A stretch of 33,061 nt of DNA, taken from the NCBI GenBank assembly GCA_018829485.1, contig JAHJTU010000086.1, forward strand, positions 1-33,061. Reading direction: 5' to 3'. Below, piece by piece: positions 1 to 33,061 of the stretch (positions are counted from its first letter, which is position 1; the number at the start of each line of letters is the position of its first letter). This DNA comes from Nanobdellota archaeon (GTDB lineage: Archaea; Nanobdellota; Nanobdellia; Pacearchaeales; UBA12030). The translations under genes were made by a program, and so were the position numbers. The notes beneath the pieces are model-generated. The model did not search any database and had not been told where the DNA came from. It saw only the letters and a list, made by a program, of their open reading frames with translations.

Positions 1-183
1 TCTTCAATGTACATGTCTTTATTAGACAAAATTCCTTGTTGTATTGTTACAAGGGATTCAGATGTTCCTAGAATATTAAAAGTAACAAAAGAGAAAGTAG
101 AAGATTTTGAAAATAATTTAGTTAGGGTTTATCTTAAAATTCCTGATGACATTGGATATTATTCTGACGTAACTAATTCTTAG
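1..183 (+). CDS. 3' end of a CDS entering from upstream of the window (hypothetical protein, last 60 aa)
   Basis: Frame 1 is open from base 1 to TAG at 181-183 (...DKIPCCIVTRDSDVPRILKVTKEKVEDFENNLVRVYLKIPDDIGYYSDVTNS*). No recognisable motif. Confidence 0.35.
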   Translation, partial: SSMYMSLLDKIPCCIVTRDSDVPRILKVTKEKVEDFENNLVRVYLKIPDDIGYYSDVTNS

Positions 184-284
184 ACTAATTATTTAGATAA
201 ACAAAAGAAAAAAACCCACCCTTACTATCCTTTAAATATTTATATACCTTCGTATTTCAAAACACCTATTTTATTACGATTTTG

Positions 285-292
285 TTTATATA
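285..292 (+). promoter_or_regulatory. TATA box (TTTATATA) for the 317 gene
   Basis: TTTATATA lies 24 nt upstream of the ATG at 317 with no Shine-Dalgarno sequence. Same layout as other genes in the window. It overlaps the TTG at 296, which argues against that start. Confidence 0.4.
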
Positions 293-316
293 TCTTTGAA
301 ACATTTTATTTTTTTA

Positions 317-1378
317 ATGGAAAAAAACTTAGTTGATAGATTAAAAGAAGCAAGACAGGGTGATTTATTAGGTAGTAAGGAATTAAAAGCAATAGCAAAA
401 GTTGAGTCTGCAGTTCTTAGAGGATTTAGAAACTATTGTGAAAGTGAGGGCTTTGAAGAACTTATAGTTCCGCATATGACTGCTGCAACAGGTGCTTGTG
501 AGAATTTTTTAACTGTATTTCCTGTTGAGTATTTTGGAAAAACAGCTTATTTATCCCAAACAGGACAGTTGTATCTTGAAGCATTTGTTCCTAGCATGAG
601 AAAAGTATGTTGTGCAGGGTCAAGTTTTAGAAAAGAACCTGATGTAGATAATAGGCATTTAGTTGAATTTCCCTTACTTGAGATAGAAGAAGCAGATATT
701 ACTTTGGATGTACTAAAAGATAGAATTTCTGGAATAGTTAATTCAATGATAACAAGTGTAGGAGAGAGATGCGGTTCAGAATTAAGTTTGTTAGATATAG
801 ACAGCAAATGGCTTGGACATTTAACCCCACCATATAATTCAATAACTTATGGAAAAGCTATTGAAACCTTAAATAAATATGACTATGATTTGAAATGGGG
901 CAATGACTTGAAATCAAAACATGAACATAAACTTATAGAGATAAATGAAGGTATGCCTTTATTTGTTACACATTATCCGCAAGAGATAAAGTTTTTTAAT
1001 ATGAGGCAGAACAGAGACAATCCTTTAATTGTTAATAGCGCAGATTTTCTTTTTCCCTATGGTGGAGAAGCTGTTGGTGCTGCTGAACGTGAAGAAGATT
1101 ACTCTATTTTAGAAAAACGGTTGTATGAATCAAAGATGTTGGAATTAATGTGTGAAGCAATTAAACAAGAACCCGGAGAATTTGCAAATAAACCTATTAG
1201 AGAATTAAAAGAAGAAGGGATTAATAGATTTAGGTGGTACTTGGATTTGGTTAAACAATCTCCTGTAAGACATGCAGGTTGCGGAATTGGAATGAATAGA
1301 ATTGTTCAGGGAATTTTGAAGTGTCCAGATATAAGGGCTTCAACAATATATCCATTGAATAGAAAAACCCTAATGTAA
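317..1378 (+). CDS. Class II aminoacyl-tRNA-synthetase catalytic-core paralog (AsnRS/AspRS-like; archaeal AsnA-type asparagine synthetase candidate) without an anticodon-binding domain
   Basis: Class II motif 2-like SFRKEPDVDNRHLVEFPLLEIE and motif 3-like RHAGCGIGMNRIVQ, plus QTGQLYLE and GGEAVGAAEREED. The protein starts directly at the catalytic core with no N-terminal OB domain. Start moved from TTG 296 to ATG 317. Confidence 0.75.
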   Translation: MEKNLVDRLKEARQGDLLGSKELKAIAKVESAVLRGFRNYCESEGFEELIVPHMTAATGACENFLTVFPVEYFGKTAYLSQTGQLYLEAFVPSMRKVCCAGSSFRKEPDVDNRHLVEFPLLEIEEADITLDVLKDRISGIVNSMITSVGERCGSELSLLDIDSKWLGHLTPPYNSITYGKAIETLNKYDYDLKWGNDLKSKHEHKLIEINEGMPLFVTHYPQEIKFFNMRQNRDNPLIVNSADFLFPYGGEAVGAAEREEDYSILEKRLYESKMLELMCEAIKQEPGEFANKPIRELKEEGINRFRWYLDLVKQSPVRHAGCGIGMNRIVQGILKCPDIRASTIYPLNRKTLM

Positions 1379-1388
1379 TTACCATAAC

Positions 1389-1403
1389 TTTTTTTCTTTT
1401 TTT
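1389..1403 (+). terminator. Oligo-T tract downstream of the 317..1378 gene
   Basis: T7-C-T7 run begins 11 nt after the stop codon, the archaeal oligo(T) terminator pattern. Confidence 0.35.
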
Positions 1404-1407
1404 ATTT

Positions 1408-2067
1408 TTATTCCCTATAAATCTCTTCAAAGATGTTTTTGATGATTTTGGCTTTTTTATTTCCTATTTTTTCAACTTCTGCAAGTTCTTGCTCAGTTGC
1501 ATTTGCAATTGCTTTTACTGTTTTGAATTTCTTTAGTAATGCTTTTGCTAAAGATGGTCCTACACTTGGCAAACCTTCAAGAATTATTTGTTGTTGTTCT
1601 GCCATTGTGTAAGCTTTCTTTTTGAATTTTAATCCATTCTCTGTTTTTCCTTTTTCAATTCTTTTTTGCAATGAAACAATAAACTCTGCTGTTTCATCAT
1701 AATCACTAGTAAATACTACTGGAATTTCATAATCTAACATAATACTAAGAAGCATTCCTCTTATTGCATTGGGATTGAAATTATTATATTCTGTTTTATA
1801 CAAATCACCTTCTACAATTACTAATGCTTTCTTGAATTGCTTTAATTCTTCAATTTGCCTGAATAATCTTTTATTTACCATAGAATTAATAAAATCAGAA
1901 GCAGTCTTCCTTTCAATTGCAACTTCTCCAATAATATAATCTGCAATAGGCAGTCTTTGGAATTCTATTTTTCCTCCAAGATTTACTATTTCATGTGCAA
2001 CAAGGCTATTTTTCTCTCTTTTATCAACAAGTATTTTCATTTTCTTTTCCTGGTTTTGCTCTTCCAT
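1408..2067 (-). CDS. xpf: XPF/Hef-type ERCC4 structure-specific nuclease with C-terminal (HhH)2
   Basis: ERCC4 signature VDKRE...IADYIIGEVAIERKTASDF (GDXnERKX3D type). C-terminal helix-hairpin-helix LEGLPSVGPSLAKALLKKF...EKIGNKKAKII. Confidence 0.9.
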   Translation of the reverse strand: MEEQNQEKKMKILVDKREKNSLVAHEIVNLGGKIEFQRLPIADYIIGEVAIERKTASDFINSMVNKRLFRQIEELKQFKKALVIVEGDLYKTEYNNFNPNAIRGMLLSIMLDYEIPVVFTSDYDETAEFIVSLQKRIEKGKTENGLKFKKKAYTMAEQQQIILEGLPSVGPSLAKALLKKFKTVKAIANATEQELAEVEKIGNKKAKIIKNIFEEIYRE

Positions 2068-2087
2068 TTTATTGCTTTGTTTTAAAA

Positions 2088-2456
2088 TTATTGTTTTGTT
2101 TTAAAAAATAACCAATTCTTTTCTCTGAATTTTATTAATGCATATTTTCCTTTCAATTTATTGCCTTTAATTTCTATAAGAATTTTTTTTGGTGTTTTTT
2201 CAAGTAGTATGTAAGTTCCCTTATCCCATATTTTTACTGTTCCTTTTCCATAACCTTCTTTTATTTCTCCTTGAAATGATGCATATCCAAGAGAATGATC
2301 TGCAACTTGCACTGCCAATCTTTTTTCTCCTATTTTTACTGATGGTTTTTTTGGAACAGCCCAGCTCTTTAATTTATTTCCAAATTGCAATCTTAAATCA
2401 TAATGTGCTTTTTTAGACCTGTGAAATTGTATTACATATACTCTATTTTGCATCAT
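2088..2456 (-). CDS. LigD-type DNA 3'-phosphoesterase (PE) domain protein, stand-alone
   Basis: VYVIQFHRSKKAHYDLRLQF..LKSWAVPKKPS matches the LigD PE core (xQxHxAxxxHYDxRLE...SWAVPKGPS). Start placed at Met11 (2456), overlapping the upstream gene's end by 14 nt. Confidence 0.85.
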   Translation of the reverse strand: MMQNRVYVIQFHRSKKAHYDLRLQFGNKLKSWAVPKKPSVKIGEKRLAVQVADHSLGYASFQGEIKEGYGKGTVKIWDKGTYILLEKTPKKILIEIKGNKLKGKYALIKFREKNWLFFKTKQ

Positions 2457-3510
2457 TTTTATTTTTATGGTAATGTAATCTCGCATTTAATCTTTTTCTT
2501 TCTTTTGCTTCTTCAGACTCATTATCTTTCCATTTATATTCATAACATTTTATTGGTGATGGACCAATATAATTTAAAAATTTATTTGCATCGGATTTTT
2601 TTATGGCCAGTTCATATCTATAATTTACTTTACATATTCTTATTTGAATATTTAATTCTTTCTCAATAAGATTTTTCAAAAAATAAATATCTTTTTTATT
2701 AAAAGCATCTAAACAAAGTTTTATTTCTCTATAAAAATTCCCATCACAGAGATAACATTGGAGTAAGAGATCTCTATTTATTATGATCTCTTTTGGAATT
2801 CCTTTTTTTCCTCTTTTATACCATTTATCCCTAAATAACTCAAAAGTTTTATACCGCCTTGTTTGTAAAAAATGTTGATTATACCCTTTATTTTTACATC
2901 GTTCATCTTTAATCCATCTAGAATGTATTGGACTAGAAAGAATATTCATATGAGATAATCTTGTTAAAATATATACTAAATATTCTTTATGTTTACAGGC
3001 TTGAGATAATGATCTTGGTAATATATTATCTTTTCTTTTTGGGATAGAAGCATCTCCAAGAAGCAAACCATCTATAAAAGATATGGTTTCTTTATTTAAA
3101 TTAAATTCTTTTGGAGGGTACTTGAGATTTATTTGATATTTGGAATTTCTTATCTTTATCTTATATTTTTTTAAATATCTTTTAACTGTTCCACGATCAA
3201 TTTTTAATTCCTTAGAAATATCTTTTATTCCTTTTTTATTTTTTATATACTCTTTTAGTAAATATTGTTTTGTTAATAATTTAGTGTATTTATATTTTCC
3301 ACCCAAAGAAGAAATAGTTGCTTGCTCTTTATGAGATCTTAAAGGGATGTTGTAGAAATGTAAATAATATCTTATTGTATTCCAGTCTTTTTTAAACTTT
3401 TTTTGTAATTGTGAAATAGAACTCTTATTTTGAAAGTATTCTTTTTTAAGAAGTTCTTTAGTTAATTCGTTTTTGTATCTCAATAATTTTGGATTTCGAT
3501 TTTTATACAT
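2443..3510 (-). CDS. Free-standing double-motif LAGLIDADG endonuclease with two N-terminal HTH-like repeats
   Basis: LAGLIDADG motifs FIDGLLLGDASI and LLQCYLCDGNF about 100 aa apart. Two repeated N-terminal modules: LLKKEYFQNKSSISQLQKKFKKDWNTIRYYL and LLKEYIKNKKGIKDISKELKIDRGTVKRYL. Start set at MYKNRNPK (3510), 21 nt downstream of a TATA box. Confidence 0.8.
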   Translation of the reverse strand: MYKNRNPKLLRYKNELTKELLKKEYFQNKSSISQLQKKFKKDWNTIRYYLHFYNIPLRSHKEQATISSLGGKYKYTKLLTKQYLLKEYIKNKKGIKDISKELKIDRGTVKRYLKKYKIKIRNSKYQINLKYPPKEFNLNKETISFIDGLLLGDASIPKRKDNILPRSLSQACKHKEYLVYILTRLSHMNILSSPIHSRWIKDERCKNKGYNQHFLQTRRYKTFELFRDKWYKRGKKGIPKEIIINRDLLLQCYLCDGNFYREIKLCLDAFNKKDIYFLKNLIEKELNIQIRICKVNYRYELAIKKSDANKFLNYIGPSPIKCYEYKWKDNESEEAKERKRLNARLHYHKNKNDAK

Positions 3511-3531
3511 AATATAACAAAGAAAATAGAA

Positions 3532-3539
3532 TATATAAA
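3532..3539 (-). promoter_or_regulatory. TATA box (TTTATATA on the minus strand) for the LAGLIDADG/PE/XPF operon
   Basis: Exactly 21 nt upstream of the ATG at 3510. Confidence 0.4.
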
Positions 3540-3714
3540 TATTTATATCCTGCATGTATTAACATTGCATGATGTTCATGAATTACATATTTTGCCATTT
3601 TCTTTTTATTAGTGTCTCTTTAATAAAGTTTCAATAATTAAAAATGTAACTATGGTTATGAAAGTTAATATTCACAACACAAATCTACCTTAAGTAAAGG
3701 AAAAAATAGGAAAA

Positions 3715-3722
3715 TTTATATA
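3715..3722 (+). promoter_or_regulatory. TATA box (TTTATATA) preceded by an A-rich BRE-like tract
   Basis: AAAATTTATATA lies exactly 21 nt upstream of the ATG at 3744, predicting a leaderless transcript that starts at the small ORF. Confidence 0.45.
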
Positions 3723-3743
3723 CTTAAAAAGATTAAAAGATAA

Positions 3744-3854
3744 ATGGAAAAATACAAAATTTCGAAAAGGATATCTGAAAAAGACTTAGAAAAAGCACTT
3801 AGTTTTTTAGAAAAAAAAAGAAAATTTCATACCCGGCGCACCTTATTAATTTGA
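3744..3854 (+). CDS. Small 36-aa basic ORF upstream of the radical SAM gene (hypothetical)
   Basis: MEKYKISKRISEKDLEKALSFLEKKRKFHTRRTLLI*. It is below the ORF-track size cutoff, has a consensus promoter at leaderless spacing, and ends 20 nt before the 3875 ATG. No Cys and no homology recognised. Confidence 0.35.
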   Translation: MEKYKISKRISEKDLEKALSFLEKKRKFHTRRTLLI

Positions 3855-3874
3855 TGCTTTTTATTCCTTTATAA

Positions 3875-5569
3875 ATGGGAAAAATTAAATTTAGACCAAT
3901 CCATGTTATTTGGCATATCACTAACTCTTGTTTTTTTAATTGCAAATATTGTTTTACTAATTCTTATCCAAACTACAATTCCCCACCAAAGAAATCACAT
4001 TTACAAACCATTGTAAAGAGGATAAATGAAAATAAGAGTATAAAAAATCTTTCAATAATTGGTGGAGAGCCACTTTTAATTAATGAGCTCCCAGAAGTAA
4101 TCGAAAATTTAAGGAAGGACATATCTGTTAATATTGATTCTACTTTAATTGGAATTAAAGATAAATATGTTGATTCTTTTAAAAGGGTTTTATTCTCAAC
4201 AACTATTGATAGTATTGATGAATATATAAATACCAAAACAAGACCCAATCATTCATCAAAAGAAACAATAAAGAATATTGAATTTTTATTAAATAAAGGA
4301 ATAAGAGTACAGGTAGTTATAGTTGTGACAAAAAATAATGTAAAAACTATTGAAAAAACCGCAAGATTTTTATTGAATTTAGGTGTTGAAAGAATTTCGA
4401 TTAATCAAATCAGAATGGTTGGAAGAGCTCTCGATTTTGATTATGAATATTTTTATGATAATTCCAAAGAGATTAAAAATGATATTGCAACCCTGTTAAA
4501 AAGATTAATAAAAGAGTATAAAAAGTCTCGGGTTTTAGCAAATAATTGGTATTGTGATGAGATTTTTGATATTGGTTATGAACTTCCACCAACTTGTTCA
4601 TGCGCTCTTTTTAAAGTGTGTATTGATTGGAATGGTTATCTCTATCCTTGTGAATTGATGCCTTTCTACTGGAGAGAATTTGAAAAAGTATACAGGTTTA
4701 AGAGAATTAATTTAAAAAAAAGTTCTATTTCAGATATTTTTAATCACTCTTCACTTTTCAATTTTTTTAGAGAAAAAATCTTAATTTACCCTCCAACATG
4801 CAGTAAATGTGATTATAAGAAAAAATGCAATCATGGTTGTAGATTTTATTCCTTCTTGTTCTCTACAAATCTTTTATCTCAAGATCCTTTATGTAAAAAA
4901 TTTATTTCTCTTTACGATGTAATAGGATATCAAAATTATTCTCCATTCTCAAAACAAGGAATTAAAAGACTAAAAGGGGGGGTTGCAGATTATTTGAAAA
5001 AAAACAGTAAGATTCTTGGTAAAAATATATATGATATTGGTTGTGGTGGCGGGGTTTGGACATTTTATTTAGAAGATTTGGGTAAAAAATTAATAGGAAT
5101 TGATAATAATCAGATTATGATTCTAATAGCGCAAGATTATAAAAAATTACACCATAAGAAATCAGAATTTATTTTCTCAGACATATTAAATGTAAATTAT
5201 CAGAAATCAGATACTATTTTAATGTTGGACAATCTTGTTTTAATGTTTTCGAAAAAAGACCTAACTAATATTCTAGAAAAAATCAAGAATAAAACTAAAA
5301 GATTAATATTAGAACTTAATAAAAACAAATTAAAAGAAGGTGTGCAAGAATACACTTTTAATTCTTTCGACATAAGAGAGATTGTTTTAAGGAAGAATAA
5401 AAATATCTGTGAGAGAATCTTTCTGAACAAACAAACGGGCGCAGAATTCAAATTAAAAAATTATGATTGGACTAAAAGAGATCTAATTAATTTCCTAAAA
5501 AAACAAGGAGATGTCTTTGAAGATGAATCCAATAATTCTTATTTAATAAGATTGGATTTTCATCACTAA
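3875..5569 (+). CDS. Radical SAM / SPASM-domain protein fused to a C-terminal class I SAM-dependent methyltransferase
   Basis: CX3CX2C cluster (NSCFFNCKYC). SPASM-like Cys motifs CSCALFKVCIDWNGYLYPC and CSKCDYKKKCNHGC (CX2CX5CX3C). Methyltransferase motif I at IYDIGCGGGVW. Confidence 0.85.
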   Translation: MGKIKFRPIHVIWHITNSCFFNCKYCFTNSYPNYNSPPKKSHLQTIVKRINENKSIKNLSIIGGEPLLINELPEVIENLRKDISVNIDSTLIGIKDKYVDSFKRVLFSTTIDSIDEYINTKTRPNHSSKETIKNIEFLLNKGIRVQVVIVVTKNNVKTIEKTARFLLNLGVERISINQIRMVGRALDFDYEYFYDNSKEIKNDIATLLKRLIKEYKKSRVLANNWYCDEIFDIGYELPPTCSCALFKVCIDWNGYLYPCELMPFYWREFEKVYRFKRINLKKSSISDIFNHSSLFNFFREKILIYPPTCSKCDYKKKCNHGCRFYSFLFSTNLLSQDPLCKKFISLYDVIGYQNYSPFSKQGIKRLKGGVADYLKKNSKILGKNIYDIGCGGGVWTFYLEDLGKKLIGIDNNQIMILIAQDYKKLHHKKSEFIFSDILNVNYQKSDTILMLDNLVLMFSKKDLTNILEKIKNKTKRLILELNKNKLKEGVQEYTFNSFDIREIVLRKNKNICERIFLNKQTGAEFKLKNYDWTKRDLINFLKKQGDVFEDESNNSYLIRLDFHH

Positions 5570-5594
5570 TAAAAAGATTAAACTAATTATTAAG

Positions 5595-5600
5595 TTTTTT
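5595..5600 (+). terminator. Oligo-T tract after the radical SAM gene
   Basis: T6 run 25 nt after the stop codon, in a convergent intergenic region. Confidence 0.25.
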
Positions 5601-5615
5601 ATCATTTCTCGTCTA

Positions 5616-7160
5616 TCATATTTCAAAATCATTAAGGTCTTTCTGCTTTTTATTCTTTTTTGCAAACTCTTCTTTTAATCCTTGCAAAATTCCATGCATT
5701 TTCTTTTCTTTGTGTCTTGCAGCATAGTAATAACTTTCATCTCTTGTTTTTACAGTTATTAATAAAATTAATTTTCCTGGTTTTAATCTTGCAGTTCTTC
5801 CTGCTCTTTGTATTTTTCTTATTACACTTGGAATTGATTCATAAAAAATCACAATATTAACTTCTGGTATATCTAATCCTTCTTCTCCTATTGATGTTGC
5901 TACAAGACAATTAATTTTTCCTTCTGAAAATTCTTTAATAATTTCCTGCTGTTCCTTTTGCTTCATTCCTTTATCTCCTCTTTGCCCAATAAAAATCTTG
6001 GATTTGATTTTTAATTTTCTTAATTCTTCATTTATTTTATCTACTGTATATCTATATTGAGCAAAAATCAATATTTTTTGAGTTGATTTTCTTAATTCTT
6101 TTTTTACAATTTCCAAAAGCTTCTTTAATTTTGGATGTTCTTCGTCATCAGAAAGATTTTTTATTTTAGCAAGAGCAAGCTGAAAATCTACATTTTTGAA
6201 AAGATTTTTTACTGCTTTTGTTTTTCCTGCTCTTTCATCAGCTTCTAATCCTTTAATATAACTTTTTAATGAGTGTATTGTTTGAGTTTCAAGTAATTCA
6301 ATTGCATGCTGTACTTTAAGAACCTCAGAAACAAGTGAAACACCTTTTAAGACATGAAAATGCTTGTTCCCAGAAAAAGATGCTCTCATAAGTTTTTGTT
6401 GAAGTTCAATAAATGTTCTTTTATTTATAACTTTTGTATACAATAATCCCCTGTTTCTTAATTCTTCAATTCTTTTTTCCAAAACTTTATGCAAATGTAT
6501 TCTTATATCTTTAAATTTCTCAGGCAATTCAACTTTTATTTGCTCTGTTTTTAATTCTTTGACATACTGTTTTACATCTTCACTTTCTCTTGTTCTTACT
6601 TCAACTTCCTGTATTCCCAAATTACTGCAAATTTGATTTATTCTAATAATATCACTTCCAGGAGATGCTGTTAATCCAAGAATTAAAGGATTTTTTGACT
6701 GTTCTTTGTAAATTTTTGCAACATAATTATAATCATAATTTTTTATACATCTGTGCGCTTCATCTTCTATAAGCAAGGAAAAATTTTCCAAATTCATTTT
6801 TCCATTTCTTAAATCATTTGCAACACATTGGGGTGTTGAAAATATAATTGTGGCAGAATTCCATATTAAATATCTGTTTTTAGGATTTATTTCTCCTGTA
6901 ACAAGTGTAAAATCATCTTCATCTAAACCTTCTATGTGTTTTTTGAATGTATTATAATGCTGGTTAGCTAATGGTTTTGTTGGAGCAAGTAAAAGTATTT
7001 GGGAACCCCTAATTTTATTTAATCTATCAATTGCAACAAGTATTGATATTGCTGTTTTTCCTAAACCAGTTGGCAGAACAACAAGAGTAAATTTATTTTT
7101 TGCATTATTTGCTATAATTTCTTGATATTCCCTTGGTATTAATCCCCTTATTTTTAGCAT
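5616..7160 (-). CDS. hef: Hef/FANCM-type SF2 helicase (helicase portion only)
   Basis: REYQEIIA...LVVLPTGLGKT (Walker A), IEDEAH (DEAH box), LGLTASPG (motif III), QRAGRTAR (motif VI). No nuclease domain at the C terminus. Confidence 0.9.
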   Translation of the reverse strand: MLKIRGLIPREYQEIIANNAKNKFTLVVLPTGLGKTAISILVAIDRLNKIRGSQILLLAPTKPLANQHYNTFKKHIEGLDEDDFTLVTGEINPKNRYLIWNSATIIFSTPQCVANDLRNGKMNLENFSLLIEDEAHRCIKNYDYNYVAKIYKEQSKNPLILGLTASPGSDIIRINQICSNLGIQEVEVRTRESEDVKQYVKELKTEQIKVELPEKFKDIRIHLHKVLEKRIEELRNRGLLYTKVINKRTFIELQQKLMRASFSGNKHFHVLKGVSLVSEVLKVQHAIELLETQTIHSLKSYIKGLEADERAGKTKAVKNLFKNVDFQLALAKIKNLSDDEEHPKLKKLLEIVKKELRKSTQKILIFAQYRYTVDKINEELRKLKIKSKIFIGQRGDKGMKQKEQQEIIKEFSEGKINCLVATSIGEEGLDIPEVNIVIFYESIPSVIRKIQRAGRTARLKPGKLILLITVKTRDESYYYAARHKEKKMHGILQGLKEEFAKKNKKQKDLNDFEI

Positions 7161-7203
7161 CTTTTATATTGTATTTGAAAGTTTTTATTTGTTTTTATAA
7201 AAA

Positions 7204-7211
7204 TTTATAAG
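7204..7211 (+). promoter_or_regulatory. TATA box (TTTATAAG)
   Basis: AAAAATTTATAAG lies exactly 21 nt upstream of the ATG at 7233. Confidence 0.4.
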
Positions 7212-7232
7212 TTTTTCTTACCTTTATTTAAC

Positions 7233-7508
7233 ATGATAAAGCTCTTTGGATTCCTTGATTTTGTATCTGCTATTTTACTTCTACTTGTATTTCTCAAAGC
7301 ACTTGATCCAATTTGGCTTATTTTTCCAGCTGGTTATCTATTGATTAAAGGATGGGTATTTTTAATGATAAGCAAGGATATTGCAAGTATAATTGATTTT
7401 GTTTTGGGATTGCTTTTGTTTGTGTTTATTTTTGTAGAAATGCCAGTAATAATTTTTGTTGTTTTATTAATATGGTTAATACAAAAAGCTGCTTTTTCTT
7501 TCTTCTAA
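7233..7508 (+). CDS. Small integral membrane protein (about 3 TM), hypothetical
   Basis: 91 aa, almost entirely hydrophobic helices, with a consensus promoter. Confidence 0.6.
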   Translation: MIKLFGFLDFVSAILLLLVFLKALDPIWLIFPAGYLLIKGWVFLMISKDIASIIDFVLGLLLFVFIFVEMPVIIFVVLLIWLIQKAAFSFF

Positions 7509-7535
7509 TTCTTTTTTTGATATTGCTTCTGGCTT

Positions 7536-8282
7536 TTATTTAGCTGCAATTGGCTTTATTGGAGTTCTTGGCGGTAGTTCCTCTCTTAGAAACCACAAAC
7601 CAACAATAGATGCAAGAATAAGTGCAAGAATTAGTGAGATAAATACATTTAGATAATACATCATAATCAGCATTGCAATTGTGAAGATAAATATTGAAGT
7701 CCATCTTATTTTTCCACCAAATAATATCTTTGTTCCATCTAAGTTTCCCAATGGCAACAAGCAGAAAAATGCAAACCACATATTAAGTATTGCAAATTCT
7801 TTTATTAATTGTAGGTTCCATATTGAAAAGACAATTGAAGCAATAAATGCAAATACAATATTGACTAATGGTCCTGCTAATGCAATATTTGAAATCTCAT
7901 GTTCCTGCAATTCAGTATACCACCTTCCTATTCTTTTTTCTGGTTTCCATTTAATTTCACATGTTTCTATTGTTAAAATTATGAACTTGCCAAAACTTAC
8001 AAATGCTGTAAATATTGGAAGAACAAGCCATATTGGAAAAGGATATTTAAATACAGCACCTTCATTAAACCAATATCTTTGCATTTCAAGAAACTTGAAT
8101 TTTGATTCAGCAATATAATTCTCTGCTGCAATTTTATGAGCAATAATGTGTGGTATAAGGATTATTGAGGCAATTATAAAGGCAATTAAGAAGTTAAAAA
8201 AAGTGAATTCTGAGAAAGCTATTATGTAAGATATGAGGAGTACTGCAAATAATACCTGATATACCTCTTTTTCTTCAAACAT
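7536..8282 (-). CDS. Site-2-protease (M50)-like membrane protein with a degenerate HExxH
   Basis: Polytopic. Second M50 motif is present (FCLLPLGNLDGTKILFG), but the first reads PHIIAHKIAAE, so HExxH is HIIAH and the Glu is missing. Confidence 0.7.
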   Translation of the reverse strand: MFEEKEVYQVLFAVLLISYIIAFSEFTFFNFLIAFIIASIILIPHIIAHKIAAENYIAESKFKFLEMQRYWFNEGAVFKYPFPIWLVLPIFTAFVSFGKFIILTIETCEIKWKPEKRIGRWYTELQEHEISNIALAGPLVNIVFAFIASIVFSIWNLQLIKEFAILNMWFAFFCLLPLGNLDGTKILFGGKIRWTSIFIFTIAMLIMMYYLNVFISLILALILASIVGLWFLREELPPRTPIKPIAAK

Positions 8283-8390
8283 GGTTTTTTTAAGAATTTC
8301 ACATATATAAATTTAGTTATTAATTATTATTCCAGGGTTTAAAAAGAAAAATATATAAACCTTTTCTCACTGATATAGGATATCGGTAAA

Positions 8391-8660
8391 ATGTTAAAAA
8401 TAAAAAAAGTGAGTGACATAATCGGCCTTAAAGTCTTTACTGACAATGGAGAAGTCTTTGGAGAAGTTGAAGAAGCTAACCTTGTAGAGAACAAAGTAGA
8501 TTCATGGAGAATAAGGATTAATAGAAACACTAACTTGGCATCCACCTTTGGAAGTGCTAAAGGTGTTATTATTCCACATAACTTTGTTAAGGCCATTGGA
8601 GATGTTGTTATAATCAACAAGACAGCAATACCTACAAGGGAACCTGAAGAAACTGAATAA
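8391..8660 (+). CDS. PRC-barrel domain protein
   Basis: 89 aa. VSDIIGLKVFTDNGEVFGEVEEANLVENKVDSWRI...GVIIPHNFVKAIGDVVII is typical of small archaeal PRC-barrel proteins. Confidence 0.75.
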   Translation: MLKIKKVSDIIGLKVFTDNGEVFGEVEEANLVENKVDSWRIRINRNTNLASTFGSAKGVIIPHNFVKAIGDVVIINKTAIPTREPEETE

Positions 8661-8685
8661 TAAAAAAGAGGATTAAAAGGCAGAA

Positions 8686-9195
8686 ATGCCATTACAAATT
8701 TTAGTACAAAACAGTGAACCCACTTTATTAGAGCAAGCAATGTTAATGCTGCAAAGGCTAGGATTCTTTCAAATTATTATACCGTTTGTTTTAATTTTCG
8801 CTGTTATTTTTGCTATTTTAGAAAAGAGTAAATTACTTGGAGAAGATAAGAGGTCTGTTAATGCTATTGTAGCTTTAGTAATTGCAATGTCTGCTACTGG
8901 TGCAGTAATGGTTACTGGAATTATTAGCACTATGATTCCTTTGGTGGTATTAGGAATTATTGTTTTGCTTTTGTTTTTCCTTATGTATGGTTTATTTGCA
9001 GGTGAATTATCAAGTGTTGGGCCTGGATTAAAAATAAGCTTGGGAATAGGTGCAGGAATTGCAGTTGCATTAATATTCTTGTATGCTGCTAATTTATTCA
9101 AGTATATGACTGGGGAAGTTATTGGAATGGTGTTGCTTATTGCAATTGTTATTGCTGTTATTGGTGTTGTTGTTGGTGTAAGTTCAAAGAACTAA
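8686..9195 (+). CDS. Polytopic membrane protein, paralog 1 of 3 (unknown family)
   Basis: Shares IIPFVLIFAVIFAILEKSKLLGEDKRSVNAIVALVIA with the next gene. 4-5 TM helices. Confidence 0.7.
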   Translation: MPLQILVQNSEPTLLEQAMLMLQRLGFFQIIIPFVLIFAVIFAILEKSKLLGEDKRSVNAIVALVIAMSATGAVMVTGIISTMIPLVVLGIIVLLLFFLMYGLFAGELSSVGPGLKISLGIGAGIAVALIFLYAANLFKYMTGEVIGMVLLIAIVIAVIGVVVGVSSKN

Positions 9196-9250
9196 AAGAA
9201 TAAAGCCAATAAGAAAATTTAAAAAGAGATAAAACACTTTAATAAGAAAG

Positions 9251-9817
9251 ATGGTATTGAATATTTTTGCACAATATGGAGGAGGATTTTTAGATTTCAG
9301 ATTTGTGTTGGAAATGTGGAGGAGTGCTGGATTATTTGATGTAGTCTTACCATTCATACTTATTTTCGCTGTCATCTTTGCTATACTTGAAAAGAGCAAA
9401 GTTTTAGGACAAAATAAAGCAGTTCATGCAATTGTTTCACTTGCATTAGCATTTTTTGCAATATCAAATCCTTGGTTGAATGGATTTTTTGCAATACTTT
9501 TCTCAAATGCAGCAATAGGTTTTGCAATACTTCTTGTAGTAATTTTATTTTTGGGATTTTTTATAACAGATAACCAGCAAACATGGTGGGTCTGGGTTGG
9601 AGGAATTTTCGCAGTTGCAATATTTTTCTGGGTATTAAGCAGAAGCTTACAAGAATCTGGAATGATTGTTGATGTTTATGGGTGGCTTTATAGCAATCCC
9701 TTTTTGGGAAGTTTAATTGTTTATGGAATTCCAGTAATATTAATGATAATTGCAGTTATATTTGCACCAGCTTGGACTGAACCAAAAGGTATAAGTATTA
9801 AAGGTATAAAAGGATAA
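9251..9817 (+). CDS. Polytopic membrane protein, paralog 2 of 3
   Basis: VLPFILIFAVIFAILEKSKVLGQNKAVHAIVSLALA matches paralog 1. Confidence 0.7.
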   Translation: MVLNIFAQYGGGFLDFRFVLEMWRSAGLFDVVLPFILIFAVIFAILEKSKVLGQNKAVHAIVSLALAFFAISNPWLNGFFAILFSNAAIGFAILLVVILFLGFFITDNQQTWWVWVGGIFAVAIFFWVLSRSLQESGMIVDVYGWLYSNPFLGSLIVYGIPVILMIIAVIFAPAWTEPKGISIKGIKG

Positions 9818-9846
9818 ATATTAAATAAGTATCAAAATAAGATAAA

Positions 9847-10416
9847 ATGATTCACTTTCTTGTACAAGCAGCAGAAGAAGAGTTAATGTTAAACACAGCT
9901 TTGCTAAAATTCTTTATGCCTGTTTTTATTTTTATGTTTGTTTTTGCATTAATGTATGCTTTGCTTATTAAAACAAAAATAATAGGGGATTCACCATTTC
10001 CTGTTCTTGTAATGTCTTTTGTTATTGCAATAGTTTTTGTTGTAACGCCAGCTGCATTTAAATTTACAAATATAATAACACCATGGCTTGTTGTTTTTAT
10101 AATCTCATTATTATTTATCTTTTTGATTTTATCTTGGTTGGAAGTCTATAAATTTGGTGGAGAAGGATTTGGAGCAGCAGTAGGAAATACATGGGTTGCT
10201 TGGCTTGTTTTTGTTGTAATTCTTGCAATTTTCATTTTCGCAGGAATAGCAACTTTTGGACCAATGCTTTCTCCTGTTGCAGGAACTGAATCTTCATCAG
10301 GAATTATAGGAGAAGGAGTAAAAGCAACATTATTCCATCCAGCAATTCTTGGATTAGCTTTATTATTTGTTATTGCAGCTGTAACTTCTTGGGTTATTGG
10401 AATAAAAGGCAAGTAA
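9847..10416 (+). CDS. Polytopic membrane protein, paralog 3 of 3 (more diverged)
   Basis: FMPVFIFMFVFALMYALLIKTKIIGDSPFPVLVMSFVIAIV aligns with the same motif. Similar length and topology. Confidence 0.65.
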   Translation: MIHFLVQAAEEELMLNTALLKFFMPVFIFMFVFALMYALLIKTKIIGDSPFPVLVMSFVIAIVFVVTPAAFKFTNIITPWLVVFIISLLFIFLILSWLEVYKFGGEGFGAAVGNTWVAWLVFVVILAIFIFAGIATFGPMLSPVAGTESSSGIIGEGVKATLFHPAILGLALLFVIAAVTSWVIGIKGK

Positions 10417-10447
10417 AATTTTTTAGAATTCTTATTATCCCTTTTCT

Positions 10448-10942
10448 TTACTTGTATACTGCTATCATTGGTCTTAGAAATATATCTTTTTTTGTTTTTG
10501 GATATGGGCCATAGTAATCCATCCAAACAATAAGAAAATCATCTTTTCTTAATTTTCTTCTTTTGCCAATTTCTGGGTCTTGTAAATATATGTGCTCTTT
10601 ATCTAATCCAATAACAACAGAATAATGTCCGTCAGCTGTAATACTTTCAGCATCTCCTTTTTTTCCTTTAGTATACCAACCAATAACAACTGGAATTCCT
10701 TTTTTTAAGTACTTGTTTAAATCTGAGAAATTTGAATTTACTTTTGTTTTTGTTTTCAATCCAAAATATTTGAATGCTTTTTCCAAATCTACTATTTCAG
10801 TTCCATGTTTTTCATGTGTTTTAGCAATTTTTGCAATAACCTTTTCAGAGATTTTTATTTTATAAAATTTGAGAATCATCTTTAAAACAGCTGGACCACA
10901 ACTGATAGTTTGTGTATATGGTTTAATTTTTAGAAATCCCAT
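10448..10942 (-). CDS. Stand-alone peptidase C39-like (papain-fold cysteine peptidase) domain protein
   Basis: Candidate catalytic Cys in QTISCGPAVLKMIL, His in DGHYSVVIGL and a following DP, in the order typical of C39-like domains. No ABC-transporter part. Confidence 0.65.
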   Translation of the reverse strand: MGFLKIKPYTQTISCGPAVLKMILKFYKIKISEKVIAKIAKTHEKHGTEIVDLEKAFKYFGLKTKTKVNSNFSDLNKYLKKGIPVVIGWYTKGKKGDAESITADGHYSVVIGLDKEHIYLQDPEIGKRRKLRKDDFLIVWMDYYGPYPKTKKDIFLRPMIAVYK

Positions 10943-10944
10943 CT

Positions 10945-11721
10945 TTATTTATTCTTTTTTGCTCTATGTTTTTCAACTTTGTCTGCTGCGCTTTTTACTT
11001 CTTTAGAATGCTTCATTAATGGCTGCATTATTCCTGAAAATGCTCTTTCCATTGCTTTAACATCTGTTCCCAAGTCTTTAACACCCTTGCCATATTCATT
11101 TACTTTTTCAAGCATTGCTGCATGAATATTCATTAAAGAATTATCAATCTTGTCAATTCTTTTTTCTATTCTGTCAATTTCTCTATCTACTCTTTCTTTC
11201 CATCCTTGAACATCACCAATTTTTTCCATAAATGCTCTCCATCTTTCTTCTATAATACTTTCAGCAATTTCTTCAAATGCTTCTGTTGTATAGCCTTGTT
11301 CATAACCAGGATATTCTTGTTCAGATTCATATTGCTGCTGTTCTTGTTGCTCTGGCTGTGTTTCAGGATAATAATTATAATCTTGCTGCTGTCCATAATC
11401 ATATTCTTGCTCATTTTGTTCAGGATATTGTGAAGGTCCTGGAACAAATTCATTCATTCCTTGTTCTGGCATTTGTCTTGGTGTGCCTTGCGGCATTCCT
11501 GACATTCTTGTTGGCTCTTGGGGTGACCTTTGAGATGGCATTGGAGCATCAGGCACTTCAGAGAACTCATCTGATCTTATTGATTGCTTAACTCTGGCTT
11601 GATTAAAGGCATCATTAACATCCTTATCAGTGTAACCCTGCTCTCTTAATCTTCTAATAATCTCTCCATCATTCATACCTGTTTTTTGCATCTCCAAGAC
11701 AAGTTTTGTTGGTGCTGGCAT
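10945..11721 (-). CDS. Hypothetical protein: small N-terminal helical domain, Q/E/Y/P-rich low-complexity linker, C-terminal coiled coil
   Basis: About 100 aa of PQ/EQ/Y-rich sequence (QEYDYGQQQDYNYYPETQPEQQEQQQYESEQEYPGYEQGY), then heptad-like REIDRIEKRIDKIDNSL. Stop is 2 nt from the C39-like gene start. Confidence 0.7.
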   Translation of the reverse strand: MPAPTKLVLEMQKTGMNDGEIIRRLREQGYTDKDVNDAFNQARVKQSIRSDEFSEVPDAPMPSQRSPQEPTRMSGMPQGTPRQMPEQGMNEFVPGPSQYPEQNEQEYDYGQQQDYNYYPETQPEQQEQQQYESEQEYPGYEQGYTTEAFEEIAESIIEERWRAFMEKIGDVQGWKERVDREIDRIEKRIDKIDNSLMNIHAAMLEKVNEYGKGVKDLGTDVKAMERAFSGIMQPLMKHSKEVKSAADKVEKHRAKKNK

Positions 11722-11767
11722 TTTCTCTTTTTTCTTTTTACCTCTTTTTTCTTAATTTTTATCCTTT

Positions 11768-12154
11768 TTATTCTTCTCTCTTTTTCTTTCTTAGTATTCT
11801 CTCAACACTTTCTTCTAATTCCTCTGATGTTACAAACTTTAATGGTTCAAACAACTTAAAATATTTTTCTACTACTGCTAATTCCTCTTTTCTTGCAAAA
11901 TCCTCATGCTGTGATACAAGACTTTCTATTCTACTATTTAATCTTTGCAATTCTAGCTTCAAGTCCTTATTTTCTTCCTGTAACAAAGACATCTCTTTTT
12001 CTAATTCCCTCTCTCTTTTAACAAAATTCTGAGTAAGTATAAGAACCCTCTCCTTTAACAAATTTATTTTTTCTTCTAAAGCCTTCACTCTACTCGCAAA
12101 ATCAGATAATAAAGCAGAGATAGCATTTACATCAGCCATATCTTTTTTAGGCAA
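11768..12154 (-). CDS. Coiled-coil protein, hypothetical
   Basis: 128 aa with strongly heptad-like sequence (ALEEKINLLKERV...LQEENKDLKLELQRLNSRIESL). First gene of a three-gene minus-strand operon divergent from the ATPase. Confidence 0.65.
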   Translation of the reverse strand: MPKKDMADVNAISALLSDFASRVKALEEKINLLKERVLILTQNFVKRERELEKEMSLLQEENKDLKLELQRLNSRIESLVSQHEDFARKEELAVVEKYFKLFEPLKFVTSEELEESVERILRKKKREE

Positions 12155-12250
12155 GTACGCATTTTAAATCTTATGTTTGTTTCTATTTGATAAAAAGAAA
12201 AAATTAAATATGCAGTTTATTTAATTTAGGAAAAGAAGAATAAGAAAAAG

Positions 12251-14491
12251 ATGCTTTTTAAGACTGGTACAAAACTTTTTGGTTATGAAGTTGTAAAAGA
12301 AGGACAGGAAAATCTCATGTATATTAATTGCTTTGGATATGCATTAGTTCCAAGTATTTCTGATGATGCTGCAATGATGGCACGTGTTATTGACAATTTA
12401 ATTGAAAATCCTGGAACAAGCAGAGTAATACTTTCACAACAGAAGAATTATGTTTACAGCCATGAAGAAACACAAATATTAATTGAAGTTGCAAATATTT
12501 ACACTTACTTGATAAGAGAAGAGAGAATTCTTGGTATGGAGAATATAAGAAATGATAAACTTGGAATGTTGAATTACCTTACTCTTACATTATTAAGATC
12601 TGATCCAATTGGCTGTTATGTTATGGCTAATAGATTAATTAGAGAAGAAAAAACACTTTCAAGAATAAAAGATTCTGAATATTTGAGAAGATTATCAAAA
12701 ATTTATGAATTGCTTGATAAAAGCTCTTTGATAAGAAGTGTAAAAGATAGATTAGCTGGATTTAAAGTTGGTACAAGACAAATTTATTATAACTTGTTCA
12801 GGCCAGATGTATTGCCTAATTTTACATTTACAAGATTAGTTTCTGAATTACCTATGGATGCAGAGATTATTGATGAATATTCTATTGGACAAGGAGAAGA
12901 AAAAAGTGATGTTACTATTTTGAAAAAAAAGGATGAAGTAAAACATTTTTACCATATAATGCCCCCAGAATTTAAGTTAGATGAAGATTCTTTAATGCTT
13001 CTTGATATTGCAAAACAAGTTCTTTTAGAGCATAGGCCAAGAGCAGAAGAATTTCTTGATCCTGACAGAATGAGACAAGTTTTCTTTAATATTGCAAGAG
13101 ATTTGCTTACTGAACTTGCACAGAGCAAAAGAATTAATTTAGATTATAAAGAATTATTAAAGCTTGCAAGAATTTTAGTAAGATATACTGTTGGTTTTGG
13201 TTTGATAGAGATTTTATTGCTTGATGATAAATTGCAAGATATTGTTATTAATGCCCCAATTGGATTAACACAGATTTTTGTAAGACATGCTGATTATGAT
13301 GAATGTGTTACAAATATTATGCCTTCACAAGAAGATGCTGAAAGTTGGGCTGCTAAATTTAGAATGATTTCTGGAAGACCTTTAGATGAAGCACATCCTG
13401 TTTTAGATACTGAACTTACTGTGCAGAATATAAGTGCAAGAGTAAGTATTATTCAAGAGCCATTAAGTCCTTATGGATTAGCATATGCAATTAGAAGATT
13501 CAGAGAAAAGCCTTGGACTTTACCTTTGTTTGTAAAAATAGGAATGATGAGTCCTCTTGCTGCTGGCTTGTTTTCATTTTTAATTGATGGAAGCAGAACA
13601 ATGTTAATTGCAGGAACAAGAAGTTCTGGAAAAACATCTTTGCTTGGAAGTTTATTATTTGAGTTAATGCCAAAATACAGAGTAATTGTTATTGAAGATA
13701 CATTAGAATTGCCAGTTGAAGCATTAAGAAAGCTTGGTTATGATGTGCAAAGAATGAAAGTAAGAGCTGCATTACTAAAAGAAACAACAGAAGTTGCAGC
13801 TGATGAAGGTATTAGAACATCATTAAGACTTGGAGACAGTGTTTTAATTATTGGTGAAGTTAGAAGTCTAGAAGCAAAAGCATTATATGAAGCAATGAGA
13901 GTTGGTGCATTGGCAAATACAGTAGCAGGAACTATTCATGGTGCAAGTCCGTATGCTATTTTTGATAGAGTTGTAAATGATTTGCAAGTGCCAGTTACAA
14001 GTTTTAAAGCAACTGATATTATTGCAGTTGCTAATCCAATTAAATCACCAGATGGAATGCATTCTTGGAGAAGATTAGTACAAATAAGTGAAGTTAGAAA
14101 AAATTGGAAAGAAGATCCTTTAGCTGAAAAAGGATTTGTTGATTTAATGAAATACAATGCTGAGAAAGATGAACTTGAACCAACAGATGAATTAATTAAT
14201 GGGGAATCTGAAACTTTGAAATCAATTGCAGGAAATGTAAAAGAATGGGCAGGTAATTGGGATGCAATATGGGATAATATTCAATTAAGAGCAAAAATTA
14301 AAGAAACACTTGTGCGACATGGAGATAAAATTCCTGATTTGCTTGAAGCTCCATTTATTGTAAAATCAAATAATGCATTTCATAATCTTTCTGATTCTGT
14401 TTTAAGAGAACATGGAAGTTTAGACAGCAAAAGAATCTTTGAAGAATGGAATGAATGGCTCAGAAGAGAAATTAAGAGAGCGAAGGTTTAG
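12251..14491 (+). CDS. Archaeal type IV pilus/archaellum-type secretion ATPase (PilB/FlaI/VirB11 superfamily) with a long N-terminal extension
   Basis: Walker A IAGTRSSGKTSLL, Walker B/Asp box RVIVIEDTLELP, His box AGTIHGASP. About 440 aa of N-terminal domain precede the ATPase core. Confidence 0.9.
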   Translation: MLFKTGTKLFGYEVVKEGQENLMYINCFGYALVPSISDDAAMMARVIDNLIENPGTSRVILSQQKNYVYSHEETQILIEVANIYTYLIREERILGMENIRNDKLGMLNYLTLTLLRSDPIGCYVMANRLIREEKTLSRIKDSEYLRRLSKIYELLDKSSLIRSVKDRLAGFKVGTRQIYYNLFRPDVLPNFTFTRLVSELPMDAEIIDEYSIGQGEEKSDVTILKKKDEVKHFYHIMPPEFKLDEDSLMLLDIAKQVLLEHRPRAEEFLDPDRMRQVFFNIARDLLTELAQSKRINLDYKELLKLARILVRYTVGFGLIEILLLDDKLQDIVINAPIGLTQIFVRHADYDECVTNIMPSQEDAESWAAKFRMISGRPLDEAHPVLDTELTVQNISARVSIIQEPLSPYGLAYAIRRFREKPWTLPLFVKIGMMSPLAAGLFSFLIDGSRTMLIAGTRSSGKTSLLGSLLFELMPKYRVIVIEDTLELPVEALRKLGYDVQRMKVRAALLKETTEVAADEGIRTSLRLGDSVLIIGEVRSLEAKALYEAMRVGALANTVAGTIHGASPYAIFDRVVNDLQVPVTSFKATDIIAVANPIKSPDGMHSWRRLVQISEVRKNWKEDPLAEKGFVDLMKYNAEKDELEPTDELINGESETLKSIAGNVKEWAGNWDAIWDNIQLRAKIKETLVRHGDKIPDLLEAPFIVKSNNAFHNLSDSVLREHGSLDSKRIFEEWNEWLRREIKRAKV
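14454..14490 (+). repeat. Direct repeat copy 1 (3' end of the ATPase CDS)
   Basis: aatggctcagaagagaaattaagagagcgaaggttta recurs at 15821-15857 with one synonymous mismatch. Confidence 0.9.
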
Positions 14492-14506
14492 AGATTGAAA
14501 TTTTTA

Positions 14507-14725
14507 TCATAATCTGATAACTAAATTTTTTACAGAATTGACTAAGATTCTAATTTCCTCTAAATCCTTTCTCGATTTTTCTGTATAATCAGTCCAACCA
14601 CCACCGCCCGGTGGAGAATATTTTAACCAACGACTTTCTAGTATGCTTATAATATTTTCCATATCTTTTGTATGTATCAAAATATTATTCAAGAGGTTTA
14701 TTGTCTCTTTTTTTGTTCTATCCAT
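14507..14725 (-). CDS. Small hypothetical protein in the cassette
   Basis: 72 aa from ATG 14725 (MDRTKKETINLL...PPGGGGWTDY...). The ORF-track start is a TTG two codons upstream. A TA-repeat TATA element lies about 21 nt upstream. Confidence 0.5.
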   Translation of the reverse strand: MDRTKKETINLLNNILIHTKDMENIISILESRWLKYSPPGGGGWTDYTEKSRKDLEEIRILVNSVKNLVIRL

Positions 14726-14771
14726 CCCCAAACCACAAATCCCATATATATATATTTAACGATTTTTAGAA

Positions 14772-15257
14772 TTAATTTATTATTTCTTTGAAGGTTTTCC
14801 TGTATTCTTGGATACGTTCATTTGTTAACTTTGAAATAAAATCAGAGATTTCACTATTGAATATATCTGCCTTTTTTATTGCATCTTTAACTTCTTCTTT
14901 TGTTATAGAGAAATTAATATAATATTGCTTGTCAATTCTTTCTCTTTTTGCAGTTAAAATTTCATTATTATTTTGGTTGAATAATCTTTTTAGAAGAACA
15001 ATAGATGCAAGATGGTTTTCTGATTTTATTCCTATTTTGAAAAGCAATGCAGTTAAAAGATGATACATGCTGTAATAAACCAATGATATAGATTCTTCAA
15101 GTTTATTGCTATTTAAAAGTATTTTTGCAGAACCCATATTGCTTTCAGATTTTTTAATATAAGCTTTCTTAACTTCTTCACTAGGTTCAACAAGTTCAAG
15201 TTTCCCCTCTTTTATTAATTTATTCAAAAAATTTGTTTTTTTCATAATATTTTTCAA
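14772..15257 (-). CDS. HEPN-domain protein (toxin-like partner of the adjacent nucleotidyltransferase)
   Basis: All-helical, about 160 aa, with AKRERIDKQYY resembling the conserved R..(D)Y region of HEPN proteins. It overlaps the end of the upstream NTase gene, the classic MNT-HEPN pair layout. Confidence 0.65.
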   Translation of the reverse strand: MKNIMKKTNFLNKLIKEGKLELVEPSEEVKKAYIKKSESNMGSAKILLNSNKLEESISLVYYSMYHLLTALLFKIGIKSENHLASIVLLKRLFNQNNNEILTAKRERIDKQYYINFSITKEEVKDAIKKADIFNSEISDFISKLTNERIQEYRKTFKEIIN

Positions 15258-15768
15258 CCCCCTTTATAATGATATGGTTTTTTTCAATCTCTTTAATCAA
15301 TAAATTCTCTTTATCATATTTTCCTATTTTAACATTTATTCTTGCATCTATCTTTTCTAAGTCATGTTTAATTTGTTTTTTATTTGTTTCTACATATATG
15401 TCTATATCACTTTCTTTTTTAGGAATTCCTTTAGCATAAGAACCAAATAATATTGCAAGACTTATTCTTTTGTCTTCTTTTATCTTTTCTATAATGCTTC
15501 TTAATGTGGGATATTTTTTTAATATTTTTGTTAAGTTATAATTTTCTGTTGTAAAAACATAACTTTTAGCTTCTATTGTGTTTTTTAGAAAATATATCTT
15601 GTTTCTACCTTCTTCTTGATAATCTACCACATTCTCATTTGTGAGTTCTTTTAGTTTTCTGATTATAATGGTGTGGTTAGTGCCTAAGTTTTTTGCAATC
15701 AACCTAGCATGTTTTTTACTTTTTACTAATTCATTAATTATTTCTAATTTGTAATCTTTTTGTTCCAT
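15220..15768 (-). CDS. Winged-HTH fused to a minimal nucleotidyltransferase (MNT) domain
   Basis: NTase signature LFGSYAKGIPKKESDIDIYV (GSx9-10 DxD). N-terminal HTH-like KHARLIAKNLGTNHTIIIRKLKELTNENVV. ATG at 15768; the ORF-track start at 15777 is a TTG. Confidence 0.8.
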   Translation of the reverse strand: MEQKDYKLEIINELVKSKKHARLIAKNLGTNHTIIIRKLKELTNENVVDYQEEGRNKIYFLKNTIEAKSYVFTTENYNLTKILKKYPTLRSIIEKIKEDKRISLAILFGSYAKGIPKKESDIDIYVETNKKQIKHDLEKIDARINVKIGKYDKENLLIKEIEKNHIIIKGVEKYYEKNKFFE

Positions 15769-15788
15769 ATGGAACAAATATGTTCCAT
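15761..15788. promoter_or_regulatory. Operator-like palindrome plus a third half-site over the MNT start codon
   Basis: TGTTCCATATGGAACA is a perfect 16-nt palindrome (15761-15776). TGTTCCAT occurs again at 15781-15788. Both lie between the TATA (TTTAAATA, minus strand, 15791-15798) and the ATG. Confidence 0.55.
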
Positions 15789-15820
15789 AGTATTTAAATG
15801 TTACTGTTTCTTGGAAGAAA

Positions 15821-15857
15821 AATGGCTAAGAAGAGAAATTAAGAGAGCGAAGGTTTA
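15821..15857 (+). repeat. Direct repeat copy 2 (orphan relic of an ATPase 3' end)
   Basis: 36/37 identical to 14454-14490. The mismatch (ctc to cta) is synonymous. The stop codon is TAA instead of TAG. Confidence 0.9.
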
Positions 15858-16148
15858 AGAATAAGCTAATTTTTCACAAAAACTCTTTATAAGACTTATT
15901 GCAATAAGGTGGTTTCTTTTATCAAATTCTGTTGCAAGAATTAAGTCTTTAACATGGTTAATTCCTTTTAATGCTTGTTTATAGTTTCTTTTTTTAATTA
16001 ATTCTATTACATTCTTTAAAGCTATTACAGCTGCATTAAGATTCTCATAAACTTCCTTATTACGTCTTTCATAATATTTTGCTTCATTAATTAATCTTTG
16101 TAATAAATCAGAAGTTTGTGTCAAAAGCCTCTTTTCATTATCTACCAT
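15855..16148 (-). CDS. Small helical hypothetical protein
   Basis: 97 aa, predicted all-alpha. Its stop codon overlaps the stop of the relic ATPase end. A TATA-like GTATATAAG lies about 22-29 nt upstream of its ATG. Confidence 0.55.
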   Translation of the reverse strand: MVDNEKRLLTQTSDLLQRLINEAKYYERRNKEVYENLNAAVIALKNVIELIKKRNYKQALKGINHVKDLILATEFDKRNHLIAISLIKSFCEKLAYS

Positions 16149-16253
16149 AAGAAACTTAACAAATAAAAGTATATAAGTTTTATTACACAGGCAAAGGATT
16201 TAAAATATGGTTTTCTTTTTATTCTTGTATAAAAGAAAGAGGAATGCAAGGGA

Positions 16254-18395
16254 ATGGCAAATCCAGATGTTAAGGATATTTTGAAAAGATATGAAGCAAG
16301 ACTTAACAGAGAACTTGAGTATGAAACTACAAATGTTGAGTTTACAAAAGAGTATGAGCAATTCAAGAGAGAAGCATTCAAGCCTTTAAGCAGATACGAA
16401 AAGTGGGCAAAATTTGCTTCAAAAATCCTGAAAGTAAAACCATCAGGAAAGAACTCAGAAAAATTTGACAAAGCATTAAGCATTGTTCATTCTGAAATAA
16501 CTTCTGAAGAATCTATGAGCTTGGCTGTTAATGCTTTTATTGTTACAATACTCTTGACTGTTATTGGTTTTGCAAGTTATGTTTTTCTTACAGGAGGAGA
16601 ATATCTTCCATTAATGTATTTATTTTTAGGAGTACTCTTTTCAGGATTCTTATTTTATTGGCTTTATTCTTTTCCATTAATACAAGCAAAAATATGGAGG
16701 CTTAAGTCTAGTTCTCAACTTGTACAGGCATTATTATTTATTGTCATTTACATGAAGCACACTCCTAATTTAGAACGAGCAATAAAATTTGCTTCAGATC
16801 ATTTGCAACCACCATTGTCATTAGACTTCAAGAAAATATTTTGGGATGTTGAAGTTGGAAAATATTCTACAATAAGGGAAAGTATTGACAATTACTTGGA
16901 AACTTGGAGAGACGGTAATTTAGAATTTGTTGAAGCAATGCACTTAATTGAAAGTTCATTGTATGAGCCAAAAGAGTACAAGAGAATTGAGATTTTGGAA
17001 AAAAGTTTGACTACTGTTTTGGAAGGTGTACAAGAAAAAATGCTTTCTTATACTCATGATATTAAAGCACCATTAACAAACATCTACATGTTGGGAATTG
17101 TTCTGCCAACACTTGCATTAGCATTAATACCATTAGCATCTGCATTGCTTGGTGGATTAATAACTTGGCAGCACATTATTGTGATGTTTAATATTATTGT
17201 TCCATTTTTTGTTTATTACATGACTTCTCAAGTATTGTTAACAAGACCAGCAGGTTATGGTGAAACAGAATTACTTGAATTGCATCCGGATTATGCTAAG
17301 TATAAGAGTAATACACCTAATTTAATTGCATTTTTAATTGCATTACCTTTTTTCATTTTAGGAATTTTGCCATTATTTATGCTTTTTCCTAATTTTGCTT
17401 CTAGCATTGGGTTAGCAGATTTTGATATATTCTTTTTAGGAAAGTTTTTTGATGTAAAAACAACAGCAACAGGATTAGCAGGGCCATTTGGATTAGGTGC
17501 TGTATGCTTAAGCTTATTTTTGCCATTATCAATAAGTTTGTTCTTTGCAGTAAGCTATAGCATGAAAACATCACAATTAATTAAAACAAGAAAAGAAACA
17601 AAGAAGTTAGAAGATGAATATGGTTCTGCATTATTTCAATTAGGTAATAGGTTATCTTCAGGAGTTCCAGCTGAAATGGCATTTGGAAGAGTTGCTGAAG
17701 TATTGCATGGAACACCAACAGGAAAATTCTTTTCTTTAGTTAATAATAATATTCAGAATGGAATGTCTGTTAAGGAAGCGATTTTTAACAGGCAAAGAGG
17801 AGCAATTATTTATTTTCCTTCATCATTAATTAAAACTTCAATGCATATTCTTATTGAAGGAGCAAGAAAAGGATTAAAAATAGCATCAGAAAGCATGATT
17901 AGTATTGCAGAGCATGTTAAAAGTATTCATAGAATTGAAGAAAGATTAAAAGATTTAGTTGCAGATGTTGTTGTAAGTATGAAAAGCAATATCTCCTTTT
18001 TAGCTCCTATTCTTGGTGGTGTTGTTATTGGATTAGCTGCAATGATAACAATGATAATAAATTACTTGACAACAATGATGGCGGCTTTAGAAACAGGTGA
18101 AGCAGCTAGTATTGGAGGAGCAGAAGGAATTGTTACATTATTTAATATAGAAAGCATGATTCCACCTTATTTCTTACAAATTGCAATTGGAATATATCTA
18201 GTTCAGATTATATTCATACTAACTCAAACTGTTGTTGTAATTGAAAATGGTGCTGACAAACTTACAGAAAGAAATGAAATAGCTAAAAATCTTTATAAAG
18301 GAATTTCATTTTATTTGATAATTGCATTAATTTCAATACTAGTACTAACATTGCTTGCATCATTAGTTATGACACAAATTGGGCCATTAGGATAA
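16254..18395 (+). CDS. Type IV pilus/archaellum platform membrane protein (PilC/TadC/FlaJ-like, T2SS-F domains)
   Basis: 713-aa polytopic protein. Cytoplasmic helical domains alternate with TM bundles. YGSALFQLGNRLSSGVPAEMAFGRVAEVL resembles the T2SS-F domain. It pairs with the upstream ATPase. Confidence 0.75.
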   Translation: MANPDVKDILKRYEARLNRELEYETTNVEFTKEYEQFKREAFKPLSRYEKWAKFASKILKVKPSGKNSEKFDKALSIVHSEITSEESMSLAVNAFIVTILLTVIGFASYVFLTGGEYLPLMYLFLGVLFSGFLFYWLYSFPLIQAKIWRLKSSSQLVQALLFIVIYMKHTPNLERAIKFASDHLQPPLSLDFKKIFWDVEVGKYSTIRESIDNYLETWRDGNLEFVEAMHLIESSLYEPKEYKRIEILEKSLTTVLEGVQEKMLSYTHDIKAPLTNIYMLGIVLPTLALALIPLASALLGGLITWQHIIVMFNIIVPFFVYYMTSQVLLTRPAGYGETELLELHPDYAKYKSNTPNLIAFLIALPFFILGILPLFMLFPNFASSIGLADFDIFFLGKFFDVKTTATGLAGPFGLGAVCLSLFLPLSISLFFAVSYSMKTSQLIKTRKETKKLEDEYGSALFQLGNRLSSGVPAEMAFGRVAEVLHGTPTGKFFSLVNNNIQNGMSVKEAIFNRQRGAIIYFPSSLIKTSMHILIEGARKGLKIASESMISIAEHVKSIHRIEERLKDLVADVVVSMKSNISFLAPILGGVVIGLAAMITMIINYLTTMMAALETGEAASIGGAEGIVTLFNIESMIPPYFLQIAIGIYLVQIIFILTQTVVVIENGADKLTERNEIAKNLYKGISFYLIIALISILVLTLLASLVMTQIGPLG

Positions 18396-18425
18396 AAAGA
18401 AAAATAAAAAAGAGGATAAGTTAAA

Positions 18426-19037
18426 ATGAAAACAACAAAAATCTATCTCACAAGACATGCACAAAGTATTCATAATCTTAGTGATACTTATAATAGTAAT
18501 CCTGAAAATGATAAAGGATTGAGTTCTAATGGTTTTAAGCAGGCAAAGCAACTTGCAAAAAGATTAGAAAAAGAAAAGATAGATATAATTTATAGCAGTA
18601 ATATGCCAAGATGCATTCAAACTGCAGTTGAAATTGCTAAAGTAATTAGAAAAAAAATTATTGTTAATTCAAAATTTATAGAACCAGATATGGGCAAGTA
18701 TGAATTAATGAAACAAACACAAATTGAAAGAAAATATCCTAAGATTGCAAAAATGTGGTTTGGAGATGGTGCTGAAAACTTGACATTGGGAGAATCATTT
18801 AAGACTGCTCAAAAAAGAATGCTTAAGGAAGTTGATATTCTTGCAAAAAAGCATAAAGGAAAAAGCATACTTATTATTACACACCAAGCACCAGTAAAAT
18901 TTGTTGTATGTAACTTGTTAGGTGGATTAAAATATTTTAATGTTTTTGGAATAGATAATGCTTCTTTAACTTTATTAGAAAAGAATAATAAAGATTATAA
19001 GTTAAAGTATCTTAATAATATAAGTTATTTATCATAA
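18426..19037 (+). CDS. Histidine phosphatase (phosphoglycerate mutase-like superfamily)
   Basis: IYLTRHAQSIHN (RHG-type motif with the catalytic His) and distal ILIITHQAP. Confidence 0.8.
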   Translation: MKTTKIYLTRHAQSIHNLSDTYNSNPENDKGLSSNGFKQAKQLAKRLEKEKIDIIYSSNMPRCIQTAVEIAKVIRKKIIVNSKFIEPDMGKYELMKQTQIERKYPKIAKMWFGDGAENLTLGESFKTAQKRMLKEVDILAKKHKGKSILIITHQAPVKFVVCNLLGGLKYFNVFGIDNASLTLLEKNNKDYKLKYLNNISYLS

Positions 19038-19038
19038 T

Positions 19039-19935
19039 ATGAAATCAAAAAGAAGGACAGGAAAAAGAGCACAAGTAAGACAAGAAGTTGTTTTATGGGT
19101 AATTGCTTTAATTGTTCTTGTTGTTCTTAGCATTTTTGTTTACTTTCTATATTACAATTCCCCTGCAACAATAAATAAGGAAACATGCAAGCAATCTGTT
19201 TTAATGAGAGCAGCATGGATAATGACCCCTTCTGAAGTAAGACCACCATTAAGATGCAAAACACAAGATGTTGAAATAAAAACAACTAATCAGGATGAGA
19301 TTAAAAGAGAAATTGCAAATTCAATGTATGATTGCTGGGACATGTTAGGACAAGGTAAAGTTGATTTCTTAGGACAAGATGCAACTAAATGGTTTGCAAT
19401 ACAACCAGATGAACCTGCATGCATTATATGTTCAAGAATTACTTTTGCTGATAATGTAAAAACAAAAGTCAAAAATGTAAATAATCTTACAACCTATCTT
19501 AATAATGTAAAGATTCCAGGAAAAGAGATTACATATTCACAATTTTTAATGGATGATGAGAATGCAAAATTAGAAATCCTTGATCCTTCAACTCCATCTT
19601 CTTTAACAACAAATAGGCAATATGCTGTTGTTTTTATGAATATGCGTGGAACTGATCCTTTGACAATTGCTAAAAAAGCAGCTGGTTTTGGTGGTGTTAG
19701 TGGAGTTGGTATTGGATTATTAGTGGCTAAAGTAGCTTCAAAACTTGCTGGACCAGTTGGAATTGGTATTGGAGTTGCTTATGCTGCAACTGCAACAACA
19801 ACAGGAATTATGACAATGAGAACAGCAGGAAAAAATTGTGATGGAAATATGGGTGGATGCAATGCACTAATTTTAACACCTTATGAAGCAGAGGAATTAA
19901 ATAATGTATGTAAAGATTTAAAAAGCATTCCTTAA
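19039..19935 (+). CDS. Pilin-like protein with a class III signal peptide and a C-terminal Gly/Ala-rich hydrophobic segment
   Basis: N terminus MKSKRRTGKRA/QVRQEVVLWVIALIVLVVLSIF. Its start is 1 nt after the previous stop. C-terminal GFGGVSGVGIGLLVAKVASKLAGPVGIGIGVAYAA. Confidence 0.65.
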   Translation: MKSKRRTGKRAQVRQEVVLWVIALIVLVVLSIFVYFLYYNSPATINKETCKQSVLMRAAWIMTPSEVRPPLRCKTQDVEIKTTNQDEIKREIANSMYDCWDMLGQGKVDFLGQDATKWFAIQPDEPACIICSRITFADNVKTKVKNVNNLTTYLNNVKIPGKEITYSQFLMDDENAKLEILDPSTPSSLTTNRQYAVVFMNMRGTDPLTIAKKAAGFGGVSGVGIGLLVAKVASKLAGPVGIGIGVAYAATATTTGIMTMRTAGKNCDGNMGGCNALILTPYEAEELNNVCKDLKSIP

Positions 19936-19953
19936 AAAAACATAAATAAAAAA

Positions 19954-20121
19954 ATGGCAACAAAAAAAACAAATAAAAAAGGAATAGTGCAGAGTGAAAC
20001 AGCAAAATGGATACTTGCTATTATTTTGCTTGTTGTAGTGGTAATTATTATCTTTTTCCTTAGTGGAAAAGGACAAGCACTTTTACAGAAAATTTTTGAT
20101 ATGTTAAGATTTGGTAGTTAA
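19954..20121 (+). CDS. Small (55-aa) pilin-like protein with a class III signal peptide
   Basis: Not in the ORF track. MATKKTNKKG/IVQSETAKWILAIILLVVVVIIIFFL... has Glu at +5 after the predicted cleavage site. Stop TAA at 20119-20121. Confidence 0.6.
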   Translation: MATKKTNKKGIVQSETAKWILAIILLVVVVIIIFFLSGKGQALLQKIFDMLRFGS

Positions 20122-20133
20122 GTAAAAAAGAAA

Positions 20134-20331
20134 ATGACAGAAGAAGCAACATGGGGCATTGGAGTAATTGTAAAATGGATTTTGATAATTGCAGTTATTA
20201 TAATTACTGTTATCATACTCTATAATTTCCTTGTTAAGCCAGTCATGGATACTTTTGGAAAAGAAGCAACTTTGCCTCTCTTTATGCTAATAAAAAACTT
20301 TAAAAAGAGCCCTGCTATTGATTTTATATAA
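20134..20331 (+). CDS. Small single-TM membrane protein
   Basis: 65 aa. The KWILIIAVIIITVIILY helix resembles that of the preceding gene, but there is no K-K-G/A cleavage motif. Confidence 0.5.
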   Translation: MTEEATWGIGVIVKWILIIAVIIITVIILYNFLVKPVMDTFGKEATLPLFMLIKNFKKSPAIDFI

Positions 20332-20348
20332 AGATAAAAAGAGGAAAA

Positions 20349-20672
20349 ATGAAACTAAGACCTTTGGATAAAAAAGGAATTGAAATTAGTATGAATACTC
20401 TAATTATTACAATTATTGTTGTCTTGGTGTTGCTAATTGTTGCTCTTTCTTTTACATATGGAATGAGGGGTTTGATTGATCAAATTAAAAGAGTTTTTGG
20501 AGTAACAACTGAATCACCACAAGCATTAGCAAAAGATAGATGTGCTAATTTATGTGCATTACAAAGAACAGAAGCTTATTGTAATGGGGTTGATGTTTTA
20601 GTAACAGGTAATGAAACAAGACATTTTGATTGTACTGTAGAATCTCCTTGCCCAGGTATACCATGTACTTAA
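20349..20672 (+). CDS. Pilin-like protein with a class III signal peptide and a Cys-rich C-terminal domain
   Basis: MKLRPLDKKG/IEISMNTLIITIIVVLVLLIVAL. Six Cys in the C-terminal 50 aa. Confidence 0.65.
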   Translation: MKLRPLDKKGIEISMNTLIITIIVVLVLLIVALSFTYGMRGLIDQIKRVFGVTTESPQALAKDRCANLCALQRTEAYCNGVDVLVTGNETRHFDCTVESPCPGIPCT

Positions 20673-20698
20673 CAGACTGCCCCCTTAAAAGATTAAAA

Positions 20699-20875
20699 AT
20701 GAACAAACATGGAGATGCATTTCCTATAAAAGTTATGGTTGTTATAATTCTGATTATTCTTGTTTTAGTTATTTTATTTTTATTTGCTACAGGCACATAT
20801 AGGGAAATATTTGAAACCCTTTCTAGATATTTAGGACTTGCTAAAGATGGAGCAGAAGCATTACCAGCACCATAA
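20699..20875 (+). CDS. Small (58-aa) pilin-like protein
   Basis: MNKHG/DAFPIKVMVVIILIILVLVILFLFA. Start taken at the internal ATG 20699; the longer track ORF overlaps the previous gene. Confidence 0.55.
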   Translation: MNKHGDAFPIKVMVVIILIILVLVILFLFATGTYREIFETLSRYLGLAKDGAEALPAP

Positions 20876-20932
20876 TAATATAAGAGAAAGACAATAGTTA
20901 AAATTTAAAAATTGCTTATTCTTCTCTCATAT

Positions 20933-22030
20933 ATGAATAAAAGAGGGCAGATAAGAAAGAACATAGTTGAGATTATCTTACTAGTGTTTTTTATTGGAAT
21001 TATTTTGCTTGCAGCAGTTGCAGTAACTAATATTTATTTGAATAAAGGGAATTCTGCTTCAAAAGAGCATTTCTTGAATTTATCTTCTCAAATAAAATCC
21101 TTAAACCAAGGACAAGTTAAAGGTCCTATTATTTTTTATGTTAGTTCTGATAATCCAATAAAAAGCTATGATGCTGGAGAAAAATCACCAGAAGATTGTT
21201 TTGGAAAAGCATGCTTATGTTTATGCAAGAAAACATATGGTGGAATAAAATTAGAATGCATGAATGATGTTATTTGTGAAACATTTGATAAGAATTTAAG
21301 ATTAAAAGAAAAAGGAAGTGTTGTTACAAGCGTATTTCTTAAAGGAAATGCATTTTACACTCTTTGGATAAGTAATATTGATGATGAAGTTATTGTTATT
21401 TTTAATTATCCTGATGATGTTAAGCCATATTTAGAAAAGCAAGAGCAAGAAGCATTGCAAGAGGAAGAGAAGACACAGGGTGAAATTAAGAGTTTTTATA
21501 CTGAATTTATAGGTCCTGGAATTGCTGCATCAACAAAATTACCAGCACAGAATTTAATTAATGCATATGAAAAACAAGCATTTAAATCACAAGGAACAAT
21601 AAAAGAATTAGTTGATAAGTATAGTAAAGAATATGGCGTTGAACCTTATTTAATTGCATCAATAGCTTCAATGGAAAGCACTATGGGCACAAGTAGTGGC
21701 TGTAAAAGTGTTGGGAAAAGCATATTAACTGGATGCAAATGGCCTACAAGTTGTGCTTCTGGATGCAAATGTTCTAGTTCTGATGTTTATAATGACGAAG
21801 GACAAGTAAAATGTACAGCAAATTTATTGAGAAATGCTTATGAACAAGCATCTGGAAAAGAATCTGGGTTATATTCAGGATGTAAGAAATATTCTAATGA
21901 TTTAGATAAATGGAGATGCATTTTTTGTATGTATAATAAAGGTATAGTTATGTTAAACTGTGATTATCAAAGTAATATTTTTAGTTTCTATAAACAATGG
22001 AAAAAATATTATGAAGATAAAAGTGTATAA
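20933..22030 (+). CDS. Class III signal-peptide protein carrying a C-terminal Cys-rich lytic transglycosylase (SLT/lysozyme-like) domain
   Basis: N terminus MNKRG/QIRKNIVEIILLVFFIGIILLAAVAV. C-terminal GVEPYLIASIASMESTMG...SILTGC...NDEGQVKCTANLLRNAY...FCMYNKG parallels the SLT motifs (ES / GLMQ / AYNxG). Confidence 0.65.
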   Translation: MNKRGQIRKNIVEIILLVFFIGIILLAAVAVTNIYLNKGNSASKEHFLNLSSQIKSLNQGQVKGPIIFYVSSDNPIKSYDAGEKSPEDCFGKACLCLCKKTYGGIKLECMNDVICETFDKNLRLKEKGSVVTSVFLKGNAFYTLWISNIDDEVIVIFNYPDDVKPYLEKQEQEALQEEEKTQGEIKSFYTEFIGPGIAASTKLPAQNLINAYEKQAFKSQGTIKELVDKYSKEYGVEPYLIASIASMESTMGTSSGCKSVGKSILTGCKWPTSCASGCKCSSSDVYNDEGQVKCTANLLRNAYEQASGKESGLYSGCKKYSNDLDKWRCIFCMYNKGIVMLNCDYQSNIFSFYKQWKKYYEDKSV

Positions 22031-22031
22031 A

Positions 22032-22400
22032 ATGCTAAAATCAAAAAGAGGAATAACAACATTACTTCAGGAAGAGCTGATTAAGTTAATTATTGTTGTT
22101 CTTCTGGCTGCTATGCTTTTATGGTTTGTTTATGCATCTGCAAAAGGAGAAATCTCTCAATCAGTAACTAAATCAAGAGAAATTGCAATATGGATGGATA
22201 CAGCATACAATACTGAATTTGATTCTGATGTTTTGCTTTATTTTCCTTATCAAGATGGTATTTCAATAAAAGAAGATTCAGTTGAAGTTAAAATTGGCAA
22301 TGCACCTGCAGGGAAAATATCCAGAATAATTCCAACTGAATACAAGAAAGTAGTTTCAGAAAAAGAAGTTGCTGGAACATTAGAAATAGAAGTTGTATAA
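22032..22400 (+). CDS. Pilin-like protein with a class III signal peptide
   Basis: MLKSKRG/ITTLLQEELIKLIIVVLLAAMLLWFVYA. ATG lies 1 nt after the previous stop. Confidence 0.65.
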   Translation: MLKSKRGITTLLQEELIKLIIVVLLAAMLLWFVYASAKGEISQSVTKSREIAIWMDTAYNTEFDSDVLLYFPYQDGISIKEDSVEVKIGNAPAGKISRIIPTEYKKVVSEKEVAGTLEIEVV

Positions 22401-22882
22401 TGAAGCTTTTAGAAAAATCTTCGCAAAAACAAAAAATGAATATGAATAAGAAAGCACAAATAACAGAAGGATGGATGTGGCTAATTAGAATTTTGTTTTT
22501 AATTATGCCATTATCTTTGGCAATTGCATTTTTTATGAGCAGTTTTGTTTCAAGTGTTGATGTAACTCCAATAGAAGCAACTATTCTTGCTGAAAGAGTT
22601 GACACATGCTTTGTTAATAATGGTATTTTAGATATGAATGATTTTAATACAGCAACTTTGAAAAATTGTTATAATTCAGAAGATGTTAATGCAAAATTAG
22701 AACTTAGCTTTAAAGAAGTAATACCAATAAAAACAGATAATTTTGATGTATATTGGCCATTGTGTAATTTGAAAGGAAAAGATGTTCCTTATTGCAATGA
22801 ATTTAGAGAATATGTTTTAGTTAAGGATGGTGATGAGTATTATCCTGGTTCATTGGATATTAAAATAACCCTAAGAAAGTAA
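22400..22882 (+). CDS. Pilin-like protein with a class III signal peptide
   Basis: ...MNMNKKA/QITEGWMWLIRILFLIMPLSLAIAFF. TAATG overlap with the previous gene. Met12 or Met14 are alternative starts. Confidence 0.65.
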   Translation: MKLLEKSSQKQKMNMNKKAQITEGWMWLIRILFLIMPLSLAIAFFMSSFVSSVDVTPIEATILAERVDTCFVNNGILDMNDFNTATLKNCYNSEDVNAKLELSFKEVIPIKTDNFDVYWPLCNLKGKDVPYCNEFREYVLVKDGDEYYPGSLDIKITLRK

Positions 22883-22883
22883 A

Positions 22884-23441
22884 ATGAAACTTAATAAAAA
22901 AGCAATAATTGGAAGTGGATTAGCAACTGTATGGGCAATTGTAGTTATAGCAATTATTTTAGCAATTTTCTTTCTTTTGTCTGCTGTTATTTTGCCATTC
23001 AAAAAAACATCCGAGAATGTTATTGTTACTGACAAATTTACTTTAATTGAAAATAGTGAATCTGTTATTGCATTATTAAATACACCTTTTGAAATTTCTC
23101 TTAGTGGTGAAACTGTGAAAGTTCCATTAAAGGATATCTTTATTCTTTATGATAATAATCTTGTATCAAATCTAGATATGGAAAACATAAAACCACAAAT
23201 CAAAACTTCTTTGGAAAAAGCATATGGAAGTTGTTACGCTATAAAATATGAAGGAACTAATATTTTTGAAGATAATTGGCAAACATCAGCTTATGCTGAA
23301 AAATGGCAACAGCAAGGAGAAATAACATTAACTGAAATTAATTTAATTAGTGGAAAATTCTCATTTAGAAATTTGTTTGATACTTGCATGATTAAAAATA
23401 GGAATATTGAAAATTGTAAGATGGCATGCTTAATAATCTAA
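22884..23441 (+). CDS. Pilin-like protein with a class III signal peptide
   Basis: MKLNKKA/IIGSGLATVWAIVVIAIILAIFFLL. Confidence 0.65.
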   Translation: MKLNKKAIIGSGLATVWAIVVIAIILAIFFLLSAVILPFKKTSENVIVTDKFTLIENSESVIALLNTPFEISLSGETVKVPLKDIFILYDNNLVSNLDMENIKPQIKTSLEKAYGSCYAIKYEGTNIFEDNWQTSAYAEKWQQQGEITLTEINLISGKFSFRNLFDTCMIKNRNIENCKMACLII

Positions 23442-23442
23442 A

Positions 23443-24228
23443 ATGAAAATGAAAAAGATGAATAAAAAAGCAATAAGTTTTGCAGTTGGAATGGTTCTTT
23501 TAGCAATTGCAATAACTGTTTTTGCCTTTTACATGGTATTTTTTGTAAGTAATGAAAGAATAAAAGATATTGTAACTCCTTTAGATTTAATTAATATTCA
23601 GAATGATGCAAGAGAAGATGTATTTTTTATTAAAGAATCAGCAAATTATGCAAGTCAGAGGGCAGTATATAGTGTTTTAAATGAAATTCCAATGAAATCT
23701 TCATCTCCATATAAAAAATATCAAGATATAGATATATGGAATGATTGTGAACCAGACATAAAGAAAGTTGAGGAAAAATTCTTAGATGAATTTTCTCAGG
23801 AATTTTATTCTCTTATAAAATCTAGTGATAAAGATATTATTAAGAATTTGGATGGAAAATATGTTTTCTCTTTGAATAATAATATACTAAAGTTACAATC
23901 AGGACAGGAATTAGAATATCATACTTTACTTGAAATTCATGCTGTGTATAAGACAAGTGTTTCTTTTGAAAAAGAATTGCCATTTTCTCTAAATATCCTT
24001 TCTGATATTCATACAAGAAGCAAAAATGCAGTAAATACATGCAAAGATGATTTTGATTGTATTACAGAAAAAATGAATTCTGATGATCTTGATGATTTTG
24101 ATTTTGAATTTACAAAAAATGGAGATTATATTATATTTACAGCAAGAACAAAAGACAGATTCTTTTTTAATGATGGCACTTTAAAGTATGATAAAATTTC
24201 ATTTGATTATGCTATTTCTCTAACATAA
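23443..24228 (+). CDS. Pilin-like protein with a class III signal peptide (261 aa)
   Basis: MKMKKMNKKA/ISFAVGMVLLAIAITVFAFYMVFF. Last gene of the co-directional, tightly packed cluster. Confidence 0.65.
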   Translation: MKMKKMNKKAISFAVGMVLLAIAITVFAFYMVFFVSNERIKDIVTPLDLINIQNDAREDVFFIKESANYASQRAVYSVLNEIPMKSSSPYKKYQDIDIWNDCEPDIKKVEEKFLDEFSQEFYSLIKSSDKDIIKNLDGKYVFSLNNNILKLQSGQELEYHTLLEIHAVYKTSVSFEKELPFSLNILSDIHTRSKNAVNTCKDDFDCITEKMNSDDLDDFDFEFTKNGDYIIFTARTKDRFFFNDGTLKYDKISFDYAISLT

Positions 24229-24267
24229 AACTTATATATTTTCCTTTTGTAGAATTAATAGAAAAAG

Positions 24268-25257
24268 ATGATACAGGCTAGGTATAGGGAATTTTTGCAA
24301 AGAATAACCAAAGAGTCTGGTTTGCAAGAGAATGATATTGATAAAAGAATAAAGCAAAAACAGGCAGCTTTAGGTGGATTAATTACTTTGGAAGGAGCTG
24401 CATTAATTGTTGCATCTGAATTAGGAATTAAATTTGATATGCAGAAAGTCAAAGTTGGTGAATTAATGACTGGAATGAGAAATATAGATGTTCTTGGGAA
24501 AGTAGTAAGAGTATATCCAGTAAGGAAGTATAAACAAAGAAATGGCGAGGAAGGAAAAATTGGAAGTTTTTTAGTTGCTGATGAAACAGGTAGTGTAAGG
24601 ATTGTTTTATGGGACACAAATCATATTTCATTAATAGAAGAAAACAAGATTAAAGAGAATGATGTTTTTTTAATTAAAAAAGCAGATGTTAGAGGAACTG
24701 ATATTAAAGAATTGCATTTAGGGGGCAAGTCAGCAATTGAAAGAAGTGAAGATAAAATCGAAAAAACAAAAATCACATTTGCTTTGTCATCTTCAAGAAT
24801 TTCTGATTTAAAAGAAAATGATAGAACAGCAGTAAGAGCAACAATTGTTCAGACATTTCCAATAAGCTTTTATCCGTCATGTCCTGAATGCAAGAAAAGA
24901 TTAGCAGAATCTGATGATAAGTATTATTGCACAACACATGGAGAAATAAAGCCAAAATTCCTGCCTGTTTTTGGATTTTACATTGATGATGGAAGTGCAA
25001 ATATAAGGGCTGTCTGTTTCTTTGAATCATTGAAAAAGCTGCTTAATATTGAAGAAGAACAGCTTTTGGCATTAAAAGAGGATAGTAAGTCAAGTGATGA
25101 ATTAAGAGATTCTTTGCTTGGACAAGAGTTCATGTTTGAAGGCAGAACAAGGAGAAATGCCCTTTTTAATAGATTAGAGTTTGTTATCAATTCTGCTTCT
25201 AATCTTGATATAGATAAAATAACTGAAGAATTAAGCAAAGAAGTTGGTTTAAGCTAA
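24268..25257 (+). CDS. rpa: Replication protein A (ssDNA-binding, OB folds plus zinc ribbon)
   Basis: OB-fold region GKVVRVYPVRKYKQRNGEEGKIGSFLVADETGSVRIVLWD. Zinc motif CPECKKRL...YYCTTHG. Adjacent to radA. Confidence 0.8.
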   Translation: MIQARYREFLQRITKESGLQENDIDKRIKQKQAALGGLITLEGAALIVASELGIKFDMQKVKVGELMTGMRNIDVLGKVVRVYPVRKYKQRNGEEGKIGSFLVADETGSVRIVLWDTNHISLIEENKIKENDVFLIKKADVRGTDIKELHLGGKSAIERSEDKIEKTKITFALSSSRISDLKENDRTAVRATIVQTFPISFYPSCPECKKRLAESDDKYYCTTHGEIKPKFLPVFGFYIDDGSANIRAVCFFESLKKLLNIEEEQLLALKEDSKSSDELRDSLLGQEFMFEGRTRRNALFNRLEFVINSASNLDIDKITEELSKEVGLS

Positions 25258-25288
25258 TTATTGGTAAATATACTTGTTTATATAAAAA

Positions 25289-25296
25289 TTTATAAA
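25289..25296 (+). promoter_or_regulatory. TATA box (TTTATAAA) for radA
   Basis: Exactly 21 nt upstream of the ATG at 25318. A second TTTATATA sits just upstream at 25278-25285. Confidence 0.4.
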
Positions 25297-25317
25297 GTTT
25301 GGCACTTTAAATTGAAT

Positions 25318-26337
25318 ATGGCTGAGGAAAAGGAGTTAGAAAAAGAGCAAGTTAAAGTTAAGGAAGAAAAAGAGCAGGAAAAAGAGAAAGAAATAGAGCT
25401 TACACTTACAGACTTGCCTGGAATTGGTGAAGTTATTGCAAAGAAGCTTACTGAGGCAGGTTATGGTGATTTGATTAGTGTTGCTGCTTTATCTCCAAGA
25501 GAATTAATTTCATTAGCTGGACTTACTGAAACAGCAGCAAGAAAAGTAATTCAAGCAGCAAGAAAAGTATTGGATTTAGGATTTACTAGTGCTACAAAAT
25601 TCCTTGAAAAAAGACAAGAAGTAATTAAAATCACAACAGGAAGCAAGAATCTTAATGAATTGCTTGGTGGTGGTGTTGAAACCAAGGCAATAACAGAAGC
25701 TTTTGGTTCTTATGGTTCAGGAAAAACTCAGATTGGACATGTTTTAGCTGTATCAACACAAATGCCAATTGAAAAAGGTGGTGCTGGTGGCATGGCAGTT
25801 TATATTGATACTGAAGGAACATTTAGGCCTGAAAGAATTAAGCAAATTGCAAAATCATTAGGAGTTAAACCAGAAGATGCATTAAAGAATATTTTAGTTG
25901 CAAGAGCTTTAAGTTCAGATCATCAAATGCTTTTAGCTGAAAAAGTTGTTGATTTAATTAGGGAAGGAAATCCTATAAAATTGTTAATTGTTGATTCTCT
26001 TATTAGTTTATTCAGAGCAGAGTTTACAGGAAGAGGAACTTTAGCTGATAGACAGCAGAAATTAAACAAGCATTTGCATACTCTTCATAAAATTGCAGAT
26101 TCTTATAATTTAGCAGTTTATGTTACTAATCAGGTTATGTCAAGGCCAGATATTTTATTTGGTGATCCTACAGTTGCAATTGGAGGACATATTGTTGGAC
26201 ATGCATCAACATTCAGAATATATTTAAGAAAAGGCAAGAAAGATTCAAGAGTTGCTAAACTTATTGATTCACCTAATTTGCCTGATTCAGAATGTGTTTT
26301 CTTTATCAAAGAAGGTGGAGTTTCTGATAAGGAGTAG
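25318..26337 (+). CDS. radA: DNA repair and recombination protein RadA
   Basis: N-terminal HhH LTDLPGIGEVIAKKLTEAGY, Walker A GSYGSGKTQ, Walker B LLIVDS, and RadA/Rad51 core similarity throughout. Start at ATG 25318 (MAEEKELEK); the track start is a TTG extension across the promoter. Confidence 0.95.
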   Translation: MAEEKELEKEQVKVKEEKEQEKEKEIELTLTDLPGIGEVIAKKLTEAGYGDLISVAALSPRELISLAGLTETAARKVIQAARKVLDLGFTSATKFLEKRQEVIKITTGSKNLNELLGGGVETKAITEAFGSYGSGKTQIGHVLAVSTQMPIEKGGAGGMAVYIDTEGTFRPERIKQIAKSLGVKPEDALKNILVARALSSDHQMLLAEKVVDLIREGNPIKLLIVDSLISLFRAEFTGRGTLADRQQKLNKHLHTLHKIADSYNLAVYVTNQVMSRPDILFGDPTVAIGGHIVGHASTFRIYLRKGKKDSRVAKLIDSPNLPDSECVFFIKEGGVSDKE

Positions 26338-26344
26338 GAAGAAA

Positions 26345-26500
26345 TGCCCCTACTAGGATTCGAACCTAGATTGTGGCCTTTTTGTTATCTATAGGCGAAC
26401 GGGGATTCGAACCCCGATTACAACCTTTTTGCTACTAACCGCAAGGTCGCGTACTTTCCAATTATACTATTCGCCTTTTTGAATTTTACACTATAGGGGC
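26345..26500 (-). other. Outer tRNA-like element: 5' acceptor strand and start of a D-arm (26477-26500) plus T-arm and 3' acceptor strand (26345-26391), enclosing the tRNA below
   Basis: Minus strand reads GCCCCTA-TA-GTGTAA... at 26500 downward. At the other end it reads ...A-GGCCA-CAAT-CTAGG-TTCGAAT-CCTAG-TAGGGGC-A. The 7-bp acceptor complementarity is perfect and the T-loop is consensus. No D-arm 3' strand or anticodon arm is present. Confidence 0.45.
26392..26476 (-). tRNA. tRNA-Arg (anticodon GCG) with a 12-nt intron at the canonical 37/38 position
   Basis: Hand-folded. Acceptor AGGCGAA/TTCGCCT (7 bp). U8, D-stem GTAT/GTAC, G18G19, A21. Anticodon stem CGACC/GGTTG. Loop TTGCGG[ttagtagcaaaa]A. 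Variable loop TAAT. T-arm CGGGG-TTCGAAT-CCCCG. Discriminator A. Confidence 0.8.
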
Positions 26501-26509
26501 TTGATTTAG

Positions 26510-27037
26510 TTATCTTATTCTTCTTGCTTTTGTTTGTGTTAAATCATAGATTTTTGATGGTTTTGCTTTGAGTTTTCCTGCATTTATAATTATTGCATGC
26601 TTCTTAAATTTTTTAGGGATTTCATTAATGTTTGTTGCAAATTTCTTATTTGTTATATTTACTGAAGTTGTGATAAATGGCTTTTTTGATGCAAGTATGT
26701 ATTTAGTAAAAGGATGTTTAGGAATTCTTACTCCAATTGTATCTTTTCCATAATTAACTTCTTTACTTATTGCTTTTTTATTTTTCAGCTTTATTATAAA
26801 AGTATATTTTCCTGGAAGTTTTCTTAAATATTTTTCATGCTCTTTCCTTAGTACACAATTCTTTCTTATCCATTCTTTACTTGCAATTATTGAAAAGGGC
26901 TTCTTGCTATTTTTGAGCTTTCTTATTACTTTTACTGATTTTGAATTTGTTGCATCTGTTCCAATACCATAAATTGTATCAGTTGGGTAAATTAGGATTC
27001 TTCCTTTATTAATGGCTTTTACAATATTTTGTTTCAT
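26510..27037 (-). CDS. tsaC: L-threonylcarbamoyladenylate synthase, short YrdC/TsaC type
   Basis: ILIYPTDTIYGIGTDATNSKSVKVIRKLKNSKKPFSII is the YrdC/Sua5 N-terminal signature. At 175 aa it has no Sua5 C-terminal domain. Confidence 0.85.
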   Translation of the reverse strand: MKQNIVKAINKGRILIYPTDTIYGIGTDATNSKSVKVIRKLKNSKKPFSIIASKEWIRKNCVLRKEHEKYLRKLPGKYTFIIKLKNKKAISKEVNYGKDTIGVRIPKHPFTKYILASKKPFITTSVNITNKKFATNINEIPKKFKKHAIIINAGKLKAKPSKIYDLTQTKARRIR

Positions 27038-27105
27038 AAAAACATTTATAAGTCTTTAATTATAAAGCTTTTCTAGTTAGTTATTTTGAATGTATAAGAT
27101 TTAAA

Positions 27106-27276
27106 ATGACATCAAAAGAAAAAATGTTATGTGTATCATGTAAACAAGAACTTGGAAAGAAAGGAGTAGTATTTAAGTGTCCTAAATGCGGAAAGCAAGA
27201 TATAGCAAGATGCTTGAAATGTAAGAAGCTGGCTTCTCAATATGTATGTGAAAAGTGCAAATTTGTTGGTCCTTAA
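27106..27276 (+). CDS. Zn-ribbon protein (four CxxC pairs), the conserved archaeal neighbour of aEF-1beta
   Basis: Not in the ORF track. MTSKEKMLCVSCKQELGKKGVVFKCPKCGKQDIARCLKCKKLASQYVCEKCKFVGP*. It lies immediately upstream of aEF-1beta, as in many archaea. Confidence 0.75.
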   Translation: MTSKEKMLCVSCKQELGKKGVVFKCPKCGKQDIARCLKCKKLASQYVCEKCKFVGP

Positions 27277-27291
27277 TTATGCTTATGAAGA

Positions 27292-27558
27292 ATGTTGTTA
27301 ATACAAATTAAAATAATGCCAAAAGCTGTTGAAACAGATTTACAAGAAATAAAGGCAAAAGCTAAGAAAGTAGTTGAATCTTTTAATCAGAAAATTTTGA
27401 AAGATGAAATTCAACCAATTGCATTTGGTTTGAATGCTTTGCTTATTATATTAACATGGCCTGATAATCAAGGTCCTGATGAACTTGAAGCAAAATTAAG
27501 AAAGATAAAAAATGTTAATTCTGCTGAGATTGTTGATGTTAGAAAGGCGATTGGATAA
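27292..27558 (+). CDS. Translation elongation factor aEF-1 beta
   Basis: 88 aa. IKIMPKAVETDLQEIKAKAKKVV...IQPIAFGLNALLIIL...AEIVDVRKAIG is typical of aEF-1beta. Confidence 0.9.
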   Translation: MLLIQIKIMPKAVETDLQEIKAKAKKVVESFNQKILKDEIQPIAFGLNALLIILTWPDNQGPDELEAKLRKIKNVNSAEIVDVRKAIG

Positions 27559-27567
27559 AGATTAAAA

Positions 27568-28173
27568 ATGCAAGCACAAGAAAAATTAACAAAAGAACAA
27601 TTAGAACAAATAAAAAAATTTCAGGAATTGCCTAAAGAAAAACAACAAGAAATACTTGAACAACAATGCATATTCTGCCAAATTTCTCAAGGTAAAGTTG
27701 ATACAATAAAAGTTTTTGAAGATTTTGATATGCTTGCTGTTTTAGATATAAATCCTGCATCTAAAGGACATATTCTTATTTTTCCTAAGAAACATTATCA
27801 GTTATTTTTCCAATTACCAGATAGTATAAGGAATAAGTTATTTGAAATTGCACAGAAAATTTCAATTTATCTTGTTAATATTCTTAAATGTGAAGGAATA
27901 AATCTTTATGTAGCAAATGGAGCAGCTGCAGGACAAAGAGTTCCCCATTTTGTTTTACATGTAATTCCAAGATTTGAAAATGATGGCATAAATTTTGATT
28001 GGCAATCTCAAAAAACAGATAAGAAAGAATTAGAGAAAATTGCAAAATTATTAAGAGAAAATTTAGCAAAAGAAAAAAAGCAAAAACAAGAGAAAGCAGT
28101 TCCAAAAGAACAAATTGAAAAAGAGCAGCAAAAACTTGAGAAGGAATTAAAGAAATTTAGAAGAGTGCCATAA
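27568..28173 (+). CDS. HIT-family (histidine triad) protein with K/E/Q-rich N- and C-terminal extensions
   Basis: CIFCQISQGKV...FEDFDMLAVLDINPASKGHILIFPKKH...AAGQRVPHFVLHVIPR. The triad reads H-F-V-L-H rather than HxHxH. Confidence 0.8.
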   Translation: MQAQEKLTKEQLEQIKKFQELPKEKQQEILEQQCIFCQISQGKVDTIKVFEDFDMLAVLDINPASKGHILIFPKKHYQLFFQLPDSIRNKLFEIAQKISIYLVNILKCEGINLYVANGAAAGQRVPHFVLHVIPRFENDGINFDWQSQKTDKKELEKIAKLLRENLAKEKKQKQEKAVPKEQIEKEQQKLEKELKKFRRVP

Positions 28174-29002
28174 TTATTTCAAAAACATTTCCTAAAAGTA
28201 ATGTTATTATAAAGGCAATTAAAAATGCTGGAACAAAAGGAATTCCTTGTCTGATTAATACTTTCTTCTTTTCTTTTCTTAAAAGTGCAATATCTTTTTT
28301 ACTTAATCCATCCCAAGTTGGCTTTATTTCTTTATTACCTATTTTTACTGTTTGCGCAAGCCAATCTCCCTCTGTTAATTTGTCTGATGTAATCTCTTGA
28401 ATTAAAGCAACTTTCTCAGAAATCTTTGCAATAAGGTAAAGATAATATAAGAGTATTATCAAAAATGAAAACAAAATCCAAAACCAATTTTTTAATATAA
28501 TAGCTCCAAGAACAAAAGCAAGACAAAGAAGTAGATATGGTAATGGCACTTTTTTATTTGTTCTCTTAAATTCCTTGTAAAAAGAAGTTTTGTTTTTCCA
28601 AGTATAGATAATCAAGAAGAATAAACCATAAAATGCTCCCACAATAAGCAAATTAAGAATAAAGACAAATGCTGATGGTATTAAAGATGAAATTATTAGT
28701 TTTGGTGGTTCTGCAAAAACAATTCCTAGAACTATTAGCAATTTAGCATCTCCACCAGCAAAAATTCTTGCATAATAGAATAAATGAGCAATTACAAAAA
28801 AGATAGCAAAGTAAATTACTCCAGAAACAAAGAATGAAATATCTTTTTCAAGGAAAGAAAATATTAATCTTGTAAAGAGGGCAATTGCAATAAGTGAGAA
28901 ATTTAGCCAATCTGGAATCTCTCTTTTTTTTAAATCCCATATAGAAGCAACTACTAAGCCAATCAAAATTAGTATAATTAAAAAATTGACTATCATTATC
29001 AT
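28157..29002 (-). CDS. Type IV prepilin/preflagellin peptidase (A24 aspartic peptidase; PibD/FlaK/EppA-like)
   Basis: Polytopic. First Asp motif is IWDLKKREIPDW and second is FAGGDAKLLIVLG (GxGD type). C-terminal GIPFVPAF. Confidence 0.85.
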   Translation of the reverse strand: MIMIVNFLIILILIGLVVASIWDLKKREIPDWLNFSLIAIALFTRLIFSFLEKDISFFVSGVIYFAIFFVIAHLFYYARIFAGGDAKLLIVLGIVFAEPPKLIISSLIPSAFVFILNLLIVGAFYGLFFLIIYTWKNKTSFYKEFKRTNKKVPLPYLLLCLAFVLGAIILKNWFWILFSFLIILLYYLYLIAKISEKVALIQEITSDKLTEGDWLAQTVKIGNKEIKPTWDGLSKKDIALLRKEKKKVLIRQGIPFVPAFLIAFIITLLLGNVFEIIMALF

Positions 29003-29032
29003 ACCTCTTTTAATATAGTGTCTTTAAAAAAA

Positions 29033-29040
29033 TTTATAAA
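29033..29040 (+). promoter_or_regulatory. TATA box (TTTATAAA)
   Basis: AAAAAATTTATAAA lies exactly 21 nt upstream of the ATG at 29062. Confidence 0.4.
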
Positions 29041-29061
29041 TCTATCCTGCGTAGGCACTTT

Positions 29062-29505
29062 ATGATAAAAAGAGGGTTATTAAGTAAAGGCCAAACAACA
29101 ATTGCAGTGGCAGTTCTTATTATTGCGATGCTTGTGTTTATACTTATCTACATTCTTTCTTTGCCACAAGAAGATAGAGAAAGGCTACTTAACATGTCTT
29201 CAGAAACTTCAGAAGGATGGAATGGAAATATAGAAGAATTTACAATAGAAGTTGATGAATTTTCTTTTGATCCTGACTTTATTAAAGTAGACCAAGGAGA
29301 TAAAGTAACAATTACATTAGAAAATGATGGCAAAATTCCACATAATCTTGTAGTTGCAGAGTATAATGTGAAAACTAACACAATTGAACCAGGAAAAAAA
29401 GATACCATGAGCTTTATTGCAGATGAAAAAGGAACATTTGCATTCTACTGCTCAGTTTCAGGACACAGAAATGCTGGCGAGTTTGGTGAATTAGAAGTAG
29501 AGTAA
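29062..29505 (+). CDS. Membrane-anchored cupredoxin (blue-copper-like) domain protein
   Basis: N-terminal TM anchor. FDPDFIKVDQGDKVTITLENDGKIPHNLVV...GTFAFYCSVSGHRNAGEFGELEV fits the His...Cys-x4-His ligand pattern. The position of the usual axial Met (G-M-x-G) reads G-E-F-G. Confidence 0.75.
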   Translation: MIKRGLLSKGQTTIAVAVLIIAMLVFILIYILSLPQEDRERLLNMSSETSEGWNGNIEEFTIEVDEFSFDPDFIKVDQGDKVTITLENDGKIPHNLVVAEYNVKTNTIEPGKKDTMSFIADEKGTFAFYCSVSGHRNAGEFGELEVE

Positions 29506-29525
29506 GCTTACTTAATTTAATTAAA

Positions 29526-31013
29526 ATGCCTGAATCAACTAGTTCAAGAAGTAGTGTAAATTTTACTAATATGGGATTTCAAAATTTACAAGGAACTTTG
29601 CTTGGAAGTATTATTTCTGGCGCAATTATATTTGGTGCAATTTTCGGAATTTTATTTGGAATAACAGGATTTGCATTATTTGGTTTTGCAGGAGTTTTTG
29701 GAATTCTTGCTGGTATTGTGCTTGGAATGGCAGTAGGAGCTGGTTTGGGTTTCTTATTTACATTAACAACATCTGAGAAAACAGGACCAATAACAAAGAA
29801 ATTAATTTTAGCTGGAATATTAGCATCTTTGTTTGGTTATTTTGGATATGCCTTTCTTGGCATTTTTGGATTTTGGATAGGAATTGCTGTTGGAATGGCA
29901 CTTGGATTTTTAATGCCACCTGAAGCACTTAGCACAATTATTGCATTTTCTATTGTTGTATTTATTATTTATATTGCATTCTTATGGTGGCAGTCAGGAG
30001 CATTGGAATTATTTTTCAGTCCTTTAGGTTTTAGTTCAGAAAGAATTATGCTTGGTTTAGAAAGGGGAGTAACATGCATGACAGATCCTATTCAATGCTT
30101 TTTCAAGCCATTTTATGATTGGAGTGAACCCACTGTTGAAAACAAAGAAGAGGAAGTTTCTGTTAAAGTTGATTTTTCCACCACCCAGTCTGTTTATTTT
30201 GAAAAAGAAAAAATATCTATAAGAACAGCAATTATTGTAAATAATCCAACTGAAGATGCTTACTATACTCGCCCATTGTGTTATCTTGATGGAGAACCAT
30301 TAGATGTGGAAGAAACATCAAAAGTTCAAAATGGAATGATTTATTTTGGTAAAAGCAATGTTGAACAAAGAGCAACAGTTGTTTGTGAAAACAAAGATGG
30401 ACTTGAACTAGAAGAAGGAAAAGATGCACAAGCATTTGATTTTGAATTGCATTTAATAAGGCCAGTAAAAACAAAAACTGAATGGAATGTTTATACAATG
30501 AATGAACAAATTCTTAAAAATAAAGCTAATCCTTTTGAAGATGTGAATGAACCTAATTTAAGAAATAGGGTTGTTTTAAGCAATATGCTTTTTGATTCTC
30601 CTGTAAAAATTTCAGCTGGTAGTAATGATGATCAGCCATTTTCAGATGCTAAATCAATTCCTTTCTTTATTGCATTCCAGAAAAAAGATATTTATGGAGA
30701 AATTTTAGCAGTAGATTCTTTGAAAATAGAAAATCCAATAAGCAGTGTTGTAAGCATTTCTGATTGCGAATCTTTTACAAGAGGGAGTGATGGATATTAT
30801 TTAACAAGAGATAAATTAACCAAAATCAGCTCTTTAGCAAATGAGAGAGATATTCCTATTTTCATTAATTGTTATCTTTCAGTTAGTGGAACAAGAATGG
30901 ATAGGCAAGTTCCTGAAAAAACAGTTATTAAAGTAGAATCAGAATTTGGTTTTGAATCAGTATATAAAAAATCAATAACTGTTATATCGGAAGGACAAAA
31001 GCAAGAAATTTAA
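29526..31013 (+). CDS. Membrane protein: N-terminal glycine-zipper TM bundle and a large extracytoplasmic C-terminal domain
   Basis: About 170 aa of GxxxG-rich TM helices (GFALFGFAGVFGILAGIVLGMAVGAGLGFLF), followed by about 320 aa of soluble, beta-rich-looking sequence. Confidence 0.65.
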   Translation: MPESTSSRSSVNFTNMGFQNLQGTLLGSIISGAIIFGAIFGILFGITGFALFGFAGVFGILAGIVLGMAVGAGLGFLFTLTTSEKTGPITKKLILAGILASLFGYFGYAFLGIFGFWIGIAVGMALGFLMPPEALSTIIAFSIVVFIIYIAFLWWQSGALELFFSPLGFSSERIMLGLERGVTCMTDPIQCFFKPFYDWSEPTVENKEEEVSVKVDFSTTQSVYFEKEKISIRTAIIVNNPTEDAYYTRPLCYLDGEPLDVEETSKVQNGMIYFGKSNVEQRATVVCENKDGLELEEGKDAQAFDFELHLIRPVKTKTEWNVYTMNEQILKNKANPFEDVNEPNLRNRVVLSNMLFDSPVKISAGSNDDQPFSDAKSIPFFIAFQKKDIYGEILAVDSLKIENPISSVVSISDCESFTRGSDGYYLTRDKLTKISSLANERDIPIFINCYLSVSGTRMDRQVPEKTVIKVESEFGFESVYKKSITVISEGQKQEI

Positions 31014-31040
31014 ATATCAAAATTTAATAATAATATAAAA

Positions 31041-31913
31041 ATGAGGACAAAATACATACTATTATTTGGATTAATACTTGGATTATTAGCATTTGGACAA
31101 GCAGGATGTCAATTCGGAGGAGATAGTCAAGCACAAGTAATTGGTTTGGACTTTTCTCTAAATTCAGAAGCTCCACCAAGCATGATAGAGCCAAATACAG
31201 AGTTTCAAATTGTATCAACAATAGAAAATTATGGTGATACTGCTACTAATGGAGATTTTTGTGTTGAAGATACTATTGATGATTCATATGGTGGAATAGA
31301 TAGAAGATGTTTGCCTTTTTCAGTAAGAGCAGCATCAAAACAAGATAATAAAATTTTGCCTGGAAAACAAATTGTAGTTTTGCCTTCTGAATATAGTTCA
31401 TTTTATTATAGGGATATTCAAAGTCAACAAGCAAATATAATTGCATCTATAATATACGATTACTCAACAATAGCTTCTCCAATAATATGTGTTAAAGATC
31501 CTTTAAAACAATCTATAATTCCTTGCAGTTCATCTGAAACAGTATTAGTTGATGTTAAAGCACCACTAGATGTAACCAAAGTTGAGAAAAATATTTTTAG
31601 GGCATCAGAAGGATTAGTTAAATTAAGAGTAAAAATTTATTTGAAAAAGCAAATTAAGGGAGATATTTTACCATCAAAGTATTCAGATGATGAAATAAAT
31701 AAAGCAGAATTAATAGGTGTAAGATTTGCTAATACTGCTCTTGATTGTGATACTAAAGATGGTTATGTTGAAATTGGAGAAACCGAAACTATTTTAAGGT
31801 GTGAAGGGTATGTTAATGTTGAAGGAGTAATCAAACACCCATTAAATATATGGCTTGATTATTCAGTTCAAACAAAAAAAGTATATCCTTTGAAAATAGA
31901 AGGAATTAATTAA
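31041..31913 (+). CDS. Putative lipoprotein, paralog A (290 aa)
   Basis: Signal peptide with lipobox LLFGLILGLLAFGQAGC/Q. The mature part is beta-rich with conserved Cys pairs (APPSMIEPNTEFQIVSTIENYGD). Confidence 0.7.
   Translation: MRTKYILLFGLILGLLAFGQAGCQFGGDSQAQVIGLDFSLNSEAPPSMIEPNTEFQIVSTIENYGDTATNGDFCVEDTIDDSYGGIDRRCLPFSVRAASKQDNKILPGKQIVVLPSEYSSFYYRDIQSQQANIIASIIYDYSTIASPIICVKDPLKQSIIPCSSSETVLVDVKAPLDVTKVEKNIFRASEGLVKLRVKIYLKKQIKGDILPSKYSDDEINKAELIGVRFANTALDCDTKDGYVEIGETETILRCEGYVNVEGVIKHPLNIWLDYSVQTKKVYPLKIEGIN
31075..31112 (+). repeat. 38-nt exact repeat, copy 1 (encodes the signal peptide and lipobox)
   Basis: tacttggattattagcatttggacaagcaggatgtcaa is identical to 31958-31995. Confidence 0.9.
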
Positions 31914-31923
31914 AAAGAGGAAA

Positions 31924-32796
31924 ATGAAGACACATCAAATTTTAGCACTTGTCTTAGTACTTGGATTATTAGCATTTGGACAAGCAGGATGTCAAAAAAA
32001 TACAACAGAAGCAGGAACCCAAGGTATAGTGGTTGAGAAGATTGCAGGAGCACCACCTTTACAAGCAAGCAAGGATCAACAGTTTTCAATCATGGTTTCT
32101 ATTGAAAATAAAGGAAGTTATGATGTAAAAAAAGGAGAAGCTACAGTATTCTTAGAGGGAATTGAACCATCTTTGTTTTCACTTTCTTCAGCTGATTTAG
32201 AAAAGAAAAACACAATAGAATTAAGAGAGGCAGTTAATGCACAAGGAATTGCAGGTGGAAGAGAAAGAATTGTATTTGCAGACAAAGCAAAATATGTTGG
32301 ACAAAATGTAGATTTTAACCAACCAATAAAATATGTTAGTTGCTATGATTATGAATCAGAAGCACAGACAAATATTTGCTTTGCATTACAATCAGGAGAA
32401 ATTTGCAATATAGATGGTGATAAAATAGAAAATGCAATAATAGGAGATGCACCAGTACAAATAACTTCAATTACTGAACAGAGAAGTGGACAGAACATAC
32501 AAATGAGATTTAAAATAGAAAATGTTGGAACTGGAAGAGTTTATTCTCCAGAAGTTAATTGTAGAACTCCAGAAATCTTTTTGGAAAATTCTGTTTTAGT
32601 AAGTGTTGAAAGTGAAGAGCCATTTGATTGCAAACCAACATTAAGTGGTGCAAAATCAGGAGAAGGAAGAGTCAATAATATAATTGTTTGCTCAAGAAGC
32701 ATGAAAGACACAGCAGAACATTTGAGTCCTGTTAAAATCAGATTAAGATACAAGTACTTAGAATTAGCAGAAACAAGTATTGGTATTACAGAATAA
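31924..32796 (+). CDS. Putative lipoprotein, paralog B (290 aa)
   Basis: ALVLVLGLLAFGQAGC/Q. APPLQASKDQQFSIMVSIENKGS parallels paralog A. Same length as paralog A. Confidence 0.7.
   Translation: MKTHQILALVLVLGLLAFGQAGCQKNTTEAGTQGIVVEKIAGAPPLQASKDQQFSIMVSIENKGSYDVKKGEATVFLEGIEPSLFSLSSADLEKKNTIELREAVNAQGIAGGRERIVFADKAKYVGQNVDFNQPIKYVSCYDYESEAQTNICFALQSGEICNIDGDKIENAIIGDAPVQITSITEQRSGQNIQMRFKIENVGTGRVYSPEVNCRTPEIFLENSVLVSVESEEPFDCKPTLSGAKSGEGRVNNIIVCSRSMKDTAEHLSPVKIRLRYKYLELAETSIGITE
31958..31995 (+). repeat. 38-nt exact repeat, copy 2
   Basis: Identical to 31075-31112, whereas the rest of the two genes is strongly diverged. Confidence 0.9.
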
Positions 32797-32846
32797 ACAT
32801 GAATTAATTTACTTTGTTCTTTTTTCTTTTAATTTTCTTTTTTCTT

Positions 32847-33061
32847 TTATCCAAACATCATGATTTTTCCAAGCCATTGGAAAAAGCTAACAATCCATGG
32901 CAAGAAATTTACAAGAATAATTAATAAGCTTATGAAAGAAATAATATTAAAAATTCTTTTTACTGCTTTCTCATTTTTTGTAAATAATGGTAAGGTTATT
33001 AATAACATTCTTCCACCATCCAAAGGACCTAAAGGAAGCAAATTAACTAAACCAATTCCAA
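32847..33061 (-). CDS. Site-2 protease (M50) family membrane protein, C-terminal part only (the gene continues beyond the window)
   Basis: The frame is open to the window edge. ...IGLVNLLPLGPLDGGRMLL is the conserved M50 NxxPxxxLDGG motif. The track's Met is really a TTG Leu codon. Confidence 0.7.
   Translation of the reverse strand, partial: GIGLVNLLPLGPLDGGRMLLITLPLFTKNEKAVKRIFNIISFISLLIILVNFLPWIVSFFQWLGKIMMFG

Follow-up and report, generated by a model that had tools for sequence, protein, structure and literature searches.

The window analysed here, a 33,061-nt stretch of archaeal DNA, carries a small open reading frame (ORF) preceded by a TATA box and, directly downstream on the same strand, a long ORF encoding a three-domain enzyme, with the following features:

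3715-3722, forward strand: TATA box TTTATATA, the presumed cassette promoter, with its first base at -29 relative to the peptide ATG
3744-3854, forward strand: 36-aa ORF as the window literally encodes it, its tail (RKFHTRRTLLI) being an out-of-frame reading
3744-3849, forward strand: putative precursor-peptide gene, read with one A fewer (34 aa, MEKYKISKRISEKDLEKALSFLEKKENFIPGAPY-stop)
~3744-3828, 3829-3846 and 3847-3849, forward strand: leader, core (IPGAPY) and stop of that gene, respectively
3811-3819, forward strand: A9 homopolymer, which shifts the conserved core to the +1 frame in the window
3875-5569, forward strand: radical SAM / SPASM / class I methyltransferase fusion gene, 564 aa
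3917-4372, forward strand: radical SAM core, residues 15-166, from Pfam and alignment
3929-3952, forward strand: CX3CX2C motif CFFNCKYC, residues 19-26
4061-4069, forward strand: SAM-binding GGE motif, G63-G64-E65
4595-4894, forward strand: SPASM domain, residues 241-340, from profiles and alignment, containing every Cys needed for two auxiliary 4Fe-4S clusters
4799-4840, forward strand: CX2CX5CX3C motif CSKCDYKKKCNHGC, residues 309-322
4907-5566, forward strand: class I SAM-dependent methyltransferase domain, residues ~345-564, from profiles and structure matches
5033-5053, forward strand: methyltransferase motif I DIGCGGG, residues 387-393, matching the glycine-loop consensus D/E-x-G-x-G-x-G of the Rossmann-like fold

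An earlier note on this DNA had described the long ORF as a 564-aa radical SAM-SPASM-methyltransferase fusion, and both its coordinates and its three domains hold up, each of the latter scoring above curated cut-offs. The N-terminal core falls in the Radical SAM superfamily (PF04055; 66.8 bits against a gathering cut-off of 29.5). The suspected SPASM-like Cys pattern is borne out by matches to PF13186 (28.4 bits against 21.5) and to NCBIfam TIGR04085, the entire model of which is covered (1-93/93; 37.9 bits against 27), and the remaining half is a class I methyltransferase by Methyltransf_25 (37.2 against 27) and Methyltransf_31 (29.9 against 27). Further Cys residues of the SPASM region lie at positions 241, 243, 259, and 340. 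Among 18 aligned sequences, C19, C23, C26, and the GGE motif show no variation, C241, C243, C259, C312, C318, C322, and C340 are invariant, C309 occurs in at least 90%, and motif I of the methyltransferase is likewise conserved. The ORF is intact and full length in the window.

The AF2 model of the 564-aa enzyme has a pLDDT of 87 and a pTM of 0.85, and the nearest solved radical SAM structures are those of the peptide maturases SuiB, SkfB, PqqE, and CteB. For the methyltransferase half, the nearest structures are PH0226 (1ve3), 1wzn, PsmD, CypM, GSMT, and TylM1, with a Foldseek probability of 1.00 for PH0226 and 1wzn. These structural neighbours are for the most part N- and C-methyltransferases, whereas the best sequence-family matches are carboxyl or phenol O-methyltransferases. 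No RRE/PqqD-like domain was matched by Pfam or NCBIfam in the fusion enzyme, whose radical SAM core starts at residue ~10; RREs are frequent in RiPP systems, yet they are not required.

One check suggested earlier was whether homologs of the fusion are accompanied by a small ORF in other genomes, and this proved to be the case without exception. In 15/15 distinct enzymes with readable upstream DNA (30-54% identical to the window's enzyme and labelled Pacearchaeota, Nanobdellota, or Micrarchaeota), a small ORF with a similar leader lies directly upstream, down to 30% enzyme identity. All 15 distinct loci thus present the pattern sought for a RiPP, namely a small, adjacent, conserved gene whose leader varies and whose core does not. 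The peptides are 34-55 aa in length, and their leaders, which follow the pattern [KR]-I-[SP]-E-x-x-L-x-x-x-K-x-x-F, are 9-44% identical. Their C-termini read [M/L/I]-P-x-x-P-[Y/W] plus 0-2 residues (13 residues in the Micrarchaeota clade), and the only invariant columns of peptide alignment A2 are P30, P33, and Y34; in one member, L027, the Tyr of the core is replaced by Trp. The aromatic residue is the final one in the window, L009, and L015; the endings found are Y-stop, YD, YE, and YAE, with PWD in one member and YG in L005 only. The core is retained while enzyme identity drops to 30-38%, and such persistence despite enzyme divergence, together with a Tyr-to-Trp swap, is typical of aromatic cross-linking substrates. 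Cys was found in only 2/14 peptides, at variable positions, and is lacking in the window's core, in agreement with the earlier view that the peptide is not a sactipeptide or ranthipeptide type of substrate.

The stop codon of the peptide gene and the start codon of the enzyme gene often overlap (TAATG or ATGA types), and in the window and L009/L010 a gap of 17-29 nt separates the ORFs. Flanking genes vary from locus to locus, and the peptide-enzyme pair is therefore regarded as a conserved unit. No RRE protein, PqqD-like gene, protease, exporter, or immunity gene was conserved with the pair in the loci examined. The family is a rare one: a collection of 185,579 species genomes yielded four true relatives, which are 30-53% identical. 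The family had the methyltransferase from the start, and a nested clade lost it on a single occasion; since the peptides of that clade still carry the core, methylation would be a tailoring activity rather than part of the core chemistry.

The odd look of the peptide gene in the window itself comes down to a frameshift caused by a single surplus A in the A-run. The earlier note had reported a basic, Cys-less 36-aa ORF ending 20 nt upstream of the enzyme gene, and such an ORF does exist, but the note missed the frameshift: the last 11 codons depart from the conserved reading frame, and the conserved core, IPGAPY-stop, is present downstream of the A9 in the +1 frame. Pfam and NCBIfam searches with the 36-aa ORF gave no meaningful match, and the leader and an "EKKEN" segment of the window's peptide match the peptide of L001. 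In an independent assembly (a Logan contig from the public groundwater run X1, word depth 29), the run at 3811 is A8, giving MEKYKISKRISEKDLEKALSFLEKKENFIPGAPY; over 3600-4100 (501 bases), this contig is identical to the window but for the one missing A, a comparison of contigs that gives no population fraction for A8 and A9. Read without the frameshift, the C-terminus of the window's peptide is ...ENFIPGAPY, with the relatives' P-x-x-P-Y motif. As the independent assembly restores the core, the tail of the 36-aa ORF is taken to be a homopolymer artefact or variant; most likely, the deposited assembly has the length of the homopolymer wrong or represents a minor variant.

It is conceivable, of course, that the precursor gene of this genome is truly frameshifted, whether as a pseudogene, a phase-variable switch, or a gene expressed by slippage, which would leave the enzyme orphaned or only conditionally served. 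The A9 is, after all, what the window sequence contains, and 9-A runs are slippage sites in bacteria. Moreover, homopolymer frameshifts also occur in L005 (in both peptide and enzyme) and in L008 (in the enzyme, through a G8 inside DLGCGGG), and some copies of the cassette may be decaying. Nevertheless, a true frameshift seems unlikely given the A8 in an otherwise identical assembly from a matching groundwater metagenome, the uninterrupted enzyme ORF of the window, and the frequency with which homopolymers are miscounted during assembly and polishing. In either case there is a practical lesson: mining for precursor peptides in AT-rich metagenome bins needs a look across frames, for a single extra A was enough to hide the core.

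The position of the promoter is informative as well. The claim that TTTATATA sits at a leaderless spacing shared by other genes of the window can be put in numbers: a TATA-like box beginning at exactly -29 precedes 5/35 window genes, against ~0.05 expected from motif density. This spacing implies, as far as sequence can, a leaderless transcript for the peptide gene. No box was found at the correct spacing before the enzyme gene, and for this reason the peptide and enzyme genes are probably co-transcribed. None of the RNA runs searched contains the stretch, and in an Rfam scan of the window a tRNA was the only match.

Taken together, the two-gene unit very probably encodes enzyme-modified peptides of a hitherto undescribed family, and a full-text literature search found no description of this peptide/enzyme family. 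Of the roles that have been considered for the small ORF (substrate, partner, or unrelated), substrate is by far the likeliest because the true C-terminus bears the invariant P-x-x-P-Y motif, and we put the probability that the peptide is the substrate of the bifunctional maturase at roughly 75%.

Among known systems, streptide is one of the closest parallels. There too, a short precursor (StrA/SuiA) precedes a SPASM radical SAM maturase (StrB/SuiB) that forms a Lys-Trp C-C cross-link, and SuiB is the best radical SAM structural neighbour of the fusion enzyme (5v1t; TM-score on target 0.55-0.59, sequence E = 1e-12, identity ~17%). Both systems have a small C-terminal core in which an aromatic acceptor lies four residues after a conserved residue (K-x-x-x-W versus P-x-x-P-Y/W). 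The cassette described here differs, however, in lacking an N-terminal RRE, the Lys-Trp motif, and a StrC-type transporter/protease, and in having a fused methyltransferase and an archaeal (DPANN) host. The maturases of darobactin and dynobactin (DarE, DynA) and the triceptide 3-CyFE enzymes are likewise lone SPASM radical SAM enzymes that install aromatic cross-links in very short cores, but they come from bacteria and carry no fused methyltransferase. With 65 bits against a cut-off of 450, DynA ranks high among the NCBIfam matches listed and is the best equivalog for the SPASM part. The 3-CyFE motif requires two residues past the aromatic, the link being to the third, and the window, L009, and L015 end on the aromatic itself.

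More generally, no NCBIfam radical SAM equivalog came near its cut-off among the matches listed, and by sequence the enzyme lies outside the MftC, PqqE, sacti/ranthipeptide, splicease, and triceptide families. For sactipeptide and ranthipeptide maturases, in addition to the lack of a conserved core Cys, StsB scored 71.7 bits against 625 and PapB 51 against 340. A spliceotide splicease of the PlpX type, which acts on an XYG motif and is specific for Tyr, is at odds with a family in which YG ends a single peptide and another member has Trp, and no splicease model was among the best 25 of 84 NCBIfam matches. As for the methyltransferase, CypM (cypemycin), CgnL (crocagin), and PH0226-type enzymes share the class I fold, CypM and CgnL being among the structural neighbours and PH0226 the best of them, but these are stand-alone enzymes with 12-19% identity, unlike the present domain, which is fused to a radical SAM/SPASM maturase.

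Comparison with mycofactocin and PQQ raises the possibility that the peptide is indeed a substrate, but that the product is an excised, peptide-derived cofactor or metabolite used inside the cell instead of a bioactive or signalling peptide for release. In mycofactocin biosynthesis (MftA ...GVY, MftB, MftC), a peptide with a C-terminal Tyr is paired with a SPASM radical SAM enzyme, and Tyr is also the final residue in the window and in Nanobdellota-type members; in PQQ biosynthesis (PqqA Glu-x-x-x-Tyr, PqqD, PqqE), a SPASM radical SAM enzyme attaches a Tyr ring of a very small peptide through a new C-C bond, and the fusion enzyme matches both the structure and the model of PqqE. Like those of PqqA and MftA, the conserved stretch is confined to a few C-terminal residues that include an invariant Tyr, the NCBIfam models for MftC and PqqE score among the highest (best 25 of 84), and the absence of a conserved exporter or immunity gene would suit an intracellular product. 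Still, the scores fall far short of the equivalogs (MftC, TIGR03962, 69.4 bits against 265; PqqE, TIGR02109, 55.8 against 381), and no locus has PqqB/C/D/F- or MftB/D/E/F-like genes or dependent dehydrogenases. The motifs differ too: the Glu of PqqA is unconserved, and the peptides end in PY, PYD, or PWD rather than GVY. Most members extend past the Tyr and one has Trp in its place, so decarboxylation of a C-terminal Tyr cannot be the shared chemistry of the family. Finally, so rare and patchy a distribution suits an accessory trait better than a cofactor, and a cofactor product is accordingly held to be rather unlikely.

A different role for the small ORF would be that of a regulatory upstream ORF, encoding a Pro-rich ribosome-arrest or coupling peptide, with the enzyme's substrate encoded elsewhere. 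The frequent overlap or abutment of its stop with the enzyme start would fit such a role, as would the enzyme's lack of an RRE, and the Pro-rich conserved end (PxxPY, often PPYD-stop) recalls known arrest motifs, SecM- and TnaC-type peptides being the familiar examples. On the other hand, a small ORF that adjoins a radical SAM/SPASM gene and has a conserved C-terminal core behind a leader that varies is what normally marks a substrate. Furthermore, PxxPY lies 13 residues ahead of the stop in the Micrarchaeota clade, a misfit for arrest at termination, and the ORFs are uncoupled in the window and L009/L010. We know of no archaeal arrest peptides, and regulation of this kind appears highly unlikely. 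That the small protein is a non-substrate partner, either chaperone-like or a structural subunit, would agree with its strict co-occurrence with the enzyme but deserves hardly any credence, as 34-55 aa are too few for an RRE/PqqD fold and three invariant C-terminal residues on an otherwise divergent peptide are the reverse of the pattern expected for a folded subunit.

If the peptide is the substrate, the cassette could be pictured as a self-contained, two-gene, RiPP-like unit of a DPANN archaeon (Pacearchaeota/Woesearchaeota-like). A leaderless transcript would begin ~25 nt past the TATA box (3715) and would encode the 34-aa precursor, followed by the bifunctional maturase. The radical SAM/SPASM half would modify the PxxP[Y/W] core, most likely through a cross-link that involves the aromatic residue. 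The radical SAM cluster would cleave SAM, and the resulting 5'-deoxyadenosyl radical could take a hydrogen from an aliphatic C-H within P-x-x-P. The likeliest site of abstraction would be Pro(-4) or else the aliphatic residue in position -5, the i to i+4 spacing being the same as that of the streptide Lys-Trp cross-link. The substrate radical might then attack the ring of the invariant Tyr (Trp in one relative), with the two SPASM auxiliary clusters accepting an electron, to yield a small C-C (or C-O) macrocycle; this specific cross-link on the aromatic is a doubtful proposition in its details. The fused methyltransferase would act afterwards as a tailoring enzyme. The carboxylate at the C-terminal end is the best guess for its target, as the only nucleophile common to all tails, and it is a guess that may well be wrong, since the structural neighbours and the sequence-family matches of the domain disagree.

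Radical SAM/SPASM peptide maturation is well known in bacteria. To our knowledge, few archaeal RiPPs have been characterised and none comes from DPANN archaea, which have tiny genomes and are thought to retain only needed functions. It is tempting to suggest, if only tentatively and with the odds somewhat against the full proposal, that the cassette makes a new class of archaeal ribosomal peptide: a product of 6-8 residues, [M/L/I]-P-x-x-P-[Y/W](-D), with a novel proline/aliphatic-to-aromatic cross-link and a methyl (ester) cap, made by one RRE-less bifunctional radical SAM/SPASM-methyltransferase and carried as a portable two-gene module by ultra-small DPANN archaea, possibly for dealings with host cells. 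An RRE-less, two-gene cassette in which the P-x-x-P-[Y/W] core is invariant and the methyltransferase is fused to the maturase may reveal new cross-link chemistry, and it is compact enough for direct testing in E. coli.

Several neighbouring genes were considered as further components and set aside. Genes for an M16 peptidase and for an AI-2E-type transporter precede the cassette in one lineage only (L006, L008, and L021), which points to lineage synteny rather than to helper functions. The PF00590 methylase found upstream of the methyltransferase-less cassettes is not a replacement for the lost domain but RsmI (TIGR00096, 221-237 bits), a housekeeping rRNA methylase. In the window, a C39 peptidase (10448-10942) is 5 kb off and absent from the other loci, and the peptides have no Gly-Gly site. 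Finally, a MetRS gene recurs in L001 (as a fragment), L006, L008, L012/13, and L021 but is missing in the window, in L002-L004, and in L009-L011, and it is treated as ancestral synteny rather than as part of the cassette.

The small ORF at 3744-3854 and the gene that follows it are best read as a two-gene, RiPP-like cassette in which the peptide is the enzyme's substrate, with a probability of about 0.75. The features concerned are as follows.

3715: start of the TATA box TTTATATA, at -29 from the ATG of the small ORF
3744-3854: small ORF as encoded in the window, 36 aa, ending 20 nt before the enzyme gene
3875-5569 (+): fusion enzyme ORF, 564 aa
Enzyme residues 15-166: Radical_SAM domain (Pfam, 66.8 bits)
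Enzyme residues 241-313: SPASM domain (Pfam, 28.4 bits, cut-off 21.5)
Enzyme residues 385-473: Methyltransf_25 domain (Pfam, 37.2 bits, cut-off 27)

The earlier note had asked whether homologues of the fusion keep a conserved small ORF beside them. Flanking DNA was fetched for 15 distinct family members, and such an ORF lies directly upstream of the enzyme in 15 of 15, its stop overlapping or abutting the enzyme ATG in many loci. The peptides share a loose leader pattern, [KR]-I-[SP]-E-x-x-L-x-x-x-K-x-x-F, and in an alignment of eleven of them the sole invariant columns are the P, P and Y of a C-terminal P-x-x-P-Y core; Trp replaces the Tyr in one peptide (L027) found after that alignment. Since by a rough estimate about 0.2% of random AT-rich ORFs of 40 codons would contain P..PY, this recurrence is far beyond chance.

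C-terminal ends of the upstream ORFs at loci around relatives of the enzyme (L numbers).
L001: ...ENSMPNLPYD
L002/3: ...KASMPSAPYD
L004: ...EADLPCAPYAE
L005: ...EESMPNPPYG
L006/7: ...NSMMPCPPYD
L008: ...DASMPNPPYD
L009: ...ESLLPHAPY
L010/11/17: ...DYPPTDPYPGSDEIPGDDD
L012/13: ...DSSMPNPPYD
L015: ...DSLLPTAPY
L021: ...KNMMPNPPYD
L023: ...QNAMPAPPYD
L024: ...EATLPTAPYE
L027: ...KNALPYAPWD

The proposal that one polypeptide joins a radical SAM core, a SPASM region and a class I methyltransferase was borne out by the Pfam matches and by TIGR04085 (NCBIfam), which the SPASM region alone covers end to end (37.9 bits, cut-off 27). The motifs named in the earlier note were located at residues 19-26 (CFFNCKYC), 309-322 (CSKCDYKKKCNHGC) and 387-393 (DIGCGGG). 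Across 18 aligned members, C19, C23, C26, GGE63-65, C241, C243, C259, C312, C318, C322 and C340 are invariant and C309 is kept in at least 90%; together these Cys supply all ligands needed by the radical SAM cluster and by two auxiliary clusters. Methyltransferase motif I is kept in all fusions but the most distant pair, which reads GAGGG. An AF2 model built on the 18-member alignment is confident (pLDDT 87.3, pTM 0.85), and its PDB neighbours divide by domain: SuiB (5v1t), SkfB (6efn) and PqqE (6c8v) for the rSAM half, joined by CteB (5wgg) in sequence, and PH0226 (1ve3), 1wzn, PsmD, CypM, glycine-sarcosine N-methyltransferase, TylM1 and CgnL for the methyltransferase half. The enzyme has no N-terminal extension, and no RRE/PqqD-like match was found in it. 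All NCBIfam equivalogs score far below their cut-offs; the highest-scoring, at ~50-73 bits where 265-650 are required, are general rSAM/SPASM maturases of peptides or cofactors. A cofactor-type end product is a first, less probable rival reading.

A scan of 35 genes of the window for TATA-like boxes found the box start at exactly -29 in five (3744, 7233, 7536, 26510 and 29062); several others have it between -26 and -33. Because about 0.05 exact cases are expected from motif density (0.0015 per position per strand), the earlier argument from leaderless spacing holds for the small ORF. No suitably spaced box precedes the enzyme gene, which is therefore most likely transcribed together with the small ORF. 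A second, less probable rival takes the small ORF as a regulatory upstream ORF.

As deposited, the small ORF is present at its described position and matches the family leader (MEKYKISKRISEKDLEKALSFLEKK...), yet it ends RKFHTRRTLLI. Translated in the +1 frame, the sequence from 3820 gives E-N-F-I-P-G-A-P-Y-stop, and the switch point is a run of nine A (A9) at 3811-3819. In the sole public run containing this stretch, a groundwater metagenome compared over 3600-4100, a 5.8-kb contig (word depth 29) is identical save one A missing at 3811. This A8 version encodes MEKYKISKRISEKDLEKALSFLEKKENFIPGAPY-stop (34 aa), in which EKKEN-x-[I/M]-P agrees with the L001 peptide at every letter. Because the A8 contig restores the family reading, L001-like segment included, the tail of the 36-aa ORF described in the earlier note is most probably a homopolymer-length error or minor variant in the deposited sequence. 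A genuinely broken copy in the window's genome is a less probable rival that would take A9 at face value; a real A9 subpopulation may exist, as the contigs give no allele fractions. Similar homopolymer breaks occur in L005 (1063-2836; peptide, in an A6 run, and enzyme, in an A run before IYDIGCGGG) and L008 (4667-6496; a G8 run inside DLGCGGG), and reflect either decay of these copies or the kind of assembly error common in such bins. The last rival, a partner subunit of the enzyme, would share the constant pairing and is set against invariance confined to the P, P and Y of the core.

If the peptide is the substrate, the enzyme would cross-link a C-H located inside the P-x-x-P segment, or immediately ahead of it, onto the core aromatic ring, by the usual 5'-dA radical/auxiliary-cluster route. 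The ring is favoured because the aromatic residue is invariant yet tolerates Y to W, lies at or near the C-terminus, and is paired with an enzyme with affinity to SuiB; these features also disfavour decarboxylation of a C-terminal Tyr (MftC type), tyramine splicing, and cross-links of the triceptide type, which involve residues beyond the aromatic one. By sequence family, the methyltransferase half best matches O-methyltransferases acting on carboxyl or phenol groups (BchM, UbiG, BioC), unlike its structural neighbours, mostly N- and C-methyltransferases; a candidate methyl acceptor is a carboxylate at the C-terminal end, acidic or free, the sole nucleophile shared by all peptide tails.

The family is small, patchy and, as far as labels go, essentially DPANN. 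Among 5.8 billion proteins, a word-indexed search returned no more than 20 relatives (some ten full-length fusions with 48-54% identity, three fusions at 30-32%, and several rSAM/SPASM-only proteins of 329-395 aa), labelled Pacearchaeota, Nanobdellota or Micrarchaeota, with one bin labelled Methanosarcinales; when 1.84 billion cluster representatives were scanned exhaustively with HMMER, only 20 proteins reached E ≤ 1e-30. In a maximum-likelihood tree of the rSAM/SPASM part, three methyltransferase-less proteins form one clade (support 100/100) nested inside the crown group (100/99), whose remaining members, like all three outgroup lineages, are fusions. This nesting makes the fusion the ancestral state, with a single loss of the methyltransferase. 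As peptides of that clade retain M-P-x-P-P-Y-D, the methyltransferase would be a tailoring function. The host is a DPANN archaeon of the Pacearchaeota/Woesearchaeota/Nanoarchaeota-labelled group, judging from archaeal gene content (RadA, RPA, Hef-type helicase, ERCC4 nuclease, Sua5, type IV pilus parts) and a RadA at 56-73% identity to proteins from MAGs so labelled; the window is AT-rich (G+C 23-34%).

In kind, the cassette is an rSAM/SPASM RiPP system, differing from known ones in core motif, fused methyltransferase, lack of an RRE and host group. A full-text literature search found no description of the enzyme/peptide family, and no curated model names the enzyme family. The conserved unit is the gene pair: flanking genes vary (LAGLIDADG ORF and Hef helicase in the window; Hjc and a MetRS fragment in L001; an IS200-type transposase in L002; transglutaminase and a DHHA1 protein in L004; RsmI and MetRS in L006/L021), and no gene for a protease, exporter, RRE or immunity function accompanies the pair at the loci examined.

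In five lineages, L001 (fragment), L006, L008, L012/L013 and L021, a methionyl-tRNA synthetase gene sits immediately downstream of the cassette or converges on it; the window does not share this arrangement, which is probably ancestral synteny. In the window, a Hef-type helicase (DEAD/Helicase_C/helical bundle; 1408-2067, -) and an ERCC4+HhH nuclease (5616-7160, -) are separate genes on the same strand, 3.5 kb apart, with a LigD 3'-phosphoesterase, a LAGLIDADG ORF and the cassette between them, which suggests that a Hef locus was split or received an insertion. The free-standing LAGLIDADG_2 homing-endonuclease-like ORF (2443-3555, -; 370 aa, NUMOD1/HTH motifs) overlaps the LigD-PE ORF (2088-2486) by 44 nt, is divergent from the cassette, and may be a mobile element adjoining it. 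A class II aaRS catalytic core (tRNA-synt_2; 296-1378, +; 360 aa), without an anticodon-binding domain, could represent either an asparagine synthetase like AsnA or an AspRS/AsnRS that has been truncated; in L001 a full-length counterpart (501 aa) lies ~3 kb upstream of the cassette. A cysteine peptidase domain of the C39, bacteriocin-processing type (10448-10942, -; 164 aa) stands alone, with no ABC transporter part, and no linkage to the cassette was found in other loci. Overlapping genes at 14772-15777 (-) for a HEPN protein (161 aa) and an MNT-type nucleotidyltransferase with HTH (185 aa) look like a HEPN-MNT toxin-antitoxin pair. Finally, tRNA-Ala(TGC) (26392-26476, -) spans 85 nt against 71 positions in the Rfam model and probably has a short intron 3' of the anticodon loop.

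Follow-up and report, generated by a model that had tools for sequence, protein, structure and literature searches.

How a putative toxin-antitoxin cassette came to lie between two genes of a pilus locus, bracketed by two copies of the end of the first gene, is the question raised by this stretch of archaeal DNA. The window (the whole stretch analysed, 33,061 nt) is contig JAHJTU010000086.1 of assembly GCA_018829485.1, read on the forward strand, from a Nanobdellota archaeon of the DPANN (GTDB Nanobdellota; Nanobdellia; Pacearchaeales; UBA12030). Positions 12251-14491 of the plus strand encode a 746-aa type IV pilus/archaellum-type assembly ATPase (PF00437 T2SSE, E=2.3e-14) with thousands of DPANN homologs, the best of them 83-86% identical. 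As the initial annotation had reported, the end of this gene (14454-14490, plus strand; its final 12 codons and the TA of the stop; AATGGCTCAGAAGAGAAATTAAGAGAGCGAAGGTTTA) recurs at 15821-15857 on the same strand with one synonymous change: the copies agree at 36 of 37 positions, the sole difference being C14461 versus A15828 (CTC/CTA, both Leu). The ATPase ORF is uninterrupted, its TAG stop being completed by G14491, the first base of the insert. The distal copy runs into a relic TAA stop (15856-15858), which is the ATPase stop in all four close relatives examined (L001, L095, L099 and L100); this copy is the displaced original end of the gene, now 1,367 nt downstream.

The 37-mer does not look like a common repeat, a possibility raised at the outset: at up to three mismatches it is matched twice in the window and never in 100 shuffles, the pair is the only near-perfect direct repeat of such size in the 33 kb, and the 29-nt core has no match in IMG/VR or in 116 fetched loci (copies of the window locus excluded). 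Its edges are sharp. The protein-level similarity beyond the repeat that had been proposed (FEEWNEW against FLEEKW) did not hold, since the 50-nt flanks align no better than shuffles (121 of 2,000 and 144 of 2,000 reach the score).

The DNA between the copies (14491-15820, 1,330 bp) is a horizontally acquired wHTH-MNT/HEPN toxin-antitoxin cassette, with a putative toxin role, plus one orphan ORF. It holds the three minus-strand genes first annotated there, is lower in GC (22-28%) than the ATPase gene (about 30-36%), and is missing from the closest relatives (L095-L102). The gene at 15220-15768 encodes a 182-aa wHTH-minimal nucleotidyltransferase (MNT; PF18765 and PF01909), a putative antitoxin and autoregulator that carries a GS-x10-DxD motif (GSYAKGIPKKESDID) and has 1,634 homologs, mostly 60-72% identical, in Nanoarchaeota/Woesearchaeota-type records. 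It overlaps by 26 nt the gene for the putative toxin, a HEPN protein of 157 aa (14772-15245; 161 aa from the TTG at 15257; PF05168, E=3e-10) with 9xbd and 2hsb/AF0298 as distant PDB relatives. In the HEPN family (57 homologs) the motifs E-N-H and K-x-E-R-x-D-K-Q-Y-Y are invariant and the canonical Rx4-6H was not found. The third ORF (14507-14725, 72 aa; 74 aa from the TTG at 14731) has a TATA-like stretch of its own, no homolog among 5.8 billion proteins, no tblastx/tblastn match in about 115 loci and no Pfam or PADLOC match; it is extra cargo that the family's other cassettes do not have, and it might be a spurious ORF. A cassette promoter/operator is predicted from the sequence at 15760-15799 of the minus strand, with a TATA box (TTTAAATA) and inverted repeats TGGAACA/TGTTCCA that straddle the MNT start codon; this block of roughly 45 nt is the sole conserved non-coding part of the cassette family (64 loci).

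The pair resembles HEPN/MNT systems (HepT/MntA, type VII) in having the MNT gene first and overlapping the HEPN gene, in the GS-x10-DxD motif and in its matches to PF01909/PF18765 and PF05168. The HEPN protein also keeps the conserved C-terminal tyrosines, residues of the kind proposed or shown to be AMPylated (PMC3710099, PMC7641770). Unlike HepT/MntA, it falls in the 'HEPN-T' branch of PF05168, which often replaces the H and retains an H elsewhere (PMC3710099), and has the two invariant motifs instead of Rx4-6H, while its partner bears an N-terminal wHTH. Similarity to the solved HepT/MntA structures is marginal. Because the HEPN protein lacks the canonical Rx4-6H, both toxin activity and addiction are assumptions. 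Judging from the families, the MNT would repress its own promoter via the palindrome over the start codon and would neutralise the HEPN toxin by AMPylation.

An element that integrated at the 3′ end of the ATPase gene and supplied a replacement end had been proposed for this locus, and empty syntenic sites in relatives with 80-86% identical ATPases bear this out. In these closest relatives the ATPase stop is followed by a spacer of 29-39 nt and then by the platform gene: 39 nt up to the platform ATG in an 83% relative (four independent assemblies, with full synteny on both sides), 39 nt in an 86% relative (partial) and 29 nt in an 80% relative. This demonstrates that the cassette was inserted at the 3′ end of the ATPase gene, with the ORF kept and the original end displaced. 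The native spacer persists in the window at 16210-16253 (plus strand); its homology with the relatives' 39-nt spacer is supported by local alignment (score reached by 1 of 3,000 shuffles). It precedes the native downstream neighbour of the ATPase gene, which encodes a 713-aa polytopic platform protein (16254-18395, plus strand) with a weak PF00482 T2SSF match, under the curated cutoff; relatives have a syntenic 708-713-aa platform gene straight after the ATPase gene.

The initial annotation had expected that, at an empty site, a homolog of the gene at 15855-16148 would converge directly on the ATPase stop. Empty sites were found, but this convergent gene, a 97-aa ORF low in GC, is missing there, and a set of 1.8 billion representative proteins yielded no credible homolog of it. 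It lies in a second inserted segment (15828-16209, minus strand), missing from L095-L102, delimited by assembly-graph branch points (a contig starts at 16210 in two assemblies), variable in the population and with no repeat flanking it. Since only 29-39 nt part the ATPase and platform genes of the closest relatives, the cassette and the 97-aa ORF are both insertions, the latter a separate one between the relic and the native spacer and not a native neighbour. Cassettes of the MNT-HEPN family occupy the same gap in three or more separate ATPase lineages, and unrelated genes, including a MazEF-like pair, do so in other relatives; the gap looks like a permissive hotspot.

A duplicated 37-mer in a metagenome might also stem from mis-joined strain variants, and the locus is polymorphic in the source population, with public contigs that break at the repeat. 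Such an artefact is nevertheless extremely improbable. Both junctions are crossed by contigs of a separate public assembly, the proximal one within a 15.8-kb megahit contig and the distal one within a 664-nt contig (15687-16350) that leads from the MNT gene through the relic to the platform gene and overlaps each neighbouring contig by exactly k=141. The repeat is far below this k, so that no collapse or duplication is possible there, and the same layout is found in about ten unrelated contigs from other projects. The contig ends also bear on the population itself. A Logan k=31 contig corresponds exactly to 14462-15827, and a megahit k=141 contig ends at 15827, so that public contigs stop precisely where the two window repeats differ. 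As the two copies have no 30-mer in common, these breaks imply alternative bases or hybrid repeats in the population; from the contig ends we infer alternative assembly paths there. Neither a circular form nor a hybrid junction was recovered, nor was an allele of this strain exactly as it stood before the insertion.

The layout is not peculiar to the window. We surveyed 73 metagenomic loci with cassettes of this MNT-HEPN family, covering 4-12 kb of sequence around each cassette. Direct repeats of at least 39 bits upstream and downstream of the cassette were present in 13 of the 73, a score reached at none of 66 pseudo-cassette control positions, and unmatched locus pairs gave at most 37 bits. 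Repeats of 32-117 nt bracket the cassette at ten distinct loci, window included, and abut it in nine of the ten. Every repeat is a copy of local host sequence straddling a gene boundary and differs from site to site: it is the 3′ end of a protein gene at the window, L015, L041, L057 and L088, the final 41 nt of a tRNA-Leu (3′ half) at L059, and the 5′ end of a gene at L029, L058 and L082. L113, with a 49-nt repeat (98%), adds an independent case to these nine. Abutting repeats end 40-141 nt upstream of the MNT ATG; their downstream copies begin 5-38 nt past the HEPN stop at the seven cargo-free loci. The compact unit (~1.05-1.15 kb) starts at the promoter/operator block, past which no conserved termini were found, and takes in MNT and HEPN up to the stop codon of the latter; where there is extra cargo, it consists of additional toxin-antitoxin or small genes. 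In line with the first impression that integrases and transposases are lacking, no such domain occurs in the window ORFs that yield a Pfam result. The abutting units contain no ORF of typical-integrase size (judged by gene size rather than domains), and the IMG/VR viral contigs yielded no family member. Our results show that the repeat-bracketed, integrase-less layout is a family-wide pattern at about ten unrelated sites; about 85% of the sampled cassettes are without a repeat, among them all 13 co-oriented ATPase>MNT>HEPN>platform loci (about 10 distinct). Offered the choice between a decayed integration and an unrecognised way for toxin-antitoxin cassettes to move, the data lean to the latter, because this layout recurs at about ten unrelated sites with the same minimal cassette. 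The mechanism of this movement is a matter of inference.

The survey also bears on whether MNT-HEPN could be a conserved pilus-locus accessory, such as a regulator or abortive-infection guard, with the window representing a local rearrangement of an ancestral ATPase>MNT>HEPN>platform operon. A platform homolog does lie 26-107 nt past HEPN in 10 of the 45 loci with enough flank, and the ATPase lies upstream in 9 of 48. These pilus-linked loci are all co-oriented and tightly packed and belong to one ATPase clade, consistent with vertical inheritance; another family member adjoins a different T2SSE/T2SSF locus. However, the window's own clade (L095-L102 and L001) is without the pair, most cassettes of the family sit in unrelated contexts, the gap holds unrelated genes in other relatives, as described above, and a simple inversion of a co-oriented module would leave the ATPase tail on the opposite strand, giving no direct repeat. 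This makes a functional position very unlikely.

We favour, with somewhat more confidence than doubt, an addictive cassette that has no integrase and duplicates host sequence as it inserts, most probably through Campbell-type recombination via short host-derived repeats; taken by itself, the Campbell-type mechanism is more tentative, a little short of an even chance. The flanking repeats would act as att-like sites. A cassette circle carrying a short host stretch would integrate by one Campbell-type crossover where the host has the same sequence, with the crossover run by the host recombination machinery (RadA is encoded at 25261-26337 of the window) or by a low-specificity recombinase in trans, and recombination between the two repeats would excise or convert the cassette again. 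Addiction, if present as assumed, would shield the repeat-flanked insertion from loss by such recombination. Since the window repeat has sharp edges and no flanking homology, the Campbell donor would have to be essentially of the same strain, and the first origin of the repeat at a new site is left unexplained. The many sampled cassettes without a repeat also weigh against this reading, and an integrase might act in trans from beyond the 4-12 kb covered around each cassette.

That origin would be accounted for by a true target-site duplication, in which a linear or replicating copy of the cassette is caught up in a staggered double-strand break or in template switching during replication: overhangs of 37-117 nt, once filled in, would generate the repeat, and the incoming DNA would need no homology. 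The repeats are by definition duplicated target sequence, different at every site; their edges are sharp, their copies are called perfect in L058, L059 and the L015 outer pair (36/37 in the window), their lengths are 37-43 nt in five loci, and the variable cassette ends fit the capture of arbitrary fragments. We know of no prokaryotic enzyme, however, that makes staggered cuts so large and variable. L015, L059 and L111 carry three or four repeat copies between successive toxin-antitoxin cassettes, and repeated hits in one 40-70-nt window are unlikely without targeting. The outer pair of L015 is perfect and its inner copy more diverged, an order (inner older) impossible by sequential simple insertions. 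Furthermore, the 97-aa ORF segment and the L001 genes entered the same gap without such a duplication. We consider this origin unlikely. Transposons and MITEs also leave duplicated target sequence around the insert, but theirs is fixed at 2-15 nt whereas that of the MNT-HEPN cassettes varies from 32 to 117 nt, and the cassettes have no terminal inverted repeats, conserved ends or transposase.

The arrangement at the window is reminiscent of e14/phage 21 in E. coli icd, where insertion in the 3′ end of a gene supplies a replacement end. As in such elements, tRNA-targeting archaeal proviruses and plasmids included, the repeats overlap the target 3′ end, the target stays functional, the displaced end lies at the far junction and the repeat size is typical of archaeal att cores; 55-nt repeats at a tRNA-Ser, for instance, flank an integrase-bearing archaeal element (PMC4158269). 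These elements have their own integrase and one fixed att, whereas in the MNT-HEPN units, of only 1.1-1.4 kb, no integrase is seen and the repeat varies by site. Among non-autonomous att-flanked elements, the CIMEs of streptococci are cis-mobilisable, attL/attR-flanked at a gene 3′ end and without recombination genes; a known ICE, whose integrase matches the one defined site, is both their source and what mobilises them. Our units are like them in their att-like flanking repeats, lack of recombination genes and tandem arrays sharing att copies, and unlike them in using many sites, with no cognate autonomous element known.

A CIME-like remnant or satellite, that is, a larger integrase-bearing element that had integrated site-specifically in a gene 3′ end and decayed by deletion to the toxin-antitoxin pair between attL and attR or served by an integrase in trans, would explain the classic layout of an intact target on one side and a displaced end on the other. 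One repeat does lie in a tRNA-Leu 3′ half, lengths of 37-66 nt fit archaeal att cores, three-copy att-like arrays resemble tandem accretion at an att site, and toxin-antitoxin genes are the likeliest survivors of a decaying element. Yet about ten target sequences would need equally many integrase specificities, the same minimal unit is what remains at nine independent loci where random decay should leave variable debris, and integrase-sized ORFs, integrase domains and viral-contig members are missing within the searches given above. This renders a remnant improbable.

In favour of site re-use and recombination at the repeats, as the preferred reading has it, we count the arrays of L015, L059 and L111, the contig breaks in the window, the island haplotypes described below and a concentration of repeat differences at the edges in L082 and L057 (P=0.008 and 0.04). 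These are the only two loci where this clustering is significant, the copies in four others fitting uniform decay or being perfect. Several of the patterns could also arise if the repeats underwent gene conversion with each other. The cassettes differ from those of integrons in having no attC (their repeats lie 5-38 nt past the HEPN stop in the cargo-free loci), in having their own promoter and in that IntI is not seen; an integron cassette owns a distinct attC, while the flanking repeats here are identical to each other and host-derived. Like integron cassettes, they are one- or two-gene units, often toxin-antitoxin, in repeat-separated arrays with haplotypes shuffled at the repeats: in one island with two haplotypes, divergence begins exactly at the start of the downstream repeat.

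The last 37 nt of the ATPase gene occur twice in the window, as the initial annotation had claimed. The 37-mer AATGGCTCAGAAGAGAAATTAAGAGAGCGAAGGTTTA at 14454-14490 recurs at 15821-15857 with a single, synonymous difference (C14461 versus A15828); with as many as three mismatches allowed, the window has two matches to it, whereas 100 dinucleotide-preserving shuffles have none. This pair is the sole near-perfect direct repeat of such size in the 33 kb. The proximal copy comprises the final 12 codons of the 746-aa T2SSE ATPase (12251-14491) plus the first two stop-codon bases, and its junction reads ..GAATGAATGGCT-C-core-GAGATTG; the distal junction reads ..GAAAAATGGCT-A-core-AGAATAAG. The ATPase stop is TAG at the proximal copy, where the G is the first inserted base, and TAA at the distal copy. 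Since TAA ends the ATPase gene in four of four close relatives, and the proximal TAG uses the inserted G, the distal copy is, judging by its sequence, the displaced original end of the ATPase gene. Outside the 37-mer, 50 nt on each side align no better than shuffles, so the repeat is sharp-edged, and the protein-level similarity said to extend further upstream (FEEWNEW versus FLEEKW) is not borne out. No Rfam family was found within 14300-16400, no tRNA overlaps the region, and the 29-mer core of the repeat had no match on viral contigs (IMG/VR).

Between the copies lie the three minus-strand genes that had been described: an orphan 72-aa ORF (14507-14725), for which a search for homologs and DNA relatives returned none, a HEPN protein (15245-14772, PF05168), which is the putative toxin, and a wHTH-nucleotidyltransferase (MNT, 15768-15220, PF18765/PF01909), the putative antitoxin. 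The insert has a GC content of 22-28%, against about 30-36% in the ATPase gene. Its target is an archaeal type IV pilus-like locus in which a FlaI/PilB-type ATPase is followed by a polytopic TadC/FlaJ-type platform protein, a pair conserved across DPANN relatives; T2SSE passes its cutoff and T2SSF is a weak match (18.8 bits versus a cutoff of 25.2). The relatives are labelled Nanoarchaeota, Woesearchaeota or Pacearchaeota, and the organism is itself a DPANN archaeon. None of the 10 genome relatives examined (ATPase 49-78% identical) carries the three genes, all 10 lack a second copy of their own ATPase tail, and no ATPase-tail relic was seen in these 10 or in nine loci with a co-oriented cassette. 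The closest ATPase homologs are P0122 (83% identical, four independent assemblies), P0131 (86% over the available part) and P0123 (80%). In their loci the ATPase stop is followed by a 29-39-nt spacer and then by the ATG of a 708-713-aa platform gene, and in the 83% relative the gene order of the window is kept on both sides. These loci represent the empty site, with an uninterrupted ATPase-spacer-platform arrangement and a single gene end, and their 37-mers have diverged from that of the window. The 50 nt 5′ of the window's platform gene (16254-18395) are homologous to the relatives' spacer (score reached by 1 of 3,000 shuffles); the sequence directly after the relic stop shows no significant similarity to it. 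Because the closest relatives and the homologous spacer show direct adjacency of ATPase and platform, the region from 14491 to about 16209 is extra DNA and, by this comparison, is inserted material, 97-aa ORF included. The proposed insertion into the ATPase 3′ end with supply of a replacement end is thus upheld by the empty sites of the closest relatives and by the displaced TAA end. The empty site does not have the form that had been predicted: relatives have ATPase and platform without the cassette, and no homolog of the convergent 97-aa ORF stands beside the ATPase stop.

Independent assemblies bear on both the repeat and its variation. In a megahit assembly (ENA ERZ27247117) the locus is distributed over three contigs, one of 15.8 kb that ends at window position 15827, one of 664 nt equal to 15687-16350, and one of 25 kb that starts at 16210. 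Contigs of this assembly cross both repeat junctions, which rules out an assembly artefact as the source of the repeat. The overlaps between the contigs are exactly k=141, and therefore the graph branches at 15827/15828 and 16209/16210. The Logan assembly of SRR6514730 (k=31) has a contig that begins at 16210 and another that covers exactly 14462-15827, beginning just after the proximal mismatch and ending just before the distal one. The longest identical stretch between the two window copies is at most 29 bases, too short for the repeat itself to cause a branch in a k=31 graph. We infer that the population holds alternative bases or hybrid repeats at exactly both mismatch positions, which would be the expected outcome of exchange between the copies, be it gene conversion or excision and re-integration, and probably also an alternative to segment 15828-16209. 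This segment, which contains the 97-aa ORF, has branch points of two public assembly graphs at its ends and is missing from the closest relatives; no long repeats were found around it or around the genes filling the same gap in L001, one of the genome relatives. It looks like a separate presence/absence polymorphism. The convergent 97-aa ORF (15855-16148) had been taken for a native neighbour, a view that its absence from the closest relatives, its low GC and the lack of any credible homolog contradict. A search of 1.8 billion representatives returned just two repeat-protein artefacts, and the ORF is treated here as an ORFan. The convergent 120-aa ORF of L001 was considered as its counterpart and rejected (nothing by BLASTP; borderline by Smith-Waterman, 16 of 500 shuffles reaching the score).

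The MNT gene lies 5′ of the HEPN gene with a 26-nt overlap, and the order is the same in the sampled loci in which both genes were detected. The MNT motif GS-x(9-11)-DxD is present (window GSYAKGIPKKESDID), with G109, S110, D121 and D123 invariant across 32 homologs. The alignment of 57 HEPN homologs contains invariant E-N-H and K-x-E-R-x-D-K-Q-Y-Y, and the Rx4-6H RNase motif was not found in it. This agrees with the published description of the HEPN-T (PF05168) branch, which often replaces the H and keeps one elsewhere (PMC3710099). In HEPN/MNT modules the MNT protein AMPylates the HEPN toxin (PMC7641770; PMC3710099), and gene order, overlap and GS-x10-DxD motif fit a putative toxin-antitoxin (TA) module of this kind. 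Similarity of the cassette proteins to solved structures is marginal; with PADLOC, MNT matches generic nucleotidyltransferase/wHTH candidate families only and the other ORFs match nothing. Outside its genes, the cassette is conserved solely in a block of ~45 nt that holds a TATA box and an inverted repeat over the start codon. Its layout in the family (window 15760-15799 and 64 loci) is TTTAAATA, then TGTAACA-N5-TGTTACA up to the ATG, and this palindrome suggests autoregulation by the wHTH domain. Many MNT gene calls begin three codons early (MLHMEQK), within the operator.

The MNT family gave 1,634 matches, mostly 60-72% identical and from DPANN; 80 cassette loci (numbered with the prefix L) were fetched from JGI metagenomes. 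The 185-aa window MNT has no exact protein on record, and its cassette lineage was not found elsewhere, the best relatives being at most 72% identical. IMG/VR viral contigs yielded no member of the MNT-HEPN family. Thirteen loci (about 10 distinct; about a fifth of those sampled) have an MNT-HEPN pair between ATPase and platform homologs, co-oriented and tightly packed, with the platform start 26-107 nt from the pair (L020, L031, L032, L037, L047-L050, L066, L067, L074, L077 and L091). Duplication of the ATPase tail is absent in all 13. The ATPases of these loci group in one clade, L074 falling next to it and L048 on a distant branch; this suggests an old, vertically inherited residence. The window's own ATPase clade is otherwise without a cassette, so the window cassette is an independent acquisition, in opposite orientation; on strand logic, it cannot have arisen by simply inverting the usual ATPase>MNT>HEPN>platform module. 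The cassette family has occupied the ATPase-platform gap at least three times, and residence there could reflect a functional link to the pilus.

The association of the cassette with direct repeats extends beyond the window. Comparison of the sequence upstream of MNT with that downstream of HEPN in 73 loci revealed a direct repeat of at least 39 bits in 13. Unmatched locus pairs, identical or homologous loci set aside, reached at most 37 bits, and the 39-bit threshold was not reached at any of 66 pseudo-cassette positions in comparable DNA. Doubtful cases were left out of the count: L075 (paralogous flanking genes), L036 (a promoter-like resemblance at a distance of 2.3 kb), L094 (a 24-mer in coding sequence, remote from the cassette) and L068/L069 (a shared 21-nt TATA region). 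Ten distinct loci with cassette-bracketing repeats remained. The repeats derive from gene 3′ ends in the window (37 nt, ATPase), L041 (66 nt, upstream gene), L088 (43 nt, convergent gene), L057 (66 nt, convergent gene) and L015 (56-58 nt, small convergent gene), from gene 5′ ends in L058 (37 nt), L082 (117 nt, with the promoter) and L029 (32 nt, two extra genes inside), and from the last 41 nt of a tRNA-Leu(TAG) gene in L059 (= L062; 40-42 nt); that of L071 measures 43 nt. L113 is a further independent case (49 nt at 98%). Of the ten loci, only L029 has repeats that do not abut the unit. In the other nine, 40-141 nt separate the end of the upstream copy from the MNT ATG; in the seven of them that carry no extra cargo, 5-38 nt lie between the HEPN stop and the start of the downstream copy. 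The sequences adjoining the repeats are unrelated among the nine.

Three loci (L015, L059 and L111) show re-use of a site. In L015 three copies of the gene end set apart two different pairs of MNT/HEPN type; the two outer copies match perfectly over 58 nt and the inner one is a diverged 37-nt version, an order that two successive simple insertions cannot produce. In L059 the order is tRNA, cassette, 42-nt tRNA end, second TA pair and degenerate tRNA end. A C-rich repeat of 50-70 nt (..CACACCCCGCCTTTTAAAAACC..; 283-371, 2238-2308, 3820-3873 and 5008-5056, also in L112 and L113) occurs at least four times in the TA island of L111, where its copies separate MNT-HEPN, a second MNT/HEPN-like pair and a ParE-containing block. 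The repeat pairs around each cassette are 97-98% identical and different pairs 80-89%, and two haplotypes of the island part exactly at the start of the downstream repeat. Differences between copies are clustered at the edges in L082 (P=0.008) and L057 (P=0.04); four other loci show perfect copies or uniform decay. Taken together, the arrays, the edge clustering and the contig breaks at the window mismatches suggest that recombination acts at the repeats and that the same sites are used again. Addiction by the putative toxin would explain why repeat-flanked TA cassettes persist despite recombination between the repeats.

With integrative elements the cassette shares direct repeats (attL/attR-like) over a target gene end, with a single such end at the empty site. 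The prophage e14 and phage 21 integrate into the 3′ end of icd and restore the gene, and CIMEs are devoid of an integrase; the cassette layout resembles both, as well as archaeal elements that target tRNA genes. However, an autonomous integrative element has its own tyrosine or serine recombinase, and none was found for the window cassette. Indeed, the reported absence of an integrase or transposase was confirmed among the window ORFs that gave a Pfam result, none of which, in the insert or outside it, has a recombinase or integrase domain; judged by ORF size, the repeat-bounded units contain no typical integrase, and no autonomous element with an integrase using the same att was seen in the 4-12 kb around each cassette. 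That the cassettes are decayed or trans-mobilised integrative elements is an explanation that we regard as improbable. Insertion sequences, transposons and MITEs have conserved ends or terminal inverted repeats and a short target duplication of fixed size, whereas the cassette has no terminal inverted repeat and duplications of 32-117 nt. An integron cassette carries attC at its 3′ end, is promoterless and needs an IntI platform; here, in the seven loci free of extra cargo, just 5-38 nt separate the HEPN stop from the repeat, the cassette has its own TATA box and operator, and no integrase was found in the window. The cassette thus lacks defining features of autonomous integrative elements, of IS or MITEs and of integron cassettes.

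An end-recognising transposase is unlikely because the cassette has no conserved ends, and a single site-specific integrase is unlikely because repeat sequences vary among sites. We favour, tentatively and at somewhat below even chances, a Campbell-type integration, in which a circle of the cassette with a short host-derived segment would recombine with the matching host sequence, the catalyst being either the host's own recombination machinery (RadA is encoded at 25261-26337) or a recombinase of low specificity acting in trans. Against this stand the sharp edges of the window repeat, and neither a circle nor a hybrid junction was seen. A staggered-break or template-switch duplication of the target seems to us an unlikely account as well; nevertheless, how a repeat first arises at a new site fits better with a true duplication at a staggered break. 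It is possible, if doubtful, that the ~1.1-kb wHTH-MNT/HEPN unit of DPANN archaea is a distinct mobile element with no recombinase of its own and no defined ends, which would spread by carrying or copying 32-117 nt of host gene ends as its attachment sites, be moved by host homologous recombination or by a so far unsuspected activity of the DNA-binding MNT, and be kept by addiction. We consider it equally speculative that TA modules have here a distinct, recombinase-independent way to move.

To our knowledge, there is little evidence of how a bare two-gene module reaches a new chromosomal site outside plasmids, transposons and integrons. Our literature searches turned up neither a repeat-flanked HEPN/MNT cassette without an integrase nor an account of TA mobility in DPANN, and TA pairs are routinely called mobile (for example PMC2701414). 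The present family is large (more than 1,600 proteins) and resides in genome-reduced archaea in which the footprint of insertion is still readable: gene ends, a tRNA end or gene starts of the host, duplicated around a minimal promoter-to-stop unit at many sites, together with arrays and hints of polymorphism at the repeats in natural populations. If the repeats are self-made attachment sites, they would explain how compact genomes take insertions without gene loss and how TA and defence islands grow at particular gene ends, and would provide a simple rule to delimit such cassettes in metagenomes. If the unit is a distinct mobile element, it offers a concrete, testable mechanism for the movement of TA modules.

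The ATPase-platform junction of the pilus locus appears as a recurrent landing or variable site. Different small genes fill this gap in L001, L002, L003, L007 and L009, and a MazEF-like pair (75-aa and 106-aa ORFs) lies directly 3′ of the ATPase gene in L005 (8368-8893). Some ATPases of this family, 1,090-1,288 aa long, contain an intein with a LAGLIDADG endonuclease (L103/L104 1-1045; P0161, P0172 and P0233), and L103 carries a further family member (MNT and a truncated HEPN) 3′ of a different T2SSE/T2SSF/T2SSF locus.

In the window itself, a C39-family peptidase and a Q/E-rich 258-aa protein are encoded upstream of the pilus genes (10448-11721), and a prepilin (A24) peptidase 10 kb downstream of them (28157-29002). 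Three adjacent minus-strand genes at 1408-3555 encode an ERCC4/XPF-type nuclease (1408-2067), a LigD 3′-phosphoesterase domain protein (2088-2486) and a free-standing LAGLIDADG_2 endonuclease-like ORF with an N-terminal HTH/NUMOD1 (2443-3555). Two tandem 290-aa paralogs, one with a weak CARDB match, occupy 31041-31913 and 31924-32796, and their 92-nt 5′ regions (31021-31112 and 31904-31995) are 79% identical, including an identical stretch that encodes a lipoprotein-like signal.

What the first reader, a model, noticed from the sequence alone, without database searches (positions are those of the whole stretch)
20933..22030. Prepilin-type protein carrying a Cys-rich lytic-transglycosylase-like domain inside the pilus operon
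The N terminus is a class III signal peptide (MNKRG/QIRKNIVEIILLVFFIGIILLAAVAV). The C-terminal 130 aa show the order of SLT family motifs: GVEPYLIASIASMES (catalytic Glu-Ser), then SILTGC in place of GLMQ, NDEGQVKCTANLLRNAY, and FCMYNKG (AYNxG-like). About 14 cysteines are interspersed. Bacterial secretion, pilus and flagellar systems carry dedicated murein lytic transglycosylases (VirB1 and FlgJ types). An archaeon has no murein of its own. A pilus-delivered or pilus-anchored glycan-cleaving module would therefore most plausibly act on another cell, such as a bacterial or pseudomurein-containing host or prey. A fusion to a prepilin N terminus is not something I recognise as described.
Basis: partly seen in the sequence, partly recalled or inferred. 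Interest (0 to 1): 0.72.

Follow-up and report, generated by a model that had tools for sequence, protein, structure and literature searches.

The report
Archaeal pilin fused to lysozyme-like enzyme
A tiny symbiotic archaeon (Nanoarchaeota, DPANN) encodes in its pilus gene cluster a pilin-like surface protein ending in a divergent, cysteine-rich lysozyme-type domain; related archaea put other bacterial-cell-wall-cutting modules on the same pilin scaffold, so these archaea may use pili to attach to or attack bacteria.

Summary
Window 20933-22030 (+) is a 365-aa ORF with three parts: a class III (prepilin) leader MNKRG|Q plus a hydrophobic helix, a Cys-rich pilin-like module (res 1-160), and a C-terminal domain (res ~195-365).

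With 47 homologues the C-terminal domain folds at pLDDT 97. Its structural matches are all lysozyme-like: g-type lysozyme (TM 0.64), MltC, MltE, Slt and Tse3. A profile-profile comparison with genuine Pfam SLT domains gives 91% probability and E 1e-6. The Glu of the E-S motif (E248) is invariant in 47/47 homologues.

The gene is the sixth of ten consecutive prepilin-like genes. These lie downstream of a PilC-like protein and a T2SSE ATPase, and a PibD-like peptidase is in the window.

- The same pilin module carries canonical SLT, GH73 glucosaminidase, Amidase_2, VanY/M15 or 3D domains in other DPANN archaea.
- Syntenic operons also encode prepilin-M23 and prepilin-YkuD fusions.

The Cys-rich domain recurs in large DPANN proteins together with NlpC/P60, amidase, M23 and PG-binding domains, so the likely substrate is bacterial murein.

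Large murein lytic-transglycosylase-like proteins in DPANN archaea, and modular pilins in bacteria, are both published. I found no description of an archaeal prepilin fused to a peptidoglycan hydrolase. Enzyme activity, incorporation into a pilus and the target cell are inferred, not shown.

The parts
20933..22030 (+). Whole gene: 365-aa modular prepilin-like protein with a lysozyme-like C-terminal domain (NCBI: hypothetical protein KJ767_03595, Nanoarchaeota archaeon MAG)
20933..20947 (+). Predicted class III (prepilin) leader peptide MNKRG, with cleavage after Gly5
   Evidence: [KR][KR][GA] leader in nearly all of about 92 family representatives. The family profile aligns with the leader and alpha1 helix of bacterial type IV pilins.
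20948..21031 (+). Hydrophobic N-terminal helix (res 6-33, QIRKNIVEIILLVFFIGIILLAAVAVTN), the pilin alpha1 / membrane anchor
   Evidence: Kyte-Doolittle maximum of 3.2 at residues 11-32. Helix 4-55 in the low-confidence full-length model.
20933..21412 (+). Pilin-like carrier module (res 1-160): leader, alpha1 helix and a beta-rich domain with a six-Cys motif (C89, C94, C96, C98, C109, C115)
   Evidence: Separate family of about 92 representatives in the exhaustive HMMER search. Six Cys positions are invariant or near-invariant. Beta strands at 62-157 in the model.
21413..21547 (+). Glu/Lys-rich linker (res 161-205), no Cys, low model confidence
21548..22027 (+). Cys-rich lysozyme-like (GH23/SLT-superfamily) domain. 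The HMM envelope is res 195-362 and it contains 10 conserved Cys.
   Evidence: AF2 pLDDT 97.3, pTM 0.92. Foldseek against PDB and BFVD. hhalign against SLT. hmmsearch against PDB.
21674..21676 (+). Codon of Glu248, the predicted catalytic acid (E-S motif)
   Evidence: Invariant in 47/47 homologues. Aligned with the catalytic Glu region of g-type lysozymes and MltC.
19039..24228 (+). Cluster of ten consecutive prepilin-like genes (298, 55, 65, 107, 58, 365, 122, 148, 185 and 261 aa)
   Evidence: N termini listed. Gene order conserved in L001 and L006.
16254..18395 (+). PilC/T2SSF-like polytopic membrane protein (713 aa, about 8 hydrophobic segments)
   Evidence: Pfam T2SSF E 0.0017, below cut-off. 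TM count. A 714-aa counterpart sits at the same position in L006.
12251..14491 (+). Type IV pilus / T2SSE-family assembly ATPase (746 aa)
   Evidence: Pfam T2SSE 53 bits, above cut-off
28157..29002 (-). PibD/FlaK-like prepilin peptidase (Peptidase_A24) with WDLKKREIPD and AGGDAK aspartate motifs

Best explanation
The gene encodes a modular type-IV-pilin-like protein of a Nanoarchaeota (DPANN) archaeon.

Proposed mechanism:
1. The class III leader (MNKRG) is removed by the PibD-like peptidase encoded 6 kb downstream. This step is inferred.
2. The hydrophobic alpha1 helix and the small Cys-rich beta domain act as a pilin 'carrier'. The carrier is either built into the type IV pilus-like filament specified by the surrounding operon, most plausibly as a low-abundance or tip subunit, or held at the membrane or filament base. 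This step is inferred.
3. A Glu/Lys-rich linker presents a disulfide-stabilised, divergent GH23/SLT-superfamily (lysozyme-like) domain. The fold is shown at the level of prediction and profile comparison.
4. The invariant Glu248 cleaves the MurNAc-GlcNAc glycan of bacterial peptidoglycan, either as a lytic transglycosylase or as a muramidase. Activity and reaction type are inferred.
5. The archaeon is not expected to have murein of its own. The enzyme would therefore act on the wall of a neighbouring bacterium (host, prey or competitor), helping attachment, wall penetration or release of wall and cell material. This step is inferred.

The protein is one member of a wider DPANN toolkit in which the same pilin carrier bears interchangeable peptidoglycan-hydrolase cargo.
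For: C-terminal domain fold:
- AF2 with 47 homologues gives pLDDT 97.3 and pTM 0.92.
- All top 50 PDB Foldseek hits are lysozyme-like. The cod g-type lysozyme 3gxk gives TMq 0.64 and probability 1.00. The others are MltC, MltE, Slt, MltF, Tse3, EtgA and a GH23 chitinase.
- BFVD top hits are GEWL-like, LT_GEWL, SLT or glucosaminidase proteins.
- The family profile against PDB sequences hits g-type lysozymes (E 0.005-0.19) and MltC (E 0.064) across the catalytic Glu.
- In per-member Pfam scans, 15/47 hit Glucosaminidase, 11/47 SLT and 10/47 SLT_2.
- hhalign against SLT domains that pass the Pfam cut-off gives 91.3% probability, E 9.7e-7, over 132 columns. ES aligns with ES and C-x-Y-x-G with YNG.
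- E248 is invariant and Q291 invariant; D288 is conserved at 87% and Y334 at 96%.

Substrate context:
- Full-length relatives of the Cys-rich domain also carry NLPC_P60 (9), Amidase_2 (5), M23 (3), PG_binding_1 (2), Amidase_3 and PG_binding_3.
- These relatives sit on archaeal contigs with RPA, RadA, Alba and L35Ae genes.

Pilin reading:
- The leader motif is present across the N-module family.
- PDB hits of the N-module profile are mainly type IV pilins, 6 of 9.
- Ten adjacent prepilin-like genes, a PilC-like protein, a T2SSE ATPase and an A24 peptidase are in the window.

Cargo swapping:
- The same N module is fused to Pfam-positive SLT in 8 proteins, to GH73 Glucosaminidase in 2, and to Amidase_2, VanY, M15, Lysozyme_like or 3D in others.
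- P0059 and P0060 share a near-identical carrier but carry different cargo.
- The positional orthologue in the syntenic Woesearchaeota/Nanoarchaeota locus L006 is a prepilin-SLT protein. That operon also has a prepilin-M23 gene.
- L003 has a prepilin-YkuD gene directly upstream of a Sec-signal protein with the Cys-rich domain.
Against: - No biochemical data exist.
- The window protein alone fails the Pfam SLT and SLT_2 gathering scores (12-18 bits against 21-24).
- No Foldseek E-value is below 1e-3.
- The GLMQ motif is replaced by LTGC.
- The pilin fold of the N module rests on a low-confidence model (pLDDT about 50-70) and on weak PDB E-values (0.04-0.3).
- Class III signal peptides also occur on non-filament surface proteins, so pilus incorporation is unproven.
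- In orthologues P0002, P0003 and L008 the called start gives only 'MG|F', without a basic residue before the Gly.
- No bacterial partner of any DPANN archaeon is known to me (own knowledge).
- The rest of the genome could not be checked for murein synthesis genes.
Confidence: 0.62

Rival explanations
1. The protein is a surface-anchored enzyme, not a pilus subunit. The class III leader is used only for export and membrane or S-layer anchoring, as in the Sulfolobus sugar-binding proteins of the 'bindosome'. The lysozyme-like domain works at the cell surface of the archaeon against contacting bacteria.
For: No evidence places it in a filament. The bulky 200-aa cargo and long linker would be hard to fit in a filament body. 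Non-pilin class III signal-peptide proteins are established in Crenarchaeota (own knowledge). In L003 the Cys-rich domain protein has an ordinary Sec-type signal peptide, so pilus attachment is not needed for the domain's function.
Against: The N module is more than a leader. It is a conserved 160-aa unit of alpha1 helix plus beta domain, and it also occurs alone as 145-200-aa proteins. The gene holds a conserved position among nine other prepilin-like genes. Bacterial modular pilins with larger cargo are displayed on pili (PMC8179133).
Confidence: 0.25
2. The C-terminal domain cleaves or binds a glycan other than bacterial murein. Candidates are chitin or chito-oligosaccharides (GH23 includes chitinases), pseudomurein of methanogen hosts, or archaeal surface glycans.
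For: A GH23 chitinase (3w6e) is among the fold hits. The substrate-contacting GLMQ motif is altered to LTGC. All cultivated DPANN archaea have archaeal hosts (own knowledge).
Against: Companion domains on the same proteins or carrier are specific for MurNAc-peptide and D-amino-acid bonds of murein: Amidase_2/3, NlpC/P60, M23, VanY, YkuD and PG_binding_1. Pseudomurein lacks MurNAc and D-amino acids and has beta-1,3 links that lysozymes do not cut (established knowledge).
Confidence: 0.1
3. The domain is a catalytically dead or weak peptidoglycan-binding adhesin. It uses the lysozyme-like groove only to recognise a bacterial wall, giving the pilus host specificity.
For: Motif II is altered. Modular pilins commonly carry lectin or adhesin modules.
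Against: The Glu of the E-S motif is invariant in 47/47 homologues, and Q291 and Y334 are invariant or near-invariant. That pattern is expected for an active site under selection.
Confidence: 0.08
4. The protein is a housekeeping 'space-maker' like VirB1, BfpH or EtgA. It would open the producer's own wall so that the pilus can be assembled.
For: Dedicated lytic transglycosylases are encoded in bacterial T4P, T4SS and T3SS operons (established knowledge). EtgA is among the sequence and fold hits.
Against: The contig is archaeal: RadA, RPA, DUF2240 and an ERCC4/Hef-type nuclease. No murein genes are in the 33 kb window. The cargo diversity (amidase, M23, VanY, YkuD, GH73) and the giant multi-hydrolase relatives look like an arsenal rather than a single assembly factor.
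Confidence: 0.03

Closest known systems
Family-1 lytic transglycosylases (Slt70, MltC, MltE; Pfam SLT PF01464) and goose-type lysozymes (CAZy GH23)
   Same: Same all-alpha lysozyme-like fold (TMq up to 0.64). The catalytic Glu sits in an E-S motif at the end of a helix. Positional counterparts exist for all four family-1 motifs. Profile-profile E is 1e-6.
   Different: Fails the Pfam gathering score. GLMQ is replaced by LTGC(G)W, NPxxN by SDxxQ, and AYNxG by C-x-Y-x-G. Ten conserved cysteines suggest about five disulfides. The domain sits in an archaeon and on a pilin scaffold.
[quoted passage not shown] 2021, fam00969; Vigneron et al. 2022)
   Same: Same organisms (DPANN) and the same proposed role in binding or degrading bacterial walls. 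The Cys-rich domain of the window protein occurs in DPANN proteins of 450-2177 aa together with other peptidoglycan hydrolase domains.
   Different: The window protein is small (365 aa), has a class III prepilin leader and pilin-like module, and lies inside the pilus operon. The papers read here do not mention pilin fusion. I could not verify that fam00969 is the same domain family.
Bacterial modular type IV pilins (e.g. Streptococcus sanguinis PilB, a pilin plus vWA module; Raynaud et al. 2021)
   Same: The architecture is a pilin carrier module, a short linker and a functional effector module. Different effectors are grafted on one carrier.
   Different: The system is archaeal and the leader is archaeal-type. 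The effector is a peptidoglycan glycosidase. Such cargo is not mentioned in the passages of that paper I read, which name lectin, vWA and peptidase modules.
Specialised lytic transglycosylases of bacterial envelope-spanning machines (VirB1, BfpH, PilT of R64, EtgA, FlgJ)
   Same: An SLT-superfamily enzyme encoded within the operon of a filament or secretion machine. EtgA is among the hits.
   Different: Those enzymes are Sec-exported periplasmic proteins that open the producer's own sacculus. Here the producer is an archaeon without an expected sacculus, and the enzyme is fused to a pilin.
Archaeal peptidoglycan hydrolases that kill bacteria (Woldo and Danwoldo of Halogranum salarium; Strock et al. 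2025) and the horizontally acquired GH25 lysozyme of Aciduliprofundum (Metcalf et al. 2014)
   Same: Archaea-encoded, exported enzymes acting on bacterial murein.
   Different: Those are soluble Sec/Tat-secreted proteins with peptidoglycan-binding domains from Euryarchaeota. That survey considered only Sec and Tat signal peptides, so class III-led hydrolases like this one would count as 'no signal peptide'.
Sulfolobus 'bindosome' sugar-binding proteins with class III signal peptides
   Same: A functional, non-structural domain exported through a prepilin-type leader and processed by PibD (own knowledge).
   Different: Those are solute-binding proteins, not enzymes against another cell. They have no conserved pilin beta module.

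Membership tests
Lysozyme-like superfamily / GH23 (SLT and goose-type lysozyme) | All-alpha lysozyme-like fold with a substrate groove between two lobes | tested here: met
   AF2 pLDDT 97.3. The top 50 PDB hits and the named hits among the top 50 BFVD hits are of this superfamily, best TMq 0.64 and probability 1.00. All Foldseek E-values are 0.002 or higher.
Lysozyme-like superfamily / GH23 (SLT and goose-type lysozyme) | Catalytic Glu at the C-terminal end of the helix preceding the groove (E-S motif) | tested here: met
   E248-S249. The Glu is invariant in 47/47 and the Ser conserved at 87%. It aligns with the catalytic Glu region of g-type lysozymes, MltC and Pfam-positive SLT domains.
Pfam SLT (PF01464) / SLT_2 (PF13406) | Score at or above the curated gathering threshold | tested here: not met
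   SLT 12.4 bits against a 21.3 cut-off, and SLT_2 18 bits against 24.3. The isolated domain gives 15.4 and 19.7 bits. It is therefore a divergent relative, not a member as the models are drawn.
Family-1 lytic transglycosylases | Motifs GLMQ, (D/N)PxxN(I/V)xxG and AYNxG after the E-S motif | tested here: inconclusive
   Positional counterparts exist (LTGC, SDxxQxxCTA, CxYxG), and Leu265 and Tyr334 are retained. The Gln of GLMQ and the Asn of AYNxG are not conserved.
Family-1 lytic transglycosylases | Non-hydrolytic cleavage giving 1,6-anhydro-MurNAc | not testable with these tools
   Needs muropeptide analysis. Only one further acidic position (D288, 87%) is conserved, which does not discriminate between a lytic transglycosylase and a lysozyme.
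Archaeal type IV pilins / class III signal peptide proteins | Short basic leader ending in Gly/Ala, followed by about 20 hydrophobic residues | tested here: met
   MNKRG|QIRKNIVEIILLVFFIGIILLAAVAV. The same pattern is present in nearly all of about 92 family representatives and in nine neighbouring genes. In the P0002, P0003 and L008 lineage the called start leaves only 'MG'.
Archaeal type IV pilins / class III signal peptide proteins | Cognate machinery: prepilin peptidase, assembly ATPase and PilC-like platform protein | tested here: met
   Peptidase_A24 at 47.7 bits with both Asp motifs, T2SSE at 53 bits, and a PilC-like protein with only a weak T2SSF hit (E 0.0017) plus 8 hydrophobic segments.
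Archaeal type IV pilins / class III signal peptide proteins | Pilin fold: a long alpha1 helix packed on a beta sheet | tested here: inconclusive
   The full-length model shows helix 4-55 and then strands 62-157, but pLDDT is about 50-70. The N-module profile hits bacterial type IV pilins only over the leader and alpha1, at E 0.04-0.3.
Archaeal type IV pilins / class III signal peptide proteins | Cleavage by PibD/FlaK and polymerisation into a filament | not testable with these tools
   Requires biochemistry, proteomics or microscopy.
Modular pilins (carrier plus effector) | N-terminal pilin module joined by a linker to an independently occurring functional module | tested here: met
   The two modules hit different protein sets in the exhaustive search. 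The carrier occurs alone and with SLT, GH73, amidase, VanY or 3D cargo. The Cys-rich domain occurs without the carrier in about 55 proteins.
Operon-encoded 'space-making' lytic transglycosylases (VirB1/BfpH/EtgA type) | Acts on the producer's own murein sacculus | not testable with these tools
   The contig is archaeal and no mur genes are in the window. The whole genome is not available here.

The most novel reading that the evidence does not exclude
Many Nanoarchaeota, Woesearchaeota and Pacearchaeota build a 'lytic pilus'. This would be a type IV pilus-like filament whose minor pilins form an interchangeable arsenal of murein hydrolases: SLT, Cys-rich GH23-like, GH73, M23, YkuD, Amidase_2 and VanY. 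The filament would dock onto and locally dissolve the wall of bacterial cells. That would be direct molecular evidence, and a usable marker, for cross-domain (archaeon-on-bacterium) episymbiosis or predation by DPANN archaea.
Probability: 0.4. Interest if true: 0.85.

Novelty: new variant of a known kind. Interest (0 to 1): 0.66.

Why it matters
Whether some DPANN archaea live on bacteria rather than on other archaea is an open question. So far it rests on the mere presence of murein-hydrolase-like genes.

This locus ties such enzymes physically to the cell-contact organelle. They are fused to a pilin carrier, sit at a conserved position in the pilus operon, and have cargo that has been swapped repeatedly between lineages.

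That gives a concrete, testable mechanism of contact-dependent wall breaching. It also gives a genomic signature (prepilin leader plus peptidoglycan hydrolase domain) for picking out DPANN lineages likely to target bacteria. A further practical point is that surveys of archaeal peptidoglycan hydrolases which consider only Sec and Tat signals will miss these proteins.

The analysis also defines a sizeable, unannotated, disulfide-rich branch of the GH23/SLT superfamily, with at least 53 clusters at 50% identity at E below 1e-10. No Pfam or NCBIfam model scanned here reaches its curated cut-off on the window protein.

Tried and rejected
- Single-sequence Pfam and PDB searches gave only sub-threshold hits. 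They served as a lead, not as evidence.
- AF2 of the full-length protein with 3 sequences was poor (pLDDT 51.7). It was used only for gross secondary structure.
- The search for homologous proteins with the 47-sequence domain alignment returned a single hit and added nothing.
- An NCBIfam scan of the protein, eight neighbouring prepilin-like gene products and the PilC-like protein gave no meaningful family.
- PDB phmmer of the PilC-like protein found nothing.
- I tested whether the 65-aa ORF at 20134-20331 is a remnant of the prepilin-M23 gene found at that position in L006. BLASTP found no similarity, so this was rejected.
- I considered in-situ divergence of a canonical SLT domain against module replacement. 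The N modules of the window protein and its positional orthologue are 33% identical (E 3e-9). The C domains show no pairwise similarity, yet the window C domain is 35-42% identical to domains in unrelated large DPANN proteins. Replacement is favoured.
- The own-wall 'space-maker' role and a pseudomurein target were considered and ranked low (see rivals).
- A bacterial (CPR) origin of the contig was rejected because of RadA, RPA/DUF2240 and the ERCC4 nuclease.
Full report
**1. The observation**

Window 20933-22030 (+) is a 365-aa ORF starting at an ATG. It is recorded in NCBI as 'hypothetical protein KJ767_03595 [Nanoarchaeota archaeon]'. The window has about 30% G+C.

The contig is archaeal. 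It encodes RadA, RPA with DUF2240, an ERCC4/Hef nuclease and helicase, and Sua5.

The N terminus is MNKRG|QIRKNIVEIILLVFFIGIILLAAVAV. The most hydrophobic 19-mers begin at residues 11-14.

The protein has 16 cysteines rather than 'about 14': 6 in the N-terminal module and 10 in the C-terminal domain.

**2. Two separable modules**

Only two close homologues (41-42% identity) were found by the word-indexed search. An exhaustive HMMER search of 1.84 billion representatives with that alignment gave 191 hits at E of 1e-3 or better. These split cleanly into two sets:

- About 60 proteins, mostly 450-2177 aa, match only residues ~195-365.
- About 90 proteins of 116-491 aa match only residues 1-~160.

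The combination of this N module with this C domain occurs only in the window protein and its close orthologues: P0002, P0003, and L007 and L008 from Nanoarchaeota MAGs UBA10106 and B19T1B11.

**3. The C-terminal domain is lysozyme-like**

Single-sequence searches were sub-threshold but pointed one way: SLT_2 E 0.0018, SLT E 0.12, g-type lysozymes E about 1.

Family-level evidence came from a 47-sequence alignment of the domain (A2):

- The profile hits g-type lysozymes (3gxk E 0.005), MltC (E 0.064), a phage glucosaminidase and EtgA, always across the helix and Glu of the active site.
- Individually, 15/47 members hit Pfam Glucosaminidase (best E 3.4e-5), 11/47 SLT and 10/47 SLT_2. All three families belong to the lysozyme-like clan.
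- AlphaFold2 with this alignment gives an all-helical model with mean pLDDT 97.3 and pTM 0.92.
- In Foldseek against the PDB, every one of the top 50 matches is a lysozyme-like enzyme. Cod, salmon, goose, swan and ostrich g-type lysozymes give TMq 0.51-0.64 and probability 0.99-1.00. The rest are MltC, MltE, Slt, MltF, LtgA, the T6SS muramidase Tse3, EtgA, T7 gp16, a GH23 chitinase and a GH73 glucosaminidase.
- BFVD gives GEWL-like, LT_GEWL, SLT and glucosaminidase phage proteins.
- No Foldseek E-value is below 1e-3. The argument rests on the uniformity of the hits, the TM scores and the sequence-profile evidence together.
- A profile-profile comparison of A2 with SLT domains that do pass the Pfam cut-off (see section 5) gives 91.3% probability and E 9.7e-7 over 132 columns spanning the whole domain.

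In that alignment and in the MAFFT alignment, the family-1 lytic-transglycosylase motifs have positional counterparts:

| SLT motif | Counterpart here |
|---|---|
| E-S | E248-S249 |
| GLMQ | (I)LTGC, residues 264-268 |
| (D/N)PxxNIxxG | (N/S)DxxQxxCTA, residues 287-296 |
| (A)YNxG | CxYxG, residues 332-336 |

Conservation across the 47 sequences is as follows: E248 100%, Q291 100%, C317 and C329 100%, Y334 96%, W356 98%, LTGC 91-96%, D288 87%. All ten cysteines of the window domain fall on positions at least 72% conserved, so about five disulfides are likely. That fits an extracellular enzyme.

**4. What the domain keeps company with**

Forty-four full-length relatives carrying the Cys-rich domain also contain NLPC_P60 (9), Amidase_2 (5), Peptidase_M23 (3), PG_binding_1 (2), SLT (2), Amidase_3, PG_binding_3, GDSL esterases and others.

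All three such proteins whose contigs I fetched lie on archaeal contigs:

- L003 has RPA and RadA.
- L004 has RPA, with an adjacent M23 gene.
- L005 has Alba, ribosomal L35Ae and S10, and a 2177-aa protein with NlpC/P60, Amidase_3 and the Cys-rich domain.

From established biochemistry, these partner domains cut MurNAc-L-Ala, gamma-D-Glu-mDAP, D-Ala-D-Ala or cross-bridge bonds. Those bonds exist in bacterial murein but not in pseudomurein. This is the main reason to name murein as the substrate.

**5. The N-terminal module is a pilin-like carrier with swappable cargo**

Nearly all of the ~92 N-module representatives start M-x(0-8)-[KR][KR]-[GA] followed by about 20 hydrophobic residues. They share six invariant or near-invariant cysteines.

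The family profile's PDB hits are mainly bacterial type IV pilins (Geobacter PilA-N, P. aeruginosa PilA, PilE1), aligned over the leader and alpha1 helix. The E-values are weak (0.04-0.3) but coherent, with 6 of 9 hits being pilins.

The low-confidence full-length model shows a 50-residue N-terminal helix followed by beta strands, which is a pilin-like layout.

About half of the family are 145-250-aa proteins consisting of the carrier alone. Among the longer ones:

- P0010, P0013, P0023, P0027, P0029, P0058, P0060 and P0072 carry a Pfam-positive SLT domain (25-93 bits against a 21.3 cut-off).
- P0059 and P0067 carry a GH73 Glucosaminidase domain (74 bits against 30.2).
- Others carry Amidase_2 (2), SLT (2), VanY, Peptidase_M15, Lysozyme_like, a 3D domain or Hemopexin.

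P0059 and P0060 have almost identical carriers but GH73 and SLT cargo respectively. One of the SLT fusions is named 'transglycosylase SLT domain-containing protein [Nanoarchaeota archaeon]' by NCBI. Another belongs to Candidatus Pacearchaeota ex4484_26.

**6. Operon context and synteny**

In the window the gene is the sixth of ten consecutive + strand genes (19039-24228). Their products nearly all begin with a class III-type leader.

Upstream lie a histidine phosphatase, an 8-TM 713-aa protein with a weak T2SSF hit and, further up, a T2SSE ATPase. A Peptidase_A24 gene with the two aspartate motifs (WDLKKREIPD, AGGDAK) lies at 28157-29002 (-).

The order of pilin cluster, RPA, RadA and Sua5 is conserved in L001.

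L006 comes from GCA_964361585.1, which is labelled Nanoarchaeota in one source and Candidatus Woesearchaeota in another. It has the same overall order:

- T2SSE, a 714-aa membrane protein, then 295-aa and 50-aa genes;
- a prepilin-M23 gene (337 aa, MLDKRG|VEL...);
- 100-aa and 61-aa genes;
- a prepilin-SLT gene (347 aa, P0027);
- genes of 124, 163-186, 180 and 271 aa;
- RPA, RadA, HIT and an A24 peptidase.

The window gene is therefore the positional counterpart of a canonical prepilin-SLT gene. Their N modules are 33% identical (E 3e-9), while the C domains show no pairwise similarity. The window C domain is nevertheless 35-42% identical to domains in large DPANN hydrolases. This favours cargo replacement over in-situ divergence.

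In L003, another DPANN pilin cluster contains a carrier-only family member. It ends with a prepilin-YkuD protein (371 aa, MNKKG|QFF...) directly followed by a Sec-signal protein bearing the Cys-rich domain, and then RPA. The pilin carrier and the Cys-rich domain are thus separate but adjacent in one lineage and fused in another.

**7. Mechanism**

Shown here, by computation:

- a lysozyme-like fold with an invariant active-site Glu;
- a class III-type leader and a conserved pilin-like carrier;
- membership of a conserved pilus gene cluster with its peptidase, ATPase and platform protein;
- recurrent association of both modules with murein-specific hydrolase domains.

Inferred:

- cleavage of the leader by the A24 peptidase;
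- display on or at a type IV pilus-like filament, most likely as a minor or tip subunit by analogy with bacterial modular pilins (PMC8179133);
- E248-dependent cleavage of the murein glycan;
- action on another, bacterial cell.

Whether the reaction is lytic transglycosylation or hydrolysis is open. The only other conserved acidic position is D288, at 87%.

**8. Comparison with what is known**

- Archaeal peptidoglycan hydrolases that kill bacteria have been demonstrated in haloarchaea. That survey scored only Sec and Tat signals (PMC12352652).
- Modular pilins are established in bacteria. The modules named in the passages I read are lectin, vWA and peptidase modules.
- Five searches of the held literature found no description of an archaeal prepilin fused to a peptidoglycan hydrolase, or of peptidoglycan hydrolases as regular members of DPANN pilus operons.
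- The Cys-rich domain does not reach the curated cut-off of any Pfam or NCBIfam model on the window protein.

I therefore rate the finding as a new variant of known kinds, not categorically new.

**9. Caveats**

- All functional statements are predictions.
- The pilin fold of the carrier is not confidently modelled.
- Class III leaders also serve non-filament proteins.
- One orthologue lineage has an atypical called start, 'MG|F'.
- The absence of murein in the producer is assumed from its archaeal identity and was not checked genome-wide.
- I did not verify that the published fam00969 is the same domain family.

Noticed in passing
L006:8399-9412 (+): In the locus syntenic with the window (GCA_964361585.1), a 337-aa protein with a class III leader (MLDKRG|VELPINKLIEIILVIVVIVLVVVLF) carries a Peptidase_M23 domain. 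It sits two genes upstream of the prepilin-SLT gene. The window has no counterpart; a 65-aa ORF (20134-20331) with no similarity lies at that position.
   Followed up: partly
L003:6889-8004 and 8001-9362 (+): Another DPANN pilin cluster ends with a prepilin-like protein carrying a YkuD (L,D-transpeptidase-type) domain. It is immediately followed by a Sec-signal 453-aa protein with the Cys-rich lysozyme-like domain, and then by RPA.
   Followed up: partly
proteins P0059 and P0060 (Logan metagenome assemblies): Two proteins have almost identical pilin-like carriers (...CFLR[SN]CICICEKRGG...KVNCDKGGVC...). One has GH73 glucosaminidase cargo and the other SLT cargo, which looks like a recent cargo swap.
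   Followed up: partly
L001:1923-1940, L002:990-1007, L008:5998-6006: In the orthologue lineage of P0002 and P0003 the called ATG start leaves a leader of only 'MG'. The codons between the upstream stop and that ATG read I-K-K-R (ATT AAA AAG AGG). A non-canonical ATT start would restore a typical basic class III leader (KKRMG|F).
   Followed up: no
window 20349-20672 (+): This 107-aa prepilin-like protein (DKKG|IEISMNTLIITIIVVLVLLIVAL) has a Cys-rich C terminus ending CPGIPCT. It is conserved at the same operon position in L001 and L002 (107 aa) and in L006 (100 aa, ending CPGITCS). It is a candidate major pilin.
   Followed up: no
window 14772-15777 (-): A HEPN-domain protein and a nucleotidyltransferase (Polbeta/NTP_transf_2, with an HTH) overlap on the minus strand. 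They form a toxin-antitoxin-like pair inserted between the pilus ATPase and the PilC-like gene.
   Followed up: no
window 18426-19037 (+): A histidine phosphatase (His_Phos_1, E 1e-41) is encoded between the PilC-like gene and the first prepilin-like gene. It ends 1 base before that gene starts (18426-19037, then 19039).
   Followed up: no
window 2443-3555 (-) and 3875-5569 (+): There is a free-standing LAGLIDADG_2 homing-endonuclease-like gene with NUMOD1/HTH. Next to it is a 564-aa fusion of a radical SAM/SPASM domain with a class I methyltransferase domain.
   Followed up: no
window 19039-19935 (+); L003:943-2845; L006:7316-8203: The first gene of the pilin cluster (about 295-320 aa) has a class III leader, conserved Cys motifs such as C(I/V)(I/V)CS, and a Gly/Ala-rich hydrophobic C-terminal segment. 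It is conserved across the DPANN pilus operons examined and has no Pfam family.
   Followed up: no

Follow-up and report, generated by a model that had tools for sequence, protein, structure and literature searches.

How does a complete tRNA gene come to lie between the two ends of a second tRNA-like element, and what are these outer ends? The question is raised by a locus on the minus strand of a 33-kb MAG contig with about 30% G+C; this whole contig is the window analysed here. Within 156 nt (26500-26345), an 85-nt tRNA at 26476-26392 is placed between two tRNA-like ends. The 24 nt before it (minus-strand 26500-26477) read GCCCCTATAGTGTAAAATTCAAAA, and the nucleotides behind it (26391-26345) read TAGATAACAAAA-A-GGCCA-CAAT-CTAGG-TTCGAAT-CCTAG-TAGGGGC-A. 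The spacers between the inner tRNA and the outer pieces are 9 and 12 nt long, and the inner tRNA is the sole tRNA called in the window by ARAGORN and Rfam. What the original prediction had said about the sequence itself, namely the nested layout, the 7-bp outer acceptor helix and the second T-arm, holds in full. It had also offered several interpretations side by side. One of them, a gene disrupted by another tRNA, agrees with our results, and the other two, a split or tri-split tRNA and an extended processing helix, do not.

The neighbours of the locus are housekeeping genes. Directly upstream and on the same strand lies a Sua5/TsaC-type threonylcarbamoyl-AMP synthase gene (26510..27037; Pfam PF01300, 1.3e-36). 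On the other side, radA (25261..26337, plus strand; Pfam Rad51, 6e-95) is convergent with the tRNA locus, and synteny was anchored on it. With Pfam, neither an integrase nor any other mobile-element gene was found adjoining the locus. The RadA of the window is a 100% match to a protein annotated as from a Nanoarchaeota archaeon MAG, and by this protein sequence the lineage can be assigned to the Nanoarchaeota/Pacearchaeota type. The three parts of the nest follow one another as outer 5′ piece, inner tRNA and outer 3′ piece, which is not the order of a permuted tRNA, in which the 3′ half is upstream of the 5′ half.

The inner element (26392..26476, minus strand) is a complete tRNA-Arg(GCG) by the Rfam tRNA model, by a model of its orthologues and by the pairing of its stems. 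It scored 50.9 bits with Rfam RF00005 (cutoff 29) and 62.4 bits (E 1e-14) with a covariance model made from eight orthologues. Its stems pair over 7, 4, 5 and 5 bp, and the T-loop is of the consensus type. The acceptor stem is AGGCGAA/TTCGCCT (A1-U72) with A73 as discriminator, and CCA is not encoded. The anticodon GCG is found at 26440..26442 (minus strand), in a loop TTGCGG..A as in the intron-less orthologues. Furthermore, six intron-less orthologues have exactly the same loop with its adjoining pairs (CC-TTGCGG...A-GG); the whole anticodon arm of the inner tRNA is CGACC-TTGCGG...A-GGTTG.

At position 37/38 this arm is interrupted by a 12-nt intron, TTAGTAGCAAAA (26427..26438, minus strand), which was placed by its BHB motif using RNAfold and our own BHB scan. 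The scan looked for a central helix of 4 bp in which each strand is followed on its 3′ side by a bulge of 3 nt, and it recovers the introns of the inner tRNA and of the related loci L007 and L138 described below. In the inner tRNA, the central helix is TTGC/GCAA, the bulges are GG|T and AA|A, and the outer helix has 5-6 bp; this is a relaxed form of the motif with a short inner helix. The bases A20, C35, G36 and A73 are identity elements of tRNA-Arg. All of them are present in the inner tRNA, with A20 in the D-loop AATTGGAAA, together with the anticodon GCG. The earlier assignment of the inner tRNA to Arg is therefore correct, and the loop of the intron-less orthologues and the BHB at 37/38 specify it as Arg(GCG). 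ARAGORN reported Ala(TGC) or Phe(AAA), depending on the options, because it misplaced the intron.

To see what occupies this site elsewhere, syntenic contigs were gathered via RadA and Sua5 homologues, and the relatives compared have a RadA identity not above 83%. A single tRNA-Arg(GCG) was found at the site in nine related loci (L002, L005, L006, L007, L010, L011, L012, L135, and L138). The conserved order is RPA, radA, the tRNA on the opposite strand, aS21, EF1-beta, HIT, and peptidase A24. Sua5 is directly upstream of the tRNA in L005, L010, L011, and L138, and a decayed remnant of it is present in L012. All orthologues have the anticodon GCG and a GC-rich acceptor that resembles the outer one of the nest. 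In the eight orthologues of the model alignment, the acceptor is GCYCYYR/YRGGRGC, pairing is kept in 100% of cells, and 11 pairs show compensatory change. The original prediction had named an intact canonical tRNA at this place in relatives as a point against the more exotic readings, and it is such a tRNA that the relatives have.

The intron content of these orthologues varied. There is no intron in L005, L006, L010, L011, L012, and L135, one of 36 nt at 37/38 in L002, and one of 94 nt at 37/38 in L138, while L007 has two, of about 62 nt in the D-loop and of 40 nt at 37/38. All four introns (those of L002 and L138 and the two of L007) are homologous, since at most 1 of 500 shuffles scored equally high, and the D-loop intron of L007 is a paralogue of the 37/38 intron of the same gene. 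Over this range of 36-94 nt, the longest, that of L138, contains an internal duplication. Standard searches missed the intron-bearing genes: ARAGORN with default settings detected the tRNA in neither L002 nor L007, and Rfam at the gathering score detected none of the L002, L007, and L138 genes. In addition, CGT and CGC together make up 6 of the 9123 codons in the ORFs of the window (0.07%). From these counts, tRNA-Arg(GCG) appears to be little used, which would fit the unusual variety of gene structures in this clade.

The free-standing orthologues L002, L007, and L010 have TTTATAA at -31 to -23 of the tRNA start. Meanwhile, no TATA box was found at -31..-23 before the Sua5-abutting genes, including both tRNA starts of the window. 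Because no TATA box is present at the usual spacing, we infer that Sua5 and the tRNA share a transcript or that transcription of the tRNA starts inside Sua5, and the two are probably co-transcribed.

The outer pieces match the tRNA of the relatives. The 5′ piece (26486..26500, minus strand) corresponds to positions 1-15, GCCCCTA-TA-GTGT-AA, and matches L002, L006, L007, and L010. Over positions 1-13 it is identical to L002 at 12/13 positions and to each of L006, L007, and L010 at 11/13. Furthermore, it sits after the Sua5 stop codon as the tRNA does in L005, L011, L012, and L138. The 3′ piece (26345..26379, minus strand) corresponds to the 3′ exon, positions 38-73, and is best compared with L138, the closest relative by Sua5 identity (73%). 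Here 30 of 34 positions are identical and the string GGCCA-CAAT is shared. With the orthologue model, the 3′ piece gave 16.9 bits and an E value of about 0.02 (0.018), and this is the second-best match in the window. With this score and the identity to L138, the likeness goes beyond what chance would give. Among GTDB genomes, a search with the outer 3′ piece gave only one irrelevant match, in Nocardioides.

The pairing of the outer pieces is that of a tRNA without damage. Their ends, GCCCCTA and TAGGGGC, pair at 7/7 positions, the second T-stem pairs at 5/5, and the T-loop is of the consensus type. The outer acceptor also obeys the pairs that are invariant in the orthologues (G1-C72, C2-G71, and C4-G69). 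Where the remnant differs from L138 in the T-stem (position 2) and in the pair 7-66, the differences are compensatory pairs, and no unpaired substitutions occur in the stems of the remnant. These undamaged stems mean that the break is recent or that the remnant is still under selection.

What the outer gene lacks can be read from L138, which is contiguous through this region (...AGAC-A-TGGCC-TTGCGG|94-nt intron...GCAAAA|A-GGCCA-CAAT-CCAGG-TTCAAAT-CCTGG-CAGGGGC-A). The TGGCC strand is intact there and pairs with the same GGCCA-CAAT. At our locus, neither TGGCC nor GGCCT is present on the minus strand, as had been noticed for the outer nucleotides. The D-arm 3′ strand, the anticodon-stem 5′ strand, and the anticodon of the outer gene are all absent from 26345-26500. 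Gone from the outer gene are about positions 16-37 and most of the intron (its head).

The tail of that intron appears to survive. The stretch TAGATAACAAAA (26380..26391, minus strand) carries a BHB 3′ strand, ACAA-AA|A, and resembles the intron tails of the relatives: ACAAAA|AGG also ends the introns of L002 and L007, and the L138 intron ends in GCAAAA|AGGCCA. The alignment with L138 and this intron-type tail CAAAA|AGG agree with the earlier proposal that the outer 3′ piece starts at position 38. As a rival reading, TAGATAACAAAA could be a remnant of a D-loop (compare TGGATAACAC in L006 and L012). Judging from the tail, our conclusion is that the outer gene once had an intron at 37/38. On the other side of the inner tRNA, the 9-nt spacer AATTCAAAA (26477..26485, minus strand) ends in the first CAAAA|AGG of the locus; the two flanks of the inner tRNA, when joined, resemble intron I2 of L007 just weakly. 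This spacer may be a leftover of the outer intron or a leader of the incoming gene. The string CAAAAAGG has four copies in the window, and three of them are at the locus (26474-26481, 26424-26431, and 26377-26384), which confirms the threefold occurrence reported before. Two of these three are junctions between an intron tail and an exon.

From these comparisons, we conclude that the outer pieces are the orthologous remains of the syntenic tRNA-Arg(GCG), that is, a remnant and not a gene. The inner gene, in turn, is by sequence a different copy and not a recent duplicate of the outer one: the identity between the inner tRNA and the outer pieces is merely 21/34 for the 3′ piece and 7/13 for the 5′ piece. 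The inner body (positions 8-65) is closest to the tRNA-Arg of L007, with 37 of 42 positions identical. Its acceptor, with A1-U72, G2-C71, and G3-C70, departs from the invariant pairs of the orthologues, although the helix is still perfect. This atypical acceptor bears on the origin of the gene and not on its status as a tRNA. No source for it was found: a scan of JGI metagenomes for the exact 21-mer of the T-arm and acceptor gave one chance hit, which lay in GC-rich DNA that is not a tRNA, and a 24-mer of the inner T-arm and acceptor had no match in viral contigs.

Taken together, we think it likely that a resident tRNA-Arg(GCG) gene was broken in place and that a second, complete tRNA-Arg(GCG) now stands between its surviving ends. 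The disruption of a gene by acquisition of another tRNA was one of the options raised from the sequence alone, and it gains support from the intact syntenic tRNA-Arg(GCG) of the relatives, whose ends match the outer pieces. Such a locus would be an in-place replacement of a tRNA gene caught mid-way, and not a new type of split tRNA. Because the anticodon of the inner tRNA is also GCG, the outer gene is redundant.

Under this explanation, the inner tRNA alone would be functional, and it would be transcribed together with Sua5 or from inside Sua5. The leader with the outer 5′ piece would be removed by a 5′ processing activity such as RNase P, and the trailer with the outer 3′ piece by a 3′ endonuclease such as tRNase Z. 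The intron would be cut by the splicing endonuclease and the exons ligated, and CCA would be added post-transcriptionally. The predicted mature tRNA has 73 nt plus CCA, with the ends AGGCGAA.../...UUCGCCUA. The outer pieces would be vestigial, and they may transiently fold as an acceptor/T-arm minihelix in the precursor. Less certain steps concern the past of the locus. The inner gene may have come from a related lineage or from a paralogue. Its landing site would be somewhere inside the outer gene, perhaps the 37/38 intron, and the 5′ exon of that gene may have been lost then or soon after. The very low use of CGU and CGC may relax selection and make such a rearrangement tolerable.

Three observations stand against the replacement of a broken resident gene. 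First, the remnant is undecayed, which fits a very recent break but equally fits continued selection. Second, the inner acceptor is unlike that of any orthologue, and the scans gave no source for it. Third, the first CAAAA|AGG is found exactly at the inner 5′ end, and a simple insertion does not explain this.

The third observation leads to the origin of the nest. It is possible, although we consider it rather unlikely, that the 37/38 BHB intron of the resident tRNA-Arg was the place where the inner gene entered or arose. For a time, one precursor would then have given rise to both tRNAs: splicing would have produced the host, and the excised intron, once processed at its ends, the guest. The host 5′ exon would have been deleted afterwards. 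On either side of the inner tRNA, the flank ends in the clade intron sequence CAAAA|AGG or is similar to it, and the right flank is an intact intron tail. In addition, the introns of the relatives at this site reach the lengths given above and grow by internal duplication. However, the likeness between the joined flanks of the inner tRNA and intron I2 of L007 or the intron family of the clade is weak (31 of 500 shuffles scored as high), and the 94-nt intron of L138 is no more similar to the inner tRNA than shuffles are, with no sign of a decayed guest tRNA in it. If true, this would be the first intron-hosted tRNA, and it would give a concrete route to the replacement of archaeal tRNA genes or to separate 5′ and 3′ fragments.

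Another reading of the origin is a single replacement of positions 16-37 and the intron head by foreign DNA. The first CAAAA|AGG, at the inner 5′ end, is identical over 9 nt to the outer intron-exon junction, and this identity hints at recombination through it. We also considered whether CCTATAG (7 nt) and CAAAAAGGC (9 nt), which occur as direct repeats, could be target-site duplications and rejected this, as a clean gene is not obtained when either unit is removed. In a stretch of 156 nt, chance alone should produce a 7-nt repeat.

We hold other explanations of the locus as a whole to be less likely. In the first of them, which we regard as improbable, the outer pieces are under selection as an acceptor/T-arm minihelix that clamps leader and trailer together and thereby serves as a scaffold for processing or stabilisation; for example, it could offer RNase P and tRNase Z an entry site from which to free the tRNA from the Sua5 transcript. 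The perfect outer stems of 7 and 5 bp and the consensus T-loop are in line with such a role, and the lack of a promoter at the usual spacing means that the tRNA must be cut from a longer transcript. The fold of 176 nt around the locus retains the outer helix and is more stable than shuffled sequences (z = -3.4). However, in the minimum-energy fold both T-arms mispair and the inner cloverleaf is disrupted. The relatives with Sua5 next to the tRNA (L005, L011, L012, and L138) mature a plain tRNA without a clamp, the arrangement is found in a single genome, and the pieces are fully explained as orthologous remnants. In the BHB scan, just one candidate would cut the inner tRNA at its two ends; its central helix contains a mismatch, its outer helix is 2 bp long and an inner helix is absent. 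With no credible BHB flanking the inner tRNA, the extended processing helix proposed earlier is not supported.

The outer pieces could also be parts of a split or tri-split tRNA whose middle is encoded elsewhere, as the original prediction had allowed. This middle, with the remainder of the D-arm, TGGCC and the anticodon loop, would be joined by trans-splicing through a BHB with the tail UAGAUAACAAAA, but we find this very unlikely. Split tRNAs are known in Nanoarchaeum equitans (10.64898/2026.05.13.725050), and the outer 3′ piece starts at position 38 behind an intact BHB 3′ strand, ACAA-AA|A. However, tRNA-Arg(GCG) is already provided here by the inner gene. The outer 5′ piece ends inside the D-loop and has no complementary trailer, and the outer 3′ piece has no promoter and directly abuts the inner tRNA. 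No second piece resembling TGGCC-TTGCGG was found in the 33-kb window, where the matches were the inner tRNA itself and a site in a coding region. The scan gave no credible BHB joining the outer 5′ to the outer 3′ piece, and the L138 orthologue is contiguous.

Scarcely credible to us is a single tRNA with three introns, made of outer positions 1-15, inner 16-37, inner 38-65 and outer 66-73, in which the apparent inner acceptor would be a helix between two introns. It calls for the mature ends GCCCCUA.../...UAGGGGCA-CCA. Both the outer acceptor and the inner body are of the type usual in the clade, their hybrid would resemble the mature tRNA of L007, and L007 shows that D-loop introns exist in this clade. 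A weak BHB-like candidate was also found at 15|40; of the four pairs in its central helix, three are G-U and one is A-U. Against these points, no BHB for the required 65|66 intron was found in the scan, and that intron would hold a complete orthologous 3′ half. The inner acceptor is paired at 7/7 positions, A12-U23 of the inner D-stem shows co-adaptation to the inner 5′ segment, and the inner tRNA by itself scores as a full tRNA.

We see equally little reason to believe that the nest is an artefact of metagenome assembly, a chimeric join of the tRNA-Arg loci of two strains. The contig is from a MAG, and the full nest comes from one assembly. In an independent Logan assembly of SRR6514730, the radA end and the outer 3′ piece are recovered as far as 26370, at which point the Logan contig ends inside the outer T-arm. 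However, the identical runs between outer and inner parts are just 8-11 nt long (CAAAAAGG and GGTTCGAATCC), which we judge too short for the k-mers that assemblers usually use. Both junctions are inside 156 nt and could be spanned by single reads, and the flanking gene order is that of the relatives. As a side observation, the pattern of two copies of GGTTCGAATCC spaced 24-54 nt apart is unspecific, with more than 120 matches in viral contigs. Finally, a remnant of an att site was rejected, given the identity of just 21/34, the spacers of 9 and 12 nt and the neighbours Sua5 and RadA.

The locus belongs among the disrupted archaeal tRNA genes. Among described cases, the tRNA-Thr locus of Caldiarchaeum subterraneum comes closest. 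There, a 5′ part of the old gene persists as the fragment tRNA-Thr-F upstream of the replacement gene tRNA-Thr-II, and between them is an element of about 1.8 kb that bears a recombinase (Sugahara et al. 2012, PMC3293823). Partial tRNA fragments have also been described in Aeropyrum pernix, together with recently split tRNAs in Desulfurococcales (Chan et al. 2011, PMC3218864). As in the Caldiarchaeum and Aeropyrum cases, a piece of the old gene is found beside an intact gene of the same isoacceptor, the new gene does not have the introns of the old one, and the disruption is read as recent. However, in those cases one fragment is left and a mobile element is between, whereas here both ends survive and enclose the new gene at 9 and 12 nt, without any element.

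Integration of the SSV1 or pNOB8 type into archaeal tRNA genes duplicates the att site, which in SSV1 is a 44-bp tRNA-Arg repeat (PMC3293823). Such a site resembles our locus in that a complete tRNA is accompanied by a direct-repeat copy of its 3′ (or 5′) part. However, att repeats are near-identical and bracket a provirus, while the identity here is 21/34 and nothing is found between. With the split and tri-split tRNAs of Nanoarchaeum equitans and Caldivirga maquilingensis, the locus shares a short 5′ fragment and a 3′ half that is preceded by a BHB 3′ strand and has position 38 as its first base. Unlike them, the pieces here have no promoters of their own and no complementary leader and trailer, and the isoacceptor is intact at the same place.

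Two further systems concern introns. tRNA genes with multiple introns, and the duplication and transposition of these introns, are known from Thermoproteales. The clade studied here has such genes too, with the two introns of L007 and the homologous introns of L002 and L138, but in our locus an essential exon segment is lost and no BHB spans the insert. Meanwhile, the intron of archaeal pre-tRNA-Trp hosts a box C/D sRNA. If the inner gene landed in the 37/38 intron, then here also an intron would have hosted a second functional RNA, set free from one shared precursor. In this case, however, the hosted RNA would be a complete tRNA, and the host is broken, which makes it a possible past state only. 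Full-text literature searches gave no account of one tRNA lying inside the remains, or inside the intron, of another.

The practical consequence is that standard finders mislabel the inner tRNA and miss three of its orthologues, which matters for tRNA inventories of DPANN. More generally, archaeal genomes usually have one gene per tRNA isoacceptor, which raises the question of how cells survive the breakage, splitting or replacement of such a gene. In tRNA gene evolution, this question is tied to how introns, split tRNAs, and permuted tRNAs arose. At this locus, the old and the new copy of one isoacceptor are interleaved in 156 nt, and the relatives keep the state before the break. This suggests that rarely used tRNAs with long and changeable introns are where such gene experiments happen.

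The results of the intron comparison showed that the tRNA-Arg(GCG) gene of the related locus L007 (about 5105-5280, minus strand) carries two introns, one of about 62 nt in the D-loop and the other of 40 nt at position 37/38. The two introns are clearly paralogous (0 of 500 shuffles reached an equal score), and this relationship suggests, from sequence comparison, that an intron was duplicated or transposed inside one gene of a Pacearchaeota-like genome. In addition, the tRNA-Arg(GCG) gene of the related locus L138 (1381-1547, plus strand) has a 94-nt intron at position 37/38, in which the intron unit of the clade is duplicated internally and two perfect 7-bp hairpins are found. The pre-tRNA of L138 has a very stable fold (z = -5.3), and the stop codon of Sua5 supplies base 1 of this tRNA, a G.

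With regard to transcription signals, TTTATAA was found at -31 to -23 of the free-standing tRNA-Arg genes (L002, L007, and L010), and this position fits a transcription start at or near +1. No such box was present at -31 to -23 in the genes adjoining the Sua5 stop codon (L005, L011, L012, L138, and the window). The latter genes are probably co-transcribed with Sua5, itself a tRNA-modification gene. Meanwhile, three copies of CAAAAAGG are read on the other strand as CCTTTTTG (T5) tracts (window 26377-26384, 26424-26431, and 26474-26481, plus strand), and these tracts follow the radA stop codon (26337) at a distance of 40-144 nt. In archaea, oligo-T tracts act as termination signals. Thus, to judge from these tracts, the tRNA locus may also serve as the radA terminator.

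The contig of L133, an independent Logan assembly of SRR6514730 from the same population, ends at window position 26370, within the outer T-arm of the locus. This break may be caused by strain variation or low coverage.

Paired GGTTCGAATCC motifs spaced 24-54 nt apart were collected at 121 sites of viral contigs (L013-L132). At 71 of them, a complete tRNA is closely followed by a second, orphan T-arm-like hairpin, and this hairpin does not duplicate the first T-arm. A second exact CCTTGCGG is located within a coding region of the window (11486-11493, plus strand; chance expectation 0.02). There are no tRNA-like stems around it, and we took it as a coincidence rather than a tRNA piece.

Of the 9123 codons in all long ORFs of the window, CGT and CGC together account for 6 and the whole CGN set for 13, versus 278 for AGA alone. 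The codons read by the tRNA-Arg(GCG) of the window are very rare. Elsewhere in the window, two long plus-strand ORFs with no Pfam match, of 713 aa (16254-18395) and 495 aa (29526-31013), are near two other genes, one of which encodes a type IV pilus/secretion ATPase (12251-14491) and the other a prepilin peptidase (28157-29002).

The tRNA-Arg(GCG) of L007 was found neither by ARAGORN nor by Rfam, and that of L138 was not found by Rfam at the gathering score. Furthermore, because ARAGORN misplaced the intron, it reported the intron-containing tRNA-Arg(GCG) genes of the window (26392-26476, minus strand) and L002 either as Ala(TGC) or as Phe(AAA), and the outcome varied with the options. For genomes with such intron-containing tRNAs, tRNA inventories made with default tools would be wrong.
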